From a virus (lineage: Duplodnaviria; Heunggongvirae; Uroviricota; Caudoviricetes), in IMG/VR virus record IMGVR_UViG_3300014205_000195, positions 28,184 to 92,183 of that record: 64,000 bases of DNA; one strand, given 5' to 3'. The position numbers and the translations under genes were made by a program. The notes below the pieces were generated by a model, which saw only the letters and a program-made list of their open reading frames with translations, ran no database searches and had not been told where the DNA came from. Shown here piece by piece: positions 1-64,000 of the stretch (positions are counted from its first letter, which is position 1; each line of letters opens with the position of its first letter).

Positions 1-2868
1 GTCCACCAGCGAGTCAGTTATGTTGGACGTCGTGACCGGGGTCCCGCTTGTGCAGCTGAAGCCGCTTGGGCCGCCCTTCAGGTCGCCCGGCCCGGGGCCG
101 GTCCCGGCCACCGACTGCGTGTTCACCTGGTAGTACATCTCGCCGGCCTGCGGCGACGGCGCCGCGTCGTTCGGCGTGAACGTGACCTGGTACGGGCCTG
201 TCTGCGAGGTCACCGGCGACGGCGAGACGGAGACGGAGGTGGACGCGGTCGGCGGACTTGGGTCCGTCAGGACGGTGAACGCGCTTGACGTCGTCGTCAG
301 CGTCCCGTCTGAGAGCTCCACCCTGAGCTGCGGCGCCCCGCTGGCGACCCCGACGGCGTTCCACGCCACGGTCACCGTGGTCGGCGAGCCGACGGCCGCG
401 GCACCGGCCTGCACCTGCTGGCTGGACGCGTTTATGAGGCGGTAGGATAGCGACCCTGACTCCGCGTCGGTCGCGGTGAACGTCACGAAGAAGCTCTGGT
501 TCCTGGGGCCGGCGCGGGTGAACCCAGAGCCGTACGAGACGGACGGCTGCACGGAGAACCCAGGCGCCGTGGTCCTGGGGACGACGATCGCGACCTCCGC
601 CGAGTTGCCCGCGGTGTCGACCACTCGGACGTACCGCGTGGCGCCGTTCGTGAGGCTGGGATCGCTCACAGAGGCAGTCACCTGCGTGCCGGCCGTCACC
701 GTCCCCGACGACAGCGTGCCGGCGCCGCCCACACCGGTGGCTATCGTCCACGACAGCTCGTTGGCACCTGTGGACCCTGTGTCGGTGGGCGTGAACCTGA
801 CCTGGTACGACGTGCCGACGACGGGCGAGGACACCAGCGTCGGCGAGCCCGCCGACGGCGCGATAGAGTCCCGCCTGACAGGGAACGAGCTCGTCGCCGT
901 CGACGTCCCATCGCTGACCTGCACCGACCACCCGCCGTTCACGCCATCCGCCGACACTGACGAGTACGGTATCGATGCGCTCGTTTGCTGGGCGCCGGCA
1001 GTGAATGCCACCGGCCCGACTATCGTCGACCCGACCTGGTTCAGCACCCTGTACGACAGCTGGCCGCCGCCGGTCTGCTCTGCGTCTGTCGCCGTGAACC
1101 TCACCTGGAACCCGCTGCTGGGCCCTGTCGCCAGCAGCCCCGCCCCATAGAGGACGACGGGGGCCGAGGTGAACGTCGGTGCGGTGTTTGAGGCGATGAC
1201 CGCCGACCGCTCGGTTATCGCGCCGGCGGCGTTCCTGACCCTCACGTACCTGGTGGCGCCGGCGTAGCCTGGGTCGTTCACATTGGCCGTCACCTGCTGC
1301 CCGGACGTGGCAGTGCCAGACGCCAGCTGGTTGCCTGTGGCGCCAGGCCCCGTGAACACCCAGTAGGTCAGCTGGCCGGCGCCCGTGCTCCTGGCGTCGG
1401 TCGGCGTGAACACCACGTTGTACGCCGGGCCGACGACCGTGGCCGGTGACGTCGTCACGGCGGAGATGGCCGGGGCCTCGTCCTCGCGGTCAAGAGTGAA
1501 GTCCGCCGTGTTGAGAGAGCCGACCACCCCGTCGTTTATCTTCAGCCTCAGGCTGCTCACGCCGTTCGGGATGTTGCCGGCGTTGTACGCTATCGCGACG
1601 CCATGCGTCACGCCGCTCGTGAACGTCCCGGACGCGACCGTCTGGCTCTCCACCCCGGAGACGAGCGTCACCACGGAGTAGTTCAGCTGGTTGCCGCCTG
1701 TCTGCTCGGCGTCAGTCGCGCGCCACGACACGGTCCACAGCGGGTTGGACGGTCCGGTCTTCGTCAGGCCACCGCCGTACGAGACGGACGGCAGGCTGGT
1801 GTAAATAGGGTTGCTGTTCGGCGTGGTCCACCCGACGTACAGCTCGGGGCCGCCGGACGCGTCGCCCATGTAGTATGTGGCGCTCTCCGAGCCACCAGGC
1901 GCTAGCCCGAGCCGCTGGTTGGACGACGACACGACGACCTTCGTCGTCCCCGTCCTGTTCACCTGCGGCCCGACGCCGTTGTCGGCGAACTGGTACCTGG
2001 TGCCGGACGAGAACCCGCCGTTGAGGTTGTACGCGGCCATCAGCGGGAGCGCTGCGAGCTGCGCGCCGGACCTGAAGTCGGCGGCGGCCGGCGTAGAACC
2101 GGACCAGTCGAACCGCCTGACCTCCATCGTGAAGTCGCCGCCGCTGGTGTTGTCTGAGGCGGCCCTCACCGAGAACCCGTGCCCGGAGCCGTCCACCGTC
2201 CCGCCCGCCGCGCCTATGTTGGAGGTGTTGAACCCGTGGAACGTCTGGTAGCAGTAGACGTCGAAGCCGTCGTTGTTCTGGCCCACGGTGTCCGTGCCGT
2301 TGGTGTTCGGCTGGACCGACCTGACCGCCGGCGACGCGCCCGCAGCGACGGCCGCGTAGTTGCCGCCGGAGCACGACGTCGACTGTACCTGCGACAGGTA
2401 CGTGAGGTAGGCCCCGTTGTTGTAGACGGACCAGTCCTCGAACGGTGGGCGCCCGATGTTTATGCGTCCGTTCACGAGCTGCCTGGCGAACAGCCACGGC
2501 TGCAGGATGTACGTCGCCGACGGGCCGCTGGTCGCGCTGGTCGCGCCCGACATGGCCGCCAGGTCGGAGACGCTCGTGTGTATGTCGTTGATCTGGAGGA
2601 TGCCGCGGTCGTACGACCCGTTCGTGTTGGGGCCGCCCCACACGTAGTAGCGGAGACCTGACTCGGCCATCGCGATGGCGACTATCGTGTTCACGTCGGC
2701 GCCGGAGAAGCCGGCCTGCTCCGCCAGGTACTTGGCGTGGCATATGGAGGCGGTGTTTATGTTCGGGTCGCTGAGGTCGCCCCCGCCGCCGGCCGGGGCG
2801 TACGCGAACACCATGCCGTCCTGCACGCCGGACGACGCCGGGGATGACAGGTATGTCGAGATCACCAC
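1..2868 (-). CDS. Virion-associated lytic transglycosylase (SLT domain near N-terminus) with long tandem Ig/FN3-like repeat region; 3' end lies beyond window edge
   Basis: Hand translation of the minus frame (codon 3rd positions at coordinates congruent to 1 mod 3) gives ...DPNINTASICHAKYLAEQAGFSGADVNTIVAIAMAESGLRYYVWGG... (AxxESG / GILQIN SLT motifs), then repeats such as SFFVTFTATDAESGSLSYR and YQVRFTPTD. No stop in this frame from 2901 to position 1. The + frame-2 ORFs at 176..2884 are its high-GC3 antisense shadow (their only stops are TAG). Start is uncertain: GTG 2868 or ATG 2814. Confidence 0.6.
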   Translation of the reverse strand, partial: MVISTYLSSPASSGVQDGMVFAYAPAGGGGDLSDPNINTASICHAKYLAEQAGFSGADVNTIVAIAMAESGLRYYVWGGPNTNGSYDRGILQINDIHTSVSDLAAMSGATSATSGPSATYILQPWLFARQLVNGRINIGRPPFEDWSVYNNGAYLTYLSQVQSTSCSGGNYAAVAAGASPAVRSVQPNTNGTDTVGQNNDGFDVYCYQTFHGFNTSNIGAAGGTVDGSGHGFSVRAASDNTSGGDFTMEVRRFDWSGSTPAAADFRSGAQLAALPLMAAYNLNGGFSSGTRYQFADNGVGPQVNRTGTTKVVVSSSNQRLGLAPGGSESATYYMGDASGGPELYVGWTTPNSNPIYTSLPSVSYGGGLTKTGPSNPLWTVSWRATDAEQTGGNQLNYSVVTLVSGVESQTVASGTFTSGVTHGVAIAYNAGNIPNGVSSLRLKINDGVVGSLNTADFTLDREDEAPAISAVTTSPATVVGPAYNVVFTPTDARSTGAGQLTYWVFTGPGATGNQLASGTATSGQQVTANVNDPGYAGATRYVRVRNAAGAITERSAVIASNTAPTFTSAPVVLYGAGLLATGPSSGFQVRFTATDAEQTGGGQLSYRVLNQVGSTIVGPVAFTAGAQQTSASIPYSSVSADGVNGGWSVQVSDGTSTATSSFPVRRDSIAPSAGSPTLVSSPVVGTSYQVRFTPTDTGSTGANELSWTIATGVGGAGTLSSGTVTAGTQVTASVSDPSLTNGATRYVRVVDTAGNSAEVAIVVPRTTAPGFSVQPSVSYGSGFTRAGPRNQSFFVTFTATDAESGSLSYRLINASSQQVQAGAAAVGSPTTVTVAWNAVGVASGAPQLRVELSDGTLTTTSSAFTVLTDPSPPTASTSVSVSPSPVTSQTGPYQVTFTPNDAAPSPQAGEMYYQVNTQSVAGTGPGPGDLKGGPSGFSCTSGTPVTTSNITDSLVD

Positions 2869-3155
2869 CTGCAGACCGCCGTGACGGTCCTGACCACGGC
2901 CTCACGGAAGCCGGAGGCGTCGGCCATCAGCCCGTACCAGGTGAACGTCCTGGACGGCAGGTCGACGCGCCCCACGCCGTCCACGAGGACGCCGGCGACG
3001 CCGACTATGAGGTGGCCGTCGTCCCGCACAGTCGGCGGGCCCATGAGCTCCACGTGCACGCCGCCGACGCTGAACGACAGCGGCATGCCGACGCAGGCGG
3101 CGGCGGTCGCCCTCGCCATTGCCTCAGGGGACCTGGGCTCCGACTGGCTCGCCAC
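2862..3155 (-). CDS. hypothetical protein (97 aa)
   Basis: ORF track; non-Arg-rich composition; sits immediately upstream of the SLT gene. Confidence 0.35.
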   Translation of the reverse strand: MASQSEPRSPEAMARATAAACVGMPLSFSVGGVHVELMGPPTVRDDGHLIVGVAGVLVDGVGRVDLPSRTFTWYGLMADASGFREAVVRTVTAVCRW

Positions 3156-3171
3156 GCGTCACCCCCTCGGG

Positions 3172-3438
3172 TCAGTCCTCCCAGGACTTCTTCGAGTAAA
3201 TCCTGATGATCATCTCCGGCGGCCACGTGAGGATGATCGTCCCGTCGGCCTCGTTCTGGTACGGCACGTGCTCCCAGCCGCCCTGGAATGCGTCGTACCG
3301 GTAGAAGCCGCCATCGGCCTGCGGCACCCAGCGCTGGTCGGCCGGATACCCGTTCCTGTAGTAGACGTAGCCGAGGCCGTCGACCAGGCTGTAGCCGAAG
3401 TCGAGCAGCAGCTGCTCCGCCTTCTCCTGAAATTCCAA
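3172..3438 (-). CDS. hypothetical protein (88 aa), structural-module neighbour
   Basis: ORF track (TTG start directly after the upstream stop); protein-like composition (MEFQEKAEQLLLDFGYSLVDG...). Confidence 0.45.
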   Translation of the reverse strand: MEFQEKAEQLLLDFGYSLVDGLGYVYYRNGYPADQRWVPQADGGFYRYDAFQGGWEHVPYQNEADGTIILTWPPEMIIRIYSKKSWED

Positions 3439-3867
3439 TTACGCCTCCGAGACTACGAGCGCCCCCACGCCGACCGTGGCCGGCTGGTTCGACGTATCGA
3501 TCGTCTTGGCCGGGCTGATGGTACCCCAGTAGAGCACGTTGCCGGTGCCGGTGCCGGCGGAGTCGCAAACCGCGAACCCGTTGATGTTCGAGGAGCCGGC
3601 GGTGCAGTTGGCGAAGACGAGGGAGCTCGTGTTGGCGATCGTACCGGGCGACGACGACACCACGGGGGCGCCCATGTCGCTGGTCAGGATCTGCTTCCGG
3701 GCGTAGCCCGTGTACGTGGCCTCGACTATCGTGCCGCCGGTGCTGTTGGCGGCCGGCGCGGACGTGGTGAGCGCCAGGTACAGGTTGGCGGGCATCGTGT
3801 ACCCGGTGCCCTTGAAGACGTGCTTCAGCAGCGCGTCGATGAGATAGAGGGACTTGCCTCCGGCCAT
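3439..3867 (-). CDS. tail fibre / minor tail protein-like (142 aa)
   Basis: N-terminal ...LYLALTT... motif and Gly/Thr/Ser-rich body typical of phage tail fibre proteins; position next to other structural genes. Confidence 0.5.
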   Translation of the reverse strand: MAGGKSLYLIDALLKHVFKGTGYTMPANLYLALTTSAPAANSTGGTIVEATYTGYARKQILTSDMGAPVVSSSPGTIANTSSLVFANCTAGSSNINGFAVCDSAGTGTGNVLYWGTISPAKTIDTSNQPATVGVGALVVSEA

Positions 3868-4015
3868 TGTTGCTCCCCAGCCCTGTCGGGCCTAACTTGA
3901 GACGTTAGGACCATCATCCGATGGGGCGGCCGTGGCGGGAAACCCTGGGGTAACTGAAGGGGCGCGCCGAGCAAGCGGCGCGCCCCGATCGGGTCCCCGC
4001 GGCGTCGGGGCCTGC

Positions 4016-4774
4016 TTACGTGCTGAGGCCGAAGAGCTGCGTCGTGTACGTCGACTTCACCGGCGCCTGGGACGCGCTGAGCGCGAGCCTGAGCCAGACG
4101 CCGATGGCGTCGCCGGCGGCGAGGTTGCTGCCCGGGACGGACTTGTCGTTGTCGTCGAACGTGTCCGGGTCGAGCGTGTTGGCGGCGGACGGCGCCGTGA
4201 GCCTGTTGGCGGTCGTCGTCGTGTCGTTCACGGCGCTCGCGAGCAGGTGGGTGATGAGCCCGGTCGGGTCCGCCGACTGCTTCGCGATGGCGTTGATGAG
4301 CGAGAGCGTCCCGTGCGTGTTCTTCCAGAAGAACTTCATGTAGTAGTCCTTCGCCGAGGACAGGTCGGAGAACGCGTTGATGAACAGGCGGACGAACCCG
4401 CGCTCGCCCGGCGGTATCTGCGCGATCTGGATGGCGCCCGTCGTGCGCCTGACCGTCACGACGCCTAGCGCGGCGGACGCGAGCTCGGCCTTCAGGACGC
4501 GCTCGACCGTGCCGAGGGACGACAGCGTGATCGGCGTGGTCCCTGTGAGGGCCTTCGTCTCCGACGCGGTGATGCCGCTGGAGCGCCTGGCCGTGACCGT
4601 GATGTCCATCGCGTCCGCGGCGTTCGAGGAGACGACCTCAAGCGTGTCGGTGGACGCGATGTCGGTGAAGATGATCCTCCGCAGGGCGTCTATCGCGCCG
4701 CCGTTGGTGGACGTGTCGTCCTCCGGCATGTTCTGCGAGGCGTAAGCCACCAGGTCGGTTGTGAGGATTGCCAT
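4016..4774 (-). CDS. hypothetical virion structural protein (252 aa)
   Basis: ORF track; Ala/Thr-rich, protein-like; located in structural block. Confidence 0.55.
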   Translation of the reverse strand: MAILTTDLVAYASQNMPEDDTSTNGGAIDALRRIIFTDIASTDTLEVVSSNAADAMDITVTARRSSGITASETKALTGTTPITLSSLGTVERVLKAELASAALGVVTVRRTTGAIQIAQIPPGERGFVRLFINAFSDLSSAKDYYMKFFWKNTHGTLSLINAIAKQSADPTGLITHLLASAVNDTTTTANRLTAPSAANTLDPDTFDDNDKSVPGSNLAAGDAIGVWLRLALSASQAPVKSTYTTQLFGLST

Positions 4775-4842
4775 GCGAGAGGTCGCCCCTTAGATCGCGG
4801 ATACGTCTACGGTACACGGACGGCCTGGGCGCGGAAAACCCG

Positions 4843-5034
4843 TCACCGCCCCGCCAGGTACCTGTCCACGACGGCCATTATCTGATCGTGCGCGGACGAC
4901 GCCTTCCTGAGCATGGACATGTTGGGGTCACCGCTCGAATCGCTCGGTACCATCCTCATCAGGGCCGCGTCTATCTCGCTCACGAGCTCCTGCCGCGTCA
5001 TCACTCGGCCCTGGTCCCATATAGACCTGCTCAT
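4843..5034 (-). CDS. hypothetical small protein (63 aa)
   Basis: ORF track; stop overlaps start region of next gene. Confidence 0.35.
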   Translation of the reverse strand: MSRSIWDQGRVMTRQELVSEIDAALMRMVPSDSSGDPNMSMLRKASSAHDQIMAVVDRYLAGR

Positions 5035-7997
5035 GCCGGCCCCCCGCCCAGCGCGAAGTTGCGCGATTCGCCGGCCGAGACCAGCCTCACGCTGCCCATG
5101 GACACCGGCGTCGTCTCCACTGACGGCACGCCCCTCGCCTCCAGATCCATGCCTGGCTCGTCGTCCTCATACCGCAGCGTCATGTGCGGCGTGTACCCGT
5201 GCGTGTGATCCACCGGCACGCCGGCGGCCGTCAGGGCCCTCACCAGGTCCGCCCTGAACTCCGACAAGCCCGGGACGTCCATCAGCGCGACGATTGGGGC
5301 GCGTCCTGGGGCGTTGAACCGCCCGACGCCGCCCACCGTGCCGCTGAGCGGTCCCGCCGACGCGCATACGGCCTCCACCGCGCGGACGGCGGCCTCCATC
5401 AGCCCGGCGCCAGTCAGGTCCCGCTTAGCGTCGTCCGTGAGATACGCGATCGTGACGTGCAGCTCGTTCGGCGGCTCCCCGCCGTCCACCGCCAGCCTCG
5501 TCGCGAGCTCCCGGTCGGGGAACCACGCGATCATGGCGCCCGGGTCGGCGTCGGCCGATATCTCCCTGTCGTCGTATCTGCCCGGCAGGTTCTCCGGGCC
5601 GCCCTTGTCCTCGTCGTCGGGGCCCTGTATCGTCACGCCCTTGCTCTCGGTCGACCCGAGGAGGACCTCCGCCTGCCTGACGTCCTCGTACGTCCCGTCG
5701 GCGCCGGCGCGCTCGATTATCTCGTGCTCCGGCTCGTCGCCGAACTTGACGCACGCACCCAGCCTCAGACCGTCGACTATGGCCTCGGCGTCCTCGTGCA
5801 GCGCGTCCACCGCCGCGAGGATGATCGGGTCGAGCGCGTCGCGATCGCGGACGGCCCTCTCGAGCTCCGAGCGGACCATCTCCACGACGTCCGCCCCGAA
5901 GCCTGACTTGGACAGCTTCGAGCCGACGTCGATGCCCAGGTCGGCGGCTGCCGACAGGACGTCAGACGTCCACAGCGCAGCGTCTCGCTCGCGGAGCGGG
6001 CGCACGGTGGTCGCCTTCCTCAGCGCCAGACCGAGCTCGTTGAACAGGGCGCCGTCGCCGGCGGCTGACGCCGACCTCTGCAGCCCGGAGATGAGCTTGG
6101 TGGCGTTCACGTACCCGTGCTCGACGGGGAACCCCGTGCCGTCCACCCATATCAGCCAGTCGCCTCGGTCGGCCCTCGCCGGGCCGCCCATCCACGTCAG
6201 CGCCGGCGGAGGCGCACCCTTGTCGAGGGCGGCGAGCACGGCGAACGCCGGCATCCTCAGGCTCGGCTCCGCTATGTGGATGGCCTTGTCGACTACGTCA
6301 GTTATCGCGTTGAACAGGAACGGCGTCTGCGGCGTCGAGAGCTTCGGCGTCCTCACTGGCTCCGACAGGGCGGGCTCCTTCCTGTCGTCGCTGCCATCCA
6401 CTATCTCGTACGCCCTGCCGGCGAAAGCGTCCGCTGGCATGGACTTCTCCATGCGCTTCTCCGGCGTCGCGGGCTCGAGCTCGTCCTCCTCGCCGCCCTC
6501 CATGTCGCGGAGCTTGGTGTAGTACCTCGGGTCCTCCGCCAGGTGGTCGCGCACGATGTTCGCGATCGAGTCCATGTCGCCGCCCACCGTCTCGTAGTGC
6601 TCAGACGACTCGGCCTCAAGGCCCTCGTCGAACTCGTCGACGCCGTTCTCGAGTCGCGGCCCGCTGATGGCCTCCATGACTATGTCGAGCGTGGCGGCGA
6701 GCTCGTCCCTGACGCCGGGGTTGTCGCTCAGGTCGCTCGGGTCCCACCACGCGAGCGACTCCACCATGTCGCCCCCCGGGTCGTCTGGGTTGTCTGCGTG
6801 GTCGCGCGGTCCCGCTATCGGGACGTCTGCCTCAGACTCCACGGTGTACACGAACCCGGCGTAGACGCCGTCGGGGGTCACCCACCTACCGGTCAGCTTG
6901 CCCGGCGGCAGCGGACACCCAGTCTCCTCCGACCACTCCCGCCTGGCGGCCCACGGGAGGGACTCCGAATCGCCGTCCCTGTGGCCGCCCGGGAACTCCC
7001 ACTTGCCCGCGGCCGCGTCGTCCTCGTTGCCGATGAGCGCCCGCTGCAGCATGAGCACGCGGCCGCTGTCGGCGGCCCTCACGGCCAGCCCGGCGACCTG
7101 CGGGCCGTCTGCGACCTCCGCCGGCGCCGACGCGCGCCGACCGGCCGCGTCCCGCGCGTGCCCGCGCGGCCTGTGCGACTCGACGTCGCCACGGCCGCTG
7201 CGCCTATGGTGCGCCGTGGACCCGTGCTTGTCCTTGTGCTTGTCGAGGAACCCGGCCGGACCTGTAGCCGTCTGTCGCCACGTCTGTATGCCGCCTGGCG
7301 TCTTGGCCTGCCGCTTCGCGGCCTGCGACAGCGCCTTCATGGCCTGCCCAGGTGTCACCGGGCACACGCCGTCCAAGCAGAACGCCGACTGCGCGAACTC
7401 GCCTGCGACATCGAACGACTTCGAGATGATGGTGAACTTGGCGTCAGGGTTGACGGGCGTCTCACAGATTGTGATCTCGTACAGCACGACCTCGTCGATC
7501 ACCCAGAAGCAGGTGCCTCCCTGGCACTCGTGCCTCCTGGACTCGAACGGCGCGTCCGCGGAGATGGAGAAGCTGGCCATCTTTCCGGACATGATGTCCT
7601 CGATGACCTTGTCCACCACCGGCGGCCTGTACTTGTCGGTCCTGACCTTGACCACCGCGAACAGGCCTATGTCGTCGACCTTGGTCTCATACACCTGACC
7701 GGTGCGCGGGTCCTTCCAGCTGCGCAGCACCTCGCCAACCTGCACGTTGCTGTGCAGCAGATTGGCGTTGCGGTACTTCGGGTTGGCCATGAACCTCGGG
7801 AGGTCCCTCGCCAGCGCGCGCTTGGTGATGACGTGCTTCTCGCGGTCCACGACCTGCGGCGACGCGTAGCCGGCGACCACCACGTCCGGTATGTCGCCGT
7901 CTCCCTTGTGCAGCACGGTCAGCTGGCCGTAGCCGCTCAGCGGGTACTGCGGGACCGTGCCGGTGACTATCCTATCCCAGGCCCTCGAAGCTATCAT
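5031..7997 (-). CDS. Multidomain fusion: N-terminal HK97-type prohead protease-like domain, central Nudix hydrolase domain, C-terminal 2H phosphoesterase (LigT-like) domain
   Basis: N-terminus resembles the Caudovirus prohead protease family. Nudix box GKWEFPGGHRDGDSESLPWAARREWSEETG is present. The C-terminus has two H-x-T motifs (HVTIAYL and HMTLRY) of the 2H phosphoesterase fold. Confidence 0.75.
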   Translation of the reverse strand: MIASRAWDRIVTGTVPQYPLSGYGQLTVLHKGDGDIPDVVVAGYASPQVVDREKHVITKRALARDLPRFMANPKYRNANLLHSNVQVGEVLRSWKDPRTGQVYETKVDDIGLFAVVKVRTDKYRPPVVDKVIEDIMSGKMASFSISADAPFESRRHECQGGTCFWVIDEVVLYEITICETPVNPDAKFTIISKSFDVAGEFAQSAFCLDGVCPVTPGQAMKALSQAAKRQAKTPGGIQTWRQTATGPAGFLDKHKDKHGSTAHHRRSGRGDVESHRPRGHARDAAGRRASAPAEVADGPQVAGLAVRAADSGRVLMLQRALIGNEDDAAAGKWEFPGGHRDGDSESLPWAARREWSEETGCPLPPGKLTGRWVTPDGVYAGFVYTVESEADVPIAGPRDHADNPDDPGGDMVESLAWWDPSDLSDNPGVRDELAATLDIVMEAISGPRLENGVDEFDEGLEAESSEHYETVGGDMDSIANIVRDHLAEDPRYYTKLRDMEGGEEDELEPATPEKRMEKSMPADAFAGRAYEIVDGSDDRKEPALSEPVRTPKLSTPQTPFLFNAITDVVDKAIHIAEPSLRMPAFAVLAALDKGAPPPALTWMGGPARADRGDWLIWVDGTGFPVEHGYVNATKLISGLQRSASAAGDGALFNELGLALRKATTVRPLRERDAALWTSDVLSAAADLGIDVGSKLSKSGFGADVVEMVRSELERAVRDRDALDPIILAAVDALHEDAEAIVDGLRLGACVKFGDEPEHEIIERAGADGTYEDVRQAEVLLGSTESKGVTIQGPDDEDKGGPENLPGRYDDREISADADPGAMIAWFPDRELATRLAVDGGEPPNELHVTIAYLTDDAKRDLTGAGLMEAAVRAVEAVCASAGPLSGTVGGVGRFNAPGRAPIVALMDVPGLSEFRADLVRALTAAGVPVDHTHGYTPHMTLRYEDDEPGMDLEARGVPSVETTPVSMGSVRLVSAGESRNFALGGGPA

Positions 7998-8311
7998 CTC
8001 TGATCCGCATCGTAGCCGAGCCTGGAGCGCCGGGAAGCCTTCCGCCGCGACCCTGGGACGTCGGTGTGGGTGTCCATGGAAGTGAGCGGTCCCTGTGCTC
8101 CCTGGGACGCCGCGCCGCCGTCGCCGCCGAACTCCTTCGCGACCGCTGACGCGATCCTGATGGCGGCCTCGGCAGCACCGCCCGGCCTAACCCTGCCCCT
8201 GGCTATCGCGCGGCCCAGCTCCCGGTCCCTCGGGTTCCTGCTCCGCATGAGCTGCTTCGCCACCGCCCTCCTCGGGTTCGTCGACAACTGCCAGCCTCCC
8301 GGCGGCGGCAT
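7994..8311 (-). CDS. hypothetical basic protein (105 aa)
   Basis: ORF track; its stop overlaps the downstream start (ATGA-type overlap) suggesting translational coupling. Confidence 0.35.
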   Translation of the reverse strand: MPPPGGWQLSTNPRRAVAKQLMRSRNPRDRELGRAIARGRVRPGGAAEAAIRIASAVAKEFGGDGGAASQGAQGPLTSMDTHTDVPGSRRKASRRSRLGYDADQR

Positions 8312-8570
8312 CCTCCCTGAGGAGCTGCAGCCCGTATATGATGCGGTCCACGTCCTCCACCGAGAAGTTGGTGCCGCGGCCCGGCGCCATGACGCCGAGG
8401 TGGTTGGGGTAGTACTCGCGTATGTGGACGCGGTACCGCCCGCGCCACCAGACCGCCACCACCCGTAGCTGGGCCCTGAAGCCCCTCCGGTCGTGGAGGT
8501 CTATCGCGGTGTACACCCTGTCCCTCGGCTTGCTGGCCATCAGGCCGACCACCGTAGAGCACGCATCCAT
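8187..8570 (-). CDS. hypothetical protein (127 aa)
   Basis: ORF track; N-terminal half protein-like (…AVWWRGRYRVHIREYYPNHLGVMAPGRGTNFSVEDV…); overlaps previous ORF in another frame so one of the two may be shorter. Confidence 0.4.
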   Translation of the reverse strand: MDACSTVVGLMASKPRDRVYTAIDLHDRRGFRAQLRVVAVWWRGRYRVHIREYYPNHLGVMAPGRGTNFSVEDVDRIIYGLQLLREDAAAGRLAVVDEPEEGGGEAAHAEQEPEGPGAGPRDSQGQG

Positions 8571-8623
8571 ACAATCGTGCCAGTCGATGGCGGCAGCGGG
8601 AAACCTACGTGGCCTTCCATGTC

Positions 8624-8697
8624 TGGTTCCCCCGGAGGGATTCGAACCATCCCCGACGGATTCAAAGTCCGCAGCGCTACCACTACACCACGGGGGA
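8624..8697 (-). tRNA. tRNA-Gln(TTG)
   Basis: minus-strand cloverleaf; T-loop TTCGAAT; anticodon loop CTTTGAA; 7-bp acceptor TCCCCCG/CGGGGGA; CCA encoded; one T-stem mismatch. Confidence 0.7.
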
Positions 8698-8705
8698 GCT
8701 GCTGT

Positions 8706-8779
8706 TGGCTACGCCGCTAGGATTCGAACCTAGACTGCTGGGGTCAGAACCCAGTGTCCTACCGTTAGACGACGGCGTA
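8706..8779 (-). tRNA. tRNA-Gln(CTG)
   Basis: minus-strand cloverleaf; anticodon loop TTCTGAC; perfect acceptor TACGCCG/CGGCGTA; CCA encoded. Confidence 0.8.
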
Positions 8780-8788
8780 ACGACTCGC

Positions 8789-9058
8789 TCAGTTAGATTG
8801 TGCCACGAACTGATCGATGAGCGAAATGAACCACGGCGCGTCACCGCGCCCGCTGTAGGTCACACGCCCGGCGCTCGGGTCGTACACGGTGACGGCGAAC
8901 GGCTCCGCCAGATAGTCGTGCGTCTCGACGATGACCAGCTCACCCGTCGTCAGCCGCGTGCTCAGCCCCATCGTCCCAGGCCACCGGCCGCTCACGGTCG
9001 CGGCCATAGGCTTCCGGCCCGACACCCTCTCGAGGACGTGCGCCGCGAGGGCCTCCAT
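8789..9058 (-). CDS. hypothetical protein (about 89 aa; start trimmed to MEALAAH)
   Basis: ORF track 8789..9346 has an Arg-rich N-terminal extension judged spurious; internal Met start sits at the stop of the upstream gene. Confidence 0.35.
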   Translation of the reverse strand: MEALAAHVLERVSGRKPMAATVSGRWPGTMGLSTRLTTGELVIVETHDYLAEPFAVTVYDPSAGRVTYSGRGDAPWFISLIDQFVAQSN

Positions 9059-9534
9059 CAGTCCCACATCCCGGGCTGGAGGGCGGCGAGCTGGACGAGG
9101 AGCCACGCGGCGAACCGCGTCCCGTAGATCTCGTCCTCGTTGACCTTCCCGTCGTCCCGCATCTTGCGGTAGGAGATGGCGGAGTCCAGCAGGCGCTCCA
9201 GGGCCGGCAGCTCGTCGTGCTGGGCCATGAAGTTGTAGTTGTGCTTGCACGCCCAGACGTAGCCGGAGACGAACTGGATCACGAAGTCGAGGACGATATC
9301 GTCGGTCTCGTAGTTCTTGGAGGCGTCGATGGTGATCTTTCGCCACGGGTTGTCGCGGTAGTCCATCTGGCCGGCGAGCTTGCGGTCAGACCTGGCCATC
9401 AACTTCTTGAGGCGCTTGTCCTTCCGGGCCAGCTCGTCGAAGAAGGACGTCGCCGCGTCTGCGCTCCTCGTCCCACCGCTCGTCTGCTTCAGCTTGGACC
9501 CGCCCGAGCCGCCTGAGCTCTGCGCCTTGGCCAT
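9058..9534 (-). CDS. hypothetical protein (158 aa)
   Basis: ORF track; GGAGGG Shine-Dalgarno 6 nt upstream of the ATG at 9534; protein-like composition. Confidence 0.6.
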   Translation of the reverse strand: MAKAQSSGGSGGSKLKQTSGGTRSADAATSFFDELARKDKRLKKLMARSDRKLAGQMDYRDNPWRKITIDASKNYETDDIVLDFVIQFVSGYVWACKHNYNFMAQHDELPALERLLDSAISYRKMRDDGKVNEDEIYGTRFAAWLLVQLAALQPGMWD

Positions 9535-9622
9535 TCATCGCCCTCCTGAGGGTAACGTACCTGCGGTTCGCGTCGAGGGACGCCCTGACCTCATCGGCCG
9601 AGCCCCCGCGCGCCACGACACA

Positions 9623-9651
9623 AATATAACACTCTGGGGAGCAGTTGTGTA
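9623..9651 (-). promoter_or_regulatory. candidate sigma-70-type promoter (-35 TACACA, 17-nt spacer, -10 TATATT) for gene starting at 9534
   Basis: Read on minus strand in the 150-nt intergenic region upstream of the 9058..9534 gene. Confidence 0.3.
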
Positions 9652-9690
9652 CCCCCTGAGTAGCTTTTTTTACCAAACTGCCACCAGACC

Positions 9691-9765
9691 TGGGCCGGCT
9701 GGCGGGACTCGAACCCGCACGACGACGTTGGAAGCGTCGGATGCTTGCCGTTACATCACAACCGG
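9691..9765 (-). tRNA. tRNA-Gly(TCC)
   Basis: anticodon loop CTTCCAA; AC stem CGACG/CGTCG; T-loop TTCGAGT; CCA encoded. Confidence 0.75.
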
Positions 9766-9770
9766 GCTAC

Positions 9771-9845
9771 TGGGGCCCCCGGTGGGACTCGAACCCACAC
9801 CTCATGCTTGGGAAGCACGCGTCCTTGCCCTTGGACCACGAGGAC
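9771..9845 (-). tRNA. tRNA-Gly(CCC)
   Basis: anticodon loop TTCCCAA; D-stem GTCC/GGAC; acceptor with two G-U pairs; CCA encoded. Confidence 0.7.
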
Positions 9846-9854
9846 CTGCTCTGT

Positions 9855-9929
9855 TGGGGCCCGGACTGAGATTCGAACTCAGATCTCCGCGTTACGACGG
9901 CGGCGTTCTTGCCGTTGAACTATCCGGGC
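9855..9929 (-). tRNA. tRNA-Thr(CGT)
   Basis: anticodon loop GTCGTAA; acceptor GCCCGGA/TCCGGGC; T-loop TTCGAAT; CCA encoded; 31-39 mismatch. Confidence 0.65.
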
Positions 9930-10507
9930 AGGCTCATGGCGCCGACGCGGGCCATGTAGATCGCCACTATGGCGTCCACGGCCGAGTCGGTGCCCTGCAG
10001 GCGCATGTACGGGACGCCGTTGGCGTCCAAGACGTGTCTGATCCTCACGTCCAGGCCTGCGGCCTGCTCCTCCGTCTGCTCGCGCCCAGACGTGACGTAC
10101 GGCTTCCGCCGCTCGAGGACGAAGTTGAGGTTGCTGAACGAGTTGAACTCGTGCCACACGAGGTCCGTGAAGCACGCCGGGTAGTGCGAGCCGTACACCG
10201 CCGACAGCGGCAGCGGCGAGTCGGTGAGCACGACGTCCACGTGCCCGACCACGTCCGTCAACCGCTTGTGCTGCTTGGCGAACACGTAGATCTGGTTGGC
10301 CAGCAGCGAGTTCCGGCCCTCCCACACCACGTCCTTGGCGTACTCACGGACGAGCTCGCAGTTCACGCTAAGTGACTTCAGCCTGAAGAACACGCCGGCG
10401 GCTATGGTCGACTTGCCGACGCCAGGGCCACCGAAGAGATTTACTACATCGCCCATGTGTTCAGCCTTTCGTCTGGGGCCCCCGCCGGGAATCGAACCCG
10501 ACCCCAC
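9920..10507 (-). CDS. P-loop NTPase / putative nucleotide or nucleoside kinase (195 aa)
   Basis: Walker A GGPGVGKST at N-terminus; ORF track. Confidence 0.55.
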   Translation of the reverse strand: MGSGSIPGGGPRRKAEHMGDVVNLFGGPGVGKSTIAAGVFFRLKSLSVNCELVREYAKDVVWEGRNSLLANQIYVFAKQHKRLTDVVGHVDVVLTDSPLPLSAVYGSHYPACFTDLVWHEFNSFSNLNFVLERRKPYVTSGREQTEEQAAGLDVRIRHVLDANGVPYMRLQGTDSAVDAIVAIYMARVGAMSLPG

Positions 10508-10548
10508 GCCTTACCAAGGCGTCGCTCTGCCTACTAAGCTACGGGGGC
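10474..10548 (-). tRNA. tRNA-Thr(GGT)
   Basis: anticodon loop TTGGTAA; acceptor GCCCCCG/CGGGGGC; CCA encoded. Confidence 0.8.
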
Positions 10549-10555
10549 GCTTTTC

Positions 10556-10801
10556 CTAAAGCGGGATAAGCTCGAACTGGACCGGGACGACGGCCCTCTG
10601 CGTCAGCTGACCGACCGCCACATAGTACTCGCGGTACGGCCTGGTGGCAGACCACTTCGCCGTCATCGACAAGGCCTTCTCGATGACCTTGTCCCTGTTG
10701 CCGCCGACAAACGACGACAGCGCGCCGTCAGCACGCTGCGACTCTCCGTCACCCGTCATCACGACGGCGACCCACGTCTCCTGCTTCCTCTTGTTACCCA
10801 T
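10556..10801 (-). CDS. hypothetical protein (about 81 aa, start trimmed to MGNKRKQ)
   Basis: ORF track 10556..10867 overlaps tRNA-Thr(TGT) at its 5' end; internal Met taken as start. Confidence 0.4.
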   Translation of the reverse strand: MGNKRKQETWVAVVMTGDGESQRADGALSSFVGGNRDKVIEKALSMTAKWSATRPYREYYVAVGQLTQRAVVPVQFELIPL

Positions 10802-10834
10802 CGCTGTGTCCCTTCCCTTGAACGTTCTTCTCTG

Positions 10835-10909
10835 TGGAGCCCCCGACCGGAGTCGAACCGATGTCAACCGCTTACAAGGCGGCCGCTCTACCGGCTGAGC
10901 TACGGGGGC
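10835..10909 (-). tRNA. tRNA-Thr(TGT)
   Basis: anticodon loop CTTGTAA; acceptor GCCCCCG/CGGGGGC; T-loop TTCGACT; CCA encoded. Confidence 0.8.
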
Positions 10910-10910
10910 G

Positions 10911-11486
10911 CTACTTCGGCAACCCTGCGATCGCCATCACCGCCTTCATGACCCGGATCTGCTTCACGCAGTCCTCGTCAGCCACATGGCCCACCAGGCC
11001 GTCGCCGGCAGTCTTGTAGGCGAGCGTCGCCGCGTCCGACGCGGCCTGGTTCAGCCTGAACAGCGTCCCCAGGTCCCTGGCGCCCTTGCGTCCCCATGCC
11101 GGCGCTATGCCGACGTGCGTGTACAGGTCGGACAGGAGCCTCTGGTCGTAGTACATGTGGCTCCACATGGCCGTGCACTTGTTCTCGCGGTAGAAAGCGT
11201 TGGCGGCGCGCAGGGCGTCGCCCAGCGGCAGCTTCGGCTCGGCCAGCAGCACGGCCCCCTGGGCCTCCGCCGACTGCTGCGCCCACCACATCACAGTGTC
11301 TACCGATGGCTTGCCGGGCGTGGACTTCGGGTCCACGTTGATGAGCGTCCTGGCGATCGGCTCGAAGTCGACCGTATCGTAGGTCACCATGCCTATCTGG
11401 AGAAGGCACAGGTCGCTCAGGCCCTCGGTGTCCACCATGCACTCAATTGGCATAATATATGCCCGCCACCTTCTCGCAATGCTCAC
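10911..11486 (-). CDS. DnaQ-like DEDDh 3'-5' exonuclease (191 aa)
   Basis: VDTEGL (Exo I) ... H...D motifs; paralogous to 37186..37782 (shared TVMWW motif). Confidence 0.6.
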   Translation of the reverse strand: MSIARRWRAYIMPIECMVDTEGLSDLCLLQIGMVTYDTVDFEPIARTLINVDPKSTPGKPSVDTVMWWAQQSAEAQGAVLLAEPKLPLGDALRAANAFYRENKCTAMWSHMYYDQRLLSDLYTHVGIAPAWGRKGARDLGTLFRLNQAASDAATLAYKTAGDGLVGHVADEDCVKQIRVMKAVMAIAGLPK

Positions 11487-11871
11487 GCACAGCAGCTATC
11501 GCCTCGTCCAGCGTCATCGGCGGCCCGGCGTGGTACCGCATCCACGGGCTCAGCGGCGCGGACGTGTCCGGCATCGCGAGCGCAACCTTGACGTACCCCA
11601 GGTCGTACGCGTAGTGGACCTCCATGGCGGTGCCGACAGACGGCCCGTCGTGGTAGACCAGCATCGCCTCGCATATCGAGATGTTCTTCTTATCGTTGCG
11701 AACTATCCGCTCGTAGTCCACGTCCTCGCGGCCGCGGTAGTCCCTGTCCATGGGGTCCACCACGATGGCGACGTCCCGCAGCTCCCGCTTCGCAGTCTCC
11801 CGCCAGGCTGAGCACTCCTCATCGCTGCGGCCGAATATCGGGCCCGCCAGGTAAACCTTCGGTCTGCGCAT
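11443..11871 (-). CDS. nucleoside 2-deoxyribosyltransferase-like / Rcl-family nucleotide N-glycosidase (about 143 aa)
   Basis: PKVYLAGPIFG motif (YLAGPxF of the Nuc_deoxyrib_tr family); start set at ATG 11871 with an AGGGA SD 5 nt upstream, because the longer ORF-track N-terminus overlaps tRNA genes. Confidence 0.6.
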   Translation of the reverse strand: MRRPKVYLAGPIFGRSDEECSAWRETAKRELRDVAIVVDPMDRDYRGREDVDYERIVRNDKKNISICEAMLVYHDGPSVGTAMEVHYAYDLGYVKVALAMPDTSAPLSPWMRYHAGPPMTLDEAIAAVREHCEKVAGIYYAN

Positions 11872-11958
11872 CTGCGTCCCTGTAGTCTGGGTTGATGCCG
11901 TGGAGGGATAATCACACAGGGTGACAAAACGTGTTGCCATTACACCAGATGGGCCCGT

Positions 11959-12047
11959 TGGTGCCCACCGCAGGACTCGAACCTGCAACTTTCCTTTAGA
12001 AGAGGAAGAAGTAACCCTACGTTCGCCTCTCCGCGGCATCTCGTTCC
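11959..12047 (-). tRNA. tRNA-Arg(TCT)-like element with unpaired acceptor stem (possible pseudo-tRNA)
   Basis: T-arm GCAGG-TTCGAGT-CCTGC and anticodon arm TTCCT-CTTCTAA-AGGAA plus encoded CCA, but the 3' acceptor strand GGTGGGC has no complementary 5' strand. Confidence 0.4.
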
Positions 12048-12049
12048 TA

Positions 12050-12123
12050 TGGTACCGACACCGGGACTCGAACCCGGGCCAACGCATTATGAGCGCGTCG
12101 CTCTGCCTCTAAGCTATGTCGGG
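12050..12123 (-). tRNA. tRNA-Met/Ile2(CAT)
   Basis: anticodon loop CTCATAA; T-arm CCGGG-TTCGAGT-CCCGG; CCA encoded; C1:U72 mismatch at top of acceptor. Confidence 0.65.
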
Positions 12124-12126
12124 GTG

Positions 12127-12202
12127 TGGTGGGCCCGCAGGGATTCGAACCCTGAACCTACCGGTTATGAGCCGGGTGCTCTGACCGTTGAGCTACGGGC
12201 CC
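12127..12202 (-). tRNA. tRNA-Met(CAT)
   Basis: anticodon loop CTCATAA; perfect acceptor GGGCCCG/CGGGCCC; T-loop TTCGAAT; CCA encoded. Confidence 0.75.
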
Positions 12203-12203
12203 T

Positions 12204-12290
12204 CGGAACTGCGTGCCTGATTCGAACAGGCTACTCGGCAGACCGGGCGGTTTCGGTCGTTTCATCCCACTCTCCGTTGCCCCAACCACC
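12204..12290 (-). other. tRNA-like element (canonical T-arm GCCTG-TTCGAAT-CAGGC) with no recognisable acceptor pairing or anticodon arm
   Basis: T-arm read on minus strand at 12215..12231; no canonical cloverleaf could be folded by hand. Confidence 0.3.
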
Positions 12291-12344
12291 AGATCGGGCA
12301 ACAGCCAGACGCGCGTTCCCACCGCGCCGCCGCAGCTTCGTCAA

Positions 12345-13011
12345 TCACCAGTCGCCGGCCATCCAGTCGGACAGCCTCCACCGCCTGCCTGTGCGATGGT
12401 CGAGCGCCTGGTCATCCTTGCACCGGTAGGTGCGTACCTTGTCGCCCCTCTCGCCGCGGCCGATCTGCCCGCGGCGATCGCCGTTCACTGATGCCGCCGC
12501 CTCCGACTTGCCGGCATCCGTCAGCCTCGCTTCCAGCACCGACAGGGCGAGCTGCCTGTTATGGTACTGCGACCGCGTGGACTCTATCCGGACGCGCTCG
12601 CCGGTCGGCCTGTGCACCACCACGACGGCGGACTCCGTCTTGTTCCTATGCTGCCCTCCGGGGCCGTCGCCGCGCGTGACCGAGACGTCCACATCCCGCA
12701 TGTCCAGGCGTGCCTCGGCGCCATCCTGTGGCCGCAGGACGGCCACGGTGACCGTGGACGTGTGCACCTTGCCGTTCTTCTCGTTAGGCGGCACCCTCTG
12801 CCACCTGTGGCCGCCACCCTCGCCCAGGAAGTCCGAGGCGTCGTCGCCGCTCACCTCCAGTGCGATGAACCCTGGCCTCTCCTCTATCGGAGAGAGGTCA
12901 AAGACCCCTCCGGTCGCAGCGGCGGGCGTAGGCCCTCGCCATCTCCGCAACCAGTGCCTTGGCCTCGTCGCCGCCCTCGGCGGCCCGTATCTCGATGAGC
13001 AACGTATCCAT
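12345..13011 (-). CDS. PrfH/RF-H-like peptide chain release factor (GGQ domain, lacks RF domain 1 and the SPF motif); translation appears to need a +1 programmed frameshift at CUU UGA C (codon 38)
   Basis: ATG at 13011 (AGGA 9 nt upstream) opens MDTLLIEIRAAEGGDEAKALVAEMARAYARRCDRRGL, which aligns with the start of RF2 domain 2 and then hits TGA. The +1 frame continues DLSPIEERPGF...GDGPGGQHRNKTESAV...RTYRCKDDQALDHRTG to the stop at 12345. The shift site GGAGGGG-U-CUU-UGA-C matches the prfB autoregulatory frameshift motif. The ORF-track N-terminus (12899..13241) is Arg/Pro-rich and out of frame. Confidence 0.7.
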
Positions 13012-13029
13012 GTGCTAATCCTGTCGTGT

Positions 13030-13103
13030 TGGTCGGACCATCGGGAATCGAACCCGAGCCTGGGACTTATCAGATCCCCGTTTTGCCACTCAACTATGGT
13101 CCA
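13030..13103 (-). tRNA. tRNA-Ile(GAT)
   Basis: anticodon loop CTGATAA; AC stem GGGAT/GTCCC; T-loop TTCGATT; CCA encoded. Confidence 0.75.
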
Positions 13104-13111
13104 ACTGGATA

Positions 13112-13180
13112 TGTCGCCAGGCGGACTCGAACCGCCTCGACGGTCGCCCGTCTTTATCCTTGGCTGGCCAGGCCGACGAC
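13112..13180 (-). ncRNA. tRNA-like RNA module (acceptor stem + T-arm + small GCGA-tetraloop hairpin, no anticodon arm); Y-RNA-like candidate adjacent to rsr
   Basis: Acceptor GTCGTCG/TGGCGAC (two G-U pairs), T-arm GGCGG-TTCGAGT-CCGCC, internal hairpin GACGG-GCGA-CCGTC. Only 69 nt, no 7-nt anticodon loop with U33, and no encoded CCA. It lies in the 175-nt gap between tRNA-Ile and the rsr stop. Confidence 0.4.
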
Positions 13181-13279
13181 ACGTGGCGGAAGGAGGAGCA
13201 CTCGAAGCCCAGCCCGGAGACCGGACCGCTCCGTTTAGCAAACGGGCCCGGCGCGCCTGTCCGGTTCACCTTCCATCGG

Positions 13280-14794
13280 CTACGACCCAGCGAGCGCCGT
13301 CCCAGCGATGGCTTGGACGAGCGCGTCCTGGCCGCCGCCGCTCTCGACGATGCCCATGAGGTCGAAGATCTTCTCGCTGAAGCCGGCCAGCGCCACGACA
13401 CGCTTCTCCGGGAACATCAGCGTCCCGTAACCGGCGAGGTCGATGCTGTACAGCATCGGGTCGGCGCCGGTCGCCTTCTTGTACGCCTTGAACGCGCCCT
13501 TGGTGGGACGGCTGTCGCCGTACGAGTCCTCCGCCCAACCCTGCATGTCCGACAGGATGATGATCCTGTCGTACGCGGTCCCCGTCTTCGTGATGAGATT
13601 GAACGCCGCGTGGAAGTTGGTCCCGCCGTAGTTGAACCGCAGCGACTCAGCCGCCGCAAGCACCGAGGACCCGGTGCCGAGGCTGTGGTACGACGCGTCT
13701 GTGCCGAACAGCACGAGGTCAGCACCGGTGGCGCGGACCAGGGCGGCCGCGAACAGCGCGCCCTTTTGGGCGGCACTGGCTGCGTCCCTCCCCTTCGTCC
13801 ACGTCATCGACGACGAGACGTCGAGGATGACGAGCGTCTTTCCGGGGAGGTCCGGGATGTTCCCGAGCGCGATGTCCGCCGCCCGCTCCACCGCGCCGAT
13901 CGCCTTGGCGGTCCCAGGGACCGACTTCAGCGTGTCACGTGCGACGGCAAACCTGAACGGGAGCACGAGACTGCCACGGATCCGCCGCTCGTCCGTCAGC
14001 TGCTCGCAGGCGATGTCGACAGCGTCCGGGGCGTCCTTCACGATGTTCCGCAGGTTGCGGAGGAGCGCGAAGTAACCGAGCTTGTTGTCACGGAGCAGCT
14101 GCTCCCAGGCGGCGCCCTTCGTGGCGCCGGTGCCCTCGTCGGACTGCCCAGCCTGCGTGAGGGCGACCTCCCACGTCTCCGCCGGCTTCAGCGTGCCGCC
14201 CATGAGGGCGGACAGGGCCGGCGTCGGCCGCGGGTGCGTCAGGTTGACCAGGTCGAGCATGTTGATGTCGCGCCCGGTGCCGAGGTACTTGGCCAGCTGG
14301 TACTCGTCGAGGCCCTCGATGGCCCGCGCGAACCCCTTCCGCATGGCGGCCGGCTCGTTCTTGCCGATGTTAGCGCGGTAGTAGCCGAGGATCTCGAACA
14401 TGTCGTCCGGGCGCCGGACGATGCGTTCGAAGAACGTCTTCGTCCACTGGGCACCCTTGACGCGCGCGGCGAGCTCCGCCGCCACGACGTGTGAGATAGA
14501 ACGCATGCCGAACTCTCGGCGAGCGTACAGGGCCGCCTTGGCGGCGAACTCCGGGTCGACCATATCGAGGACCCGCTTGAGCTGCTCGCGGCCGGCCGCC
14601 TCCGAGCGGTAGAACTTGTCATCCATGAAAGACGTAAGGAGCATCGAGACCAGCTCGAGATTGTCGGATTCCTTGTAGGCCCGCCCTCCGGCGAGGTTGG
14701 CGACCTTCGGCTTGGCGATCTTTACCGCCGGTGCCGGTGCCTTCTCCTGGAGCTTGTTGTACTTCGCCATCTCTGTCTCTCCTAAGCGCTGCAT
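13280..14794 (-). CDS. rsr: Ro60/Rsr orthologue (TROVE domain + C-terminal vWA domain)
   Basis: 504 aa; TROVE-like N-terminal region; vWA MIDAS motif LVILDVSSSM; architecture identical to bacterial Rsr. Confidence 0.8.
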   Translation of the reverse strand: MQRLGETEMAKYNKLQEKAPAPAVKIAKPKVANLAGGRAYKESDNLELVSMLLTSFMDDKFYRSEAAGREQLKRVLDMVDPEFAAKAALYARREFGMRSISHVVAAELAARVKGAQWTKTFFERIVRRPDDMFEILGYYRANIGKNEPAAMRKGFARAIEGLDEYQLAKYLGTGRDINMLDLVNLTHPRPTPALSALMGGTLKPAETWEVALTQAGQSDEGTGATKGAAWEQLLRDNKLGYFALLRNLRNIVKDAPDAVDIACEQLTDERRIRGSLVLPFRFAVARDTLKSVPGTAKAIGAVERAADIALGNIPDLPGKTLVILDVSSSMTWTKGRDAASAAQKGALFAAALVRATGADLVLFGTDASYHSLGTGSSVLAAAESLRFNYGGTNFHAAFNLITKTGTAYDRIIILSDMQGWAEDSYGDSRPTKGAFKAYKKATGADPMLYSIDLAGYGTLMFPEKRVVALAGFSEKIFDLMGIVESGGGQDALVQAIAGTALAGS

Positions 14795-14868
14795 GGTCCC
14801 GAAGGGATAAGCGGTGGTGGGCGTTTCATTGACCAGCGTTCTGCCGTCTGAACTACACGCCGCCGAAG

Positions 14869-14933
14869 CAGGCGAGGTTGGACTCGAACCAACGACATCC
14901 GGTTTCGATAAGAAGTAGCCCTCTACCTCGCCT
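14869..14933 (-). ncRNA. 65-nt tRNA-like element (perfect 7-bp acceptor AGGCGAG/CTCGCCT, T-arm GTTGG-TTCGAGT-CCAAC, 4-bp D-like hairpin, no canonical anticodon arm, no CCA)
   Basis: Read on minus strand; located just upstream of rsr inside a 380-nt non-coding region. Confidence 0.4.
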
Positions 14934-15176
14934 CTCCAGGACTTGCTGCGCTCAAAATGGTGACCGGGGGATTGGTCTGTCTGGGAGTCAACTGAGCGGA
15001 TTTAGAGTCCGATGTACGAAGTAACCCAGACGGTCGCCTCCCGACCGACCCTTTGCTCTGTGGAAGTATCTGAGGCAGGGATAGTTCCAGACGGGGGCTG
15101 TTGGAGAACACACAAGTTCGAAGTACCCGTCACGGTCGCCTCTGCGTCCGACACTCACATGATACCGAGACCTACG

Positions 15177-15252
15177 TGGTTGGCCCGGGGGGATTCGAAC
15201 CCCCGACCTCCCGCATGTCGAGCGGGGGCTCTAGCCGCTGAGCTACGGGCCA
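15177..15252 (-). tRNA. tRNA-Val(GAC)
   Basis: anticodon loop TCGACAT (C at position 33); perfect acceptor TGGCCCG/CGGGCCA; T-arm GGGGG-TTCGAAT-CCCCC; CCA encoded. Confidence 0.75.
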
Positions 15253-15261
15253 ACTTTTTGC

Positions 15262-15336
15262 TGGTTCCCCCGGAGGGATTCGAACCCTCGTACCCGGTGC
15301 TTCAAGCCGGTGCTACGCCGTCTCAGCTACAGGGGA
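15262..15336 (-). tRNA. tRNA-Phe(GAA)
   Basis: anticodon loop TTGAAGC; D-stem GCTG/TAGC; T-loop TTCGAAT; CCA encoded; C31:A39 mismatch. Confidence 0.65.
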
Positions 15337-15342
15337 ACTTGG

Positions 15343-15650
15343 ACCGGCCGCCTGGCAGTTGGACGCCGTCTCAGGCTGGCCGGTTTCTATGCCACGGACG
15401 CGCAGGGCCTCCGCAAAGTAGCGATCGCTCGCCGAGCGATCGCGGTCGTCCACGACACTGACGTCGCACGCCAGCGGCGGCCACGACGTCGGTGGAACCT
15501 TCCCCGTGGCCCGCCACCTGAGGTACTCGACGACCCTACCGTGCGTAAACGCACCGGTGGCGAGGTCAGTATCGTACGTGGTGATGCCGTCGGACACGAA
15601 CACGCAGTGATCATCGCGCTGGAAAATCGTCAGTTTCACGACCGTCTCCG
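15343..15650 (-). CDS. possible small hypothetical protein between tRNA-Phe and tRNA-Leu
   Basis: Trimmed from ORF track 15313..15696, which overlaps tRNAs at both ends; weak. Confidence 0.2.
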
Positions 15651-15654
15651 ATTG

Positions 15655-15741
15655 TGGTGCTCCGGGAGGGACTCGAACCCTCACGACCGAGGTCACCCGC
15701 TCTTGATGCGGGCGCGTCTGCCACTATTCCGCCACCAGAGC
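15655..15741 (-). tRNA. tRNA-Leu(CAA) (class II, long variable arm)
   Basis: anticodon loop ATCAAGA; AC stem CCCGC/GCGGG; V-arm hairpin; acceptor GCTCTGG/CCGGAGC; CCA encoded. Confidence 0.75.
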
Positions 15742-15748
15742 GTTCGTA

Positions 15749-15824
15749 TGGTACTCCCGGGGGGATTCGAACCCCCATCTCCTCGGGTAAGAGCCGAGCA
15801 CTCTGGCCATTGAGCTACGGAAGC
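15749..15824 (-). tRNA. tRNA-Lys(CTT)
   Basis: anticodon loop CTCTTAC; AC stem CTCGG/CCGAG; T-arm GGGGG-TTCGAAT-CCCCC; CCA encoded. Confidence 0.75.
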
Positions 15825-15857
15825 ATGTTCCCGTCCCCGTGGGGTTGGGATCGTTCG

Positions 15858-16013
15858 TCAGGCCGCCAGGACCTGCTCCTGGGCGGCACGGATGCGACGC
15901 CACTCGCTGTGACGCCACTTCGTCTTCTCGGGGACGTGGGCGACCTTGTGCGTCTTGCACATCTTGCAGCCGGCCCTGGCGTTCCTCGCCCGGCCGCGCT
16001 TGTGGTTAGCCAT
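15858..16013 (-). CDS. small basic Cys-containing protein (about 51 aa, MANHKRGRARNARAGCKMCKTHK...)
   Basis: Trimmed from ORF track 15858..16178, whose N-terminus overlaps tRNA-Cys. Confidence 0.35.
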   Translation of the reverse strand: MANHKRGRARNARAGCKMCKTHKVAHVPEKTKWRHSEWRRIRAAQEQVLAA

Positions 16014-16036
16014 GCCGCCCACCCCCGTGGTTAGTC

Positions 16037-16112
16037 TGGAGTCCCGTGTCGGATTCGAACCGACGTCTGCAGGGTTGCAGCCTGCCGCCTGCTGCCTCTC
16101 GGCGAACGGGAC
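16037..16112 (-). tRNA. tRNA-Cys(GCA)
   Basis: anticodon loop CTGCAAC; AC stem GCAGG/CCTGC; discriminator U followed by encoded CCA (a Cys identity feature); perfect acceptor GTCCCGT/ACGGGAC. Confidence 0.8.
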
Positions 16113-16125
16113 GTCTCTTACCAGG

Positions 16126-16206
16126 TGCTCCGGGAGGGACTCGAACCCCCATGGCTCGCGGGGCCACACGCGTTGCATGATACATTTCCAATTCTGTCAC
16201 CGGAGT
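16126..16206 (-). other. class-II-sized tRNA-like element of uncertain identity (T-arm GGGGG-TTCGAGT-CCCTC, acceptor with A1:C72 mismatch, no clean anticodon arm)
   Basis: D-arm and variable-arm-like hairpins fold, but the anticodon loop lacks U33 and its stem is mostly G-U pairs. Confidence 0.3.
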
Positions 16207-16247
16207 ATGCTTACACTATACCACTCAACGGCGCCCGTGTAAACCCC

Positions 16248-16511
16248 TCAGAGGATCAAAATCTTCCTCTCCGTCGTCGCATGCACGAAGTAGGCCGTGC
16301 GCCGATCGAGACCGATGAGGTGCACGCTGCCCACCAGGCCGACCATGTCGTCGGCGTACGCGACGACACGCCCATCGTGCACCGCCAGCCACGAGCCATC
16401 GCCGTACCTGGAGACCAGCGAGTCCATCGTGTTCATCGACCAGAACGCGTTCACGCTGTGGCTGAATCTTTGGATGCCCCGTGCGGCCTCCTCGGCCTCC
16501 ACCTGATCCAT
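16248..16511 (-). CDS. hypothetical protein (87 aa)
   Basis: ORF track; protein-like composition. Confidence 0.45.
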   Translation of the reverse strand: MDQVEAEEAARGIQRFSHSVNAFWSMNTMDSLVSRYGDGSWLAVHDGRVVAYADDMVGLVGSVHLIGLDRRTAYFVHATTERKILIL

Positions 16512-16525
16512 GCCTGCCTCCTGAT

Positions 16526-16571
16526 AGCTGGGGGCGGGGTTCGAACCCGCGGCGACTTCTGTCTACCCCAG
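16526..16571 (-). other. 46-nt tRNA minihelix-like element: 7-bp acceptor-like stem GCTGGGG/CCCCAGC enclosing a canonical T-arm GCGGG-TTCGAAC-CCCGC, no D or anticodon arms
   Basis: Direct reading; resembles the 3' acceptor/T-arm portion of a tRNA. Confidence 0.35.
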
Positions 16572-16805
16572 CGTCACTGTCTCTCTGGGGAAGTCTTCCC
16601 TCCCCATGATGAGAACGAAGCACCGGCAGCACACGTAGGCCGTCAGCCCGTGCGCCGGCCGGCGCCGGTCGTCAAACATCCGCTCCTCGCCCACCTTGTG
16701 GGTCGCAGGCGCTCGACACATGGAACATCGCTCGCCGGCACACGCGGCGGACACCCAATGCTCGACACTCACGACATCCTCGGGATCATGCTGATCAGCT
16801 GCCAC
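16563..16805 (-). CDS. hypothetical Cys-rich small protein (80 aa)
   Basis: ORF track; CxxC pairs. Confidence 0.35.
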   Translation of the reverse strand: MAADQHDPEDVVSVEHWVSAACAGERCSMCRAPATHKVGEERMFDDRRRPAHGLTAYVCCRCFVLIMGREDFPRETVTLG

Positions 16806-17458
16806 CGGTGCTCGCGCCAGTTGAACGCCTGCGTCATGGCGCCGTCTGGCTCGACGAGCCCGCCCATCCTGTCACGCGGCGTCGCCACCTCGTCCAGCAT
16901 GACGTCGTTCAGCTCCAGCCGCTCCACTAGCTCATGCACCTTCATGCCCTGGCACGCAGAGTGCCCGAACCGGCTCTGCGCGATGGCGTTGATGCTGTTC
17001 CTAACGGCATCTTTCTGTCGCCAGAGGAAGTAGTTCTCCACCTCTGTAGGGTCCGGTATTGTCCAGACCCGCGAATCGAACGTCGCGAGCCGTCTCCACT
17101 CAGGCATGGCCGCGTTGAAGCACGCGGTCGCTATCGACGCCGACACGCTAGCGAGCTTCTGGACGTTGTTGTCGAACATGGCCTCCGTCTCTACCGTCTC
17201 GAAGTCGGTCATCAGAAGGCTCACCTCGTCGCTCTGCACGTACGCAAACCTCGCGTTCTGCATCGTGGTGACGAGCCCTGAGGCGACCGCGTCCATCGCG
17301 TTCGTTATCATCCGGTCGAACGGCTTCTCGAACGGGCGACACAGCGTGTGGAACGCGCGTCCGTCCACCCTGATGAGCGTGTACGTGCGGCGCGGCAGCA
17401 TGTACCGGGTCCTGTCCTCGTACTGCCTCTTCATCCGATCGCCTAGCTCGTCGCGCAT
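16769..17458 (-). CDS. Thg1-like protein (tRNA-His guanylyltransferase family, 3'-5' nucleotidyltransferase used in tRNA 5'-end repair)
   Basis: YTLIRVDGRAFHTLCRPFEKPFD...AYVQSDEVSL matches the Thg1/TLP signature (RIDGRxFHKF...KPND...SDE); start trimmed to the internal Met because the ORF-track N-terminus overlaps tRNA-Arg. Confidence 0.7.
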   Translation of the reverse strand: MRDELGDRMKRQYEDRTRYMLPRRTYTLIRVDGRAFHTLCRPFEKPFDRMITNAMDAVASGLVTTMQNARFAYVQSDEVSLLMTDFETVETEAMFDNNVQKLASVSASIATACFNAAMPEWRRLATFDSRVWTIPDPTEVENYFLWRQKDAVRNSINAIAQSRFGHSACQGMKVHELVERLELNDVMLDEVATPRDRMGGLVEPDGAMTQAFNWREHRWQLISMIPRMS

Positions 17459-17481
17459 CACACCAGCCTCGCTGTGGTCTT

Positions 17482-17556
17482 TGGTACCCTCGGCAGGACT
17501 CGAACCCACATCCTGACGTTCGAAGCGTCGCATCCTATCCGTTGGACGACGAGGGC
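17482..17556 (-). tRNA. tRNA-Arg(TCG)
   Basis: anticodon loop CTTCGAA; T-loop TTCGAGT; CCA encoded; G1:U72 wobble. Confidence 0.7.
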
Positions 17557-17710
17557 ATTGTACCGGGCTACTTCAGACCCCGGCCCGGCAGGCACGTCTC
17601 GCAGCGTCCTGCTCTGCTGCACCGTCGGACCGCTCGCCACCCACCCCGGCTACCCACTCGCGCGATGTGGTTCACGGGCCTAAGCCTCGTCCGTCCGACA
17701 GTCTCTAGTT

Positions 17711-17787
17711 TGGCGCCCCCGGCAGGACTCGAACCCGCGGCCTTGGAGGTAGAAGCTCCCTGCTCTATCCGACTGAGCTACGGAGGC
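17711..17787 (-). tRNA. tRNA-Arg(TCT)
   Basis: anticodon loop CTTCTAC; D-arm GCTC-AGTCGGATA-GAGC; T-loop TTCGAGT; CCA encoded. Confidence 0.75.
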
Positions 17788-17995
17788 GCTCGATGGTCGC
17801 AGTCTCCTTGGACTGCCTGTACCCTGGCCTCGCCAGGACTATGTTCTGGGCGGCGTGCACGGCGGCCACGAACTCGGCAGAGTCCGATGGGTGCTCATCT
17901 GGGAGGAGCCAGAACGCCTTCGCGGCGGCCCCAAGCAGCTCCAGGACGCGCAGCTCGACGTCTGTGATCAGGAACCCGCTCAGGTCGTCAGTCAC
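17765..17995 (-). CDS. hypothetical small protein (GTG start, about 76 aa)
   Basis: Trimmed from ORF track 17765..18094; weak. Confidence 0.25.
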   Translation of the reverse strand: MTDDLSGFLITDVELRVLELLGAAAKAFWLLPDEHPSDSAEFVAAVHAAQNIVLARPGYRQSKETATIERLRSSVG

Positions 17996-18194
17996 GGAGG
18001 CGGTACTCCTTCTCTGCGTTCCACTCGAGGGCCTCCACGATGAGGCGCGCCTCGAGCGGGTCATAGCCGCCGGCGACCAGCGCTGAGTGGACAACCTCCC
18101 TCGTCTCTATCGAGCTTCGACCCAGCCAGCTCATCCAGAGCCCCCTCGTCTCTGCGTTCAACGCCCTGTCCGGGTTCACGTCGTACCACCCCAT
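17988..18194 (-). CDS. hypothetical protein (68 aa)
   Basis: ORF track; protein-like. Confidence 0.4.
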   Translation of the reverse strand: MGWYDVNPDRALNAETRGLWMSWLGRSSIETREVVHSALVAGGYDPLEARLIVEALEWNAEKEYRLRD

Positions 18195-18212
18195 CGCATG
18201 CCCTCCGTCTCG

Positions 18213-18288
18213 TGGTAGGCCGGGCGGGACTCGAACCCGCGACCTCGTCCTTCGCAGGGACGCGCTCTATCCGCTGAGCCACCGGCCT
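18213..18288 (-). tRNA. tRNA-Arg(GCG)
   Basis: anticodon loop CTGCGAA; AC stem CGTCC/GGACG; perfect acceptor AGGCCGG/CCGGCCT; CCA encoded. Confidence 0.75.
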
Positions 18289-18294
18289 GTGTCG

Positions 18295-19185
18295 CTACTC
18301 CGGCTCCTGCTCCCCCCGTCCGGGTACGTACCTCGTCTTGCCATACCCGCCGGCCCTGATCCTGTCGTACTTGAAGTACTCGCACAGCCAGTGCTCTATC
18401 GAGCTCAGGTGGAGGCGCTGGAGGCCTGGCGCGGCGACCGACTGGAAATCGAGCTCCAGCCTGTGGTACGCCTCGTCCTGGACGTCCCTGAGCCGCCGCA
18501 TGGCGCCCATGGCCTCGGTCGGCTTGAGCTTGTACCCGAAGACGACCTCGAGCCCGCCGAGCGCGCCAGGGCCGGCGTGCGCCCACTCGTCCACGCCGAC
18601 GGTGACGACTGGGTCCGGGCCGTACGTGAGGTCCTGCACCATCTGGTACCCGAGGAAGCTGCCGACGCCGTCCACGCAGGTCATCCACTCATAGGCGCCC
18701 TCCAGCGAGGGCGCGGCCTTGAGCTTCACCGCCAACGCCTCGGACATCCACGCGACCGTCGGGATCGCCTCCGTCACCGCCTTGAACGACGGCGCCATGT
18801 GGGCGGACGTGAACACCGGCTTCTTGGACTTCTTCCGTTCGGCCATCCTGGCCACCACGTCCCGCGGCTCCAGGTCGGCCATGCTCACGAAGCCGCCGAG
18901 CACGTCCCGCCACGAGTCCACGTTGTTCAGCTCGCGGTAGAACCACACGTTCCACACGATGTCCGCGTCGGACAGCCCCGCCGCCCTCGCCTCTGTGATT
19001 CTGTCTATCAGGAACACGGTCCCTGCGTCCAACTCCCTGAACACGTTCGTGAACTTCCACGAGGAGAAGACCGGGTCGTCCGTCCACGGGGCGGACGCTC
19101 CTGAGTCCCTCACGTGCCATATGCGCTGGCGCTCGTGCGCGGTCCTGAAGAAGTCCTCTAGGGCAGCAGTCCAGTCGAGCCGCAA
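18295..19185 (-). CDS. hypothetical protein (296 aa), conserved-looking, function unknown
   Basis: ORF track; globular composition (…FTNVFRELDAGTVFLIDRI…); no family recognised with confidence. Confidence 0.6.
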   Translation of the reverse strand: MRLDWTAALEDFFRTAHERQRIWHVRDSGASAPWTDDPVFSSWKFTNVFRELDAGTVFLIDRITEARAAGLSDADIVWNVWFYRELNNVDSWRDVLGGFVSMADLEPRDVVARMAERKKSKKPVFTSAHMAPSFKAVTEAIPTVAWMSEALAVKLKAAPSLEGAYEWMTCVDGVGSFLGYQMVQDLTYGPDPVVTVGVDEWAHAGPGALGGLEVVFGYKLKPTEAMGAMRRLRDVQDEAYHRLELDFQSVAAPGLQRLHLSSIEHWLCEYFKYDRIRAGGYGKTRYVPGRGEQEPE

Positions 19186-19398
19186 GCCATCTCCCGGCCG
19201 GAGGTCACCGGCATCGGCTACAGCTTACCAGGAAGTCGTGGCCGTAGTACGAGGCCCTGTCGATGTCCACGTCGTCGCGGTGACGGCCCAGCACGTGGCA
19301 CAGCACAAATGATATTATGGCATTCATATCACGATTATACCGGCGCCGGCACTGCGACCGGACCCGCGCACCAACGGCGCTCCCTATGGCATCGATAG

Positions 19399-19487
19399 TG
19401 GAGGAGGGCGGCGGACTCGAACCCCCACGCCGGCTCTCGCCGACCTCACCGCTTTCGAGGCGGCGTACCTCTCCTTTGGGGCCCTCC
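19399..19487 (-). tRNA. tRNA-Ser(CGA) (class II)
   Basis: anticodon loop CTCGAAA; perfect acceptor GGAGGGC/GCCCTCC; long variable arm; CCA encoded. Confidence 0.75.
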
Positions 19488-19489
19488 AC

Positions 19490-19702
19490 TCATGTGACGA
19501 CGACGAATATGACCGCCATGCAGCAGGCGACAGCCAGGGCGTACGTACCGACGTAACCGATCAGCAGCGCGGCGACCCAGTGGCTGCCGATCGACAGGGT
19601 GCTCTCCCTCTGCCGGGCGACGTCGATGAGCAGCGACCTGATGTTGGCCACGCATAGCGCGATAACGACGACGCTTATAATGACAGCCAGCCAACCGACC
19701 AT
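19490..19702 (-). CDS. small two-TM membrane protein (70 aa), holin-like topology
   Basis: Two hydrophobic segments (LAVIISVVVIALCV / VAALLIGYVGTYALAVACCMAVIFVVV). Confidence 0.45.
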   Translation of the reverse strand: MVGWLAVIISVVVIALCVANIRSLLIDVARQRESTLSIGSHWVAALLIGYVGTYALAVACCMAVIFVVVT

Positions 19703-19940
19703 TCCAGCCTCCGGCGACGGCGGCCCGATAGATCGATTGGTCGCAGCGAGGGGGACCCGAGAGGTCGAGCTCGCTAACCGCGGTTATCGCCGATGGCCGC
19801 TGGGGTCCCACGCCAAAGCGCCATCCCCAGGTTTTGGATACGGAAAGCCATCGACGCTTCCCCGTGCCCAATCCAGGCACGCTGGTCGGGCCCCCGTCGC
19901 TGTGTTAGATAATACCGCGAACCGAGCTCGCGCTCAGCAG

Positions 19941-20288
19941 CTACTTCCCGATGAACTTCCACGGCTTACGGGTCTCATGGCACCGGCCGTCGAACCCGTC
20001 GACCCTCGCGGCCCATCTCAGGTCGGACGCTTCACGGCGCATCCACTGGAGCGGGTTGGACTCCTCATGGCAGGTCCGCCAATGGTCCCAGACGTAATCG
20101 TTCCAGTCCCACACCTGCGACACGTCCCGGAGAGTCGGCGGCGGCCTTGACTCTATGTCGCCCGCCAACCACGAGCGAACGGCCGCCCTGAGCGTCCTGT
20201 TGGCGAGCGTCTTCCAGTAACGCGCAACACGCGGCCTGCCGGCCCCCTTTCTGACCGGCGAGCTCCTGTACGAACGAGACATGATCAC
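19941..20288 (-). CDS. hypothetical protein (115 aa)
   Basis: ORF track; Trp-rich, protein-like. Confidence 0.45.
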   Translation of the reverse strand: MIMSRSYRSSPVRKGAGRPRVARYWKTLANRTLRAAVRSWLAGDIESRPPPTLRDVSQVWDWNDYVWDHWRTCHEESNPLQWMRREASDLRWAARVDGFDGRCHETRKPWKFIGK

Positions 20289-20328
20289 CTCCCTAGAGGA
20301 ATCTCATGCCTACACCTCCCAGTTTATC

Positions 20329-20417
20329 TGGCGGAAGGACAGGGAATCGAACCCTGGACCCGGTCTCCCGGGCAGCCGCTTTCAAGGCGGTGTCCTCGTC
20401 CGTGCCGGACGCCTTCC
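20329..20417 (-). tRNA. tRNA-Ser(TGA) (class II)
   Basis: anticodon loop CTTGAAA; discriminator G; long variable arm; CCA encoded. Confidence 0.7.
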
Positions 20418-20433
20418 GTACGACTCTATCATC

Positions 20434-20528
20434 TGGCGGACAGGGAGGGATTCGAACCCTCGGACCGCCCGTAATGGGCGACCACCCGCTTTCCAAGCGG
20501 GCCCGTTCGGCCTCTCCGGCACCTGTCC
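20434..20528 (-). tRNA. tRNA-Ser(GGA) (class II)
   Basis: anticodon loop TTGGAAA; AC stem CCCGC/GCGGG; perfect acceptor GGACAGG/CCTGTCC; CCA encoded. Confidence 0.75.
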
Positions 20529-20732
20529 GTTCCGCTGGAAGTGGGACGCCAGCCGGGTGGATTCCAACCACCTGGCAACATTACGTTCTCCGGTTTCCAC
20601 CCCGCAGCCTAACGCGGGGGAACCTTCCTGCGAGCGAGGGTGTCACGCACCACGCCGCGGCCGACGGAGCCCACACGCGATCGGTACCACGGGTCTACCC
20701 GTAGCCCTAGTCGCCGTCCCCAGCCTGGATCT

Positions 20733-20807
20733 TGGTGGACCGGCCGGGACTCGAACCCGGAACTCCTCGGTGCGAGCGAGGTGTTTTCCCATTAGCACTA
20801 CAGGCCC
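20733..20807 (-). tRNA. tRNA-Ala(CGC)
   Basis: anticodon loop CTCGCAC; G3:U70 wobble (Ala identity element) present; CCA encoded. Confidence 0.75.
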
Positions 20808-20819
20808 ATGCTGTTGCGT

Positions 20820-20894
20820 TGGTGGACCGGCCGGGACTCGAACCCGGAACTCCTCCATGCCATGGAGGCGTTTTCCCGTTGCTACTACAGGCCC
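20820..20894 (-). tRNA. tRNA-Ala(GGC)
   Basis: anticodon loop ATGGCAT; AC stem CCTCC/GGAGG; G3:U70; same 3' half as the neighbouring Ala tRNA; CCA encoded. Confidence 0.75.
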
Positions 20895-20905
20895 ACGCTG
20901 CTAGA

Positions 20906-21697
20906 TCAGTCGATGTCGGGCATGAGCCCGCGCGACTCGAGGTACTTGGCTGTCCGCTCGGCCTCGTCGACGGAGATGCCGGCCGCCGCGGCCACGAGGC
21001 TCGCATCGGTGGAACCGATGCTCGCGGAGGTGGCGACGTAGGACCTGGCGCTGTTGACGAGGCCCGCCGTGCTCGCCATGGTCATGTGCACGGAGTGCGA
21101 CGCCTGGTGGATGTCATCGACCGACATCGTCGTGTACTCGCCCTCGCAGGCCGTCGCCAGGTCCTTGAACCCAGCAACGTCGGAACCGATCGATATCACG
21201 CTCAGGCGCAACGATCCCTCGTTTATCGAGCGGGCGACGCCGCCGAGCGTTAGGCCGCACGGGCATCCCTGCGGGAACCCGTCGCCCCACTGACCCGCCA
21301 TCCCGTGCGGCGGCGCGTCGCCGACCAGCCACAGGCGCCGGTCCGCCTTCCTGCGCCACTTGAGGGAGACCGCCGCGTCCAGCCCGTCGAACACGGCCTC
21401 CGGCGCGTCGCCGCCGCCGCTCGCGAACATGCGACCGAGGGCCATCTTGAAGCCCTGCGTGTCCTTCCAGTCGGTGACATGCGTGACGAAGGACGAGTCC
21501 TGCGGCGGGTGATCGCGGTACGCAACGAGCGCGACCCTCAGATCGAGGCCGGCGTCCGTCGCCACCTCGTCGAGGATCCGCTTGATCTCGCGGCGAGCCT
21601 CATCGATGAACGGGCTCATGCTGCCCGTGCTGTCCACCACGAACGCAAGGTCTACCTTGCCGATGTCGTCTGTCACGTGTTTCCCGTCCTTGCCCAT
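20906..21697 (-). CDS. von Willebrand factor A (vWA) domain protein (about 263 aa)
   Basis: MIDAS motif DLAFVVDSTGSM near N-terminus; start trimmed to MGKDGKH (ATG 21697) since the ORF-track N-terminus overlaps tRNAs. Confidence 0.7.
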   Translation of the reverse strand: MGKDGKHVTDDIGKVDLAFVVDSTGSMSPFIDEARREIKRILDEVATDAGLDLRVALVAYRDHPPQDSSFVTHVTDWKDTQGFKMALGRMFASGGGDAPEAVFDGLDAAVSLKWRRKADRRLWLVGDAPPHGMAGQWGDGFPQGCPCGLTLGGVARSINEGSLRLSVISIGSDVAGFKDLATACEGEYTTMSVDDIHQASHSVHMTMASTAGLVNSARSYVATSASIGSTDASLVAAAAGISVDEAERTAKYLESRGLMPDID

Positions 21698-21721
21698 TGT
21701 GTCTACGCAAGCATACCGGGA

Positions 21722-21800
21722 TGCGCCCGCCCCGGAGTCGAACCGGTCCTTCCTCCGCAATGGAGGACGTGCTGCCGCAACACCTCTGCGAACTCTGGCC
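21722..21800 (-). other. tRNA-like element with T-arm (CCGG-TTCGACT-CCGG) but no clean acceptor pairing
   Basis: minus-strand reading; a CCTCC/GGAGG hairpin is present but no canonical anticodon loop. Confidence 0.25.
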
Positions 21801-21900
21801 GTGCAGCGCTGCCGCGCCGAGACGGGGGCCGTCGCCCGTCCAAGCCGGCGGGTGATCGGCCCGCCGGACCGGCGCCCGCGGAGCGCCGGCTTACATGCTA

Positions 21901-21977
21901 TGGTCCCCAGTACGGGATTCGAACCCGTGTTCTCTTGATTGACAATCAAGTATGTTGGGCCTCTACACCAACTGGAG
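21901..21977 (-). tRNA. tRNA-Asp(GTC)
   Basis: anticodon loop TTGTCAA; AC stem CTTGA/TCAAG; T-arm ACGGG-TTCGAAT-CCCGT; CCA encoded. Confidence 0.7.
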
Positions 21978-21981
21978 GTCT

Positions 21982-22066
21982 TGGTACCGGGGGAGGGAGT
22001 CGAACCCTCACGCTCGTGGAGCATCGCATTCTGAGTACGACGTGGCTGCCGTTACACCACCCCGGT
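21982..22066 (-). tRNA. tRNA-Leu(CAG) (class II)
   Basis: anticodon loop CTCAGAA; perfect acceptor ACCGGGG/CCCCGGT; variable-arm hairpin; CCA encoded. Confidence 0.75.
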
Positions 22067-22102
22067 GAGCGAGCGGCTGGACTGCCAGCCGCATCAATGC
22101 CT

Positions 22103-22187
22103 TGGTACCGTCGGCAGGGATCGAACCTGCTAGCGCGAACGCACCGGGTTTACAGTCCGGCTCCCAGTCCATTAGAGAATCAACGGC
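22103..22187 (-). tRNA. tRNA-Tyr(GTA) (class II)
   Basis: anticodon loop CTGTAAA; T-arm GCAGG-TTCGATC-CCTGC; variable arm GCGTTCGCGC; CCA encoded. Confidence 0.7.
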
Positions 22188-22231
22188 ATGGTGCCGGGCT
22201 ATTCAATGCGGTGCCCGGCGGAACGCTCCTT

Positions 22232-22307
22232 TGGCTGGTCGGGAGGGATTCGAACCCCCACCTTAGCGGGTAACAACCGCCCATCATACCTATTAGACCA
22301 CCGACCA
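22232..22307 (-). tRNA. tRNA-Asn(GTT)
   Basis: anticodon loop TTGTTAC; perfect acceptor TGGTCGG/CCGACCA; discriminator G; CCA encoded. Confidence 0.75.
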
Positions 22308-22310
22308 ATC

Positions 22311-22397
22311 TGGTACGGACGGGGGGAGTCGAACCCCCACCCCCTCTCGAGGACCGGACTCTCATTCCGGCGCGTCTGCCATTCCAGCCACGTCCGT
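22311..22397 (-). tRNA. tRNA-Leu(GAG) (class II)
   Basis: anticodon loop ATGAGAG; AC stem CCGGA/TCCGG; perfect acceptor ACGGACG/CGTCCGT; CCA encoded. Confidence 0.75.
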
Positions 22398-22778
22398 GCT
22401 TACCCTGCTCCTGAGCTTGAACTCGGCGAGCAGGATCTCCATCTCTCGTCGACCGACCAGCTCCTCGCCGGGACGGGTCAGCCCGAGCTCGAACAGGCGA
22501 CACGGCTTGTTGTCCCAACGGACGCACACGCCGCGGCCCCACCTGGCGTGCTTCATGTCGCACACCAGGCAACGATAATGCCCGTGGTGGCCGCAGTCGT
22601 CGCCAACCACCTTGACCGCTGCGTCGGTGTGGTGGACGAACCGCCCCATGCCGAGGTGCTCGGTCCAGCACACCTTGACGCCCAGCCTCGATGCACGACG
22701 CATCTTCCTTATCGTCGGGAGCGCCGCGACGGCGACCGCTACCGACGCCAGACAGACCACCATGATCGCCGTCAGCAT
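22362..22778 (-). CDS. hypothetical membrane/secreted protein (138 aa)
   Basis: ORF track; hydrophobic N-terminus; its 3' end overlaps tRNA-Leu(GAG) by about 35 nt so the true stop may differ. Confidence 0.4.
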   Translation of the reverse strand: MLTAIMVVCLASVAVAVAALPTIRKMRRASRLGVKVCWTEHLGMGRFVHHTDAAVKVVGDDCGHHGHYRCLVCDMKHARWGRGVCVRWDNKPCRLFELGLTRPGEELVGRREMEILLAEFKLRSRVSTDVAGMADAPE

Positions 22779-22779
22779 C

Positions 22780-22856
22780 TGGTACCCCCCGGGGGATTCG
22801 AACCCCCATCTCCACGGGTAAAAGCCGCGCGCTCTAGTCCGTTGAGCTAGGGAGGC
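22780..22856 (-). tRNA. tRNA-Lys(TTT)
   Basis: anticodon loop CTTTTAC; D-arm GCTC-AACGGACTA-GAGC; T-loop TTCGAAT; CCA encoded. Confidence 0.75.
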
Positions 22857-23043
22857 CCTTCTTGGCGGCCCAGGCCTCCTCGACCACGCGGTCGACGAGC
22901 TCCCTGGTTATCCTCGGGTTCTCGATGTGAAGGTTGCCCCAGACAAACGACTTGGCCTGCTCCTTCTTCATCTCGTCCGTCATCACGAACCCGCTGGCGC
23001 GGATGCGGTCCAGCATGGCCACTATGTCGTCGTTGCTTGGCAT
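22834..23043 (-). CDS. hypothetical small protein (about 69 aa, MPSNDDIVAMLDRIRASGF...)
   Basis: Trimmed from ORF track 22834..23181; start set at ATG 23043. Confidence 0.4.
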   Translation of the reverse strand: MPSNDDIVAMLDRIRASGFVMTDEMKKEQAKSFVWGNLHIENPRITRELVDRVVEEAWAAKKGLPSSTD

Positions 23044-23061
23044 CCGCCGCCTTTCTTTCTT

Positions 23062-23135
23062 TGGAGCAACCGGAGGGAGTTGAACCCTCGACCCGACCTT
23101 GGCAAGGTCGTGCGTTACCGCTACGCCACGGCTGC
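23062..23135 (-). tRNA. tRNA-Gly(GCC)
   Basis: CGACC-TTGCCAA-GGTCG anticodon arm (classic Gly-GCC arm); T-loop TTCAACT; discriminator U; CCA encoded. Confidence 0.8.
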
Positions 23136-23236
23136 GAGGTGGACCGCCATGGACGGTCCCGTTGGGCGCGTCGCCTACCATCCAACGCCCTTCAGGGGAG
23201 CCACATCGACCACTCCCCCAACCCGAAACGCCTTCT

Positions 23237-23314
23237 TGGTCTGGGTGGCAGGATTTGAACCCGCGACATCTCGGATCCGAACCGAGTACTCTGGCCAGGC
23301 TGAGCTACACCCAG
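23237..23314 (-). tRNA. tRNA-Pro(CGG)
   Basis: anticodon loop TTCGGAT; AC stem CTCGG/CCGAG; perfect acceptor CTGGGTG/CACCCAG; T-loop TTCAAAT; CCA encoded. Confidence 0.75.
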
Positions 23315-23319
23315 ACGAT

Positions 23320-23394
23320 TGGTCGGAACGACGGGATTCGAACCCGCGTCCTCCCGGTCCCAAACCGGGCGCGCGACCGCTGCGCTACATTCCG
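23320..23394 (-). tRNA. tRNA-Pro(TGG)
   Basis: anticodon loop TTTGGGA; AC stem CCCGG/CCGGG; T-loop TTCGAAT; CCA encoded. Confidence 0.75.
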
Positions 23395-23405
23395 ACTGAC
23401 TTGAT

Positions 23406-23483
23406 TGGTAACGGGGTCGAGAGTCGAACTCGATGATCTTCGGCTTATGAGGCCGACGAGACTTCCCTTTCTCCATCCCCGCA
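23406..23483 (-). tRNA. tRNA-Met(CAT)-like (third CAU tRNA; 1:72 mismatch)
   Basis: anticodon arm TCGGC-CTCATAA-GCCGA; T-arm TCGAG-TTCGACT-CTCGA; CCA encoded; the top acceptor pair is unpaired. Confidence 0.55.
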
Positions 23484-23587
23484 CCGCGGTGATCGCCGGT
23501 CGGATTCCCACCGACCGTCCGGGCCTGTGTTTCCCGGCGGTGGAGCGTGCGGCTTTACCCGCATGCCCTGTCGCCAGCGCACGTACC

Positions 23588-23603
23588 ACGCGTCGCGACG
23601 CGT
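23588..23603. repeat. perfect 16-bp palindrome ACGCGTCGCGACGCGT
   Basis: Sequence reads the same on both strands. Confidence 0.8.
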
Positions 23604-23620
23604 CGCGGCGATCGGCTCTT

Positions 23621-23697
23621 TGGTCTGGAAGGCGGGATTTGAACCCACGGCCCCTAGCCCCCCGAGCTAGTGCTCTACCAGGCTGAGCTACATCCAG
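23621..23697 (-). tRNA. tRNA-Pro(GGG)
   Basis: anticodon loop TCGGGGG (C33); AC stem CTAGC/GCTAG; T-loop TTCAAAT; CCA encoded; one acceptor mismatch. Confidence 0.65.
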
Positions 23698-23815
23698 ACG
23701 GGATTAGTAGTGGCGCGACCGACCACTCTCTCCCGGACCTTTCGTTGGCTTACCATGCGAGCACTCAAGGTGCCGATGGTCGGTCGCTTGCCAACATGAT
23801 ACCGGGGGACTGCTT

Positions 23816-23890
23816 TGGGGTGACCGGAGGGGCTCGAACCCTCGCCAGCTGAGTCACAATCAACCGTGCTGCCCTTACACCACGGTCACC
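23816..23890 (-). tRNA. tRNA-His(GTG)
   Basis: anticodon loop TTGTGAC; encoded extra 5' G(-1) opposite discriminator C (His hallmark); T-loop TTCGAGC; CCA encoded. Confidence 0.8.
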
Positions 23891-24050
23891 ATCCAGTGCC
23901 GGGCCTGACCCATCAGCCCAACCGCCCCGGCCTCCGCAGGTGATACCTACGCCAGGGTTCCCACCAACCGCCTCGTGAGGGCGGCGCCTTCGTCGGGACG
24001 GCGCGCTCTACCGCGGTGCGAACGCGGGAGCGCTGGCCGTCCTTCGTATA

Positions 24051-24125
24051 TGGTACCACGACCGGGAATCGAACCCGGGCCTCCGCCTTGAGAGGGCGGT
24101 GTCCTGGCCGCTAGACAATCGTGGC
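24051..24125 (-). tRNA. tRNA-Glu(CTC)
   Basis: anticodon loop CTCTCAA; AC stem CCGCC/GGCGG; T-arm CCGGG-TTCGATT-CCCGG; CCA encoded. Confidence 0.75.
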
Positions 24126-24128
24126 ACT

Positions 24129-24204
24129 TGGTAGCCCGTGCCGGATTCGAACCGGCGCCGTCCCGCTTGAAAGGCGGGCGTCCTGTCCGGTAGACGAACG
24201 GGCC
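24129..24204 (-). tRNA. tRNA-Glu(TTC)
   Basis: anticodon loop CTTTCAA; AC stem CCCGC/GCGGG; T-arm GCCGG-TTCGAAT-CCGGC; CCA encoded. Confidence 0.75.
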
Positions 24205-24361
24205 ACTTGTTCACTGCGGGCCGGGCTCGACACCGGCTTCCTTGTTTTCCCCGTTATAAGCGGGACATTCGGTATCCACCAACGGGCTAGCACGCGTTGG
24301 CGAAGGGGGAACCGCCTATCCAGCACCCCGCGTGTCCTTCCACGCTGCCGCAGTTCATTCT

Positions 24362-24437
24362 TGGTACCCCCGGCAGGACTCGAACCTGCGACCATCTCGT
24401 TAGGACCGAGCGACTCTATCCTCTGAGCTACGGAGGC
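24362..24437 (-). tRNA. tRNA-Arg(CCT)
   Basis: anticodon loop GTCCTAA; T-arm GCAGG-TTCGAGT-CCTGC; CCA encoded; one AC-stem mismatch. Confidence 0.65.
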
Positions 24438-24600
24438 ACTTCTTCATAAGGCCGGGCGACGAACTAAGCCGCCGCCCGGCCGAAGGCATACTATAAGGTT
24501 TCCCGCTTGGACTGGCCGCGACGCATCCTGTTGCGCCGCGACTCCTTGGTCGGATCGCATTACGCGGATATCGACCGGCGAACCGATCGACGTGTGTGTC

Positions 24601-24676
24601 TGGTACTCCAGGGGGGATTCGAACCCGCGACCTCCCAGATGTGAGCTGGGTGCTCTAGCCACTGAGCTACTGGAGT
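24601..24676 (-). tRNA. tRNA-Val(CAC)
   Basis: anticodon loop CTCACAT; AC stem CCCAG/CTGGG; perfect acceptor ACTCCAG/CTGGAGT; CCA encoded. Confidence 0.75.
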
Positions 24677-24838
24677 GCCTGGTCGTTAGACCCGCCTCCA
24701 GCGCTGCATGGGGGCGGGCTAGCCGGTCCTCGATGGCGTCCGACCTGCGGACTGTCCAAATACCGGCTCATACGATGGTAGGCGCGGGTCTGTGCGCTTA
24801 TTGCCTTGCATACTGCCTCTGCCTCCCATTGTGTTCTC

Positions 24839-24913
24839 TGGCACGGCCTGTAGGATTCGAACCCACATCGTCCGGGTTGGAGCCGGATGTCCTATCCGTT
24901 GAACGAAGTCCGC
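24839..24913 (-). tRNA. tRNA-Trp(CCA)
   Basis: anticodon loop CTCCAAC; AC stem TCCGG/CCGGA; T-loop TTCGAAT; CCA encoded; one acceptor mismatch. Confidence 0.65.
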
Positions 24914-24972
24914 GCGTCCCGTGCCCGCATTCCGTATAGGATTGCACTCACGATGTACCTATATTACCGGGT

Positions 24973-24995
24973 CGGTGCCCGCTTGTAAACCCCCC
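24973..24995 (+). terminator. intrinsic-terminator-like hairpin CCCCCCTCAGGGG followed by ATTTTTT
   Basis: GC stem plus T-run on the plus strand, immediately downstream of the tRNA island and next to the stop of the phosphatase gene; may act bidirectionally. Confidence 0.35.
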
Positions 24996-25436
24996 TCAGG
25001 GGATTTTTTCGACGTACCCCGCGAACGTCCTGTTGAACAGGCAGTCCGGGCTCCGGCGCGCCCTGATGTACTCTACCAGCTCCGGCCCGCGCATCGGCGT
25101 CAGCCGAGCGAGGACCAGGGCGGTCACCAGGGATGAGCGGTTCAGCCCCGCTGCGCAGTGTACCAGGACGCGCGTCCCCGCCCTCACGGCAGCCGCCGTC
25201 CGGTCAGCCACGGCCGCGAGGGCCGCCTCGTCCGGGAGGACGTGGTCGTCGTCGAACTCCCACCTGACCTCAGTGAACGGCTGCAGGTCGCTGGGCACGT
25301 GCCTAATGGGGTCGTCGCCGCAGAGGTTCACGACGTAGCGTATCCCTCTGCGCCACACCTCCATCTCGTCGAACGGCGTGTCGAGCGAGCCGGACTGCCA
25401 CAGCTTGCCGGGGATGATCTCCGACAACATCACCAC
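24996..25436 (-). CDS. dual-specificity / tyrosine protein phosphatase
   Basis: Active-site signature VHCAAGLNRSS (HCxxGxxRS). Confidence 0.8.
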   Translation of the reverse strand: MVMLSEIIPGKLWQSGSLDTPFDEMEVWRRGIRYVVNLCGDDPIRHVPSDLQPFTEVRWEFDDDHVLPDEAALAAVADRTAAAVRAGTRVLVHCAAGLNRSSLVTALVLARLTPMRGPELVEYIRARRSPDCLFNRTFAGYVEKIP

Positions 25437-26647
25437 GCCGACTGCGAGTGGTCGATGCCGTCCTGCCTGCGGTCAGCCAGGAGGTCGACGTCGTCGTCGG
25501 GCACGCCTGCCCCTCCGAGGGGACGCGGCGTCGGGCCGCCGTCGTCGAACGGGAGCGGGCCGCCCAGGTCCGGCGCCTGCTTCCTGTCGCGATGGTAGTG
25601 GTGGCCGGTGCCGCCGCGGGCGTCGCGGTGCTTCTCCTCTGGTGCGCCCCAGCCGTCCTCGGCCGGCGCCCTCTGGTCGCGGAGCTTGCTGCGGAGCCGC
25701 ACGGGGTCGCCCTCGTACTTGACGGGATACTCCTGCCGCTCGCTCTTGGGCCTGAGACTCTGCCGCCTCGGGAACTGCTTCACGGCGGACCCGGCGTCCT
25801 CCTGGTGGTGATGCGCGGTCGAGCCGAACGAGTCTCTGTGCTTCTCCTCCATCGACTTCGCGATGGCCGACGAGGCGGCTATGACGTCGTCGACGTCACC
25901 CTCGCCGTAGGCGAGCGCGAGGCGGCTCGCCGTATCGATGGCCTTCGCCAGGAGCGGCCTGTGGTCGGAGAGGGCGCTCTTCGGCTTCACCGCGGCGCCG
26001 GCATCCTCCGGGTCGAGGAGCTCGTCCGGGGCCTCTATGCCGGGGTCGAGCGCGTCCTTCGGCTTCTCGACGACGGCCGTGTCCCCGTCCCGCGACACGA
26101 CGAAGTCCGCCTGCGACAGCGCTCTGATGATCCGTCTCGACAGCTTCTTGACGCCCGCCTCGTCGACCGCCTCGGCGTCGACGTGGTACGAGCTCCCGTC
26201 GTCGGTGACCACGTACCCGTCCGGCTGCGTCGGCGACGCCGGCGGTATGTCGGCCGCGGCGAGCGCCTCGCGGATCCTCGCCAGCGTGCTCTCACGCACG
26301 TCGTCTACGGCAGCGGTCTGGGCGGTGTCCGGCATCTCGTCCTGCGCCAGCCCTGGGTCGCCGGCCGACGGGTCGTCAGCCTGTCCGTCCCCAAGCCCGC
26401 GCGCCGCGACGTCGTCAGACACGGGCGGCCTGGTGCGGCCGTCCGCCACGTAGAAGCGCCCGCCACGCGGGCCCTCCTGAACGAATATGCCGGCCGGCGG
26501 CTTCTCGTTCTGCCTGAGGTATATGCGCTTGGCCGGCAGCTCCATCCGCCTGTCGGAGTCGGACTCCTTGACGGCGAACGGGTCGGCCGTCCTCATGGTC
26601 GTCCGTCTGCGCGCCGCCCTGCTCTGGTGCTTGCTATCCGGCATCAT
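25430..26647 (-). CDS. hypothetical acidic protein (405 aa) with RGGxFY and KHRD...G(S/T)(A/G)HH repeat motifs
   Basis: ORF track; motifs GPRGGRFYVADGR, EEKHRDSFGSTAHHHQ and EEKHRDARGGTGHHYH. Confidence 0.55.
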   Translation of the reverse strand: MMPDSKHQSRAARRRTTMRTADPFAVKESDSDRRMELPAKRIYLRQNEKPPAGIFVQEGPRGGRFYVADGRTRPPVSDDVAARGLGDGQADDPSAGDPGLAQDEMPDTAQTAAVDDVRESTLARIREALAAADIPPASPTQPDGYVVTDDGSSYHVDAEAVDEAGVKKLSRRIIRALSQADFVVSRDGDTAVVEKPKDALDPGIEAPDELLDPEDAGAAVKPKSALSDHRPLLAKAIDTASRLALAYGEGDVDDVIAASSAIAKSMEEKHRDSFGSTAHHHQEDAGSAVKQFPRRQSLRPKSERQEYPVKYEGDPVRLRSKLRDQRAPAEDGWGAPEEKHRDARGGTGHHYHRDRKQAPDLGGPLPFDDGGPTPRPLGGAGVPDDDVDLLADRRQDGIDHSQSAW

Positions 26648-26885
26648 CGCCTCCCGTGTCTATCATGCTGGCCCGTCGCCTCCACCGCGACCCCGCGCGG
26701 CATCCCGCTCACCCTGGCCACGACGTAGCCGTTGGTGAGCGCCACGGCCATGTCCGCCAGGCTCCGGCCTCGCCTCTTCCCGGCCACCAGCCTCGCCCAT
26801 TGGGGGTCGCCGGCGTACCGGCCGTCATCGTACACCGAACACGCCAGCTTAGGCTGCCCGTCCGTCATCTCATATATGTCCAACT

Positions 26886-27869
26886 TCACCGGAGGCCGCC
26901 GTGCAGCGACGCGAGGACGTCCAGCCTCGCGTCTATTATTGACGCCTTCTCTGACTCGCTCAGCTTCACCTTCCCGACGCCATCGGAGCCGTGCGTGTTC
27001 ACCACGCGGGCGAGCACCGGCGCGAGCTGGTGGCGCTTCGCGAGCACCTCGCCGCAGGCGGCCAACACGTTCCGACGGATGACGTCGTTCCCACGGTAGT
27101 CGTCCGCCTCGACGCTCTCCGGGCTGCCTATCCCGAGCTGCTGCTCGAGCCCCGGCCAGGAGTTTCCCTTCAGGAGCTCCCACACGGACTCCTCGTCCGT
27201 CGGGTCGTCCCACCGTCCGGCGTTGTCTATCGCCCACAGCCTGTCGTTCTCTGGGTCCACGATGAAGTTCGCGCCGTGCCTGTCCCAGTTGCCCAGCATC
27301 AGATCCATGACGACCATGCGGCTGTAGTCCCTGACCATCGCCTCGCTGATCTCGCCGTCGTACATCTGGGCCAGTCTCGCCTTGCCGCCGAACCCGGCGT
27401 CGTCCACCCACCGCAGCGCCATGCCGTCGAACCGTTTCTCCTCCGTCAGCTGGTAGACGCCGGGATGGAGCCCCCACCCCATGATCTCGTCCAGCTGTTG
27501 CCACTGCAGCTCGCCAGCCCTGTCCACCTTGCTGGCCTTGATGAGCATCCTGCTGTCGGATAGGCCGGGGACAGGATCGAACGTCCCAGGCTTAGCGTAC
27601 GCGGTGGCGCACTTCCCGCGGTTCAGCGTGCCCTGCTGATCGGCGCACGTCCACGTGTCGTCAACCTTGACGATGTGACCGAAACCCATCCGACCGCCGC
27701 GAGCCAACGAACGGCCGGAGGCGGCTGGCTGCTGCTCTGCCGGCCTGCCTGCCGAGTCGGCGTCGTAGTAGAGCCCACCGCGCTCGCCCTGACGGACGGT
27801 CGCGCCAGGCGGCGCCGAGCCGGGCCTCCCGGTGACGTAGACTCGTCCCTTCTCGTAGATCTGGGTCAC
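26886..27869 (-). CDS. PI3/PI4-kinase-like atypical protein kinase (327 aa) with N-terminal RGGLYYDAD motif
   Basis: Catalytic-loop-like LGNWDRHGANFIV and metal-binding-like LWAIDNAG (DRHxxN / IDxG). Confidence 0.6.
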   Translation of the reverse strand: MTQIYEKGRVYVTGRPGSAPPGATVRQGERGGLYYDADSAGRPAEQQPAASGRSLARGGRMGFGHIVKVDDTWTCADQQGTLNRGKCATAYAKPGTFDPVPGLSDSRMLIKASKVDRAGELQWQQLDEIMGWGLHPGVYQLTEEKRFDGMALRWVDDAGFGGKARLAQMYDGEISEAMVRDYSRMVVMDLMLGNWDRHGANFIVDPENDRLWAIDNAGRWDDPTDEESVWELLKGNSWPGLEQQLGIGSPESVEADDYRGNDVIRRNVLAACGEVLAKRHQLAPVLARVVNTHGSDGVGKVKLSESEKASIIDARLDVLASLHGGLR

Positions 27870-28072
27870 CGTCGCCGCTGCCTCTCCGCCTCGAAATCTA
27901 TCACATCATGCGCCCGACGGTGGCGGTTCTCAAACCTACCTATCGTCCAACCAGCGAAGGCGCACGCGACGAACCCTGCCGCGAAGGCGGTTCGTGACCC
28001 CAACGGAGCGGCCAGGATGAAGCCGACCACGAGGGTCGCAGTCCCGATGACCGGCGCCAGCTTGTTGCCCAT
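27866..28072 (-). CDS. small membrane protein (68 aa)
   Basis: Two hydrophobic segments; TATAAT 6 nt upstream of the ATG suggests a leaderless transcript. Confidence 0.45.
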   Translation of the reverse strand: MGNKLAPVIGTATLVVGFILAAPLGSRTAFAAGFVACAFAGWTIGRFENRHRRAHDVIDFEAERQRRR

Positions 28073-28075
28073 GCT

Positions 28076-28100
28076 GTAATTATAACGTATCTAACGCCGC
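28076..28100 (-). promoter_or_regulatory. candidate leaderless promoter: -10 TATAAT ending 6 nt before ATG 28072, preceded by GTTAGATA motif
   Basis: minus-strand reading GGCGTTAGATACGTTATAATTACAGC-ATG. Confidence 0.3.
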
Positions 28101-28273
28101 TCGCGAGCCCGCCTGGCGACGGCGCCCACGACGTCCTCGTTCACGCCGCCGTTCCCGACCCTCACTCCGACGGACAGCCTGACGAACCATAGCCCGAACA
28201 CGACGGCGCCGGGCATGGTGACCATGCCGAGCACCCTCCCGGCGAAATCCGGCCTGAAGAGCCTACGCCTCAC
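28091..28273 (-). CDS. small hydrophobic protein (60 aa)
   Basis: ORF track; one TM-like segment. Confidence 0.3.
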   Translation of the reverse strand: MRRRLFRPDFAGRVLGMVTMPGAVVFGLWFVRLSVGVRVGNGGVNEDVVGAVARRARERR

Positions 28274-28285
28274 GTCCCCCTCCGA

Positions 28286-28714
28286 TCAGGCGACGAGCGC
28301 CGCCGCCACGGCCACCGCGATGCCGACGTGGAGCGCCTGGTCGATCTTGTAACTGATGAGACCGCCTATCCGGCAGACGTCGATGGCGAAGTGGGTGACA
28401 CCGATCGCCGCACCGGCCAGCAGCGGGTCGTAGGAGCCGGCGCCCATGAGGCTGGCCGCGATGGCTGCGCACCCGCCGTGCATGAAGGCGTGGGCCGTCA
28501 GCAGCCACCCGGCATCGAACGGTCCGAACCCCCACGTCAGCACCTTGGGGCGCTTCGGCCACACGGCCGTCATGCCATCCGACAGTTCGGCGTCATTGAG
28601 CCTCACGTACGCCTTGAGCTTGCCCTTCGTGTTCGACATGTAATCGCCCTGGAGCGGGTAGTCGGCCAGGAAGTGGGCGAACACCATGGCCAGCGCGCAA
28701 CTGATAATGTGCAA
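28286..28714 (-). CDS. integral membrane protein (142 aa)
   Basis: Several hydrophobic helices; FLADYPLQGDY motif. Confidence 0.5.
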   Translation of the reverse strand: MHIISCALAMVFAHFLADYPLQGDYMSNTKGKLKAYVRLNDAELSDGMTAVWPKRPKVLTWGFGPFDAGWLLTAHAFMHGGCAAIAASLMGAGSYDPLLAGAAIGVTHFAIDVCRIGGLISYKIDQALHVGIAVAVAAALVA

Positions 28715-28717
28715 GGA

Positions 28718-30127
28718 TCACCCCTGGAGGTAGATCGGGTAGACGGACTCTACCTTGTGCTTCTCTGACACGACGTACACGGTCTGCACCGGCCGGGACG
28801 ACCTCCCGTACGCCTTAGTGTACCAGAGCGACCCGCCGTCTGCCGTCCCGTTCTGGATGACGACGACGCCGCTGACGTCCATCATGAGGAACGAGTGCCG
28901 GTGCGCCGTCAGGAAGACGTCAGGCCTGCAGCCGAAGATGTCCGACAGGACCCAGCTCGGGAGGAGCTGCTCTAGCTTCGCGACCGGCCCGTTCCACTGG
29001 TCGCCGTGGATGGCCACGTTCCTGTGCCCGAGCACGTCGAACCTCGCCCACCACTCGTCCTCGATCTCCCACCGCACGTTCGGCTGGAGCGCAGCCTTGT
29101 CCTTGGCCCACTCTGCCACGAGCGTATCGAAGTTGTCCTCAGGGTCGCTGAAGTCGTTCTTCCCGTTCGGCCGGCCGTGGTTGCCGGGGACGGACACGAC
29201 GACGACCTCAGGGGCCACCTCCGCCATCTTCAGGGCGAGGGTCGCCTCCAGGTGGGCCGCCAGCTGTATCTGACGGATGAGCCTGTGCGTGTTGCCGGAC
29301 CTGTCGAGGCCGGTGACGTTCTGGCCTCCGTAGATGAAGCAGCCCTCTATCATGTCGCCGTCGTAGACCACCCATATGCGCTCAACCGGGTGCCCAGACG
29401 CCCGCAGGTGCTCGACTATGGCGGTGACCGCCTCGATTATCCTGGGGAACCTGTGCTCCACGAACTCGCGGACGCCTATACCGTTCTCCAGCTTCCCTAT
29501 CTGCCAGTCTGAGCAGAACAGGACTACCTCGCGCGGCTTCCCGCCGCGGCCGCCGGCGCCGTCAGGCTCGCGCACCCTCGGTATGCGCACGGACGGGTTC
29601 GCCTTGCTGATGGACGCCAGCTCGTACTTGAGGAAATCGCGGAGCGACGTCAGCTGCTGGACCCGCCGCTGGAGTGTGTTCTTCTGCCCGAACGCGCGTG
29701 CGACCATCTCCGGCCCTGACGCGTTGGGCCACATGGAGCCCTCCTCGCGAAGGATCTCCTCCTTGGTCCACAGGTCCTCTGACCGCCTGCAGTCAGCGTG
29801 ATGGTACCAGTGATTGTCGTTCACCGGGGTGAACCGTTCGATGCAGAACTTGTTCATGCACCGCCGCTTCACCGGCGGTACGGAGTCCTCCAGGTCGTCC
29901 AGTGCCTCGTACGAGGAGACTACGTCCAGCTCAGCCGTCCGCCTCACGTGTATGCCGTAATTCCTCCGCAGCAGGTCGTACACGCACTGCTGAGAAGCCA
30001 CGACGCCGAACTCGTCGGCGACCGCCTTGGACAGCGCCGCCGCCGACTTCGTCCCGCCTGCCGCCGACACCAGGAACTCCCTGATGTCAGACTTCAGGTC
30101 CTGGTCACAATCGCGGTATGGTGTCAC
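28718..30127 (-). CDS. calcineurin-like metallophosphoesterase with N-terminal Cys/His zinc-finger-like region (469 aa)
   Basis: Metallophosphatase motifs (…DWQIGK…, VYDGDMIEG, …PGNHGRP…). Confidence 0.7.
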   Translation of the reverse strand: MTPYRDCDQDLKSDIREFLVSAAGGTKSAAALSKAVADEFGVVASQQCVYDLLRRNYGIHVRRTAELDVVSSYEALDDLEDSVPPVKRRCMNKFCIERFTPVNDNHWYHHADCRRSEDLWTKEEILREEGSMWPNASGPEMVARAFGQKNTLQRRVQQLTSLRDFLKYELASISKANPSVRIPRVREPDGAGGRGGKPREVVLFCSDWQIGKLENGIGVREFVEHRFPRIIEAVTAIVEHLRASGHPVERIWVVYDGDMIEGCFIYGGQNVTGLDRSGNTHRLIRQIQLAAHLEATLALKMAEVAPEVVVVSVPGNHGRPNGKNDFSDPEDNFDTLVAEWAKDKAALQPNVRWEIEDEWWARFDVLGHRNVAIHGDQWNGPVAKLEQLLPSWVLSDIFGCRPDVFLTAHRHSFLMMDVSGVVVIQNGTADGGSLWYTKAYGRSSRPVQTVYVVSEKHKVESVYPIYLQG

Positions 30128-30132
30128 CGCGG

Positions 30133-30420
30133 CTACGCCAGCTTCGACGTAAGGTCTATGACCTCCTGGACGGCCTTCGAGAGCGTCTTCGTGCCGAGGG
30201 ACTTCCTGGCCGCGCTCTCGACGTCGGAGACGCTCATCCCGCCGTCGCCAGATTCCGTGCGGGAGTTGGGTCCTCCCGTCACCTTGTCGCCTGAGTCCAG
30301 CACGCCGTCTGTGTCGGTCTTGGCGTCCTCTATCGGGTCGTCCGTCGGCTCTATCGCCTTCTGAGCGACGCTCGAGAAGGTCATGGCGCTTGACAGCTGC
30401 CTGGTCATATTCGGCTTCAC
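30133..30420 (-). CDS. hypothetical protein (95 aa)
   Basis: ORF track. Confidence 0.4.
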   Translation of the reverse strand: MKPNMTRQLSSAMTFSSVAQKAIEPTDDPIEDAKTDTDGVLDSGDKVTGGPNSRTESGDGGMSVSDVESAARKSLGTKTLSKAVQEVIDLTSKLA

Positions 30421-30478
30421 CTCGACGCTTATTGTCTCCCCGTCCAGCCGACGGCGAAACCTGGCCGAGCCGCCGTCG

Positions 30479-30919
30479 CTATGCCACGTCGCCAGCCTGG
30501 CCGCTGTTGAACGTCTTCAGCGACTCCCGCATCTCCGGCCCGCACTCTGTGTCTGCGTCCGCCGTCGGCGTCTCATCGTGCATCGCCTTCCATGCCCTGA
30601 ACGACTTCATCAGGATGTTCTTCCCTATAGGAAGGCCGGACGTGTCCTTGGCCGCCTGGGGGACGACGTAGTCCACGAGCATGAGGAAGTGCGCCGTCAT
30701 CGGCAGCGCCACGTCCGAGAACCCGTCATCGGCGCAGTTCACGATGGCCTCGGCGATGAGCCTATTGAACTCCAGGCTGGTGGCCGGATGCTGCCACCGA
30801 CTCTGGTCCTGGCTCTCGTGACGCACGACGCCCTGGAGGAGCCACAGCTCGTCCAGCGTGAAGATGACGGGGACAACCTTGCCGGCCACCATGGGAGCCT
30901 CCACCGGTCCAATTACCAT
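30479..30919 (-). CDS. hypothetical protein (146 aa)
   Basis: ORF track; protein-like. Confidence 0.45.
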   Translation of the reverse strand: MVIGPVEAPMVAGKVVPVIFTLDELWLLQGVVRHESQDQSRWQHPATSLEFNRLIAEAIVNCADDGFSDVALPMTAHFLMLVDYVVPQAAKDTSGLPIGKNILMKSFRAWKAMHDETPTADADTECGPEMRESLKTFNSGQAGDVA

Positions 30920-30983
30920 TGTGGGGGCTTCTGCGTGGTTGCAGGGCCCCCATGCTGCGGTGAATGTACCGGCTACAGTCCGA

Positions 30984-33176
30984 TCAGCCGCACTTTGAGT
31001 ACGTGCAGTTCGGGCATATGGCGCACCCCTCGGCCCGCCTCAGGCTGGACCCGCACGACGGGCACACGTCGCCGTTCCTGGCGAACTCCCTGACGTTATC
31101 GTACTGGACCGACGCCGCGGTGCTGCCGCCGAAGTGCTGGTTGGCCTTCCGACCGACGTAATCGACGAGGCTCGTGGCGAACGGTATCTGCCGGTTGCCA
31201 GTCGGCCCGGCCGGCTCGAACGATATCCCGGTCCACTTGTCGGCGAGGTCGAAAATCGGGCAGCCCCACTGGAGGGCGAACGACGTGACCATGCTGAAGG
31301 CGTCGGCCAACCCGTTCACCGTCGAGCCCTGCTTGCTGATGTTCAGGAACATCTCGCCTGGCGTCCCATCATCATACAGGCCGAACGTGAGGTAGCCCTC
31401 GACCCCGTCGATGTTGAACTTGTGCGTAAACGCCTGCCTGTCGTCGGGCAGCCTGCGCCTCGACTGCCTCGGCTGGTCGACCACGACCTGCTCGATGACC
31501 TCATCGTCGGCCTGCGAGGCCGCCGTGTAGAGCGCCTGCTCGCTGCGACTACCGTCCCGGTACACGGAAAGCGACTTGAGGTTGTGCTTGTAGGCCAGCC
31601 TGTAGAGGCGGTCCACGTCGTCCCGCGTCGCACTGTTCGGCAGATTCGCCGTCTTCGAGATGCTCGAGTCGTTCGACGCCTGAGCGGCGGCCTGCATGAG
31701 GACGTGCTCCTCCGGCGTCACGTCCATGGACGTGACGAGGTGGGCCGGCCTGGTCTCGACGGCGTCGTACTCGTCAGACCAGTCGGACTTGACCCAGTAC
31801 TCGCCGATCCTGTCCTTGCGAAAGTACTTGAAGTCGAAGTACGGCTCTATGCCGGAGTTGACACCGGCCATCAAGGCGATGGTCCCTGTCGGCGCCTGGG
31901 TCAGCAGGTAGCAGTTGCGGATGCCGTGCTGCCGTATGGCCGCCCGGACGTCTGACGGCAGCCTCTTGATGAACGGGCGCTTCAGGTACTCGTCGGCGAC
32001 GTACTCGGGGAACGGCCCACGCTCAGCGGCGAGCGCGGCGCTCGCCCTGTAGGCGGAGTCACGGAGCGACCGGCACACACGCTCGGTGAACTCGATGGCC
32101 TCAGGCGACCCGTAGCGCAGCCTCATGTCGAGGAGGGCGTCCGCCAGTCCCATGACGCCTATGCCCATGCGGCGGATGCGCCTCTGGCTGTCGCGGCACT
32201 CCTCCAGCGGGTAGCTCGACAGGTCGATGACGTTGTCCTGGAACCTAACGGCGACCGGCACCCACCTCTCGAACTCGTCGAAGTCGAAGTGGGCCGCGCC
32301 GTCGCCGTCCCTGCGGACGAACGCCCTGAGGTTGAAGCTGCCGAGCAGGCAGGCGCCGTACGGGCCGAGCGGCTGCTCGCCGCACGGGTTGGTCGAGATG
32401 AGCTCCTCGAAGTAGCCGGAGTTGGCCTCCTTGTTGGCCCTCTCCATGAAGTAGATGCCAGGCTCCGCCGACCTCCACGCCGCGTCGATGATCTCGTCCC
32501 ATATCTGCCGCGCCTTCACGGTCCTGTACACGCGGCCGCCCCACTTCAGGTCCCAGTCGCCGTTCACCTCGACGGCGGCCATGAACGCGTCGCTGATGCA
32601 CACGCTCATGTTGCATCCCTCGAGCCGGCCCGGCTTCTCCTTCGCGTGGATGAACTCGAAGATGTCCGGGTGGTCGTCGTTCATCATGATCATCGCGGCG
32701 CCGCGGCGGCTGCCGCCCTGTATCACGATGTCGTGCGACACGTACGCGAACAGCTGCGCCCACGTCACCGGACCGGAGCTCGTGCCGTTCACGCCGTGGA
32801 CGCGGTCGCCGGACGGCCTGAGCGACGATATGTTCACGCCGACGCCGCCGCCCTTCGACTGTATCTCGACCCACTCCATCAGCGACTTGCCGACTATGCC
32901 GGCACGGCTGTCCTCCGGACACGGTATGACGTAGCAGTTCTGGGCGGTCTCGCCTGAGTCGGTGCCGATGGCCCGCATGATCCTACCGCCGGGTACGAAC
33001 TTGAACCCCTCCAGGAGCCCGAAGTACTCCTGGACCCTCGCCGGGTCGTCGCCGTCCAGCGTCGCGACCGCCTTGGCAAGCCTCATCCACGCCTGGTGCG
33101 GGTACTGCTCGCCGTCGTGTGAGTACCGGTCCCTGAACGTGACGAGCGAAATCTCCGAATAGTCTGCCTCGGCCAC
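30984..33176 (-). CDS. nrdJ: class II (adenosylcobalamin-dependent) ribonucleotide reductase
   Basis: 730 aa; signature TNPCGEQPLGPYGACLLGSFNL and the overall motif set of NrdJ. Confidence 0.9.
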   Translation of the reverse strand: MAEADYSEISLVTFRDRYSHDGEQYPHQAWMRLAKAVATLDGDDPARVQEYFGLLEGFKFVPGGRIMRAIGTDSGETAQNCYVIPCPEDSRAGIVGKSLMEWVEIQSKGGGVGVNISSLRPSGDRVHGVNGTSSGPVTWAQLFAYVSHDIVIQGGSRRGAAMIMMNDDHPDIFEFIHAKEKPGRLEGCNMSVCISDAFMAAVEVNGDWDLKWGGRVYRTVKARQIWDEIIDAAWRSAEPGIYFMERANKEANSGYFEELISTNPCGEQPLGPYGACLLGSFNLRAFVRRDGDGAAHFDFDEFERWVPVAVRFQDNVIDLSSYPLEECRDSQRRIRRMGIGVMGLADALLDMRLRYGSPEAIEFTERVCRSLRDSAYRASAALAAERGPFPEYVADEYLKRPFIKRLPSDVRAAIRQHGIRNCYLLTQAPTGTIALMAGVNSGIEPYFDFKYFRKDRIGEYWVKSDWSDEYDAVETRPAHLVTSMDVTPEEHVLMQAAAQASNDSSISKTANLPNSATRDDVDRLYRLAYKHNLKSLSVYRDGSRSEQALYTAASQADDEVIEQVVVDQPRQSRRRLPDDRQAFTHKFNIDGVEGYLTFGLYDDGTPGEMFLNISKQGSTVNGLADAFSMVTSFALQWGCPIFDLADKWTGISFEPAGPTGNRQIPFATSLVDYVGRKANQHFGGSTAASVQYDNVREFARNGDVCPSCGSSLRRAEGCAICPNCTYSKCG

Positions 33177-33260
33177 CTGGCCCCCTTTTCACTATGCAAA
33201 AGATGGGTATGGGCCAGACAGACGGTCTGGCCCGATGGAGAAAATCGCTGTGGCTGCGCG

Positions 33261-34511
33261 CTACAAGTAGCGCGGATCGTGCTTCGGGCCGTACTTGGGG
33301 CGCCCGAGCACGTCGCGTTCCGGACCCCGCTCGTCATCGAGCTCCTGCTCCCTGTCCTTCACCCGCTGATCGCCCGCCGCTATCATGAGGTTCCAGGCCT
33401 TGTTGCCCTCCGGCGAGAGACCGCCACCCGGGACGTCCTCCCGGTCGCCGTGACCGAACATCGCCTGGAAGGCGGGGTAGAACATGTCCACCATGTCGTC
33501 CTCTGAGAAGTCGTCGGCCCCGCCGTGCTCGCTCTCCCACACGCCGTTCGCCCACACGTCAGCCATCTCGTTTATAGCGGGATGCTTCTTGGCCCAGCGG
33601 TTCGCGGTCCAGCCGTTCATGCTGTTTTTTCCGTCGTCCGGCTCCGGCGCCTCGAGGTCGCCGTCCCACCCCTGCCGCTGCCTGCCCTGCGTGCCGTACC
33701 CGGTCTCCGATGGGCCGTCGTCGTAGAAGAGGCCGCCACGCGGGCCCTGCCTCAGCTCCGCGCCCTCCGGGGCGTCGCCGCGGCCGTGCACGTACACCTT
33801 GTCCTTCTCGAGGCCGCCCTTGCCGACCCCCTCGCCGAACGTGGGATCGGTCATCGAGCCGTCGGTGCCGTAGTCGTACGGGTCGTCGTCCGGGTAGTTC
33901 GGCTCGCCGTGGCCCTTCGATATGTCCCCGGTGGCCATGATGGCGGCGTCCACCGCCTTGGACAGCGTCCCCGCCGGCCGTCGTGACGGACGGTGCTTCT
34001 GCCCGATGGCGAACCCGTCGCCGTCGCGGTCCCACTCGCCCATGCTCCCGAGGACGCGCCTGGCCTCGCCCTCTCTGGCAGCGTTTATCTCGGACAGGCG
34101 GCCACGTATGTCCCTGACCCTGCCGAGCTCAGCCGGCGTGCACTCGCCGCGTCGCGCCTTGTCGTAGAGGTCCTTGTACTCGTCGACGAGCTTGTCCTCC
34201 TCGCCGTGAAGCGGGTCTGCGCTGCCCTTACGGTGGCGCATGGCCACCGGGTGCTCGTCCGGGTGCCCGAAGTGCCGGTGCGTCAACGCGTGGCCGGCCT
34301 CCACCACCTCGATCGGGTCCTGCGTGTACGTGGCCTCGATGTCCGGCCTCGGCGCCGGGCCCTGGCCGCCCATGGCGCCGGCCATGTGCTTCACGACGAC
34401 GGAGTCGCCCACGCGTATGTACCTCTTGGTCACGTCACAGCTCCTGCGGGTCAACGGGCACGAGCCCCAAGCGTCCAGGCGCCGGCGGGTCTGCCCTGAG
34501 CGCCCACTCAA
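33261..34511 (-). CDS. hypothetical protein (416 aa) with RGGLFYDD motif (paralogous motif family)
   Basis: ORF track; GPRGGLFYDDGPSETGYG; Asp/Gly-rich. Confidence 0.55.
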   Translation of the reverse strand: MSGRSGQTRRRLDAWGSCPLTRRSCDVTKRYIRVGDSVVVKHMAGAMGGQGPAPRPDIEATYTQDPIEVVEAGHALTHRHFGHPDEHPVAMRHRKGSADPLHGEEDKLVDEYKDLYDKARRGECTPAELGRVRDIRGRLSEINAAREGEARRVLGSMGEWDRDGDGFAIGQKHRPSRRPAGTLSKAVDAAIMATGDISKGHGEPNYPDDDPYDYGTDGSMTDPTFGEGVGKGGLEKDKVYVHGRGDAPEGAELRQGPRGGLFYDDGPSETGYGTQGRQRQGWDGDLEAPEPDDGKNSMNGWTANRWAKKHPAINEMADVWANGVWESEHGGADDFSEDDMVDMFYPAFQAMFGHGDREDVPGGGLSPEGNKAWNLMIAAGDQRVKDREQELDDERGPERDVLGRPKYGPKHDPRYL

Positions 34512-34676
34512 CCCGGCGCTCTGATATTGGCCTCACACGAGCGACCGGCCGGGTCGCCAGCATGAGGAACTGAAACCACCGCACGCGCACGGTGCACTTG
34601 CCGCACTTCTCGTAGCCGGTGAGCTTGGTCACCGGCCAGAAGACGACTGTGAGTGCGGCGTCGATGGCGTTTACGA

Positions 34677-35159
34677 TCACTTCTCGCCCTTGCACCCGCA
34701 GCCACCGGCCTTCACGCCGGACGGGCCGAACACCTCCGCCATGAACCTGGCGGCGGCGTGGTCGATGCTGGCGCCCTTGTGGACGCGCGGTATGGCGTAG
34801 ATGCCGCCGGTGCTGGACTTGGCGATCTTGTCGTCGTCGCCGAACATGGCGCCAGTGACAGCGTACCAGTTGCCATCCGGCTTGGTCCAGAGCTCAGCGT
34901 AACCGGCCGGGTTGTCGACGGAGACGACGTGGTTGAACCCGCCGGACACGGCCTTCGTCAGCTTCGGCCATCTAGACGCCCTGACCACCTCCACCGCCCG
35001 CTTGAGGTCAGTCTTGGCGAGCCGCGCCGCAGCCGCATCGTACTGGATGGCGCGCGCCACGGCCTGCGCGGCCTCCCTCAACGGGAACCCGGCCGGCATG
35101 AGCCCCGGCTCCGCCTTCAGGACACCCATGCACTCGTCTATCATCCTAGGACCCTCCAC
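34677..35159 (-). CDS. hypothetical protein (160 aa)
   Basis: ORF track. Confidence 0.45.
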   Translation of the reverse strand: MEGPRMIDECMGVLKAEPGLMPAGFPLREAAQAVARAIQYDAAAARLAKTDLKRAVEVVRASRWPKLTKAVSGGFNHVVSVDNPAGYAELWTKPDGNWYAVTGAMFGDDDKIAKSSTGGIYAIPRVHKGASIDHAAARFMAEVFGPSGVKAGGCGCKGEK

Positions 35160-35203
35160 CTAACCGTAGGATCTTACGGCCGGACGCTCTCGCCTAAGAA
35201 CCC

Positions 35204-35755
35204 CTACTTGGCCCTGGACCTGGATCGGCTGGACTTCGCTTCCTCGGTGGCGACCGGCTCTGACGCGGCTGCGGGCCCGTCGCCGTCGGTTATGCCCGCC
35301 TGGCCCTCGCCGATGGACTCGAGGGCGATGTCCAGCCCCAGCGGCACGACGACGAGCTCGCTCTCGTCAACGGCACCGTCGACGAACGCCTCATCATCAG
35401 ATGAGGAGGCCGATTCTGCCTCAACGGCGTATTCGCCGTCCTCGTCCTGCCAGCCGTACGGCCTGCCTATGGGATCTGCGAACCTGTGGGCAAGCGTGCG
35501 CTCGAGCACCTCCGACTCGTCCAGCCGCCTGAGACCGTCGAAGCCGTTGCCCTCGACAGCGAACACGTCGCCTGTCGGATCAGTCACGGTGGCGAGCGAC
35601 CCCACCCGGATCTCCGTCCCACCCTCAGCGATGAGCGCGTTGCCGTACGCTCCGCCGCGGTCGCCGATCACGCGGCAGTCCATGAACCCACCGCCCACGA
35701 GACCGAGCCTGTACAGCCCAGGCATGGGCACAAAACCATCACTCGTCATCATCAA
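35204..35755 (-). CDS. hypothetical acidic protein (183 aa)
   Basis: ORF track. Confidence 0.45.
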   Translation of the reverse strand: MMMTSDGFVPMPGLYRLGLVGGGFMDCRVIGDRGGAYGNALIAEGGTEIRVGSLATVTDPTGDVFAVEGNGFDGLRRLDESEVLERTLAHRFADPIGRPYGWQDEDGEYAVEAESASSSDDEAFVDGAVDESELVVVPLGLDIALESIGEGQAGITDGDGPAAASEPVATEEAKSSRSRSRAK

Positions 35756-35969
35756 ACTCCTCTATGGGGTCGGTCAGCAGACCGCCCTGGTAAATCGGCG
35801 ACCGAGCCTCGCCTGCCGCGACGCTAGCGGTCATCATAGCAAATTGCAACGCTATGCACGCATCCTTATACATGCCAGACCTGGTGGCCCTCCTAGACAC
35901 GCGCATGAGCTGCTTGAACACCCGGTCGAGCCGGTCGGCCTCGACGGCCGCGCGCTCGTCGTCGGTCAC
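35739..35969 (-). CDS. hypothetical protein (76 aa)
   Basis: ORF track. Confidence 0.35.
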   Translation of the reverse strand: MTDDERAAVEADRLDRVFKQLMRVSRRATRSGMYKDACIALQFAMMTASVAAGEARSPIYQGGLLTDPIEEFDDDE

Positions 35970-36316
35970 GCCACCACCTCGTCCACCGCGGCACGCTCCC
36001 TCATGGCGGCGCGCCAGGCGAGCGCTGACATCGTCCTGAACAGGATCTTGTTCACCCTGCGTATGGAGTCGTCCAGCGACCTGTTGCGCATGCTGTCGTT
36101 GGCTATCGCCTGGTATACGGCCGACAGGTTAGCCTTCATCACGCGTGCTACGTCTGGGTCTGACTCCAGCCACGACAGCAGTCCCGGCTCATCGCCGTAC
36201 ATCATCACGGACGTGGCCTCGTCTATCCAATCGTCCGCCATAGCTATCTCACGCGCCGCGTCACCGGTCACTCGCCCCCGCAGCAGTCGAGTAAACACCC
36301 GAGCATTGACAGCCAT
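35966..36316 (-). CDS. hypothetical protein (116 aa)
   Basis: ORF track; preceded by the conserved TGTTAGATAATACCG motif. Confidence 0.4.
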   Translation of the reverse strand: MAVNARVFTRLLRGRVTGDAAREIAMADDWIDEATSVMMYGDEPGLLSWLESDPDVARVMKANLSAVYQAIANDSMRNRSLDDSIRRVNKILFRTMSALAWRAAMRERAAVDEVVA

Positions 36317-36352
36317 CTGACGACACGTTCCCCCTCTGTTAGATAATACCGG

Positions 36353-36616
36353 TCACCTGCTCCTGACCCTCCTCCTCACGGGCCTCCGCTCGAGCTCCAG
36401 TCTCTTGTCCTCCAGGGAGGCCCTATCGGCCTCCAAGGCGGCCGTGGCCTCGCGCATGCGATCGACGTCCAGCGTCATCACATGCAGCAGGCTACGGATG
36501 TCGTCGGACGGCTGCCTGGTGATGGCTGCTCGTCCCCTCTGCTCTGTGTTGTCGGTCATAGGGTCTGCCGCGTCCAGCAGCAATATGCCGCGGAGCCACG
36601 AGAAAATGGCGTTCAC
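36353..36616 (-). CDS. hypothetical protein (87 aa)
   Basis: ORF track. Confidence 0.35.
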   Translation of the reverse strand: MNAIFSWLRGILLLDAADPMTDNTEQRGRAAITRQPSDDIRSLLHVMTLDVDRMREATAALEADRASLEDKRLELERRPVRRRVRSR

Positions 36617-36876
36617 TGGTCACCCCCGTGCGCCCTCTTGACCTCATCGACTAGCGCTGAGGCCGTCTTCTGAAAGTCCGCCATCGCCTGCGTGACCTCG
36701 TGCATGACGTTTATTGTCTCCCGTAGGTCGGCGCGATTCTGTATCTGGAGGTCCCGCCCATCGCGGTACAACTTGCCTATGGCGGTGGCGCACGCCGTGA
36801 AGCCGACGCCGATAGCTGTCATGATCAGGACAGCCAGATCGCCGTCAACATCGGCAAGCATAAAGACAGGCTTCAC
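36613..36876 (-). CDS. hypothetical small protein, possibly membrane (87 aa)
   Basis: ORF track; hydrophobic stretch. Confidence 0.35.
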   Translation of the reverse strand: MKPVFMLADVDGDLAVLIMTAIGVGFTACATAIGKLYRDGRDLQIQNRADLRETINVMHEVTQAMADFQKTASALVDEVKRAHGGDQ

Positions 36877-36973
36877 CGCGTCCCTCCCCCTGCAACGATG
36901 CGTCGCGCCACGCTCGCGACCTACCGTACTCGGCGGAGCCGCCGGGTGAAGCCCATGGTGGTTTACCTGTCGG

Positions 36974-37255
36974 TCAGGCGCCTATACGGTCAGCCTGCAG
37001 CGGGCCCAGCTTGACCAGCGTCATCTCAAACACGTCGCCCGGCAGCGGGCTCTCGTCCGCCCGGCAGACGAAGACCACTGTCGAGTCGCCCCTGGCAGTC
37101 ACCTGCACGAGCTGCTCAGACTGGGCCACGGTGCCCTGCGTCGGGACCACCAGCGCGACGTTGCTGACCTGGACCTTCGTCTTGATCATATCTCCACCGT
37201 CTCCAGCGACGCCGGATCCACCGGAACGGCCATCGCCCTCATCGCGGCGTGGCAC
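36974..37255 (-). CDS. hypothetical protein (93 aa)
   Basis: ORF track. Confidence 0.35.
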   Translation of the reverse strand: MPRRDEGDGRSGGSGVAGDGGDMIKTKVQVSNVALVVPTQGTVAQSEQLVQVTARGDSTVVFVCRADESPLPGDVFEMTLVKLGPLQADRIGA

Positions 37256-37782
37256 TTCTGCAGGTGCTCCGCCTGTGTTATGGCATCGAACAGCGCGGTG
37301 TGTCCATCCGCACGGTCGTCCGCCCGCGGCAGTTTCATGCCGACGCGCCTGAACACCGTCCTGGTGTCATTCACGTCCCAGAACTTCCACGGCGCCTTGA
37401 GCCCGAGCCGCTCGTAGCACTCCGAGATCAACGGCACGTCGAACGTGGCACCGTGCGACCACACGCAGCTGCCGTACCGAGTCACGCTCGAGTACCACTC
37501 GGTGAATGCGGTCAGCACGTCCGTCACCGGCACCGGCGGCGGGTCCATCAAGCTCTGCCTGGCCACATCCGGTCTGGACAGCCACCACATCACCGTGTCG
37601 CCGCTCACCCTGAGCCCTAGGTCTATGCAGCTCTGCAGGTCAACGTTCCTATGGAACACCTTCTTGCCGTCCTTCGGTACCGATGACCCGTCAGGGTCGA
37701 ACGCCACGGCACCTATGGACACGAACGCCGCGTCCCCCCGGGTCGACATGGTCTCCAAGTCGACCATCACATCCACAACCAT
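37186..37782 (-). CDS. DnaQ-like DEDDh 3'-5' exonuclease (198 aa)
   Basis: VDLETMS (Exo I), HGATFD (Exo II), H...D (Exo III); paralogue of 10911..11486. Confidence 0.65.
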   Translation of the reverse strand: MVVDVMVDLETMSTRGDAAFVSIGAVAFDPDGSSVPKDGKKVFHRNVDLQSCIDLGLRVSGDTVMWWLSRPDVARQSLMDPPPVPVTDVLTAFTEWYSSVTRYGSCVWSHGATFDVPLISECYERLGLKAPWKFWDVNDTRTVFRRVGMKLPRADDRADGHTALFDAITQAEHLQKCHAAMRAMAVPVDPASLETVEI

Positions 37783-37785
37783 CGT

Positions 37786-38262
37786 TCAGATCAGCCCTTC
37801 CCTGGCGGAGTCCGCTATCCATAGCGCGTCCGCTTCGTCGTGCTTGATCGTACCGAGCTCCGGCCACCTCGCCACCGCCGCCTCCACCATCGCGTCCTTC
37901 TGCGCGTTGCCCTTACCGGTGGCATGCTTCTTGTACGTCCCCGGTCTCACGCCGCCGTATGCTATCCCGAGCTCGTCGAGGCACGACTCCAACCGGCCGA
38001 CGAGCTTGTAGTACATGGCCACGGCGGACACCGACCCGTATGGGTGCACCAGGTCGTAGGCCACCAGCACCTCGTGCGGCTGCCACGGAGCCACCAGCTC
38101 GCGCAGCAGGCGCTCCAGTCGTATCGCCCTCATGCCGGGCCCGTCAGTCTTCGCCCGGTCTAGCATCCATGTGCCTGAGGCCACCAGCCCGCCGTGCTGG
38201 TCCAGCACCCCCCAGCCGCAGTTGGTCCCTGGATCTATGCCCACGTACCTTAGTATTGTCAC
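37786..38262 (-). CDS. ruvC: RuvC-like Holliday junction resolvase
   Basis: N-terminal VGIDPGTNCGWGVLD (RuvC catalytic Asp motif); 158 aa. Confidence 0.7.
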   Translation of the reverse strand: MTILRYVGIDPGTNCGWGVLDQHGGLVASGTWMLDRAKTDGPGMRAIRLERLLRELVAPWQPHEVLVAYDLVHPYGSVSAVAMYYKLVGRLESCLDELGIAYGGVRPGTYKKHATGKGNAQKDAMVEAAVARWPELGTIKHDEADALWIADSAREGLI

Positions 38263-38277
38263 GTAGACATTGTATCG

Positions 38278-38868
38278 TTATGCGTGCCGTCCCAACAGCC
38301 TCATGTACCGGGTCAGCGCGACTATGGACTTGGCGTCTGCCACGCGGCCACCGTCTATGGCCGCCCACACCTCGTCCAGCCCGAGCCAGTGCATCGAGAC
38401 GCCCTCGCCGTGATCCTGCGGCAACGGGTCGCGCGTCAGCCCGGCGCAGTGGAAGATGGTTATCCGTTCGTTGCTGTACCCGGGCGACATGAGCAACGGC
38501 CGCCCCAGCCTGGTCAGCATGGACGGTCTCAGCCCGCACTCTTCGCGCAGCTCGCGCGCCGCCGCTTCGAAGTCCGTCTCACCGTCGTCCACGCGGCCGG
38601 CCGGCACCTCGTATGTCAGGTTCTCCACCGCGTGCCTGTACTGCGACACCAGCGCCACGCGGCCGTCGTCTGTCGCCACCATGGCGACCGTCCGTGGACG
38701 CTCGACCACCGAGCGCACCTGCTCGACGCCATCCACGATCACCACGTCGTCCCTCACCGGGACGAACCCGGTGAGAAGGTACTTGCTGCTCACGGGAGTG
38801 ACTGCGATGCGCCTGCTCCAGTTCATGGTCACAGCGCCGCCGCGAGGCGGACCTCGCCGAAGCTCCAC
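38278..38868 (-). CDS. Nudix hydrolase, ADP-ribose pyrophosphatase-like
   Basis: Nudix box GRVDDGETDFEAAARELREECG; 196 aa. Confidence 0.75.
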   Translation of the reverse strand: MELRRGPPRGGAVTMNWSRRIAVTPVSSKYLLTGFVPVRDDVVIVDGVEQVRSVVERPRTVAMVATDDGRVALVSQYRHAVENLTYEVPAGRVDDGETDFEAAARELREECGLRPSMLTRLGRPLLMSPGYSNERITIFHCAGLTRDPLPQDHGEGVSMHWLGLDEVWAAIDGGRVADAKSIVALTRYMRLLGRHA

Positions 38869-40259
38869 TCGCGAAGCAGCTCGCCGTCACGGAACACCTC
38901 CACGAGGTGGTTGCCCAAGGCGTCCGCCTTCGACTCGCTGACCGTCTTGAACGCGTTGCCGCTGGCGATCAGCCCCAGCCTGCCCTCCTTGGAGTTCTTG
39001 GACGGCATGCCGATGGGATGCTTGGAGACGCCCCGTCGCTCGCCGTTCACCGTGATCTCCGAGCACTTGATGGCGAACTGGATGGTGTCGCGGTTCACGT
39101 CGCGCAGCAGACCGCCGCCGGACCCGAACGCGATGTTGTCGAGCGACCATCGCGCATCGGCCACGGCCTGCATGATCCCGACGATGGACCGCCTGTTGAT
39201 GCCGTCGCCCTGGATCACCCTGATCTGCGGCGGCAGGACCCTGTACCCGGCGCCGTTCACGGTGAACCCGAACGCATCGCCCAGGATGCCAAGGACCTCG
39301 ACCACCACCTTCGCCGGCTCTCCGCTGTCAGGCCTCACGACCACGGTCCCGTTCCTCGAACGGACCGCATCCTTGAGCGAACCGCCCCACAGGTCGCGGC
39401 AGGCGTCGTAGATGTTGTAGCTGTCGCTGACGACCGCCACCATGCCTGTCGGGAACTGCTGCAACATGTTCCTGAAGGCGTCGCCCTCGTAAGCGCGGCC
39501 CCAGCTCGTGATGGTCGAGTGCTCCGCCGCGGGGATGCTGTGTCCAGGGTTGTCGGCCCCGTAGTAGGCGATGGCCAGCTCCATGCCGAGGTAGTTGTCG
39601 CTGCCGCTGAAGTTCACCAGGTGGGCGGCGCCGCCGAGGGCGGCCTCCTCCGGGCACGACACTCCGCGCGCGCCGAAGTCGTGGAGCCTGTAATCGGAGT
39701 ATGGGTCCGCGCCGGTCATCCTGGCGAACCTCACGATGTCAGCCTTCTGGGAACGCGACTGGCTGGCCACCGAGGTTGGGTACCAGACGTTGCTCAGGAG
39801 GGTCTCGATGTAGTTGGTCACCCACGGCATGGTCGGGTCGGTGTTCACGACGGAGAACAGCACGTTGCTCGGACCGATGACGGTGCCCTCCGGAACGGCC
39901 TTGATGCTCACCGGCCACCGGCCACCGTGCTTGCTCACTATCCGCTCCAGCCCGGCGCGGTTGTACACGAGCCCGTTCCCGCCGTGGACGGCGGCGACGC
40001 GGTCAGCCATGTACTCGACATCGTCGCTCGTCACCTGCTGGCCGACCAGGTACTCCTTCAGGAAGTACTGCAAACCGAAGAACACGATCGGGAAGTCAGA
40101 CCCGCGGGACTCGGCGTACGAGTACACCTCCTCGGTGTTCGGCGGGTAGCCGAGCCAGTGCCCTGACTTGTAGCTGTCCGTCCGCGCGATCCCACCGCCC
40201 CTGATCAAGCTGAGTGCCATGCCCGCGCCTCCTGCGCCAGTTTCGGAGACGGGCCGCAT
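38829..40259 (-). CDS. nadV: nicotinamide phosphoribosyltransferase (NAMPT/NadV)
   Basis: 476 aa; type II phosphoribosyltransferase architecture and motif set typical of NadV. Confidence 0.8.
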   Translation of the reverse strand: MRPVSETGAGGAGMALSLIRGGGIARTDSYKSGHWLGYPPNTEEVYSYAESRGSDFPIVFFGLQYFLKEYLVGQQVTSDDVEYMADRVAAVHGGNGLVYNRAGLERIVSKHGGRWPVSIKAVPEGTVIGPSNVLFSVVNTDPTMPWVTNYIETLLSNVWYPTSVASQSRSQKADIVRFARMTGADPYSDYRLHDFGARGVSCPEEAALGGAAHLVNFSGSDNYLGMELAIAYYGADNPGHSIPAAEHSTITSWGRAYEGDAFRNMLQQFPTGMVAVVSDSYNIYDACRDLWGGSLKDAVRSRNGTVVVRPDSGEPAKVVVEVLGILGDAFGFTVNGAGYRVLPPQIRVIQGDGINRRSIVGIMQAVADARWSLDNIAFGSGGGLLRDVNRDTIQFAIKCSEITVNGERRGVSKHPIGMPSKNSKEGRLGLIASGNAFKTVSESKADALGNHLVEVFRDGELLREWSFGEVRLAAAL

Positions 40260-40299
40260 CTCTGCGGCCCGTCAGGTACATGCTACCGGGCCGACGGCC

Positions 40300-41286
40300 C
40301 TACTTCGCCGGCGTCAGGAACGACGACGGGTCGAGGATGAAGCCCTGCCCAGACGGGACGAGGGCGATGGTGACGTTGTCAGCGAGCTTCTCGATGGCGC
40401 GGTTCTGGAGGATCTGTGGGGTGAGCGACGAGTCCACGATGCGGTTCGCGTCGGCCTCGCCCTGCGCCTCGATGACCTGCGCCTCTGCCCGGCCGTTCGC
40501 CTGGGCGACCAGCTGCTGCGCTTCGAACTCGCGCTGCTTCACCACTTCCTGGGCGCGGAGCGCTTCCTGGGTCGCGACCTGCTTCTGCTCGATGCTGTCG
40601 TTGAAGGCCGCCGAGTAGGAGATGTTGTCGATCTGGAGCGAGTTCACGGCGATCGAGTACGGGGCGAGCTCCTCGCCGAGCCGGCGCGTGACGACCTCGC
40701 GGATCTCGTCGCGCTTCTGCGTGACCTCGATCGCGTTGTACTGGACGGTCTCGTCCTTGAAGTACTGGTTGACACGGCTGAGGACGAGGATGTTGAAGTA
40801 GTCCGGCCCGACGTTGCGGAACAGGTCCTGCACGCGATTCGCGCTGATGGAGTAGTTGAGTGTGACCGTGAAGTTGACGTCCTGCGTCTCCGACGACGCG
40901 GCCGCGATGTTCTCGAACTTGAACGCCTGGATCTGGACGTTGGCGTTCTTGACGTTCTGCCATGGCGCGGTCAGGTTGAGGCCCTCATCGCGCTGGCCGA
41001 CGATCGATCCGAACTGGTACACGACCCCGACGTGGCCGGCAGGGACCGCATGGACGGAGCTGATGACGGTCATCAGCAGCCAGACGCCGGCCATGAAGCC
41101 GGCGACGCCGGCGAGGATCCGCCCAACGATGAGCGAGTCCTTGCTGGGCTGCCTGGTGCCGTAGCGGGACTCTGAGGAGGCGGCCGCAGCCAGCGCCTTG
41201 TGGTACGCGCCGAGAAATCGGCGCCTGATCTCCAGGCTGCCAACGCCGACGATGCCCAGGAGAATTGTCATCACTAACCAGAACAT
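40300..41286 (-). CDS. SPFH/band-7 (prohibitin/HflK-like) membrane protein
   Basis: N-terminal TM helix followed by SPFH domain and coiled-coil-like Ala/Gln/Glu-rich C-terminus. Confidence 0.75.
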   Translation of the reverse strand: MFWLVMTILLGIVGVGSLEIRRRFLGAYHKALAAAASSESRYGTRQPSKDSLIVGRILAGVAGFMAGVWLLMTVISSVHAVPAGHVGVVYQFGSIVGQRDEGLNLTAPWQNVKNANVQIQAFKFENIAAASSETQDVNFTVTLNYSISANRVQDLFRNVGPDYFNILVLSRVNQYFKDETVQYNAIEVTQKRDEIREVVTRRLGEELAPYSIAVNSLQIDNISYSAAFNDSIEQKQVATQEALRAQEVVKQREFEAQQLVAQANGRAEAQVIEAQGEADANRIVDSSLTPQILQNRAIEKLADNVTIALVPSGQGFILDPSSFLTPAK

Positions 41287-41338
41287 GGGACTCCTTTTGC
41301 CTCTGTGCTTTGAGTACTGTTTGAATGATACCTGGAAG

Positions 41339-41848
41339 CTAGGCCTCGACCGACCTCAGGCTCACCAGCAGGTCAACGACCGCCCGGTCGGCGATCTGTT
41401 CCATGATGTCGAGGCGATCGCCGTGGAAGAGGTACTCGTTGCACCTGACCTCGCGGAACGAATGGGCGATCGCGATGAAGCTCAGCCCCGCAGGCTTGGT
41501 CGACCTGGCGCCCGGGCGCTTGTACGAGAGGCTGCTCTCCGCGAGGCACACGTCGACCTTCGACCGGTCCCTCGCCCACATGGCCATCAGGCGCGTGGTG
41601 TCTGCGCTCACGGCGCCCATCTGGACGATGGCCTCCTCGCTGATGCCGGTGTGCTCGACCTTCGAGCGGTTGGAGTAGGCGACAACGCCGCCGTCGAACC
41701 AGGCTGACGCGCCGTTCACCGACACCAGCCGGCTGCTGATGAGGCCGCCGGCCGCCGTCTCAACGACGCAGATCTTCAGACCCCTGTCGGTCAGGATCCG
41801 ACCGATCTCCTGCAGACTCGTGTTGATGCTGACGGTATGAGCGTTCAA
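41339..41848 (-). CDS. CinA C-terminal-domain / PncC-like NMN amidohydrolase
   Basis: 169 aa; VVETAAGGLISSRL matches the ESCTGG signature of CinA/PncC. Confidence 0.65.
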   Translation of the reverse strand: MNAHTVSINTSLQEIGRILTDRGLKICVVETAAGGLISSRLVSVNGASAWFDGGVVAYSNRSKVEHTGISEEAIVQMGAVSADTTRLMAMWARDRSKVDVCLAESSLSYKRPGARSTKPAGLSFIAIAHSFREVRCNEYLFHGDRLDIMEQIADRAVVDLLVSLRSVEA

Positions 41849-41973
41849 TTCGTTCCATCCATTCGCGATCGCGACGCTTGCCCTTTACGTATGCTATAGG
41901 CCACAGGATGACCAGCGCGACCGCGAGGCCGAGCTGGATACCTGCGACGACGTGCTGGACGACGTCCATAGAG

Positions 41974-42879
41974 CTAGAAGTCCCCGTCCGCCACCTGCAG
42001 GCAGGTGAGCCCGAGCGATCTCCAGAGCTGGACGACCTGGTTCCGGTCGTCCAGGACGAACCGGATGTTGTACTTGCCGCGGATGTGGGCGTCGAAGATC
42101 TCGGCCTTCACGACCGCGTCCTTCCGGCTGTCGCCCGTCCTCCGCATGTGGAGCGTGTAGTCCTTGATGGCAGCCGGCCCCTCGATGAACTCGACGGTCT
42201 GGTCGCGGTAGAGGCTCTCGCGCCCGGAGACGAAGATGATGTCGGTATCCCCTGAGAACCGCTTCAGCATGTGCCTCACTGGCCTGTTGGGGACGTCCAG
42301 GTGCGCGGTCGACGCGTTGTACGGGCTCCTGTGGTTGAGCTCGCAGGCGCACCCGTGCTCCTTGCAGAACAGGGCCAGCGTCCCGTCGAGGTCGCAGATG
42401 ATCGCCCACCGAAGGCCGGGCGTGTGCGCGTACTGCTCGAGCCTCCACGGCTCGCCGTAGTAGCGCCGAGCCATGTCTCTGATGACGGCCTCGCCGACCG
42501 GCCTGGCCCGCCGCGAGTCCCGCTCGATGGCGTCCTCAACGTCGACGTCCATCGTCTTGATCTCGACGCGGACGCCGAATACGTTGGCCAGCTCGTACAG
42601 GCGGCGCAGGTGCCGGTCCTCGAGGTTCGTGTCGTCCACGATGACCGAGCGGCCGGCCACGAGCGCCTCCGTGATCAGCCGGTCGCGCTCCGGCTCGACC
42701 TCGGACTTCTCGCGGTGCTTGTTCCAGCGGCCACTGTCCGGGCCGAGGCCGAGCCGCTCGCGGATATCGTCCTTGTTCACGCGGGTCCAGACGTCCGGGT
42801 CGCTGGCCTCGATGGCCCTGGCGAGGGTCGACTTGCCGGAGGCCGGCAGCCCGCGCATGATGGTCATGGTCTGCCTCAA
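41974..42879 (-). CDS. pnk: polynucleotide 5'-kinase / 3'-phosphatase (T4 Pnk-like: P-loop kinase + HAD phosphatase)
   Basis: Walker A GLPASGKST; C-terminal HAD motif I ICDLDGTL. Confidence 0.8.
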   Translation of the reverse strand: MRQTMTIMRGLPASGKSTLARAIEASDPDVWTRVNKDDIRERLGLGPDSGRWNKHREKSEVEPERDRLITEALVAGRSVIVDDTNLEDRHLRRLYELANVFGVRVEIKTMDVDVEDAIERDSRRARPVGEAVIRDMARRYYGEPWRLEQYAHTPGLRWAIICDLDGTLALFCKEHGCACELNHRSPYNASTAHLDVPNRPVRHMLKRFSGDTDIIFVSGRESLYRDQTVEFIEGPAAIKDYTLHMRRTGDSRKDAVVKAEIFDAHIRGKYNIRFVLDDRNQVVQLWRSLGLTCLQVADGDF

Positions 42880-43682
42880 AACAGGTTCCTCCTCACCTCG
42901 ATGATGAAATCGTTGACGGGCTCGACCTCGGTCGCCTTGCGGTCCGCCTCGCGGTACGTCCTGTCGAGCCGACGGGCGTAGTCGTCGGTGATCCTGATGA
43001 TCTCGTGCGGCTGCAGCGGGACGTCAAACGTCTCCGAGCTCAGCCCGGCCTTCCACGCCCTGAGCACGCTCTCGATGTCCGAGCCGACCACGCTCATGCT
43101 GAACGAGCCCGTGCGGATGAGCTCCTCGGCAATGTAGAGCGTGCGGAGCCACGCGACCGCGTACTTGTTGTAGCGCCCGTCCTTGTTGTCAAGCATCTTC
43201 GTGCGCTGATTGAACCCGTAGCCGCGGAAGGCGCTGTAGACGCCCTCGGTGCTCCAGACGTGCTCGAACAGGCCAAGCAGGCGCAACGTGTAGCCGGTGG
43301 CCGTCCACGAGTCGTCGTTCGACGAGACCGGCGACTTGAACGCCTCCAGGACGGACGGGTTTGACTTGCACGCCAGGAACAGGAAGTGCCCGAGCTCCCA
43401 CGACGTGTCGTCGACGGCCCCCTCGATCCACTGGCTGTTCCCGACCCTCGGCCGCTGCCCGTTCTCGGGGAGGACGAAGAAGTCCCTGGTGCGGGCGGCG
43501 TAGACGCCGCGGTAGTCGATGTCTGACGCCGGAGTCGCCAGCCCGTGGGCGTGGCTCCCGACGATGGTCTTGAGCAGAATCACTGTCCATCCTCCAACCC
43601 GTGGTAGTGCATGCCGTCCCACTCGTCCAGCCTCACGATCGGCTCGCCGTACTGGACTGGCGCAGGACGGCAGTCCTGCCAC
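42876..43682 (-). CDS. Pol-beta-superfamily nucleotidyltransferase
   Basis: GSHAHGLATPASDIDYRGVY (hG[GS]...D[IV]D motif); 268 aa. Confidence 0.6.
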   Translation of the reverse strand: MAGLPSCASPVRRADREAGRVGRHALPRVGGWTVILLKTIVGSHAHGLATPASDIDYRGVYAARTRDFFVLPENGQRPRVGNSQWIEGAVDDTSWELGHFLFLACKSNPSVLEAFKSPVSSNDDSWTATGYTLRLLGLFEHVWSTEGVYSAFRGYGFNQRTKMLDNKDGRYNKYAVAWLRTLYIAEELIRTGSFSMSVVGSDIESVLRAWKAGLSSETFDVPLQPHEIIRITDDYARRLDRTYREADRKATEVEPVNDFIIEVRRNLF

Positions 43683-44737
43683 ACCTTCTCGGTGCTCTTA
43701 CCGTCAAGCAGCAGCATGACGAGGCCCGGGTGCTTCGTTGCCTTGGCCTGCTCGGCTATCCAGCGGCGATCGTCGCCGCCCGGCCGCCTGGCCAGGATGT
43801 CCCTAAGGTCGACGGCCGCGGCCGCCAGCCTCTCGTCGTACCAGCCACGTATGGTGGCCTCCGTCGTCTCGACCCAGTCGACGAACCAGGCAGGCGCCTC
43901 GTGCCGGATGGAGTCGGCGTAGCCGTCGACGCCGCCGCGCATCGCGCGCCATATGGTCGCCGCGTTCGTGTCGAACACGTGCTTGTTCGCGATCAGGTAG
44001 TCGTCGAACTTCACCTTCAGCTTCAGGCCTGAGCCGGTGTACCTGATGACGAAGCCCTCCCTGTTCGGCTCCTGGAGGAGCTTCAGGTGGAGCGGGTTCT
44101 CGTCCGAGCCGGCGATGCCGAAGAACTCGGGGAGGTGCGGCCACTGGTCGTCGCGCGGCGGGAACTCCTGGCCGGTCGCCTTGTCGACGGTGCCGAGCAG
44201 GACTAGCCTCTCCTCGTCGTAGCGCACGACGGACGGGTTCTCCGGGTACACGATCTCGAAGACGTAGGTGACGTCCCTGTCGATGGACGGCCACAGGCCG
44301 GCGTACTGCGAGCGCAGGAGCCGGTTGGCGACCGCCGACTGCTTCGTGCGGAAGCTGCGCCGCGTGGCGACGTACGGCTCGTCGTCCATCCAGTACATCA
44401 CGCCGAGCGAGCCGTCGACCTTCTCCCACACCTCGTACGGGCCGGTCGGCAGCGGGCCCATGTGCTCCTCGTAATCGAAGAACTTCCCGAATGGGCGGGC
44501 CACGACGTTGCCGACGCCGTCCGTCACCAGGCCGCGGCACATGAGCGTCACGCGGTCCCACTGCCTGGAGTTGACGGCCAGGCTGGAGTAGCACCACGAG
44601 CTTAGGTCGGTCCGCGGATGCCGGCCGCGGTCGAGCAGGCCCCTGGAATGGTAGTCCTCGAGCTCGGCGATGTCGACGCGGGGCACGGCGCGATGGAGGG
44701 CCATCCCGGTCTCTTCCTTGGTTCTCATCTTGGCCAT
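43580..44737 (-). CDS. ATP-dependent RNA ligase (Rnl-family)
   Basis: Nucleotidyltransferase motif I EKVDGS (KxDG); 385 aa; adjacent to pnk. Confidence 0.7.
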   Translation of the reverse strand: MAKMRTKEETGMALHRAVPRVDIAELEDYHSRGLLDRGRHPRTDLSSWCYSSLAVNSRQWDRVTLMCRGLVTDGVGNVVARPFGKFFDYEEHMGPLPTGPYEVWEKVDGSLGVMYWMDDEPYVATRRSFRTKQSAVANRLLRSQYAGLWPSIDRDVTYVFEIVYPENPSVVRYDEERLVLLGTVDKATGQEFPPRDDQWPHLPEFFGIAGSDENPLHLKLLQEPNREGFVIRYTGSGLKLKVKFDDYLIANKHVFDTNAATIWRAMRGGVDGYADSIRHEAPAWFVDWVETTEATIRGWYDERLAAAAVDLRDILARRPGGDDRRWIAEQAKATKHPGLVMLLLDGKSTEKVWQDCRPAPVQYGEPIVRLDEWDGMHYHGLEDGQ

Positions 44738-44778
44738 GACCTGCCCTCCAGCCGCGGCGCTATCGTCGCGTGTTGTTA

Positions 44779-45228
44779 CTATACCTCTTCTTTATCGAAA
44801 CGTACACGGCCGTCGGTCGCCCACTCGACGTACCGCCTGAGCTCCTTGTCGGCCACGTCCTCCACCAGATCGCCGGAGACGAACATCCTGTAGCTATCGG
44901 AGGCGTACCTCCCGACGCCGGGCAGCGACCTGACGTCCCCTGACCCGTCCCACGAGCAAAGCGCGGCAGACATCTTCACGATGAGCGCGGCCCTCCGGTT
45001 CTGGAGGCCGAGCGTCCGTATGAAGTCCGCCATCTCGTCCACGTCGGCGCTCGCCGCGGCGCTCGCCGTCGGCCACCTGACGAAGAAGTCCCATATGATG
45101 GGCCTGACCTGCTTGATGCTCGTCTGGTTCAGCATCATGCACGCCACCAGCAACCGCCACGGGTTGCCCCTCAGCTCCTCCTGGATGAGGCAGTACGGGG
45201 AGACGTCCAGCGGCGTGAGCACTGGCAC
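44779..45228 (-). CDS. HhH-GPD DNA glycosylase resembling the MBD4 / Mig-type mismatch (T/U/5hmU:G) glycosylase domain
   Basis: PWRLLVACMMLNQTSIKQ...IRTLGLQNRRAALIVKMS...LPGVGRYASDSYRMF parallels the MBD4 glycosylase core (PWKLLIATIFLNRTS...LGLYDLRAKTIVKFS...LHGIGKYGNDSYRIF). Confidence 0.6.
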   Translation of the reverse strand: MPVLTPLDVSPYCLIQEELRGNPWRLLVACMMLNQTSIKQVRPIIWDFFVRWPTASAAASADVDEMADFIRTLGLQNRRAALIVKMSAALCSWDGSGDVRSLPGVGRYASDSYRMFVSGDLVEDVADKELRRYVEWATDGRVRFDKEEV

Positions 45229-45231
45229 ATG

Positions 45232-45507
45232 CTACCGGAAGACGCCGAGGACCTCCCAGTCCAGGAGCGACACGCGCTCGACCCCGTCCACCCGCGTGCG
45301 ATGCCCGGCGCCGTACGGCGGGAAAAGCACACGGGCCCCCTTCACTATGCCGTCGGCGCGGCACGTCGGCCCGACGGACTCCACCACGCCGGTGGTCCTG
45401 AACGCGCTCGGTCTGGCGGGGACCACCAGCCCGTGGGCGCCGGTGACGACCTCTCCGGGCTGGTCCACCAGCACGGTCACGTAATTGTTCAGCGCTTCCC
45501 AGGTCAT
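45232..45507 (-). CDS. GroES (Cpn10)-like co-chaperonin
   Basis: 91 aa; VTVLVDQPGE...GLVVP...GVVESVGP...GARVLFPPYG pattern matches the Cpn10 fold. Confidence 0.5.
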   Translation of the reverse strand: MTWEALNNYVTVLVDQPGEVVTGAHGLVVPARPSAFRTTGVVESVGPTCRADGIVKGARVLFPPYGAGHRTRVDGVERVSLLDWEVLGVFR

Positions 45508-45511
45508 CGCA

Positions 45512-45724
45512 CTACCCCCACGAGTCCCAGACTCGCTCAGTCTGCAGCTTTGTCGCCCCGCAACGCTTGCACGTCGACGGCCGTCCGATGCAGTTCGGGT
45601 GCCTGCTGAGCACGTCGCGGCTGAGCCGTTGCGCCGGCACGTCCGTGAGGACCCAGTGATGCACGCACTCTACGACAGCCGCCTCGTCAGCGACCGGCCC
45701 ATTATCCTGGGCAACGATCTCCAT
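45512..45724 (-). CDS. hypothetical protein (70 aa)
   Basis: ORF track. Confidence 0.3.
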   Translation of the reverse strand: MEIVAQDNGPVADEAAVVECVHHWVLTDVPAQRLSRDVLSRHPNCIGRPSTCKRCGATKLQTERVWDSWG

Positions 45725-46074
45725 GTCTCCTCCACGGCCCGGGCCATGTAACCGCTGCCCCGACCTGTATAGCCTGACCGTTGGTACGGCATCGTGGTTC
45801 TCCGGCCGACCATGACCGTCGGCCTCGGCGCGCTGTACCTATGCACACGTGGCGCGCCTGGACGCCTGGTCCTAGCGCCATTCGCCTCCACCGCCGCCGC
45901 GTACGGCGCGCTGAACCCGACCACGAACCCCCTCGGGAGCTTCCTCATGTACGAGCTCGCCCTGAGGTTCCCGCTGCCCAACGGCGCGTTCATCCGTGCC
46001 TGCTGTAGCAGGTAGGCCCCGACTTCCTGCAGCGCGCGCACCATTGCGTCTGCCAGTCGCTCGCCGTCGGTCAT
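45670..46074 (-). CDS. hypothetical protein (134 aa)
   Basis: ORF track. Confidence 0.4.
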   Translation of the reverse strand: MTDGERLADAMVRALQEVGAYLLQQARMNAPLGSGNLRASSYMRKLPRGFVVGFSAPYAAAVEANGARTRRPGAPRVHRYSAPRPTVMVGRRTTMPYQRSGYTGRGSGYMARAVEETWRSLPRIMGRSLTRRLS

Positions 46075-46076
46075 GG

Positions 46077-46694
46077 TTAGATGCCCCGCACGTACTTCAA
46101 ATCATGCCGCCACCGGCCCACGTCCGTCAACGCGTCGTGGATGGCTGCCATGTCCTCCGTGATCTGCACAAACCGGCTGAGCGCCTGCATGATGCCCTCT
46201 ATCACAGTGGGCGTGTAGTCAGGGTCGTCCACCAGGAGCGCCCTGTACGCCGGGCGGAGCGCCTGTCGGAGGGTTATCCTCTCCGCGCCGACGGTGTTGT
46301 CTATGGCGGCCACGCGACCGTCCGCGGTCACCAGCCAGTTGTTGGAGTGCCTGTCGCTGTTGCCGACAACGTAGTCCATGACGACCATGTTGGCGATGTC
46401 CAGGATCGCCCGTTCAGACGACCTGACCGCCATGTATAGGTCCGGGCCGAGCTCGTCGGCGGTCCTGCCATCGACGAACATCTGGGCGGATCTGTGCTCG
46501 TCGTACTGGACGGTCAGCGGGACTATCCCGTCGAACACGGCTGCCGCGACCGCGTACGCCGCCACCTCGTCGTGCCCGTCCCGAAGAACCCACCTGTTGC
46601 CGAGCACGTCCGTCGCTATCCTGATGCCCGACAGCCCAGGCCTCACCTCCCCGGCGTTCGGCTCCCTGACTGACACGAACCACCCGTTATCCAC
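46077..46694 (-). CDS. PI3/PI4-kinase-like atypical protein kinase (205 aa), paralogue of 26886..27869
   Basis: VGNSDRHSNNWLV ... AAIDN motifs. Confidence 0.55.
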   Translation of the reverse strand: MDNGWFVSVREPNAGEVRPGLSGIRIATDVLGNRWVLRDGHDEVAAYAVAAAVFDGIVPLTVQYDEHRSAQMFVDGRTADELGPDLYMAVRSSERAILDIANMVVMDYVVGNSDRHSNNWLVTADGRVAAIDNTVGAERITLRQALRPAYRALLVDDPDYTPTVIEGIMQALSRFVQITEDMAAIHDALTDVGRWRHDLKYVRGI

Positions 46695-48708
46695 GGTACT
46701 TCCCGCGGCTCGGCGTCCTCCCGGCTGGGATGACGGCCTTCACGATCGGCGATGCCGGCGGGGCTGGCGTTTGACCCGGCGGCGGCTGTATGGAACCGTC
46801 GTTCCCAACCACCCCAACCACCTGGTTCTGAGCTGACGCGGCCGGCTGTCCAGCGGTCGGCGCCCCGGCCGCTGGCGCACCAGCCGCGGCCGCCGGGGCG
46901 GCGCCTCCAGCGCCGAACGGGCTGGCGCCCTGCATCTGCGCCTTCTGCTGGTCCTCCATGGACAGGACACGCCCGTTGAACGTGAACTCCTCGTCCTCTG
47001 AGTTGTACTCCACGCCGAACCCCATGCCGGCCATCGTCTGCGCAACGGCCGCCTTGGTCTGCAGTATCTGGAGCTCCACGAGCTCGTTCGACTCCTCGGG
47101 CGTCTTTATCCTGAGGTACCAGTCCTCGATACCAAGCGCCTTCTGCAGCTTCGGGAAGACGTCCGTGTGGTAGTTCCGCTGGGCGCCCTCCACGACGCGG
47201 CTCATGACCGTCAGCTGCTGGCTCTCGCTGTTCAGCCCGCCGATGCCCTCCGTGGACTGCATCCATATCTGCGACACGCCGTACATGCCGGCTATGCGCT
47301 CGCGGATCTCGTCCCTGACCGGGAGGTAGTCGAGCTCGTCGAGCGAGTAGGCGAAGCGGACGAACTCCATCTTCCCCATGCCAGTCTTGGACGATATCGC
47401 TATCCACGGAACGAAGTGCGGGTCCTGGGCCATCTTGGCCTCGACCTCCAGCTTCGCCGCGTTGAAGGACGGCACGTCGTCGGTGGTGACCGTCACGACG
47501 CCCTGCGGGACCTTCCTCTCGTAGAAGTAGTCGTACAGGTACCGGTCCATGCCTATGAGGGTCATGGCCTTCTCGTAGATGCTCAGGACCGGCGGGTACC
47601 CGTACGTCTCCGTCGGGCTGTACCGCGACCAGTGGATGACCTCATCGTCGAGCAGGTACATCGTCTGGGGGCGGCCGGCGCCGTACATCATCGTCTGCTG
47701 CTCGATGTACTTGTAGTAGACCGGGTACGTCCTGATGCCGCACTTCGGGCACACGCCGCGCCACTCGACGTCCCAGTCCTCGCCGCCGGGCACGTCGAGT
47801 ATGTCCTCGCGATGGAACACGCACACGTGGTGCGCCAGGCCGGGGACGCCTCGGTCGTCCATGTCCATCTCGACGAGCGTCGGGTCCAGCCTGAATATCT
47901 GGACGACGAGGGCGTCTGGCTTCAGGTCCGTGATGAGCGGGTCCTGGCGCGCCTCCTCCATCTCGTAGTCGGCCATCTCGTACACCTTCCTGAGGAAGAT
48001 GAACCCGTCGTCGACCGTGTTTATGTCGTCCTCGCACGCCCGCAGCAACGACTCGAACGACTGGCCGAAGTAGTTGCACCTGTCCAGCAGGTTATCGAAC
48101 TCCTTTAGCTCAGAGGCATCAGGGCGCCTCATCCTGTGACCGAGGGCGCGCGCCTCCGGGTCCTCGGGGACCTTCGGTATCTCCGGGTCCCAGCCCTCGA
48201 CCTCGCAGAAGCACACGAACTTCAGCTTCTTGGCCTGCTTCTCCGTGTACTCCTCTTCGCAGTGGTCGCACTTGAACTCGAAGGCCGGCTCCCACTCCAG
48301 GCCGCGCCTGAACACCTCGTTGCGGAGGTGGACGGTGGCCGTCCTGACGTCGGCGCTGTTCTGGACTATCTGGTAGAGGTCCAGCAGCCTGCGCCGCTCT
48401 GCGGCGAACTGCCTCCTGCCCTTCACGCCGTAGTCGTTTATGCCTATGGCGTCGTTCACCGTCCTGGCGCGGTTCAGGGTCGAGGCCAGGCCGCCGAACG
48501 CACGCCTGTCCTCTGACTTGTCCATGAAGTCCTGTACCGTCTGCGCGTGGAGCGCCAGCTCGCCGCCCTGCGACTTCATGGTGCTCAGGAAGGAGTCGAA
48601 CTCGGCGCGCTGCTTCGTCACGGAGCGCGCCGGCCTCAGGGCGTCGGAGTTGGTGCCCGTCGCCACCGCCGGATCGCGTCGCCTGAGAACGAAGTCAGCG
48701 ATTCCCAT
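46687..48708 (-). CDS. portal-like protein (673 aa) with low-complexity Ala/Gly/Pro-rich C-terminus
   Basis: Size, Cys4 cluster, and position just downstream (in transcription order) of the terminase large subunit. Confidence 0.5.
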   Translation of the reverse strand: MGIADFVLRRRDPAVATGTNSDALRPARSVTKQRAEFDSFLSTMKSQGGELALHAQTVQDFMDKSEDRRAFGGLASTLNRARTVNDAIGINDYGVKGRRQFAAERRRLLDLYQIVQNSADVRTATVHLRNEVFRRGLEWEPAFEFKCDHCEEEYTEKQAKKLKFVCFCEVEGWDPEIPKVPEDPEARALGHRMRRPDASELKEFDNLLDRCNYFGQSFESLLRACEDDINTVDDGFIFLRKVYEMADYEMEEARQDPLITDLKPDALVVQIFRLDPTLVEMDMDDRGVPGLAHHVCVFHREDILDVPGGEDWDVEWRGVCPKCGIRTYPVYYKYIEQQTMMYGAGRPQTMYLLDDEVIHWSRYSPTETYGYPPVLSIYEKAMTLIGMDRYLYDYFYERKVPQGVVTVTTDDVPSFNAAKLEVEAKMAQDPHFVPWIAISSKTGMGKMEFVRFAYSLDELDYLPVRDEIRERIAGMYGVSQIWMQSTEGIGGLNSESQQLTVMSRVVEGAQRNYHTDVFPKLQKALGIEDWYLRIKTPEESNELVELQILQTKAAVAQTMAGMGFGVEYNSEDEEFTFNGRVLSMEDQQKAQMQGASPFGAGGAAPAAAAGAPAAGAPTAGQPAASAQNQVVGVVGNDGSIQPPPGQTPAPPASPIVKAVIPAGRTPSRGKYRG

Positions 48709-48709
48709 G

Positions 48710-49057
48710 CTAGTCCTCTACCCTCGCGAGCACGTGCTCAGTTCTCATGATAAGGCACCGGACCACGCCGTCCGCCGCCCCCTCGTCCAGCATCGCCCAC
48801 CTTCCGCCCTCCCACTGGGCGAACATCACCCTGTCGTTCACGGCGACGCCGGCAGCGACGGCCAACGGGCCGGCCTTCAGCACGAGGCCGATCGTGGTGT
48901 TGGACGCCGGGGGGATGATGATCGACGCGTGCAGCCGCTCCAGCTCCTCCGCGATGACGACGTAGTCGAGCGTCGGCTCGAAGTCCTCCAGGCTGCGCTC
49001 CACCCTCGTGTACCCGGCCAGCTTTCCCAACGGGTTAGGCCTCTTAGTTGTCAGCAC
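48710..49057 (-). CDS. hypothetical protein (115 aa), possibly Cpn10-fold
   Basis: ORF track. Confidence 0.35.
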   Translation of the reverse strand: MLTTKRPNPLGKLAGYTRVERSLEDFEPTLDYVVIAEELERLHASIIIPPASNTTIGLVLKAGPLAVAAGVAVNDRVMFAQWEGGRWAMLDEGAADGVVRCLIMRTEHVLARVED

Positions 49058-49301
49058 GGCCCCTCCTCCTTCTCCTGTGTATGGCGTCAGCCAACGGCCC
49101 GTCCGACGTCAGCAGCCTCGGGTCTGGGCCCTCCGGCAGCACGAATCGGCGCCGGTACTCCCTCAGCTCCTCCAGCTCCATGTCGACCGCCGCCTGGCTC
49201 CACCCGCGCGTCAACAGCGCCTCCGCGAACTCCTCCTCGTCGAGGAGGGCGATCGTGGCCTGGACCTTCGTTGTCGACTCGAACTGGAACGGGCCTATCA
49301 C
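49044..49301 (-). CDS. hypothetical protein (85 aa)
   Basis: ORF track. Confidence 0.35.
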   Translation of the reverse strand: MIGPFQFESTTKVQATIALLDEEEFAEALLTRGWSQAAVDMELEELREYRRRFVLPEGPDPRLLTSDGPLADAIHRRRRRGRADN

Positions 49302-49516
49302 GCCTCGCCCGTCTCGTACTTGTCGTACCAGTAGGCCGACAGCTCCTCGAGCTGCGCGAGGCCGGCCACGATCTGCTCGTCGGTCAGGCCCTGCTGCCTC
49401 GCCCAGTCCTCGAACGGCGCGCGGTAGCCGGCGTACTTCTCCGCCTTCTCCAGCGCGTGCGTCCTCACCTGCACGCCGTGGTCATGGTCTCGGTTGGTGT
49501 TTATGTAGACGGCCAC
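49298..49516 (-). CDS. hypothetical protein (72 aa)
   Basis: ORF track. Confidence 0.35.
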   Translation of the reverse strand: MAVYINTNRDHDHGVQVRTHALEKAEKYAGYRAPFEDWARQQGLTDEQIVAGLAQLEELSAYWYDKYETGEA

Positions 49517-49567
49517 TTGCCCCTGCCTTCCTGCTTTATCCTATCGACTGGCTGCCCGTTGGTGGGC

Positions 49568-51088
49568 CTACGTGTTCCTTCCGGCTATCAGGGCGTCGCG
49601 TCTGCGCTGGCCGAACATGCCCTGCGCGTCGCCGAGTATCGCCATCACCGGCCCGTCGTCCGCCGCCCTGATCATCAGGGCTATCGACCAGAACGCATCG
49701 CCGTGGCCGTCCTTCGTCTGTATGGACTTCAGCAGCCTGTCGACGGCGACTATCTGCGACGTCTGCCTCCTGTCTTCCAGGAGGACGATGCCGGGCTCGT
49801 CGCCGTCGGCGTAGAACCTGGCCTCCATGGCGAGTGCCATCTGGGCCTTTGACCGCTGCGTGAACGTGACGCCGATGGCCCTTTTCGGCATGTTCCGGTC
49901 GTCCATCTCGGACCGTGTTGAGTCGTAGTAGAAACGCTTGATGTTGAAGTGCTCGATGAGCCTGCGCACGTGCTTGGCCTGCGCGCGGTAGTCCATCCCG
50001 TCCAGGAACTCCTGGTACACCTGCACCAGGTCGCCCGTCGGCATCAGCGCGGCGATGCTCACGTGCGTGGGGTGCACGTTCTTGCCGACGTCCATGCCGC
50101 CGTACATGCCCAGCGTGCCGGTCTGGTTGAACGGCTCCGACAGCTTCGCCGCGCGAAGGAGCGGGTCGCAGTTGGTCTCGACGACGGCCTGAGGTATGAA
50201 GCTGTTGACGGCGAGCACGGGCACGAGCATGTACTCGACCTCGTACGCCGTGTCGTGGACCCTGCGCCGCGTCCTCTTCAGACGCTCCATGTCGAACTTC
50301 TCCGGCCATAGCGTCCTGCCGTCGCCCAGCTCGGCCGGGAACTTGGCCCAGACGTACTCCGGGTTGTTCCTCAGCTTATAGAGCGTGTCCTCGTACGACT
50401 GCGGCGTGCCTATGACGACGAGGGAGTCGCCCTCGTCAGGCAGCGACTCCAGCGACTGTCTGAATATGGTGTCTATGCGCCTGATCTGCGTCGGCTCCAG
50501 CGCGTTTGCGAAGTCGGACAGGATGTCGTCGCATATGAGGAACTTGGGATGCAGTCCGCGAACGGCCGACATTATGCCGTACGGGTCTATCTGCCCCCGC
50601 CACTCTCTGTCCGTGCCGAACGATATCTTGAAGTCCACCACGGACTCCGCCCGCGGCTTGTTGTCCACCCAGAAGCGACAGTACGGGTTGTTCACTATCG
50701 CCTCCTTTATCTTGATGACGTGCTCCTGCGCGAGCGTGTCCTTGTAGGACATCACTATGCCGTCGACGTTCTGGTTGGCCCTGAACAGCTTCCAGAAGGA
50801 GAACGCGTGGTTGATTATGGTCGACTTCAGGTGCGCCCGCGGCGCCAGTATGCAGACGCGCGGGTTCTCCTCGACTATCTTGGCCCAGACGAAATGAGCC
50901 TTGCCGAGCGAGAACTCGTGGTACTGCTTGTCCGCCATCCTGAACTTCTTGCCATCGAAGCTTCGCGGGTACACGTACGCCAGGAAGAACTGGAACGACG
51001 CCTGGGCGGCCGTTATGACCGCCATGTCCTTCTTGGAGAACGGCGTCGGCGCCGGGCCCTGCCCGCCGCTAGTAGTCGTCTTCCTCAT
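49568..51088 (-). CDS. terL: terminase large subunit
   Basis: 506 aa; ATPase Walker A-like ILAPRAHLKST and Walker B FLICDDI; C-terminal RNase-H-like nuclease region (GMDVGKN...). Confidence 0.8.
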   Translation of the reverse strand: MRKTTTSGGQGPAPTPFSKKDMAVITAAQASFQFFLAYVYPRSFDGKKFRMADKQYHEFSLGKAHFVWAKIVEENPRVCILAPRAHLKSTIINHAFSFWKLFRANQNVDGIVMSYKDTLAQEHVIKIKEAIVNNPYCRFWVDNKPRAESVVDFKISFGTDREWRGQIDPYGIMSAVRGLHPKFLICDDILSDFANALEPTQIRRIDTIFRQSLESLPDEGDSLVVIGTPQSYEDTLYKLRNNPEYVWAKFPAELGDGRTLWPEKFDMERLKRTRRRVHDTAYEVEYMLVPVLAVNSFIPQAVVETNCDPLLRAAKLSEPFNQTGTLGMYGGMDVGKNVHPTHVSIAALMPTGDLVQVYQEFLDGMDYRAQAKHVRRLIEHFNIKRFYYDSTRSEMDDRNMPKRAIGVTFTQRSKAQMALAMEARFYADGDEPGIVLLEDRRQTSQIVAVDRLLKSIQTKDGHGDAFWSIALMIRAADDGPVMAILGDAQGMFGQRRRDALIAGRNT

Positions 51089-51645
51089 CTTCGTCCGTCA
51101 CTCTGCCCTCTCCCGGGAGGCGAACGTTCTCGGCGCCGTACTCGTCCACTATGTCCCCCACCGGCGGGCGCAGGCGGTTGAACTCCGTCACGACCTCCAC
51201 CAGGTAGGACTGCGCGTCCTGCTGGTCGTCGTCGCCGTCGGCCTGGTCGTCGCGCTGACCGCCGTGCTCGAGCAGCGCCGTGTTCATCTTCACGGCCAGC
51301 TCGCTGCACTGACGCGCCCAGTTGAACGCGCGGCCGGACCACTCCCAGTGCTTGCTCTCCAGCAGGGCGCGACGACCCTCGGTCAGGTCCGGGTCGTCGA
51401 GCTCCTCGTCCACCATGCCGAGGCGGTTCAGGGCCTCGCTCGTCAGGTCCTTCATGATCTCGAACGAGTTGAAGTCACGCGCGACCGTCTCGTACCTGCG
51501 CCTGAGGAACCTGGACGTGACGGTCGGGAGGTGCAGGTCCGCCGGCGCGTGACGCAGCCCGTTGCCTATCGACCGGTACGTCAGCTCCTGATACCCCGCC
51601 TCGTGCGCTGCCTCCGTGATCCTGACGAGCGAGTGCTGGCCCTGT
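51069..51645 (-). CDS. hypothetical acidic protein (possible small terminase subunit)
   Basis: Trimmed from ORF track 51069..51908 (Arg-rich N-terminal extension removed); position immediately upstream of terL. Confidence 0.3.
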
Positions 51646-51720
51646 CTCATAGAGACGGCCTGCGTCCAGAACGGGTGTCCCGGGCCGAACCTCTGCACAG
51701 GCGCTCGCTGGTCCACCTCT

Positions 51721-52293
51721 CTACCTCGGCACGTAGCCCAGCTGGGCCGCCTTCGTGACAAGGAATGAGACGACGTCCATCGGCGAGAACCGGCCCCGCC
51801 GCTTGGACGGGCTCGCGACAAAGCTGAGGAGCCAATAGGCACCGTACGCGTACGCCATGAGGGACCGCCAGCTGGTCGCCTCGCCATTCGTGAAGATGTC
51901 GACCTCATGCGCGTGCATCGCCTCGGCGAAGTCCTCGTCTATCGTCGGGAGCGAGCCACTGTTGATGATCCTCTGCGCGACTGCGGTGCAGGACTCCTTG
52001 ATGGGGTCCAGCTGGCCTGGCTCGAGCATCGACGACACCATCACGACGCCCCTGACGAAGTCGGTGAAAGACACGTCCTCCTCTACGGGAGGTATCTCGA
52101 ACATGAGGCTGATCGTGTCCGGGTCGCCGGGCTCGAACGTCTCTGGATCGGCGATCTTCTTGACCGGCCTCAGCACCTTCGTCCCGTCGACGTACCTGGA
52201 GAACCTGGGCCGGAGCCGCTCCATGCCCATCGCCGCGTACTCCGACACTATGCTCGCATCCTGCGCCGTGATTGCTGGTCCGACTGCTCTCAC
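51721..52293 (-). CDS. hypothetical protein (190 aa)
   Basis: ORF track. Confidence 0.45.
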   Translation of the reverse strand: MRAVGPAITAQDASIVSEYAAMGMERLRPRFSRYVDGTKVLRPVKKIADPETFEPGDPDTISLMFEIPPVEEDVSFTDFVRGVVMVSSMLEPGQLDPIKESCTAVAQRIINSGSLPTIDEDFAEAMHAHEVDIFTNGEATSWRSLMAYAYGAYWLLSFVASPSKRRGRFSPMDVVSFLVTKAAQLGYVPR

Positions 52294-52772
52294 TGTATGA
52301 ACCCCGTCACCCTGTTGAAGATACTGGCGATGTTTCCAGCGAAGCCCTCCTCGCTGTCGCCGTCGAACGCGTCCCGCCTGATGTCGGCCACGCCGGTCGA
52401 CGCGGTCACGGTTATCCCGTTGCCGAGCGCGGCCTGCTCGGGCGGCGACCAGCCGTCCGTCGACCCGTCTGCGATCACCGGCTGGTCGTCATCGTCGCCC
52501 CTGAACCGGGCGAGGTCATCGTTGGCCGGCGCCCGCTGGGCCGTGGCTACGGCCACGGCGCCGACAGCGACCGTCGGGACAGATATGCCGTACTTCTCGC
52601 GGAGCAGCGACCCTAGCCCGTTCAGCAGGTCAGCGGTGCCGCTGAGCTCACCGCGCGCCCTCTCGAACGCAACCTTCAGCCTGTGCCACTCAGACACCAT
52701 CTCGCCGGGGTCCTGGCCGTCAACTACCTCAACCGTTTCATTGTCCATCGGTGATGCCTCCACCCTCTCCAT
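52290..52772 (-). CDS. hypothetical protein (160 aa)
   Basis: ORF track. Confidence 0.45.
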   Translation of the reverse strand: MERVEASPMDNETVEVVDGQDPGEMVSEWHRLKVAFERARGELSGTADLLNGLGSLLREKYGISVPTVAVGAVAVATAQRAPANDDLARFRGDDDDQPVIADGSTDGWSPPEQAALGNGITVTASTGVADIRRDAFDGDSEEGFAGNIASIFNRVTGFIQ

Positions 52773-53130
52773 TATGTCGCAACTGGACCGGCTGTCCGTC
52801 TAGCAGCTTCTTTCGTTGCGCGCGTATGTCAAGCAGCCTCTTGTCTGGGGCCTGTGGCTCGAACGTATCCGGGTCGACGGTGCTTATCTCAGCCCTGTCG
52901 TTGTACTTGGACCCAAGGCAGGGGCACGACGCGCACACCAGGTCGTCCCATCGGGAGCACTTGCCCGCGCAGCCGCGCTTGAACAGTGGGCACGCGTCGC
53001 AGTCGTCTATACATACGATGGAGTCCACGAAATCGACCGGACGCGTGAGCGTGAACGCCCCCCGCACCCAGTCGGCCGCGTTGGTTCGCTTCCCGTTGTC
53101 CGGCTGCTTGTCCTGCCTCTGCCGCGTCAT
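52738..53130 (-). CDS. Cys-rich zinc-binding protein (130 aa)
   Basis: CIDDCDACPLFKRGCAGKCSRWDDLVCASCPC. Confidence 0.4.
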   Translation of the reverse strand: MTRQRQDKQPDNGKRTNAADWVRGAFTLTRPVDFVDSIVCIDDCDACPLFKRGCAGKCSRWDDLVCASCPCLGSKYNDRAEISTVDPDTFEPQAPDKRLLDIRAQRKKLLDGQPVQLRHNGEGGGITDGQ

Positions 53131-53133
53131 GCG

Positions 53134-53658
53134 TCACCGCATGACGTGCGCCTCGGCCTCCCTTCGGGACTGCTCCCGCGACAGACGAACGAGCTGCTCT
53201 TTGTAGATGTTGGCCTGAGTCTCGAGTAGCTTGACACGGTGTCGGCGCGCCAGAAGCGCCTGGTACATCTTCTTCACGTCCTCATCGTTGGAGAGGGCCA
53301 GCGCCCTGAGGACCTCCTTCACTGTCCTTCCGTCACCCGCACGCCTGGAGGCCTCCTCGTCCATGGCGATCCCCAGCTTCACGCTGAACACCTCCTCCAA
53401 CGCCCCCAACTCAGACTCCTCGCGGCCCAGTAGTTGCAGTGTGTATGTGTAGAATGCCGTCAACTGCAGCGACAGCGTGCCCAACGTATTCGACTTTATC
53501 ACGGATACGTCGGAAGGGTAACTGTACTGTCGCCCGAGACCCTCCGGCTTCTCCATCTGCGGCAGCTGCAGGCCCGTCATCCACCGGTCGGCCGCCTTGA
53601 ACATCTCGCCCAGCGTCCACTTCTGGGCGCCGTCGTCATCAGAACTCGACGAGCTCAT
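53134..53658 (-). CDS. hypothetical protein (174 aa)
   Basis: ORF track. Confidence 0.45.
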   Translation of the reverse strand: MSSSSSDDDGAQKWTLGEMFKAADRWMTGLQLPQMEKPEGLGRQYSYPSDVSVIKSNTLGTLSLQLTAFYTYTLQLLGREESELGALEEVFSVKLGIAMDEEASRRAGDGRTVKEVLRALALSNDEDVKKMYQALLARRHRVKLLETQANIYKEQLVRLSREQSRREAEAHVMR

Positions 53659-54535
53659 CCACGTCCCCCAATTCGTCCTCGGCCACGTAGACCTCGCGGC
53701 CCTCGTTGTCCGCCGTGAACACGGTCTCGTCCCACTTGGTCATCAGCGCCTCGCTGACGGCCTTAGGCCCCACGCCCAGGCCGTCCTGGAGGTTGTAGCA
53801 CGCCTGCTCACGGTAGCACTTCCGGCACGTGATCGACCCGCGCTTGAACGGTGGGTCTATCAGCTGGCCAGCCAGCGTCGCCTCGCGAGCGGCCAGGCTG
53901 TTTGTGAAGGCCATCGTCATCAGCTTCTCGTTCGGCCTGAACCAGCGTATGCAGTAGTCCTGGTCGTTGGTGTTCTCGAACAGGAAGAAGACGTCGTCTG
54001 ACAGCTCTGGGTACAGCCGCCTGAACTCCACGAGGTACTGCGTCAGCTGGAAGACGTATGACGATTCAGCCTTGTACATCACGCTCGCCATGGCCAGGTA
54101 GTCGCGCTCCTGCGCCGGGACGCGCCTGAACCGACCGTCGTTCATCGTCTTTATCTCGCCAAGATGCGTCTTCCCGGTGACGGGGTTCCTGACCATGACG
54201 TCGTACTCGCCGGACCAGTAGCCCGGGATCTTCAGGCGCTCGCCGCCCTTGACGAGGACGCCGGCCTTGTCCAACTCGGCGGTCCACCTGGCGTGCGCCG
54301 CCGTCCCGTTGTCCATGCGCCTGCGGTTCTTCGGCTTTATCTCCGTGTGGTGGCCGAGCATGGACAGCTGTATGTCGCGGATGCACGGGCTGCCTGCCCC
54401 AGACGGGTGGATCTCTGGGTTGGGGGCGGTCCACCGCTCCGGCTCGCCAGACGGCGCGCGGTCTATGGCGGTCCCAAGCCAGTCACCCGTGTCCAGCTGC
54501 TTCAGCCTCCTGGCGAGCAGCCCGCCGTCAGCCAA
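53639..54535 (-). CDS. PD-(D/E)XK-family nuclease-like protein (298 aa)
   Basis: ...GEYDVMV...HLGEIKT... pattern consistent with a D..(D/E)xK nuclease core. Confidence 0.45.
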   Translation of the reverse strand: MADGGLLARRLKQLDTGDWLGTAIDRAPSGEPERWTAPNPEIHPSGAGSPCIRDIQLSMLGHHTEIKPKNRRRMDNGTAAHARWTAELDKAGVLVKGGERLKIPGYWSGEYDVMVRNPVTGKTHLGEIKTMNDGRFRRVPAQERDYLAMASVMYKAESSYVFQLTQYLVEFRRLYPELSDDVFFLFENTNDQDYCIRWFRPNEKLMTMAFTNSLAAREATLAGQLIDPPFKRGSITCRKCYREQACYNLQDGLGVGPKAVSEALMTKWDETVFTADNEGREVYVAEDELGDVDELVEF

Positions 54536-55379
54536 CGTCGGCCGCCAGCTTCTTCACCCAGGCAGCCATCGGCTCGCCGTCCCACGGGGCCAACACGTCC
54601 CCCCAGCGACCGGAGCTGGCCGCATCCACCGAGCATACGGCGCTGAACTGCGATGCCATCATGCGCATGATTGGGCCTTCGTCCCTGGCAAGGTGCGAGG
54701 CAGCGACGTTCGCGAGCGTCTTGCCCTTGACCGGCGTCGGGCGCAGATCGAAGTGCCGCTCGTACACGTGCGCGTTGCCGGCCAGGTGCGAGTACGGGCC
54801 GAGCTCGACACCGAGCGCGTCTGCCACGCACATCTGCACTGCAACGAAGCATGGGACGTCGTTTGTCAGGCCCCACACCAGGTCCCACGACCTCATGTTC
54901 ACCGTCATCTCAAGCCGGCCGTGCCTGACCATGAACTGCCACGACACTGTGCACGGGACCTCGCGCTCGCTGCGCTGCTGCACCTTCAGGAGGTCGTTCT
55001 CGCGGCCCACGTGCACGATCGCGCGCCTCGAGTCTGGGTCGTCCGTCAGCTCCCTGACCACGTCCAGCAGCTGCGAGCTCACGCGCGGCCCGTACGCGCC
55101 GTGAGGCGTCATGAGATCGGCAGCCTGCTGCGATATCCGGGCGAGCACCCCGCCGTCGTACGTGCCACCTATCATCTGGGCGGCCTCCATCCACATGAGG
55201 GCGCGACTGATGCCTGGCCTCGTGACGAGGCACGCCTCTGGCCTCGTGAGCCTGAGCAGGAGCGGCCGCACCTCCATGACCTCCATGCCGCGCGGCCTAG
55301 ACAGCTCGCCGTCGTCCAGCACGTCCAGGAGCAGGTCCGGGTACGTGAACCCCAAGTCGTCGGTCTCGTGCACGAGCAT
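54528..55379 (-). CDS. thymidylate synthase / dNMP hydroxymethylase-family protein (divergent)
   Basis: 283 aa; ThyA-fold signatures including the nucleophile Cys in VPCTVSWQF (ThyA reads PCHxxFQF; here His is replaced by Thr). Confidence 0.65.
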   Translation of the reverse strand: MLVHETDDLGFTYPDLLLDVLDDGELSRPRGMEVMEVRPLLLRLTRPEACLVTRPGISRALMWMEAAQMIGGTYDGGVLARISQQAADLMTPHGAYGPRVSSQLLDVVRELTDDPDSRRAIVHVGRENDLLKVQQRSEREVPCTVSWQFMVRHGRLEMTVNMRSWDLVWGLTNDVPCFVAVQMCVADALGVELGPYSHLAGNAHVYERHFDLRPTPVKGKTLANVAASHLARDEGPIMRMMASQFSAVCSVDAASSGRWGDVLAPWDGEPMAAWVKKLAADVG

Positions 55380-55381
55380 CG

Positions 55382-56320
55382 CTAAACCACCGTGAACCCG
55401 CGCTCCTCGAGCGTCGGGAACTTTGTTATATTGGACGGCACCTCCGGCTCCGTCACGCGCCCGCTGGCGCCGTCGATGAGCCGCCCGTACTCGACGACGT
55501 CCTTGTAGCGCTCAGCCGACCACAGCGTGGCCGACGGGACGCTCCGGTACTCGGTGACACCGGCCGCCTCGCAGGCAGCCTCGCCAGCGTCGCCGAACGC
55601 CACGAACTCGGTCGACATCCAAAAGTCGCTGCCGTCGAACCCGTCCAGCGACTCGACGACGCACACCTGGTTCAGCGGTATGCCGGCCCCGACCATCGCC
55701 CTGAACAGGTACCTGTTGGGCGCGTCGCCGACGAGACAGAGCCTCGGGCTGTAGCCGTTGCCGAACCACGAGCCCAGCGGCATCGGCGACGACTCGAAGA
55801 ACCCGACGATGCCCTCTATCTCGGCGATCGCCGACTCGAGCGCACCTGGCACGGTAAAGTCGTACGAGATCCACGGGAGCGCCGTGATGCTGCCGACGTA
55901 CGCCTCGTACAGCTGCCTGACCTGCGCCTGCATGGCAGGCGCCTCGTACACCGCCGCATCCTCGTCTATCGGGCCTGCGGCTACGTTCGCGTCGCTGGCG
56001 GATGCCGGCGGGTTAGCCCATACGAGCAGCGAGTTGTAGCCCATCAGGGTCCCCTCTATCTGCCAGTGCTCGTACGGCGTCAGGTCATCCATGCCGCGGA
56101 AGATGGTCCCGTACACGAAGCTGCCGATGTGCAGCCTGTCCAGGACGGCATGCCCGTACGGGTGCCGGCGCACAGCGTCTAGGTAGAACGCGAGCGGCTC
56201 GTACGTCGGCGGGCCGGCGTGCTCTATGCCCCAGCCGCGCTCCACGAGCGCGTTCGCCAGCGTCGTCTTCCCCGTGCCGTCTGCGCCCTCTATCAAAACG
56301 AACGGACGTCTGGTCATGCC
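55382..56320 (-). CDS. thymidylate-kinase-like dNMP kinase fused to a C-terminal domain of unknown function
   Basis: P-loop LIEGADGTGKTT (Tmk signature); start trimmed to MTRRPFV (ATG 56320) giving a 4-nt overlap with the upstream deaminase gene. Confidence 0.65.
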   Translation of the reverse strand, partial: GMTRRPFVLIEGADGTGKTTLANALVERGWGIEHAGPPTYEPLAFYLDAVRRHPYGHAVLDRLHIGSFVYGTIFRGMDDLTPYEHWQIEGTLMGYNSLLVWANPPASASDANVAAGPIDEDAAVYEAPAMQAQVRQLYEAYVGSITALPWISYDFTVPGALESAIAEIEGIVGFFESSPMPLGSWFGNGYSPRLCLVGDAPNRYLFRAMVGAGIPLNQVCVVESLDGFDGSDFWMSTEFVAFGDAGEAACEAAGVTEYRSVPSATLWSAERYKDVVEYGRLIDGASGRVTEPEVPSNITKFPTLEERGFTVV

Positions 56321-56757
56321 TGCCCCCTCTTGCCGCCGGTCAGGTCCGGCGCACCACTGTGGTCCTCGTAGTCCTCGAGCCACCGCCACTCGTCTATGCC
56401 GGCGGCCCTCAGCAGCTTCTGGCACTCGTAGCACGGCTTCACGAGCGTGAACAGCACCGCGCCGGCCGTCGGGTGCCCATGGGCCGCCGCCTGGGCGACG
56501 GCGTTGGCCTCTGCGTGGACCGTCCGCTTGCAGTGGCCGTCCACGATGAAGCACCCGACGTCAGTGCAGTGCGGCTCGCCAGGGGGCGAGCCGTTGAAGG
56601 CTGTCGCCACGATGTAGGGCTTGCCGCCGGCCCCTGTGCGCGTCAGAACTGCGCCGACGCGCCTCCGCGGGCACGTGCTCTGCTCCGCCCACACCCTGGC
56701 CGTCTGCCAGATCGACTCGTCCTTGGACGGCCTAGTACCCGGTGTTCTGTCTGTCAA
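56314..56757 (-). CDS. dCMP deaminase (cytidine/deoxycytidylate deaminase family)
   Basis: HAEANAV ... PCYECQKLL zinc-binding motifs (HAE / PCxxC). Confidence 0.8.
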   Translation of the reverse strand: MTDRTPGTRPSKDESIWQTARVWAEQSTCPRRRVGAVLTRTGAGGKPYIVATAFNGSPPGEPHCTDVGCFIVDGHCKRTVHAEANAVAQAAAHGHPTAGAVLFTLVKPCYECQKLLRAAGIDEWRWLEDYEDHSGAPDLTGGKRGQA

Positions 56758-57166
56758 TGTTCACCGCCGCCTTCTCGAAGTAGAGCTCCACCATCCGCCT
56801 CGGGTCCACGCCCGCCCTCAGGTAAAGGTTCAGCAGCAGCACGAGCACGTCCGTGATCTCGAGCCTTGCCTCGGCCCACTCCTCCGCCGTCGGCTCGCGG
56901 CCCCAGTCCCGCTTGTGCATCTTCCACGGCAGGCATCGCAGCACCTCGTGGGCCTCGTCCAGCAACATGAGGATGTTCTCCTTCATGAACACGACGTCTC
57001 CGCTGACGGGCTTGCCGTTCACCGTCTGGTCCCAGTTGCCGCGTAGCCTGTCCTGCAGCTCCGCCTGCGTTGCCATCATCCTGCCGATGATCGCGACGTC
57101 CTCGGCGCTCACTCCATCCATCCCGACACCCACCTCACACGCCTGACCTCGACGTCCTCGCCACAC
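56732..57166 (-). CDS. MazG-like all-alpha nucleoside triphosphate pyrophosphohydrolase
   Basis: 144 aa, helical; EAHEVLRCLPWKMHKRDW...EEWAEARLEITDVLVLL resembles the MazG/dUTPase-like NTP-PPase fold. Confidence 0.5.
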   Translation of the reverse strand: MWRGRRGQACEVGVGMDGVSAEDVAIIGRMMATQAELQDRLRGNWDQTVNGKPVSGDVVFMKENILMLLDEAHEVLRCLPWKMHKRDWGREPTAEEWAEARLEITDVLVLLLNLYLRAGVDPRRMVELYFEKAAVNIDRQNTGY

Positions 57167-57501
57167 TCGTCCACGAACGCCGTTATCCTGTCCTTCAGAT
57201 TACCGAGATTAGATGCGGTCACCTCGTCGTCCCTGACGCGCAGCACTGCCACGCCGGCGACGCTCAGCAGGAGTGCGTCCCTCTCCGTATCCTTCCTGGA
57301 CTTTGCCGTGCTGCCGTGGTGCCAGTCGCGCCCGTCGTACTCGACCGCTGCGTGCACCTCCTCGAGGTAACAGTCGACCGTGTACGGACCGACCTCGTAC
57401 TCATCCTCCACGGCCAGCCCGAGCGACCTCAACAGCGACGACAACCGCTGGTGACCGGCCGTCAGCGACGTCGACTGGCCCGGCCTCCCGCTACGAAGCA
57501 A
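57109..57501 (-). CDS. Vsr/DUF559-like endonuclease-fold protein
   Basis: VDCYLEEVHAAVEYDGRDWH core. Confidence 0.4.
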   Translation of the reverse strand: MLRSGRPGQSTSLTAGHQRLSSLLRSLGLAVEDEYEVGPYTVDCYLEEVHAAVEYDGRDWHHGSTAKSRKDTERDALLLSVAGVAVLRVRDDEVTASNLGNLKDRITAFVDECGEDVEVRRVRWVSGWME

Positions 57502-57961
57502 AGTTGTCCCGGACGTACCTCAGCCACGCCCCGTCGGCCCTCTCCCGGTTCTCCTCGCGCACCTGCATCAACAACATGCCGAGCCTGTTCAGCCCGACGC
57601 CGTCCACCACGCCCCAATACCTGTCTCCCCAGCGGTTGTCCTCCAGGAGGATTGAGTCGCCGGTGTCGTCCAGCATGAGCACCAGGTTGGAGTACACAAA
57701 CTTCTGCCTGAGGAGGTCCAGCATGACGTCGTCCTTGACGTCCTCCCAGTCCGGCCTCAGATCTGCCAGGCGGCCCAGCGCCTTAGCGTCGGCCGCCTTG
57801 TACGAGTTCATCACAGCCACCCTGTAGTCTGGATCGAGCGACTTGGACGCCTGGTACGCGTGCTCCACTGACCTGAACGGGAGCGAGAACGCGACCACCT
57901 CCACCGGCCAGAAGTTGGACAGGAACCGGTGCCGACCCTGGAACCCCATCACGACGTCCAC
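57491..57961 (-). CDS. NADAR (YbiA-like) domain protein
   Basis: FLSNFWP ... EHAYQASK motifs characteristic of the NADAR/DUF1768 family. Confidence 0.7.
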   Translation of the reverse strand: MDVVMGFQGRHRFLSNFWPVEVVAFSLPFRSVEHAYQASKSLDPDYRVAVMNSYKAADAKALGRLADLRPDWEDVKDDVMLDLLRQKFVYSNLVLMLDDTGDSILLEDNRWGDRYWGVVDGVGLNRLGMLLMQVREENRERADGAWLRYVRDNFAS

Positions 57962-57962
57962 G

Positions 57963-59015
57963 TCAGACTTCCAGCTGCTCTATGGCATCGATCGACGCCT
58001 CCAGGATGGACTTCAGCTCGGCGTCTGACCTGACCGCCTCTATGAGGTTCGAGCGTCCGTAGAACTCGCGCTCCACCACCTGGCCGTCGTCGTCGACGCC
58101 GATCTTTATCCAGTACTTGGCGCCCTTCTGACGAATGACCTCCGTCTCGAGCCCCACCTCGACAATGCCGGCCACCTCGTCGATGTCACCGGTGAAGTAG
58201 AACGGGACCTGGGCCTCCTGCCACGGTGCGCCCTGCTTGTTCTTCTGGACGCTGATCTTGAGCATGTACCCGATGCGACGGGTGCCGTCGAGGATCCACT
58301 CGCCCCGCCTGACGCGGACTATCTGCCAGGCCACGAACTCCTGGGCCTTGCCGCCTGGTATCGTCTCTGGCGACCCGTACGACACGCCCGGCTTCTCGCG
58401 GATCTGGTTGATGCAGAGGACGAGCGTGCCCTTGTTCTCGTTCTCTATCATCGTCAGCCCGCGGCCGACCAGCTTGGCCACCGTGCCGACGAACTGCTTC
58501 TCGAACATCTCCTCGATGTCCACGTCTATCTCAGCCGTGGCCCTGAGCGCGGCCAGCGAGTCGATGACCACAACGCCGACCTTGCGCCGCACGAGCGCGA
58601 CCGCTGCGTCGAACGCCTTCTCGCCGCTCGGCGGCCTGATGACGATCACGTCCGCCGCCTTGATGCCGAGCTGCTCGGCCCACTCCGGCGTCCACGTCTT
58701 CTCGACGTCTATGAACGCGACCGACTGCCCCAGGAGCTGGGCGGCCCTCATCGTCAGCATGGCGAGCACGGTTTTGCCGGCCGAGAACTGGCCGATGATC
58801 AGCGTCACCCGGTCGTACGCGAACCCGCCGCTGAGCGCCTTGTCCAGCGTCGCGATGCCGAGCGGTAGCTTCTTGAGCTTAAGCTTCTCGTCGTCCCCGA
58901 ACAGGAGGTCCATGCCGAGCTCTTTGGCGAGCTCCGTCCTGGCCTGGGCGAGCTCGGTCATCGTCATCAGCCCGTCGTCGTCGGCCTGCTCCGTCTTGCG
59001 CCTACTTGCCGCCAC
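57963..59015 (-). CDS. RecA/UvsX-family recombinase
   Basis: Walker A GQFSAGKT; Walker B VVIDS; RecA-like core of 350 aa. Confidence 0.75.
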   Translation of the reverse strand: MAASRRKTEQADDDGLMTMTELAQARTELAKELGMDLLFGDDEKLKLKKLPLGIATLDKALSGGFAYDRVTLIIGQFSAGKTVLAMLTMRAAQLLGQSVAFIDVEKTWTPEWAEQLGIKAADVIVIRPPSGEKAFDAAVALVRRKVGVVVIDSLAALRATAEIDVDIEEMFEKQFVGTVAKLVGRGLTMIENENKGTLVLCINQIREKPGVSYGSPETIPGGKAQEFVAWQIVRVRRGEWILDGTRRIGYMLKISVQKNKQGAPWQEAQVPFYFTGDIDEVAGIVEVGLETEVIRQKGAKYWIKIGVDDDGQVVEREFYGRSNLIEAVRSDAELKSILEASIDAIEQLEV

Positions 59016-59421
59016 CCTTCACCTCCGCCGATATGACGTCGACGCGCTCGCCGAGCTCCTTCAGCCGGCTCACGACGCGCTTCAGGTTCTCCCTGGCGAC
59101 GTTCAGGTTCCTCATCCCAGTCTCGACCGCCTCCAGCCTCTCCCTGAACCCTGGCAGCCCTGTCTCCGGTGCTAGTATGTTGCTGATGACGTTTATCATC
59201 TCGCCGTCCACGAGCCCGAAGGCGCGCGTCGCCGTCTTCAGGGCGACGGACACCTGCTCGTCGACGTCGCCGTACGGGTCGATGTTGTTGATCGTCACCC
59301 TCGGGCGCACGTTGCCGTAGTCGGTGACCGGGAGCGTCATGCCGAGCTCCACGGTCACCGACAGGCGCGGGTCGCTAGCGTCGTCCGCCGCCTGGCGGCG
59401 GGCGTCCGGCTGCCCGCCCAC
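59002..59421 (-). CDS. hypothetical protein (139 aa)
   Basis: ORF track. Confidence 0.4.
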   Translation of the reverse strand: MGGQPDARRQAADDASDPRLSVTVELGMTLPVTDYGNVRPRVTINNIDPYGDVDEQVSVALKTATRAFGLVDGEMINVISNILAPETGLPGFRERLEAVETGMRNLNVARENLKRVVSRLKELGERVDVISAEVKGGGK

Positions 59422-59424
59422 CGG

Positions 59425-60249
59425 CTAGACCTCGAACGGCAGGTCCGTGCCGTCCTCGTCGTTGAAGTAGTCTAGGACTTCCGGCTGCGCGGCCGATGAC
59501 GCGGGCTGGCCCCAACCGCCGGTCTCCACCGGGAGGCCGTTCCCGGAGGCCACCGTCGGCGCCTTGGGCGCGCCGAACTCGGCGATGATGGTCTCCTCGA
59601 GGCTGGGGGCGGTCCGCCTGGCCTGGATGACGGCGTCCGGCACCGTGGGCGTGGCGTCCGGGGTCAGCGTCTCCATCTTGTTGGCGCGCTCCCCCATCGC
59701 CTTGTAGCGCCATCCCCGGTCGAGGATAGTGGTCGGCGGCGGCGTGTCGCTGATGGGGTCGCCCGTGAGGTAGTCCGTCAGCTGACCTGTCAGCTTGTCC
59801 CTCATGATGAGGAGCTGGTAGCCCTTGACCTCCTCCTTGTAGAAGGTCCCGGTCGCGCCGGTCACGGCGATGGGCTGCCAGCTCTTGCCCTCGGGCCTCG
59901 TCGGGTGGACGATGATGTCCACCCAGACGATGGCCACGTAGCGCGGCCACGGGCCGCGCTCGCCGTCCACGCAGTACGCGCACGTCTTGGGGTCGTCGGA
60001 TAGCGTCTTGCGGGCGCAGAGGACATCGGCGTTGTACGCCTCGCCGTTCTTCTTCTTCCGCTCCACCATGTGCACCAGGGGGACGGCGATGTCCTCGTGG
60101 TCCTGGATGAACCAGAACTTTGCCGTGTCACCGTTCTTCAGCCACAGCTTGAACATCCTGTTGCCGCTGCCCCTGCCGCCGATCTGCTCCTGCTGGTCAC
60201 GCAGGAACTTCAGTCCAGTACCAAATCCACCCGACATCCACACATCCAC
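59425..60249 (-). CDS. putative ssDNA-binding protein (gp32-like?) with acidic C-terminal tip DLPFEV
   Basis: Cys/His cluster (H...C...CxxC) and acidic tail; weak. Confidence 0.35.
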   Translation of the reverse strand: MDVWMSGGFGTGLKFLRDQQEQIGGRGSGNRMFKLWLKNGDTAKFWFIQDHEDIAVPLVHMVERKKKNGEAYNADVLCARKTLSDDPKTCAYCVDGERGPWPRYVAIVWVDIIVHPTRPEGKSWQPIAVTGATGTFYKEEVKGYQLLIMRDKLTGQLTDYLTGDPISDTPPPTTILDRGWRYKAMGERANKMETLTPDATPTVPDAVIQARRTAPSLEETIIAEFGAPKAPTVASGNGLPVETGGWGQPASSAAQPEVLDYFNDEDGTDLPFEV

Positions 60250-60288
60250 CGATAAGTGATCACCACTCCCTGGCGATCACCGACCAGG

Positions 60289-60900
60289 TCACTGTAGTGT
60301 CTCTTGGAATATACCGGAACCGGCGACGTGCTCGCGGATCAGCCGCTGCAGCTTCACGGGCAGCTGGGTGGGCTTGACCTTGCCGTTCTGGCTGACGACC
60401 GGGATGTCGAGGACGACGCGGTACAGGGCGGCGCGGGCCTCGGCGCGGTGGGCCGCCGGGAGGCGGTCCACGATGCGGTCGACCAGGTCCGTCGCCTCGC
60501 CGTCGTACTCGTCGCTCGCCGTCGGCTGCCAGAAGTCGCCGGCCTCCGCGAGCTTGTCGACTGAGCCGATCTGGTTGCCGTAGACGGACTTCCACCGCCC
60601 GCCGCCGCACGAGGCGCACTTCTTGTCGCCCGGTGCCCGATGGAGCCGGCCCGGCGCGCCGCAGCCCTCGCACTCGAGGGAGACGACAACGTGCCTCTGG
60701 CGACGACCGTAGTAGTCGAGGTTGCCGAGGCAGTTTGAGATGGCGTGGATCACATAGTTGATGAAGCTGGAGGGCTTGCCGTTGTGGCCGACCTTCGTCG
60801 GATCGTAGTTCTGCTGGCACCGCCAGATGCGCAGCAGCAGCTCCTGCATCTTGTCGTCGTGCTCGAAGCCTGGAACGTGCGAGCGGAAGACGCTACGGGT
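60289..60900 (-). CDS. sigma-factor-like transcription regulator with embedded Cys4 zinc ribbon
   Basis: ELLLRIWRCQQNYDP...SFINYVIHAISN resembles sigma region 2; CEGC...CASC; the ORF-track N-terminus overlaps the primase gene, so the start is trimmed. Confidence 0.45.
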   Translation of the reverse strand, partial: TRSVFRSHVPGFEHDDKMQELLLRIWRCQQNYDPTKVGHNGKPSSFINYVIHAISNCLGNLDYYGRRQRHVVVSLECEGCGAPGRLHRAPGDKKCASCGGGRWKSVYGNQIGSVDKLAEAGDFWQPTASDEYDGEATDLVDRIVDRLPAAHRAEARAALYRVVLDIPVVSQNGKVKPTQLPVKLQRLIREHVAGSGIFQETLQ

Positions 60901-62026
60901 GAGGAGCGGCTTCAGCAGGCCGAACAGCTCCTCCGGGGCGATCGACTTCAGCTCCTCCACGGTCATGCCGGTCACTGTCGTCCGGGCCGGCGCCTGATCC
61001 TCTACTATTGGGTCGGTCATCGTGCTCTCCGTTCTCTGTGGTGGTATGCCCAGTTCTGCCGTGCAAGGTTGGCACGGTCGAAGACAGGTCATTATACCAC
61101 AGAACAGCTACGGAAGCGAGCACGTTTTCGACCTCATCGCCATCGCATTCCTGGATGTCCTTCCGTCCAGGCGGGAGGCTAATCCCCATGACGTTCAGCC
61201 TGGACAGTATCCCCCTCGCCTCGTCCGTGATGAGCCTGCCGGCAGTGTCCTGATCGAACCCGAGCACGACTGTCCAGAACCGCCTCTTTATTATGTCGGC
61301 CTGCTCGGCTGACATGGACGCGCCGAGCAGCGCGACCGCTGGGTAGCCGAACTGCTCCAGCCACATGCAGTCCAACGGGCCCTCTGTGACGATCACCGTC
61401 CGGCTGTTCGGGTCCACCTTGTCCAGACCGAACAGGTGCCCGGACTTGCCGAGGCCGCGACTGTTCATGTACTTGGGTCCCGGGCCCAGGTTGCGCCTGA
61501 CGAGGCCGATGAGCTTGCCGTCTGCCTTGAACGGGATGACCGCGCACCTCATCTGCGGGTCGTAGCCGACCTCCCACCGGCGCAGCGTCTCCATCGAGAA
61601 CCCGCGGTCCACCATGTACTTGGGGACGCGGCTGCGCTCGTAGAACAGCGGCTCCGGCGGGCGCTCCCTGACCGGCCTGTCACGCCGGCGCTTCAGCATG
61701 TCCACTATGGTACGGCTATCCGCGGGTATCTTCAGCCGCAGCCGCCTGCGGGCCGATTGGTCGGACTCGCCGGTGACCTTCGCCACCAGGAACGCGAGGT
61801 CCGGGCTGGACCCGCAGCCGGCGCGGCAGCGCCACGCGCCGTCGTTCACGTGGACGGTGAACGACGGGCTCTGCTCGTCGTGGAGCGGGCAGCACGCGTT
61901 GTGCCATCCCTCGCTGTCGCCGTCCGTCAGATCTATCCCGAGCTCGTCCAGCGTCGCGAGCACCACCTCGCGCCCGTAGCTCGGGTACTCGTCTGGGTTA
62001 CGCCTGCGCTGTCGTCTCCGGATCAA
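60893..62026 (-). CDS. dnaG: DnaG-type DNA primase (CHC2 zinc finger + TOPRIM)
   Basis: CCPLHDEQSPSFTV...CRAGCG zinc-binding domain; TOPRIM VIVTEGPLDCMW ... GFDQDTAG. Confidence 0.8.
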   Translation of the reverse strand: MIRRRQRRRNPDEYPSYGREVVLATLDELGIDLTDGDSEGWHNACCPLHDEQSPSFTVHVNDGAWRCRAGCGSSPDLAFLVAKVTGESDQSARRRLRLKIPADSRTIVDMLKRRRDRPVRERPPEPLFYERSRVPKYMVDRGFSMETLRRWEVGYDPQMRCAVIPFKADGKLIGLVRRNLGPGPKYMNSRGLGKSGHLFGLDKVDPNSRTVIVTEGPLDCMWLEQFGYPAVALLGASMSAEQADIIKRRFWTVVLGFDQDTAGRLITDEARGILSRLNVMGISLPPGRKDIQECDGDEVENVLASVAVLWYNDLSSTVPTLHGRTGHTTTENGEHDDRPNSRGSGAGPDDSDRHDRGGAEVDRPGGAVRPAEAAPHP

Positions 62027-62566
62027 TCTCGTTCCCCCAGGACGAAAAGCCGTCTATCCCGCGCCTGGCGAACAGATCTATCCTGGGCCCCGGGGATGCG
62101 GTCCTCACCATGTCGTAGAACTGCCCGGGCTTCTCCGAGTGCCTCGTCCTCGGGGCATAGAATACCGTGGGGAGGCTCCTGGACGCCGTGGGGAGCCGGC
62201 CGCGGACGCCGAACGCCACGTGCTCCGTCACGTTCCTGAAGTAGTGGCCCATGCCGATGTGCGGGTTCCCGGCCTTGTTCACCTTCACCCACGTCAGCAA
62301 CGTCTTGTAGGTGAACCCCCACTCGCCTATCAGCCTGACTGCCTCGGCCACGAAGCCGTTCGTGGCCCAGACGTAGACGTGCGCGTCCGGGGCGGCCATG
62401 TCGCCTATCGGCATGGCCGCTATCTCGTCCAGCGTCATCAGGGAGTAGTGCTTCGCGGCCCCCCTCCCGCCGCCGGGGAGCCGGTCGTCGTACGGCCACG
62501 GTGGGTCCATCACTATCGTCGAGAACGGTCCCGGCGGTAGCCCGGTCGCGAGCGTCACCTCAGGTC
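61998..62566 (-). CDS. N6-adenine DNA methyltransferase (DPPW motif)
   Basis: IVMDPPWPY catalytic motif; start trimmed (GTG near 62566) because the upstream 115 codons of the ORF-track entry are Arg/Gly-rich and overlap the dnaB gene. Confidence 0.65.
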
Positions 62567-63847
62567 CCAGTCGACGATGCCGGTCCCCTCGTCGATGTTC
62601 GGCACGAGGTCGCCGATGTCGCCTGAGTCCACGTCGAACCGCAGGTACTGCTTGTCTGTTATCTTCTCGCCGTCCCTGTTCTTGGGCATCTTCCACACCC
62701 TCTGCATCGGGTCTGACTTCTTCGTGCCGAGGCTTATCACCTTGTTGGCCGCCTCCATGAACGCCATGCCGTACGCCGAGTCCTCGAGCCCTGCAGGGTC
62801 GTCGGCCGCCGCCACGGCGTCCCGCTTCACCTGAGTGCCGCCGATGACCACCAGCCCGTCGTGCTGCGCCGCCCCCTTGATGGCCTTCGAGGCGGCCTGC
62901 ATGTTCTCCCACGACTTGCCGCCGCCGTCTATGAGGTGCACGCCGTCTATCGCCACGACGTCCGGCCTGTGCTCGCGTATCTGCTGGAGTATCTCCGTGA
63001 TGGAGAACGCCCCCATGTCGCCGGCATCGCGGGTTATCCAGTCCGCGCGGCCGTCAGCGGCGATGGCCTGCTGGTACGCCTCGTACTGCTCGAAGTCGAT
63101 GTTGGTGCCGTTCCTGAGGCCGAGGTTGGAGAACCTGAACCCCATGAACCTGGCCATCATCGGGTCCAGCCTGTCCTCGATGTCGGTTATCGTCGACTCC
63201 GGCGTGAGGAACAGGACCTTTGACCTGTCGTAGAAGTACGTGTATGCGCACGTCCACAGGAGCAGCGTTGACTTGCCTACGTTCAGCGGCCCCTGTATGG
63301 CGACGACGTCGCCCTGGCGCCAGTTCAGCCCCCTCGAGTCGAGGAGCTTCAGCCCCGTCCTGAGACCGATGAGCTCGCCCCGCGACCGCTGCTCCGCCCG
63401 CTGCCTGAGCAGCTCCAGGCGCCGGCCCCTGTTGTCGTCGAAGTACGTCGTGTGGGCGGTCGAGTTGCGGCCTATCTCCGACAGGTCGCCGACCAGCAGC
63501 TCTATGGCCTTCTGCGGGTTCTGCTTGAACAGCTCCGCCCTGTCGCCGATGGCGGAGATGGCGAGCCTCTCGACGGTGCGCCTGAGCAGCTCCTCCATGT
63601 ACGTCTCGGCGTCCGCCACGTCCGTCCTGAGCGCGACGCCGGTCACGGCGCCGACGTCGGCGGGCGTCGGCTGGTCGCCGACCCGCGCGCGTTCCAGCAT
63701 GTACTCCCACGCCCTGGCGTGGTCGTCCACCTGCCAGGACTCGTCGCGGATGCCGGCCGCGGCGGCCTTCAGCACGAGGTCCGACGTCCTGAGAGACGAG
63801 AGGACCAGGAGCTCGACCTCCTCGGGGGACGCGTCGCCTATGGTCAA
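62555..63847 (-). CDS. dnaB: DnaB-family replicative helicase
   Basis: 430 aa; Walker A GPLNVGKST and the DnaB C-terminal RecA-like domain motifs. Confidence 0.85.
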   Translation of the reverse strand: MTIGDASPEEVELLVLSSLRTSDLVLKAAAAGIRDESWQVDDHARAWEYMLERARVGDQPTPADVGAVTGVALRTDVADAETYMEELLRRTVERLAISAIGDRAELFKQNPQKAIELLVGDLSEIGRNSTAHTTYFDDNRGRRLELLRQRAEQRSRGELIGLRTGLKLLDSRGLNWRQGDVVAIQGPLNVGKSTLLLWTCAYTYFYDRSKVLFLTPESTITDIEDRLDPMMARFMGFRFSNLGLRNGTNIDFEQYEAYQQAIAADGRADWITRDAGDMGAFSITEILQQIREHRPDVVAIDGVHLIDGGGKSWENMQAASKAIKGAAQHDGLVVIGGTQVKRDAVAAADDPAGLEDSAYGMAFMEAANKVISLGTKKSDPMQRVWKMPKNRDGEKITDKQYLRFDVDSGDIGDLVPNIDEGTGIVDWDLR

Positions 63848-64000
63848 ATCGTTATCTCCTCAATCGCGTGTGCGTCGGCGACCTGCGCGCCCATCAGCTT
63901 CTCCAGCATGGACCGGGCGACGGCCACCCTGTCATGCTCTCCGGCCCCGTCGGCGTCCGCCCACAGGCCCAGCCAGTACTCGGCGGACGAGCTCACCTTC
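63844..64000 (-). CDS. partial ORF (3' end of upstream minus-strand gene, start beyond window)
   Basis: Open minus-strand frame continuing to the window edge with high GC3. Confidence 0.3.
   Translation of the reverse strand, partial: KVSSSAEYWLGLWADADGAGEHDRVAVARSMLEKLMGAQVADAHAIEEITI

Follow-up and report, generated by a model that had tools for sequence, protein, structure and literature searches.

Polyvalent proteins, which join several enzymatic domains and a virion-associated domain in one polypeptide, include assemblin-like peptidases in the treatment of head-associated fusions by Iyer et al. (2017; PMC5512222). In section 20 of that paper and in sections 3.4.5 and 3.5.2 of PMC9503650, Nudix domains fused to MuF, portal or a capsid-processing serine peptidase, and 2H phosphoesterase domains fused to MuF or portal, have been predicted to be packaged and injected against nucleotide signals. 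These predictions (PMC9503650 being Iyer et al. 2022) agree with the reading given here and are all computational. In its discussion of such fusions, PMC9503650 uses the example of the T4 internal proteins. The T4 proteins IPI-III and Alt are loaded into the prohead and injected with the DNA; each is made as a polypeptide of its own, from which gp21 removes an N-terminal capsid-targeting peptide.

Related fusions are also known from cultured viruses. Among cultured viruses, the closest protease domain to the one described here is that of HVTV-1 gp119 (Druskaviridae), a 637-residue protein without Pfam-detectable passenger enzymes, encoded directly upstream of the major head protein in a genome of similar size (about 100 kb). 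Portal–Nudix fusions, with or without MuF, are found in actinobacterial phages and prophages (e.g., gp3 of Arthrobacter phages Mufasa8 and Sonali, and Streptomyces/Kitasatospora proteins annotated "phage portal protein"). Together with gp13 of the Pseudanabaena phage Pam4, a MuF–Nudix protein, they share the Nudix clade of the present protein with 46-60% identity over ~140 residues, but their carrier is portal or MuF and most of them have no 2H domain, P0082 being the exception. The 2H clade is shared by Edmundo gp18 and gene 18 of the Laroye group (Arthrobacter) and by ValentiniPuff gp7 (Microbacterium), with 33-36% identity to residues 806-983. These proteins, annotated as "capsid maturation protease" or "RNA ligase", also fuse 2H to a prohead protease. 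On the other hand, they are only 370-390 residues long, have the 2H domain at the N-terminus and an XkdF-like S78_2 protease at the C-terminus, and lack Nudix, DUF5661, and the helical middle domain.

The protein described here is encoded in a 64,000-nucleotide stretch of DNA from a large uncultured phage (the window) and carries a protease, Nudix, DUF5661, a helical domain, and 2H in one chain of 988 residues, a combination absent from the sections of PMC5512222 and PMC9503650 that treat such proteins. The protease, Nudix, and 2H domains lie in a single ORF, as expected of a polyvalent protein, and the contig also carries terminase, portal, and head-fibre genes. The first-pass annotation took capsid maturation proteases to be stand-alone or fused to scaffold or capsid, a premise that the polyvalent assemblin-like peptidases of Iyer et al. 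(2017) make out of date. The protein is a new and well-formed example of a predicted polyvalent, head-packaged effector class; since computational work had already described fusions of this type, the 988-residue chain adds no new principle and leaves current concepts unchanged. We put at roughly 0.55 the probability that it is the maturation protease of the phage and that its Nudix and 2H enzymes are loaded into the head, released there, and delivered with the DNA against nucleotides of host defence. It may be likened to the T4 internal proteins, except that its presumed cargo is covalently part of the protease.

Domain architecture of the 988-residue protein

The gene and its parts are as follows.

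5031..7997, minus strand: whole gene, encoding a protease–Nudix–DUF5661–helical domain–2H polyvalent protein (ORF list, two contigs, AF2)
7293..7997, minus strand: predicted prohead (capsid maturation) serine protease, assemblin/S78-like, aa 1-235 (Pfam, PHROGs, tblastn, fold)
7110..7292, minus strand: disordered Arg/His-rich linker holding the KHKDKHGSTAHH motif, aa 236-296 (pLDDT, composition)
6657..7109, minus strand: Nudix hydrolase domain, aa 297-447, with the Nudix box at aa 338-361, nt 6915-6986 (Pfam, AF2, Foldseek)
6498..6638, minus strand: DUF5661 three-helix module, aa 454-500 (Pfam PF18905)
5748..6332, minus strand: family-conserved, mostly helical middle domain, aa 556-750 (AF2, conservation)
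5034..5546, minus strand: 2H phosphoesterase, LigT/CPDase-like, aa 818-988 (Pfam, PHROGs, fold)

The ORF starts with ATG and has a GC3 of 0.91. The identical protein (P0001) is encoded on a 107,438-bp contig in ENA and on a Logan contig of 29,926 bp, from data sets that were assembled independently; therefore, the ORF, which had been called in the first-pass annotation, is real and not an assembly frameshift. A near-identity DNA search of window positions 1-20000 against INPHARED gave no match, and there is thus no cultured close relative. Scanning for promoters and terminators around the gene gave nothing above shuffle expectation. In the full-length AF2 model (mean pLDDT 74.6), the protein is modular, with five blocks of pLDDT >85 and, between them, three disordered linkers of pLDDT <50. 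The protease, Nudix, and 2H domains that had been read from the sequence are borne out by Pfam and AF2/Foldseek, the protease and 2H also by PHROGs, and the domain HMM scans proposed at that stage matched S78, NUDIX, DUF5661, and 2_5_RNA_ligase2.

The N-terminal domain matches prohead protease profiles. Peptidase_S78 (PF04586) is matched above its cut-off at residues 104-196 (E 5.1e-5, 23.9 bits, cut-off 21), over profile positions 73-160 only, which is the C-terminal half of the profile. The head maturation protease family phrog_23555 matches residues 23-194 (2.8e-7), and the HVTV-1 head maturation protease is 28% identical over residues 14-238 (tblastn, E 8e-9). In the AF2 model, the core at residues 60-180 has a pLDDT of ~90. 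Among PDB structures, only T4 gp21 protease (5jbl; E 1.1e-4, prob 1.00) significantly matches the model of residues 1-245, with moderate likeness (TM-score 0.52, normalised by target length). In 32 homologues of the protease domain, H55, H82, S144, S146, D148, C158, C163, C178, and C212 are invariant, and some homologues have inteins inserted in the domain, immediately behind H82 and at C178. Inteins usually occupy conserved sites of important proteins. We lean towards the view that the gene encodes the prohead maturation protease of the phage, in polyvalent form and with passenger enzymes.

The Nudix domain is supported by a Pfam match (NUDIX, PF00293) at residues 304-424 (E 9.8e-12, 45.5 bits, cut-off 21.1), and its model has a pLDDT of ~90. 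By Foldseek, it matches BdRppH, Mt-ADPRase, NudF, and MutT (E ~1e-5, prob 1.00), and is thus about equally near to an RNA pyrophosphohydrolase (BdRppH, 6e-6), ADP-ribose pyrophosphatase, and MutT. The Nudix box, GHRDGDSESLPWAARREWSEETGC, holds an intact REx2EExG catalytic helix (RREWSEETGC) and the upstream Glu. Compared with the consensus used (G-x5-E-x7-R-E-U-x-E-E-x-G-U), its spacing is G-x6-E, with one extra residue, whereas the closest homologues are canonical. A separate NudF-like gene lies elsewhere in the phage, beside NAMPT and CinA, and therefore the fused domain is not its only Nudix gene. Phage_Mu_F (PF04233) was not found in the protein by Pfam, although relatives of the Nudix domain are often fused to MuF. 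The DUF5661 module that follows (PF18905, residues 455-500, E 5.5e-10) is modelled as helices at 455-467, 475-488, and 492-499, and occurs in one or two copies in homologues.

The C-terminal domain belongs to the 2H phosphoesterase superfamily, and its modelled fold is nearest to bacterial LigT/CPDase. It matches 2_5_RNA_ligase2 (PF13563) at residues 845-949 (E 1.3e-11, 45.3 bits, cut-off 27) and two "RNA ligase" PHROGs (phrog_14859, 3.6e-20; phrog_2659, 3.3e-17), and both 2H motifs are present (H847-V-T849 and H938-M-T940). Of all PDB folds matched by the protein, the best is the D. radiodurans CPDase (5h7e, 6e-7), which matches this domain; E. coli LigT (5ldm, 4qak) and TT0787 (1iuh) come next. 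Viral 2H enzymes such as Acb1 and the 2',5'-phosphodiesterases rotavirus VP3 and coronavirus ns2 destroy immune nucleotide signals, and they share with the present domain the 2H fold and the two H-x-T/S motifs. However, the Acb1 profile (PF23474) scored below its cut-off (14.7 bits, cut-off 27, E 0.025), the Corona_NS2A profile gave an E of 0.13, and no Acb1 or VP3 structure is among the best 50 PDB matches, which are LigT/CPDase-type. Acb1 also differs in being a small, stand-alone protein that is not known to be packaged, whereas the 2H domain here sits in a large fusion.

The middle domain is modelled with a pLDDT of ~90 as helices at 560-749 with a small sheet at 600-631, and Foldseek matched none of the best 50 PDB matches to it. 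Its "LD..LYED" and "PE..II.E" blocks are kept across the family, even in members that have no Nudix or 2H, and it may be a capsid-binding or scaffold-like part. Most family members also have a C-terminal tail ("...RY.LA.VKDDGGE..ILE" or "...VTLTKE.SG..VVRL") that is missing here. The HK97 protease has a C-terminal targeting region, and by analogy the tail may direct encapsidation. The tail has not been split off by a frameshift, as the 63-residue ORF downstream is a gene of its own, conserved with 56% identity in L001, and shows no tail motif.

Head-internal carriers and genome context

Among the 120 best homologues, the majority are portal or portal+MuF fusions with the same Nudix clade, and Nudix is carried by 17 of 58 representatives of the protease clade itself. 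Of the 58, S78 is matched in 26 and S78_2 in six; other representatives have DNA methylases, ATLF metalloprotease, topoisomerase I, or MuF as cargo. P0082 combines portal, 2H, and Nudix, P0030 combines Nudix and 2H, and the genes of Edmundo gp18 and ValentiniPuff gp7 lie right after portal and MuF genes. The same enzymes are thus recurrently fused to three different head-internal carriers: portal, MuF, and protease. The Nudix clade found mostly on portal and portal+MuF, its presence in the protease clade, and the portal pair of P0082 point to a location inside the head. Relatives of the protein have protease and 2H only, protease and Nudix only, or neither enzyme; the enzymes come and go, and therefore act as exchangeable cargo on a constant protease/helical chassis. 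A word-indexed search with the protease domain alone added only seven proteins, and a full HMMER scan of the representatives was needed.

The gene had been placed in a structural block, which holds for its downstream side only. Downstream lie the 63-residue ORF, a 252-residue ORF (4016..4774) without PHROG or Pfam family or phage match, a Gp80-like head-fibre protein, and a 1464-residue SLT_3 lysozyme protein. Upstream lie an island of 39 tRNAs and nucleotide-metabolism genes, and the portal (46687..48708) and terminase are 39-44 kb upstream of the gene on the same strand. The gene is not located between portal and major capsid genes, and no major capsid protein has been recognised next to it. 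With tblastn, the HVTV-1 major head protein matched neither the window nor L001 or L002, and a capsid-gene search in the downstream ORFs of L002 and L001 was uninformative. The window leaves out about 43 kb of the 107-kb contig.

The protease and portal match only archaeal viruses, and the portal is closest to the HVTV-1 group. A haloarchaeal-virus origin is unlikely given the median pI of 5.6 (65 ORFs), the SLT lysozyme, and the bacterial RF-1/PCRF domains; the host of HVTV-1 is archaeal, whereas the window looks bacterial. RtcB was considered for 13280..14794 (PHROG label "RNA-binding protein") and rejected, as the Pfam match is TROVE/Ro60.

Possible delivery and action of the enzymes

Since the comparative evidence points inside the head, the reading with the best support is that of a nucleotide-degrading enzyme packaged in the capsid and injected. 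The assemblin/S78-type protease, probably with the helical middle domain, would co-assemble inside the procapsid and cut itself, at the three disordered linkers, as well as other head proteins. Linker cleavage would free the Nudix hydrolase and the LigT-type 2H phosphoesterase inside the head, and in the next infection both would exit together with the DNA and be active ahead of any phage gene expression. Their most likely targets would be NDP-X or cyclic-phosphate nucleotides of host defence. Candidate substrates are ADP-ribose derivatives (e.g., ADP-ribose 1''-2'' cyclic phosphate), 5'-triphosphorylated 2'-5' or 3'-5' oligoadenylates, and cyclic oligonucleotides; the ADP-ribose derivatives and the oligoadenylates would each offer a pyrophosphate to Nudix and a cyclic or 2'-5' phosphate to 2H. 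Against this reading stand the missing C-terminal tail, the lack of an adjacent capsid gene, the portal and terminase ~40 kb away, a 2H fold nearest to RNA-end CPDases rather than Acb1, and the non-canonical G-x6-E spacing of the Nudix box. Ejection of folded enzymes of 15-20 kDa would also call for unfolding or passage through a narrow channel.

The 2H domain is LigT/CPDase-like and below the Acb1 cut-off, and the Nudix fold is equally RppH-, ADPRase-, and MutT-like; therefore, RNA-end processing is a live alternative, if an unlikely one. The passengers, delivered or not, would then have RNA ends as substrates instead of small signalling molecules, with 2H working as a 2',3'-cyclic phosphodiesterase or Usb1-like RNase and Nudix as an RppH/NudC-like 5'-pyrophosphohydrolase or de-capping enzyme, with tRNA repair support or decay of host mRNA at the start of infection as the outcome. 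This is consistent with the best fold matches (CPDase and LigT for 2H, BdRppH among others for Nudix) and with an RNA-heavy genome, which holds, besides the 39 tRNAs, Ro60/TROVE, Thg1, an RF-1 domain protein, an Rnl1-like ligase, RlaP, and PNK. However, substrate is not fixed by fold similarity, and the phage already has a kinase/phosphatase (PNK) and a ligase. In T4, the kinase/phosphatase and ligase pair Pnkp/Rnl1 suffices for healing 2',3'-cyclic phosphate ends. The discussion of MuF- and portal-fused 2H domains in Iyer et al. (2017; PMC5512222) bears on both sides, as it gives a Usb1-like RNase as one of two options and also states that 2H domains of the polyvalent type are never found associated with RNA ligases.

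Fusion for co-expression only, with the enzymes acting in the cytoplasm late in infection, full-length or self-cleaved and outside virions, and joined to the protease for timing or stoichiometry, is improbable. The position of the gene at the border between the tRNA/nucleotide-metabolism region and the structural genes would suit it, as would the absence of the usual tail, but timing alone hardly explains the repeated fusion of the same Nudix and 2H clades to portal, MuF, and protease, all of them parts or contents of the head, and enzymes that act only late would do little against defences triggered early. Most improbable of all is a degenerate, inactive protease fold that serves as a capsid-targeting handle while another protein is the real maturation protease. 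The weak, half-profile S78 match, the modest TM-score to gp21, and the ~43 kb outside the window could be read in this way. They are opposed by the invariant His and Ser residues, by the inteins inserted at these conserved sites, by the lack of any other protease among the ORFs scanned, and by the homologue in the related HVTV-1, which is annotated as head maturation protease and is encoded immediately before the major head protein.

If the enzymes are delivered with the DNA as proposed, the phage would be armed before transcription against nucleotide-based immunity (Thoeris/TIR, CBASS, type III CRISPR, and oligoadenylate systems) or against RNA-damaging defences, a timing advantage that for these enzymes has so far been predicted from genomes. 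The protein is a clean test object, with five well-folded modules, intact catalytic motifs, defined linkers, natural variants lacking one or the other enzyme, and cultured cousins in the Arthrobacter and Microbacterium 2H–protease fusions and the Pam4 MuF–Nudix protein. Its protease chassis could also offer a natural template for packing foreign enzymes into capsids.

Disordered motifs shared with other proteins

The linkers had been described as Arg/His-rich, which is true of the first (residues 236-296, pLDDT ~29, nine Arg and six His in 61 residues), whereas the other two are acidic by composition. The first linker holds the KHKDKHGSTAHH motif (residues 253-264, nt 7206-7241), and a repeat shared with a second ORF of the window had also been noted.

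25430..26647, minus strand: 405-residue orphan ORF with the KHxD-GSTxHH motif twice and a GPRGGxFY module (motif scan)

A scan with the pattern KH.[DE].{1,4}G[SGT]T.HH confirms this repeat, with one copy in the present protein and two in the orphan ORF (nt 25808-25843 and 25598-25633). These are the three copies in the window, where chance alone would give ~1e-5 matches over the six translated frames, and 11 homologues carry the motif at variable positions. The back-translated KHxD..GSTAHH pattern gave no match over IMG/VR. The orphan ORF has no Pfam or PHROG family and no phage relative, and in a set of 5.8 billion proteins it matched its own cluster only. When the two sequences are read side by side by eye, part of the protease homologue P0006 looks like the ~70 residues that surround the first motif of the orphan ORF.

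A second short disordered motif is a module of ~30 residues, "K.RVYL..PEG..V..GPRGG.YY". Motif carriers include the present protein, the orphan ORF, a kinase-like ORF (26886..27869), ORF 33261..34511, and HVTV-1 gp115/gp116. It is a rather doubtful proposal that KHxD-x3-GSTxHH and the GPRGG module form a cargo-loading or processing code, read by the protease/head-assembly system, that marks otherwise unrelated proteins for encapsidation, in the manner of the T4 capsid-targeting sequence and the encapsulin cargo peptides. Such a code, if true, would let the set of injected effectors be predicted from sequence across a lineage of bacterial and archaeal viruses. Further motif carriers are three adjacent giant ORFs in L010, one of which has an ADP-ribosyltransferase-like match.

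Domain architecture of the fusion protein

The fusion protein is encoded by a single open reading frame (ORF 5031..7997, minus strand, ATG start, 988 amino acids), as the ORF list and the translation confirm, and one phase keeps a high third-position GC over the entire length. An identical protein (P0001) is present in two independent assemblies, on contigs of 107,438 bp (ENA) and 29,926 bp (Logan), so the long ORF is not a frameshift artefact. The first-pass annotation had called protease-like, Nudix and 2H domains, and these calls agree with a Pfam scan in which four families pass their respective cut-offs. PHROGs matches are to head maturation protease families and to "RNA ligase" (2H) families. 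The AF2 model of the full-length protein (44-sequence alignment, mean pLDDT 74.6) has five confidently modelled blocks and three linkers that are disordered. The Arg/His-rich character that had been ascribed to the linkers holds for the first of them, while the other two are acidic.

Pfam families and AF2 model segments of the fusion protein
aa 104-196, Peptidase_S78 (Pfam, E 5.1e-5, 23.9 bits, cut-off 21)
aa 304-424, NUDIX (Pfam, E 9.8e-12)
aa 455-500, DUF5661 (Pfam, E 5.5e-10)
aa 845-949, 2_5_RNA_ligase2 (Pfam, E 1.3e-11)
aa 1-235, protease domain (model)
aa 236-296, linker 1, Arg/His-rich, pLDDT about 29, contains the KHKDKHGSTAHH motif (model)
aa 297-447, Nudix domain (model)
aa 454-500, DUF5661 helices (model)
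aa 503-554, linker 2, acidic (model)
aa 556-750, conserved helical domain, no relative found (model)
aa 753-817, linker 3, acidic (model)
aa 818-985, 2H domain (model)

The assignment of the N-terminal domain to the prohead proteases is upheld by both profile and fold, since the S78 score exceeds its cut-off and the only PDB structure that the domain, modelled on its own, matches significantly is the T4 prohead protease gp21 (5jbl, E 1.1e-4, probability 1.00). His55, His82, Ser144, Ser146, Asp148 and four cysteines are conserved without exception across 32 homologues. The cysteines Cys158, Cys163, Cys178, Cys207 and Cys212 (window 7509-7526 and nearby), four of them invariant and one nearly so, are located within the protease domain and just beyond it, and may coordinate a structural zinc ion or pair as disulfides. 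We know of no other prohead protease with such an arrangement.

The catalytic helix of the Nudix domain, RREWSEETGC, is intact, and its Nudix box has a G-x6-E spacing, one residue longer than the consensus and the closest homologues. The PDB matches of this domain are divided roughly equally among BdRppH, ADP-ribose pyrophosphatases and MutT. In the 2H domain, both H-x-T motifs (His847 and His938) are intact, and the best PDB match of the entire protein falls here, to the D. radiodurans CPDase (5h7e, 6e-7), followed by E. coli LigT, 4qak and TT0787. By contrast, the Acb1 profile stays below its cut-off (14.7 versus 27 bits), and the closest folds are those of CPDase/LigT. The C-terminus (window 5031-5040) ends ~45 residues short of the closest homologues (clusters P0002-P0004 and P0010-P0017), and the conserved C-terminal tail of most family members is missing.

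Exchangeable cargo on a constant protease/helical chassis

Among the matches listed from the 5.8-billion-protein set, seven clusters (P0001-P0006 and P0011), some with inteins, have the full architecture. The protease and helical chassis also occurs with 2H only (P0012-P0016), with Nudix only (P0009 and P0010), and with neither (P0017-P0020). Most of the remaining ~100 best-listed matches align by the Nudix domain alone and are portal or portal+MuF fusions of Streptomyces-like phages and prophages. When the protease domain was searched exhaustively with HMMER, 631 representative clusters were recovered at E <= 1e-3, in which the domain is N-terminal, central or C-terminal. The partner domains were counted by a Pfam scan of 58 protease-clade representatives.

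Partner domains in the 58 protease-clade representatives
Nudix, 17/58
N6_N4 DNA methylase, 5/58
anthrax-lethal-factor-like metalloprotease, 2/58
D12-class DNA methylase, 1/58
topoisomerase I, 1/58
MuF, 1/58
2H, 1/58

The portal protein P0082 has the Nudix+2H pair too, as does P0030. Among cultured phages, 2H is joined to an XkdF-type protease, encoded directly after portal and MuF, in Edmundo/Laroye gp18 of Arthrobacter phages and in gp7 of the Microbacterium phage ValentiniPuff; gp13 of the Pseudanabaena phage Pam4 is a MuF+Nudix fusion, and the Arthrobacter phage Sonali has a portal–Nudix fusion. The lineage of the fusion protein itself is absent from the cultured-phage collections searched. 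The cargo is thus exchangeable on a constant chassis, and the same cargo swaps between carriers. The recurrence of the same enzymes on three head-interior components is the strongest argument that the intracapsid location is what selection acts on.

Fusions of this kind were assumed to be novel in the first-pass annotation, and that novelty is lower than assumed. Iyer et al. (2017, PMC5512222) defined polyvalent proteins and described MuF or portal fusions of 2H, for which they suggested an RNase role or the degradation of defence nucleotides. The proposed packaged effector is not a new idea; it is a reasonable one and agrees with such published predictions. In the 2017 survey the peptidase is always C-terminal (PMC5512222), whereas here it is N-terminal; the protein further differs from those described in carrying two enzymes, DUF5661 and a conserved helical domain on one protease. 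The literature search found no experimental study of such fusions.

Proposed packaging and role of the enzymes

The established domain identities, folds, catalytic motifs and disordered linkers are compatible with a packaged enzyme directed against signal nucleotides, a reading to which we give a probability of about 0.55. The protein would be incorporated into the procapsid, where the protease would cleave within the linkers. Both passenger enzymes, Nudix and 2H, would stay in the head, go into the cell alongside the DNA, and remove nucleotides that bear a pyrophosphate, a cyclic or 2'-5' phosphate, or both. Among the possible substrates, ADP-ribose 1''-2'' cyclic phosphate and 5'-triphosphorylated oligoadenylates stand out, since either would present both enzymes with a target. 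Iyer et al. (2022, PMC9503650) reason along the same lines for cRec+Nudix fusions.

The main rival, which we consider possible though distinctly less probable, is that the passengers act on RNA ends as a CPDase and an RppH-like enzyme. It fits the fold matches of both domains as well as the heavy investment of the phage in tRNA and RNA repair. Fusion to the protease for co-expression only is improbable; the recurrence of these enzymes on other head-interior carriers speaks against this account. Least likely is that the N-terminal domain is an inactive protease handle. Several homologues (P0005, P0007, P0022, P0023, P0028 and P0129; loci L008 and L009) have inteins, some with homing-endonuclease parts, inserted immediately behind the invariant His82 and at position Cys178; 7 of the 58 protease-clade representatives contain inteins. 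Inteins typically occupy conserved sites in important proteins, and their placement at these two conserved positions points to a working enzyme. To our knowledge, inteins have not been reported before in prohead proteases.

Genome setting and shared motifs

The window covers 64 kb of a phage with 66% GC, and nearly all of its genes are on the minus strand.

Genes of the window, in the direction of transcription
upstream end, DnaB, primase, UvsX-like recombinase and Cas4-like nuclease
49568..51088, large terminase
46687..48708, minus, portal
between the NAD-related cluster (38278-41848) and the tRNA island (8624-24913), ribonucleotide reductase and exonucleases
after the fusion gene, a conserved 63-aa ORF, then a 252-aa ORF without assigned function
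downstream of the fusion gene, homologue of the podophage GP4 head fibre protein gp80 (PF23140, 3.4e-25)
downstream of the fusion gene and past the window end, SLT_3 lysozyme/Ig-repeat protein, 1464 aa

The fusion gene had been placed in a structural block. It does begin the virion-protein block, as the head fibre and SLT_3 genes downstream indicate, while portal and terminase are far off. Family and homology searches found no major capsid protein in the window or in the related loci L001 and L002.

For the protease domain (7293-7997) and the portal, the only cultured-virus relatives are archaeal tailed viruses of the HVTV-1/HCTV group; the portal also matches a Methanomassiliicoccales virus in the cultured-phage collection. 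A search of 185,579 species genomes gave one match, on a contig assigned to a Methanoregula bin (L011). The homologous protease of HVTV-1 has 637 aa and immediately precedes the major head protein gene. On the other hand, the window resembles a bacterial virus in its non-acidic proteome (median pI 5.6), SLT lysozyme and bacterial-type RF-1/PCRF domains. Together, these features suggest a head module common to bacterial and archaeal viruses.

The KH-D--GSTAHH repeat noted at first pass proved real, with one copy in the fusion protein and two in ORF 25430..26647 (~1e-5 chance matches expected). As KHxD-x3-GSTxHH, it lies in a disordered part of the fusion protein and occurs at varying positions in 11 protease-family proteins. 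Read side by side, ORF 25430..26647 resembles homologue P0006 over ~70 residues around the motif. A second module of ~30 residues, K.R[VI]Y[LV]…P[EP]G..V..G[PE]RGG.[FY]Y (variant K.RVYL…PEG..V..GPRGG.YY), is present in three otherwise unrelated window ORFs.

Copies of the second module in the window
26450-26551, minus, in ORF 25430..26647
27723-27851, minus, in the PI3/PI4-kinase-like ORF 26886..27869
33639-33854, minus, in ORF 33261..34511

The module recurs in several protease-family members, at the N-terminus of HVTV-1 gp115 and in gp116 (L003), and in three adjacent giant ORFs of locus L010 (4228-5409, 5358-10553 and 10553-15517), one with a DRAT (ADP-ribosyltransferase) match. Since both motifs are short, mobile, disordered and common to otherwise unrelated proteins of the head-associated set, they might, speculatively, be a targeting or processing/cleavage signal of such proteins.

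PI3/PI4-kinase-like catalytic-loop matches (PF00454) occur in ORFs 46077-46694 (4.4e-10), directly downstream of the portal gene, and 26886-27869 (5.8e-6). An RNA repair trio at 41974-44737 comprises an Rnl1-like ligase (43580..44737), an RlaP nucleotidyltransferase (42876..43682) and a polynucleotide kinase/phosphatase (PNK, 41974..42879). The NAD-related cluster holds NAMPT (38829..40259), a NudF-like Nudix (38278..38868) and CinA/PncC (41339..41848), with an SPFH/Band-7 protein between its genes, and resembles published phage NAD+ reconstitution pathways. The stand-alone NudF-like gene gives the phage a second, separate Nudix. In the tRNA island, 39 minus-strand tRNA genes are interspersed with Thg1 (16769..17533), Ro60/TROVE (13280..14794) and an RF-1/PCRF protein (12345..13241). 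Two Rv2179c-like exoribonucleases (10911..11486 and 37186..37782) add to what amounts to an unusually complete kit for translation and RNA quality control. The island also encloses a 5-hmdU DNA kinase (18295-19185; PF18723, 8e-54), which, with a ThyX-like enzyme at 54528-55379, indicates that the phage DNA probably carries hypermodified thymine.

What the first reader, a model, noticed from the sequence alone, without database searches (positions are those of the whole stretch)
12345..13011. PrfH-like release factor gene carrying an RF2-type +1 programmed frameshift site (GGAGGGG U CUU UGA C)
A clean ATG (13011, with SD) opens 37 codons whose product (MDTLLIEIRAAEGGDEAKALVAEMARAYARRCDRRGL) aligns with the start of RF2 domain 2. 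The 38th codon is UGA. The +1 frame carries the rest of a GGQ release-factor domain down to 12345. The shift site is SD-like GGAGGGG, one U, then CUU UGA C, which is the canonical prfB autoregulatory slippery motif. Bacterial prfB has this site in domain 1. PrfH homologues are not known to have it, and this protein lacks domain 1 and the SPF motif, so the gene could be either an autoregulated phage RF variant or a ribosome-rescue factor. It sits inside a tRNA island next to rsr.
Basis: partly seen in the sequence, partly recalled or inferred. Interest (0 to 1): 0.9.

Follow-up and report, generated by a model that had tools for sequence, protein, structure and literature searches.

The report
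Frameshift-gated short RF1-like release factor
A phage gene for a shortened RF1-type translation release factor can only be read in full if the ribosome slips +1 at the same signal that bacteria use to regulate RF2. The same arrangement recurs in more than a hundred related genes from huge phages, megaplasmids and myxobacterial genomes, and I found no paper in the searchable library that describes it.

Summary
On the minus strand, ATG 13011 opens 37 codons that end at UGA 12900-12898. The +1 frame then carries 184 more codons to 12345. The junction is GGAGG-GGU-CUU-UGA-C (12911-12897), which is the prfB-type +1 shift cassette.

The interpretation needs correcting. The 221-aa trans-frame product is RF1-like, not RF2- or PrfH-like:
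- NCBIfam scores are 195 bits for RF1, 117 for RF2 and 83 for PrfH.
- An AF2 model superposes on ribosome-bound RF1 with TM 0.92.
- The protein lacks domain 1 and keeps the GGQ motif and the RF1 decoding residues, except that PxT reads PPN.

The shift site is not an error. 119 non-identical homologues need the same +1 shift. They come from jumbo-phage contigs, Myxococcota genomes (including the Minicystis rosea chromosome) and tRNA-array elements. The slippery codon is CTT in 119/119, and rare CGG-AGG codons build the SD-like element. The stop is mostly TGA, sometimes TAG or TAA. Sister lineages carry an in-frame TGA or a second, independent cassette about 10 codons downstream.

Best reading: synthesis of an RF1-type factor is gated by termination failure at an RF2-specific codon, so the gene senses host RF2 rather than regulating itself. 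This has not been tested experimentally. I found no description of it in the literature I could search. I class it as a new variant of a known kind.

The parts
12898..13011 (-). Zero-frame ORF: ATG plus 36 further sense codons (MDTLLIEIRAAEGGDEAKALVAEMARAYARRCDRRGL), then UGA. It encodes strand beta-1 and helix alpha-5 of RF domain 2, including the GGDEA tip that reads the first stop-codon base in RF1.
   Evidence: The alignment to Thermus RF1 residues 107 onwards is. The AF2 model gives strand 2-12 and helix 14-35 with pLDDT 88-97.
12897..12911 (-). +1 frameshift cassette: SD-like GGAGG, 3-nt spacer GGU, slippery CUU, UGA stop and +4 C.
   Evidence: unique in the window, 0 of 100 shuffles. 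The identical 15-mer is at the same codon in 9 other phage contigs whose proteins are 38-54% identical. The logo over 52 unique viral genes is. The codon-bias test over 119 genes is.
12345..12899 (-). +1-frame ORF segment: GAC (Asp38) through 184 codons to TGA. It encodes the rest of domains 2/4, the codon-recognition loop QRVPPNEKNGKVHTS (PPN at 12791-12783), GGQ (12659-12651) and the switch loop GRGERGDKVRTY.
13019..13022 (-). AGGA Shine-Dalgarno-like element 7 nt upstream of ATG 13011. An in-frame TAG at 13015-13017 closes the frame upstream.
   Evidence: read directly from the sequence.
13030..13103 (-). tRNA-Ile(GAU) 18 nt upstream of the start codon. The gene is embedded in a co-oriented tRNA array and is probably co-transcribed with it (inference).
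   Evidence: No promoter-like site was found in 11800-15400.
12127..12202 (-). tRNA-Met(CAU), the next gene downstream, 143 nt after the stop codon.
22311..22397 (-). Phage-encoded tRNA-Leu(GAG). This is the isoacceptor that decodes CUU and re-pairs on UUU in the prfB mechanism. Its role here is inferred.
   Evidence: The role follows from established prfB mechanism knowledge and from PMC10885494.
13280..14794 (-). Ro60/TROVE + vWA protein (rsr-like), the upstream neighbour. This is context only; it is not shown to be functionally linked.
   Evidence: TROVE 2e-18.

Best explanation
The locus encodes a 221-residue class-I release factor of RF1 type. It has domains 2, 3 and 4 only, with no domain 1 and no C-terminal helix. 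Its synthesis requires a programmed +1 ribosomal frameshift.

Proposed mechanism. Ribosomes start at ATG 13011 and translate 37 codons. With tRNA-Leu on CUU in the P site and UGA-C in the A site, they either terminate through host RF2, giving a 37-aa peptide, or slip one base onto UUU and continue with GAC. The slip is helped by the internal GGAGG pairing with the anti-SD three bases upstream. The full product reads ...RRGL-DLSPIEER....

Regulatory logic. The product keeps the RF1 decoding residues, so it should read UAA and UAG but not UGA. The gate is therefore set mainly by host RF2 activity rather than by the product itself. Less RF2-mediated termination at this site means more of the phage's RF1-type factor. 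The phage ends about 43% of its ORFs in TAG, the RF1-only stop, which gives it a reason to bring extra RF1 activity.

Shown computationally: the gene layout, the cassette, homology and predicted fold across the junction, deep conservation of the cassette, and synonymous-codon selection.

Inferred: that ribosomes actually shift, that RF2 competes at the site, the codon specificity of the product, and the benefit to the phage.
For: 1. Layout and cassette.

2. The trans-frame product is one continuous RF1 homologue.
- NCBIfam RF1 matches residues 4-220, 195 bits.
- phmmer gives Thermotoga and Thermus RF1 at 4e-41, aligned through the junction.
- The AF2 model has mean pLDDT 84.5, with 90-97 around residues 21-50. 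Its best Foldseek hits are ribosome-bound RF1 at TM 0.92 and rmsd 1.8 A.

3. Decoding residues equivalent to Thermus RF1 G116, E119, Q181, P184, H193 and T194, and the switch loop, are kept.

4. Conservation.
- The identical 15-mer sits at the same codon in 9 other phage contigs that are 38-54% identical in protein.
- 56 of 80 classified viral-family genes and 67 of 78 genome loci need a +1 shift at CTT-stop.
- In the NJ tree the shifted genes form one large clade.

5. Selection at synonymous sites in 119 unique genes.
- CTT is used in 119/119, against 9.6% of other Leu codons in the same genes.
- AGG is used in 68/119, against 6.7% of other Arg codons.
- CGG is used in 83/119, against 19.8% elsewhere.

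6. Continuous-frame relatives encode the predicted junction, for example P0048 ...AARRGLDVEL.

7. A second cassette, GGGGG-CAY-CTT-TGA-C, arose about 10 codons downstream in another subclade. Sister genes have an in-frame TGA there or at the RF1 Trp position.

8. The window's stop usage on 68 minus-strand ORFs is TGA 33, TAG 29, TAA 6, with no sign of recoding.

9. Cassette parameters match prfB: AGGGGG, 3 nt, CTTT, TGA, C (PMC12421855).
Against: - There are no experimental data for any family member.
- The window's tripeptide is PPN, not PxT. Its specificity is therefore untested and could be altered. About a third of the family has N, S or G at that position.
- 18 of 119 cassettes use TAG and 3 use TAA, so 'RF2 sensing' cannot be the whole logic.
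- Roughly a quarter of cassettes lack a clear SD-like element.
- Continuous-frame homologues are common in the protein database, so the gate is dispensable.
- The host is unknown. If it is an actinomycete, the prfB cassette works poorly there: 6.6% in M. smegmatis.
- TAG-rich stop usage is a property of this phage, not of the family, where TAG is 22-24%.
Confidence: 0.7

Rival explanations
1. True prfB-style autoregulation. The short factor has broadened or changed specificity, for example through Thr->Asn in the tripeptide or His->Gln at the stacking position. It reads the stop codon in its own cassette, UGA included, and so limits its own synthesis.
For: - The window has PPN instead of PxT, and about a third of the family has a non-Thr residue at that position.
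- All three stop codons occur in cassettes, as would be expected for an omnipotent factor.
- Non-Thr variants are found mostly with TGA cassettes: 32 of 88 with TGA against 1 of 15 with TAG, p = 0.03 uncorrected.
Against: - Most TGA-cassette genes keep the RF1-type PPT together with Q181 and T194 equivalents.
- The association is weak and has no phylogenetic correction. Two further TAG+PPN genes were missed by the regular expression.
- A factor that accepts G at both positions 2 and 3 would risk reading UGG. This is an inference from RF1/RF2 structural knowledge.
Confidence: 0.12
2. The frameshift is real but acts only as a fixed attenuator or a historical accident. It sets a low, constant output of a potentially toxic factor and carries no information about RF levels.
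For: - Continuous-frame relatives are frequent.
- Some cassettes lack the SD-like element.
- RF over-expression is harmful in B. subtilis (PMC12421855).
Against: - A stop codon in the A site is retained in 119/119 shifted genes. It is also retained as an in-frame TGA or TAG in nested and sister lineages at the same or nearby columns.
- The cassette arose at least twice.
- The stop plus C context is the RF-sensitive element of the prfB mechanism.
Confidence: 0.1
3. PrfH/ArfB-like ribosome-rescue factor. A domain-1-less GGQ protein releases peptides from ribosomes damaged or stalled by host RNases, working with the phage's tRNA-repair genes.
For: - The architecture without domain 1 resembles PrfH.
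- Neighbours include Ro60, Thg1, a 2H phosphoesterase and an exoribonuclease. T4-type Pnkp and Rnl1 lie in the same window.
- RF-1 genes in mycobacterial tRNA arrays have been discussed as rescue factors (PMC5966550).
Against: - The PrfH model scores 83 bits against a cut-off of 166.65. The ArfB match is only the GGQ loop.
- The fold is closer to RF1 (TM 0.92) than to PrfH (0.66).
- The stop-codon-reading residues and the switch loop are conserved across the family.
- No RtcB was found among the ORFs scanned, and no conserved neighbour exists in 80 genome loci.
Confidence: 0.05
4. Artefact or decay: a sequencing or assembly indel, a pseudogene, or two separately translated polypeptides.
For: Gene callers split the gene into a 37-aa ORF and a 169-aa ORF. 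RefSeq splits a relative into two CDS.
Against: - Two assemblies give an identical sequence.
- The same one-base offset occurs at the same codon in 119 non-identical genes, with CTT invariant.
- Both frames are under protein-level conservation.
- No start codon is conserved in the +1 frame. 45 of 119 genes have none upstream, and in the window the first downstream start is 15 codons after the junction.
Confidence: 0.03

Closest known systems
prfB (RF2) autoregulatory +1 programmed frameshift of bacteria
   Same: The cassette grammar is the same: SD-like purine run, 3-nt spacer, CUU, stop (mostly UGA), then C. There is no downstream structure. The gene encodes a class-I release factor.
   Different: - The host gene is an RF1-type paralogue without domain 1.
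- The site lies at the helix alpha-5 / strand junction of domain 2 (codon 38), not in domain 1 (codon 26 in E. coli, from my own knowledge).
- The product should not read the UGA, so the feedback is heterologous.
- TAG occurs in 18 of 119 cassettes. It was never seen in 8,164 prfB genes (PMC12421855).
- The cassette evolved independently and at two positions.
Mimivirus/Megavirus class-I release factor gene with internal frameshift plus readthrough (PMC3521657)
   Same: A virus-encoded termination factor whose translation needs recoding at internal stop codons. The authors interpret it as a bacterial-like autoregulatory device.
   Different: That factor is an eukaryotic/archaeal eRF1-type protein in amoeba viruses, with different signals. 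Here the factor is a bacterial RF1-type protein with the canonical prfB cassette.
PrfH (RFH), the RtcB-linked release factor acting on damaged ribosomes
   Same: A short class-I RF paralogue lacking domain 1. It is found sporadically and is linked to RNA-damage conflicts (PMC6514570).
   Different: PrfH is a different clade (83 bits against a cut-off of 166.65; TM 0.66). Here there is no RtcB partner, canonical decoding residues are retained, and I found no report of a frameshift in PrfH.
RF1/RF2 genes reported in huge and alternatively coded phages, and RF-1 in Mycobacterium tRNA arrays
   Same: The gene family and contexts are the same: huge phages and tRNA arrays. Some in-frame-TGA relatives sit next to a suppressor tRNA, as in 'code-change modules'.
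   Different: Those papers list the genes but do not mention the truncation to domains 2-4 or any frameshift or stop-codon gate. The window's phage shows no recoding and no suppressor tRNA.

Membership tests
prfB-type +1 PRF cassette (recoding signal) | In-frame stop with homology continuing in the +1 frame | tested here: met
prfB-type +1 PRF cassette (recoding signal) | Slippery CUU immediately 5' of the stop, followed by C | tested here: met
   CUU-UGA-C at 12903-12897. CTT is used in 119/119 homologues. The +4 base is C in 36 of 52.
prfB-type +1 PRF cassette (recoding signal) | Internal SD-like element 3 nt upstream of CUU | tested here: met
   GGAGG at 12911-12907 with spacer GGU. It is built from rare CGG-AGG codons in most homologues. 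The prfB spacing is given.
prfB-type +1 PRF cassette (recoding signal) | The stop codon is one that the encoded factor itself reads (autoregulation) | tested here: not met
   The product is RF1-type by sequence and predicted fold and the stop is UGA. Actual specificity was not measured.
prfB-type +1 PRF cassette (recoding signal) | Frameshifting demonstrated and responsive to RF level | not testable with these tools
   Needs a reporter assay or mass spectrometry.
RF1 (prfA) | PCRF plus RF-1 domains with GGQ | tested here: met
   GGQ is at residues 118-120.
RF1 (prfA) | PxT tripeptide in the recognition loop | tested here: not met
   The window has P-P-N (12791-12783). 81 of 137 family genes with a readable tripeptide have x-x-T.
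RF1 (prfA) | Other decoding residues (Thermus G116, E119, Q181, H193, T194) and the switch loop | tested here: met
   Alignment to 4v63-type RF1.
RF1 (prfA) | Full length with domain 1, and a score above the NCBIfam equivalog cut-off | tested here: not met
   The match covers only model positions 106-330 of 347. Scores are 195 bits against cut-off 400 and 189 against 423. tRNA-Ile and an in-frame TAG lie directly upstream.
RF1 (prfA) | Fold of domains 2-4 as in ribosome-bound RF1 | tested here: met
   TMq 0.92, rmsd 1.8 A to 9mtr/9mtq/4v63 RF1 chains.
RF2 (prfB protein) | SPF tripeptide, with the best profile match to RF2 | tested here: not met
   There is no SPF. RF2 scores 117 bits against 195 for RF1. 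TM to RF2 is 0.85-0.87.
PrfH | TIGR03072 score above the cut-off | tested here: not met
   83.4 bits against a cut-off of 166.65. PDB PrfH scores 51 bits and TM 0.66.
PrfH | Operon with RtcB | tested here: not met
   No RtcB was found among 30 window ORFs scanned with Pfam or PHROGs. Not every small ORF was scanned.
ArfB | GGQ domain plus a C-terminal basic tail, scoring above the cut-off | tested here: not met
   Only residues 101-131 match, at 29 bits against a cut-off of 100.

The most novel reading that the evidence does not exclude
A widespread and so far undescribed class of domain-1-less RF1 paralogues is found in jumbo phages, tRNA-array megaplasmids and Myxococcota chromosomes. Their synthesis is gated by recoding at an early internal stop codon. 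The usual form is a prfB-type +1 shift on CUU-UGA-C. Other forms use CUU-UAG or CUU-UAA, or an in-frame UGA. Together these make a trans-acting sensor of the cell's RF2 (or RF1) termination capacity. The device evolved independently of prfB and at least twice within the family.
Probability: 0.5. Interest if true: 0.85.

Novelty: new variant of a known kind. Interest (0 to 1): 0.8.

Why it matters
Programmed +1 frameshifting at CUU-UGA-C is the textbook autoregulatory device of RF2. A 2025 survey of 12,753 bacterial genomes concluded that RF1 genes do not use it and that TAG never occupies the site (PMC12421855). RECODE's CUU-stop cases are all prfB (PMC10885494).

This family shows the same device recruited independently into RF1-type genes. 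The stop codon in the cassette is one the product should not read. TAG and TAA variants exist, and some relatives use an in-frame UGA instead.

If the shift is confirmed, three things follow:
- It gives a natural system for testing cross-regulation between the two termination pathways.
- It helps explain why phages and tRNA-array elements carry release factors.
- It exposes a systematic annotation error: hundreds of such genes are split or truncated in public databases.

Cultivable carriers make it experimentally tractable. They include Minicystis rosea DSM 24000, Variovorax sp. SRS16 and Thiobacillus denitrificans DSM 12475.

Tried and rejected
- **Source of the window.** megablast of the locus against 50,697 phage records found nothing. 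Exact look-ups of the Ro60 protein and of P0001 found no encoding contig. The source is known only as a 92-kb JGI contig and a Logan assembly of SRR6484325. The host could not be determined. A class II ribonucleotide reductase search gave only distant hits of 36% identity or less.
- **Downstream stimulatory RNA structure.** A local hairpin follows the UGA in the window, but its z-score is -0.58. Across 123 homologues the mean z is -0.10, so I rejected it.
- **Conserved neighbour genes.** All-against-all BLAST of the flanks of 80 genome loci found only the RF gene itself shared. The ORF upstream in Minicystis has no Pfam hit.
- **Stop-codon reassignment in the window.** Same-frame ORF adjacency is no commoner after TAG than after TGA or TAA, and there is no suppressor tRNA.
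- **Separate initiation of the +1 ORF.** No start codon is conserved.
- **Link between cassette stop codon and tripeptide, or local stop usage.** Only weak trends without phylogenetic correction.
- **Y RNA next to Ro60.** No Rfam hit at E <= 0.01, and the fold of the gap has z -0.75.
- **Plasmid record.** Accession NZ_CP193795.1 is not in the plasmid collection.
- **Literature.** Six full-text searches and ten papers gave no description of a frameshift in phage or RF1-like release-factor genes. Subscription-only literature was not searchable.

Full report
**1. The observation**

On the minus strand, ATG 13011 is preceded by AGGA seven bases upstream and by an in-frame TAG one codon upstream. 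tRNA-Ile ends 18 nt before the start, so there is no room for an RF domain 1. After 37 sense codons comes UGA (12900-12898). The +1 frame continues from GAC (12899-12897) for 184 codons to TGA 12347-12345.

The junction reads GGAGG-GGU-CUU-UGA-C (12911-12897). This composite occurs once in the window and in none of 100 shuffles. CTTTGAC alone is at chance level. A Logan assembly of SRR6484325 is identical over 12.5 kb, cassette included.

**2. What the protein is**

The joined 221-aa sequence matches Pfam PCRF and RF-1. Against NCBIfam it scores:
- RF1: 195 bits, covering model positions 106-330 of 347.
- RF2: 117 bits.
- PrfH: 83 bits, against a cut-off of 166.65.
- ArfB: the GGQ loop only.

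phmmer against PDB sequences gives Thermotoga and Thermus RF1 at 4e-41, RF2 at about 1e-27 and PrfH at 1e-12. The alignments run straight through the junction.

Residues equivalent to Thermus RF1 G116, E119, Q181, P184, H193 and T194 and the switch loop are present. The PxT tripeptide reads PPN (T186->N).

An AF2 model built on 45 continuous-frame relatives has mean pLDDT 84.5, with 90-97 around the junction. The junction falls between helix 14-35 and strand 38-45. Foldseek places the model on ribosome-bound RF1 (TM 0.92, rmsd 1.8 A), ahead of RF2 (0.85-0.87) and PrfH (0.66).

The gene therefore encodes an RF1-type factor reduced to domains 2-4. It is PrfH-like in architecture only.

**3. Is the shift site programmed?**

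The best tblastn hit in phage records, the 485-kb LR745208.1, came in two pieces. It has the same 37-codon ORF, the same CGGAGGGGTCTTTGACC and the same +1 continuation.

An exact search for the 15-mer in IMG/VR gave 55 hits. Ten of them (9 distinct contigs) lie in RF homologues with the same two-frame layout, at 38-54% protein identity.

A profile-guided scan found 363 viral relatives. Of the 80 classified genes (77 of the 80 best loci kept, plus L001, L003 and the window itself):
- 56 need a +1 shift exactly 32 codons after the (I/V)EIR motif: 50 with TGA, 5 with TAG and 1 with TAA.
- 15 have an in-frame stop.
- 9 are continuous.

A scan of one genome per species found 228 relatives. Of 78 classified:
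- 67 need the shift: 52 with TGA, 13 with TAG and 2 with TAA.
- 4 have an in-frame TGA.
- 7 are continuous.

Across 119 non-identical shifted genes:
- The slippery codon is CTT in all 119. CTT is 9.6% of the other 1,829 Leu codons in the same genes.
- The codon three positions upstream is AGG in 68. AGG is 6.7% of other Arg codons.
- The codon before that is CGG in 83, against 19.8% elsewhere.

Synonymous choices are therefore being selected to build GGAGG three bases from CUU. The logo is CGGAGG(G/T)GT-CTT-T(G>A)(A>G)-C.

Other checks agree:
- No downstream structure is conserved.
- No start codon is conserved in the +1 frame.
- Continuous relatives encode the predicted junction, RRGL-D.
- In an NJ tree the shifted genes form one large clade with a few nested reversions.

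Sequencing error, pseudogene and split-gene readings are excluded for practical purposes.

**4. A wider pattern**

Alignment shows three gate positions.
- **Site A** is the main-clade frameshift, RRGL|D.
- **Site B** is an in-frame TGA at the conserved Trp of RF1 (RGW).
- **Site C** lies about 10 codons downstream. Thiobacillus denitrificans DSM 12475 and two MAGs have an independent GGGGG-CAY-CTT-TGA-C cassette there. Sister genes, including one on a Cupriavidus plasmid, have an in-frame TGA at the same column.

Variovorax sp. SRS16 is an isolate with the standard code. It carries a GGC-TGA-CTC version inside a tRNA array on an 801-kb plasmid, and RefSeq splits it into two CDS.

Some in-frame-TGA phage genes sit beside a suppressor tRNA (L133, L136). 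Those fit the published 'code-change module'.

Three nested members of the frameshift clade keep a stop at the same codon but in frame (L058 and L064 with TGA, L059 with TAG).

The recurring element is therefore an early stop codon that must be bypassed.

**5. Context**

The window is phage DNA. It encodes portal, terminase, ribonucleotide reductase, RecA, DnaB and primase. GC content is 65-68%. There are 39 co-oriented tRNAs for all 20 amino acids and no suppressor.

Around the RF gene lie:
- a Ro60/TROVE protein
- Thg1
- an Rv2179c-like exoribonuclease
- an AAA_28 ATPase
- a nucleoside deoxyribosyltransferase
- a NUDIX/2H-phosphoesterase fusion
- a 5-hmdU DNA kinase

T4-type Pnkp and Rnl1 lie further along. 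No RtcB was found.

28 of 55 viral shifted genes have three or more tRNAs within 6 kb. Only 4 of 67 genome loci do. The Minicystis rosea copy sits among ordinary chromosomal genes, a sigma factor and a GDSL lipase. No neighbour is conserved. The family is therefore not purely viral.

**6. Mechanism and logic**

The cassette matches the prfB signal, AGGGGG-3 nt-CTTT-TGA-C, which gives 53% shifting in B. subtilis. So the same kinetic competition between RF2-mediated termination and P-site slippage is the natural inference.

Because the product is RF1-type, the feedback is heterologous: RF2 activity represses an RF1-type factor.

The window phage ends 29 of 68 minus-strand ORFs in TAG, with no evidence of recoding. 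That gives it a plausible need for RF1 activity. This does not hold for the family at large, where TAG is 22-24%.

TAG cassettes (18 of 119) would be self-regulating or RF1-sensing.

The alternatives are true autoregulation through altered specificity (PPN, or Gln at the stacking position), a fixed attenuator, and a rescue role. They are weighed in the rivals section. None can be settled without experiments.

**7. Novelty**

- PMC12421855 examined 12,753 genomes. It found PRF only in prfB, never with TAG, and concluded that RF1 is not so regulated.
- PMC10885494 states that all CUU-stop +1 cases in RECODE are prfB.
- Papers on huge phages, jumbo phages, recoded phages, release-factor evolution and tRNA arrays mention phage or array RF genes but no frameshift or truncation.
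- The nearest conceptual precedent is the Mimivirus eRF1-type gene with frameshift plus readthrough.

Within the searchable literature this is undescribed. I class it as a new variant of a known kind.

**8. Verdict**

| Item | Judgement |
|---|---|
| Observation | Confirmed |
| Confidence that a programmed +1 shift makes an RF1-type factor | High |
| Confidence in the full RF2-gating model | About 0.7 |
| Interest | 0.8 |

Noticed in passing
window 14795-15176 (minus strand) and 16126-16206: The 380-nt non-coding gap just upstream of the Ro60 gene holds three repeats of GAGGCGA..GGG.UACUUCG. It also holds tRNA-like pieces: a T-arm GGUUCGAGUCCAACC with a 7-bp acceptor AGGCGAG/CUCGCCU, a hairpin with loop CUCUAAA, and a D-arm-like GUAGUUCAGACGG. 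ARAGORN and Rfam call no tRNA or Y RNA there. A weak tRNA hit of 30.5 bits lies at 16126-16206. These may be Y-RNA/YrlA-like partners of Ro60.
   Followed up: partly
window, 68 minus-strand ORFs: Stop-codon usage is TGA 33, TAG 29, TAA 6. That is 43% TAG in a 65% GC genome. Other high-GC loci of the family show 22-24% TAG. No sign of TAG reassignment was found.
   Followed up: partly
L216 (Thiobacillus denitrificans DSM 12475 scaffold), L193, L199: A second, independent prfB-type cassette (CGGGG(G/T)CAY CTT TGA CCT) lies about 10 codons downstream of the main-clade site. In L216 the gene sits inside a 26-tRNA array. Sister genes (L067, L072, L074, L119, L174) have an in-frame TGA at the same alignment column.
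   Followed up: partly
L221 (Variovorax sp. SRS16 plasmid 2, NZ_LR594667.1, 61520-62224): An RF1-like gene in a tRNA array of an isolate's 801-kb plasmid has an in-frame GGC-TGA-CTC. RefSeq annotates it as 'hypothetical protein' plus 'peptide chain release factor-like protein'. It probably needs UGA readthrough.
   Followed up: partly
L133, L136 (IMG/VR): In-frame-TGA members of the family lie within 6 kb of a suppressor tRNA. This fits the published RF1 + suppressor 'code-change module' of TGA-recoded phages.
   Followed up: no
window 18295-19185 (minus strand): A 5-hmdU DNA kinase (PF18723, 183 bits). It suggests the phage hypermodifies thymidine in its DNA.
   Followed up: no
window 5031-7997 (minus strand): A 988-aa fusion protein combines a prohead-protease-like S78 segment, NUDIX, DUF5661 and a 2H (LigT-like) phosphoesterase.
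   Followed up: no
window 41974-42879 and 43580-44737 (minus strand): A T4-type polynucleotide kinase-phosphatase and RNA ligase 1. This is the classic tRNA-repair pair against anticodon nucleases. They add to Thg1 (16769-17533) and an Rv2179c-like 3'-5' exoribonuclease (10911-11486).
   Followed up: no
L001 (LR745208.1, 485-kb phage): This frameshifted homologue has lost the recognition loop: RVQRTSNGRIHSS, with no PxT. Yet it keeps GGQ and the perfect cassette, so some family members may no longer read stop codons conventionally.
   Followed up: no
L147 (Minicystis rosea DSM 24000 chromosome CP016211.1, about 5.21 Mb): A finished myxobacterial chromosome carries a frameshifted copy (CGG AGT GGG CTT TGA CCT) among ordinary genes. 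There are no tRNAs or phage genes within 3 kb. Most of the 80 best genome hits are Myxococcota MAGs.
   Followed up: partly
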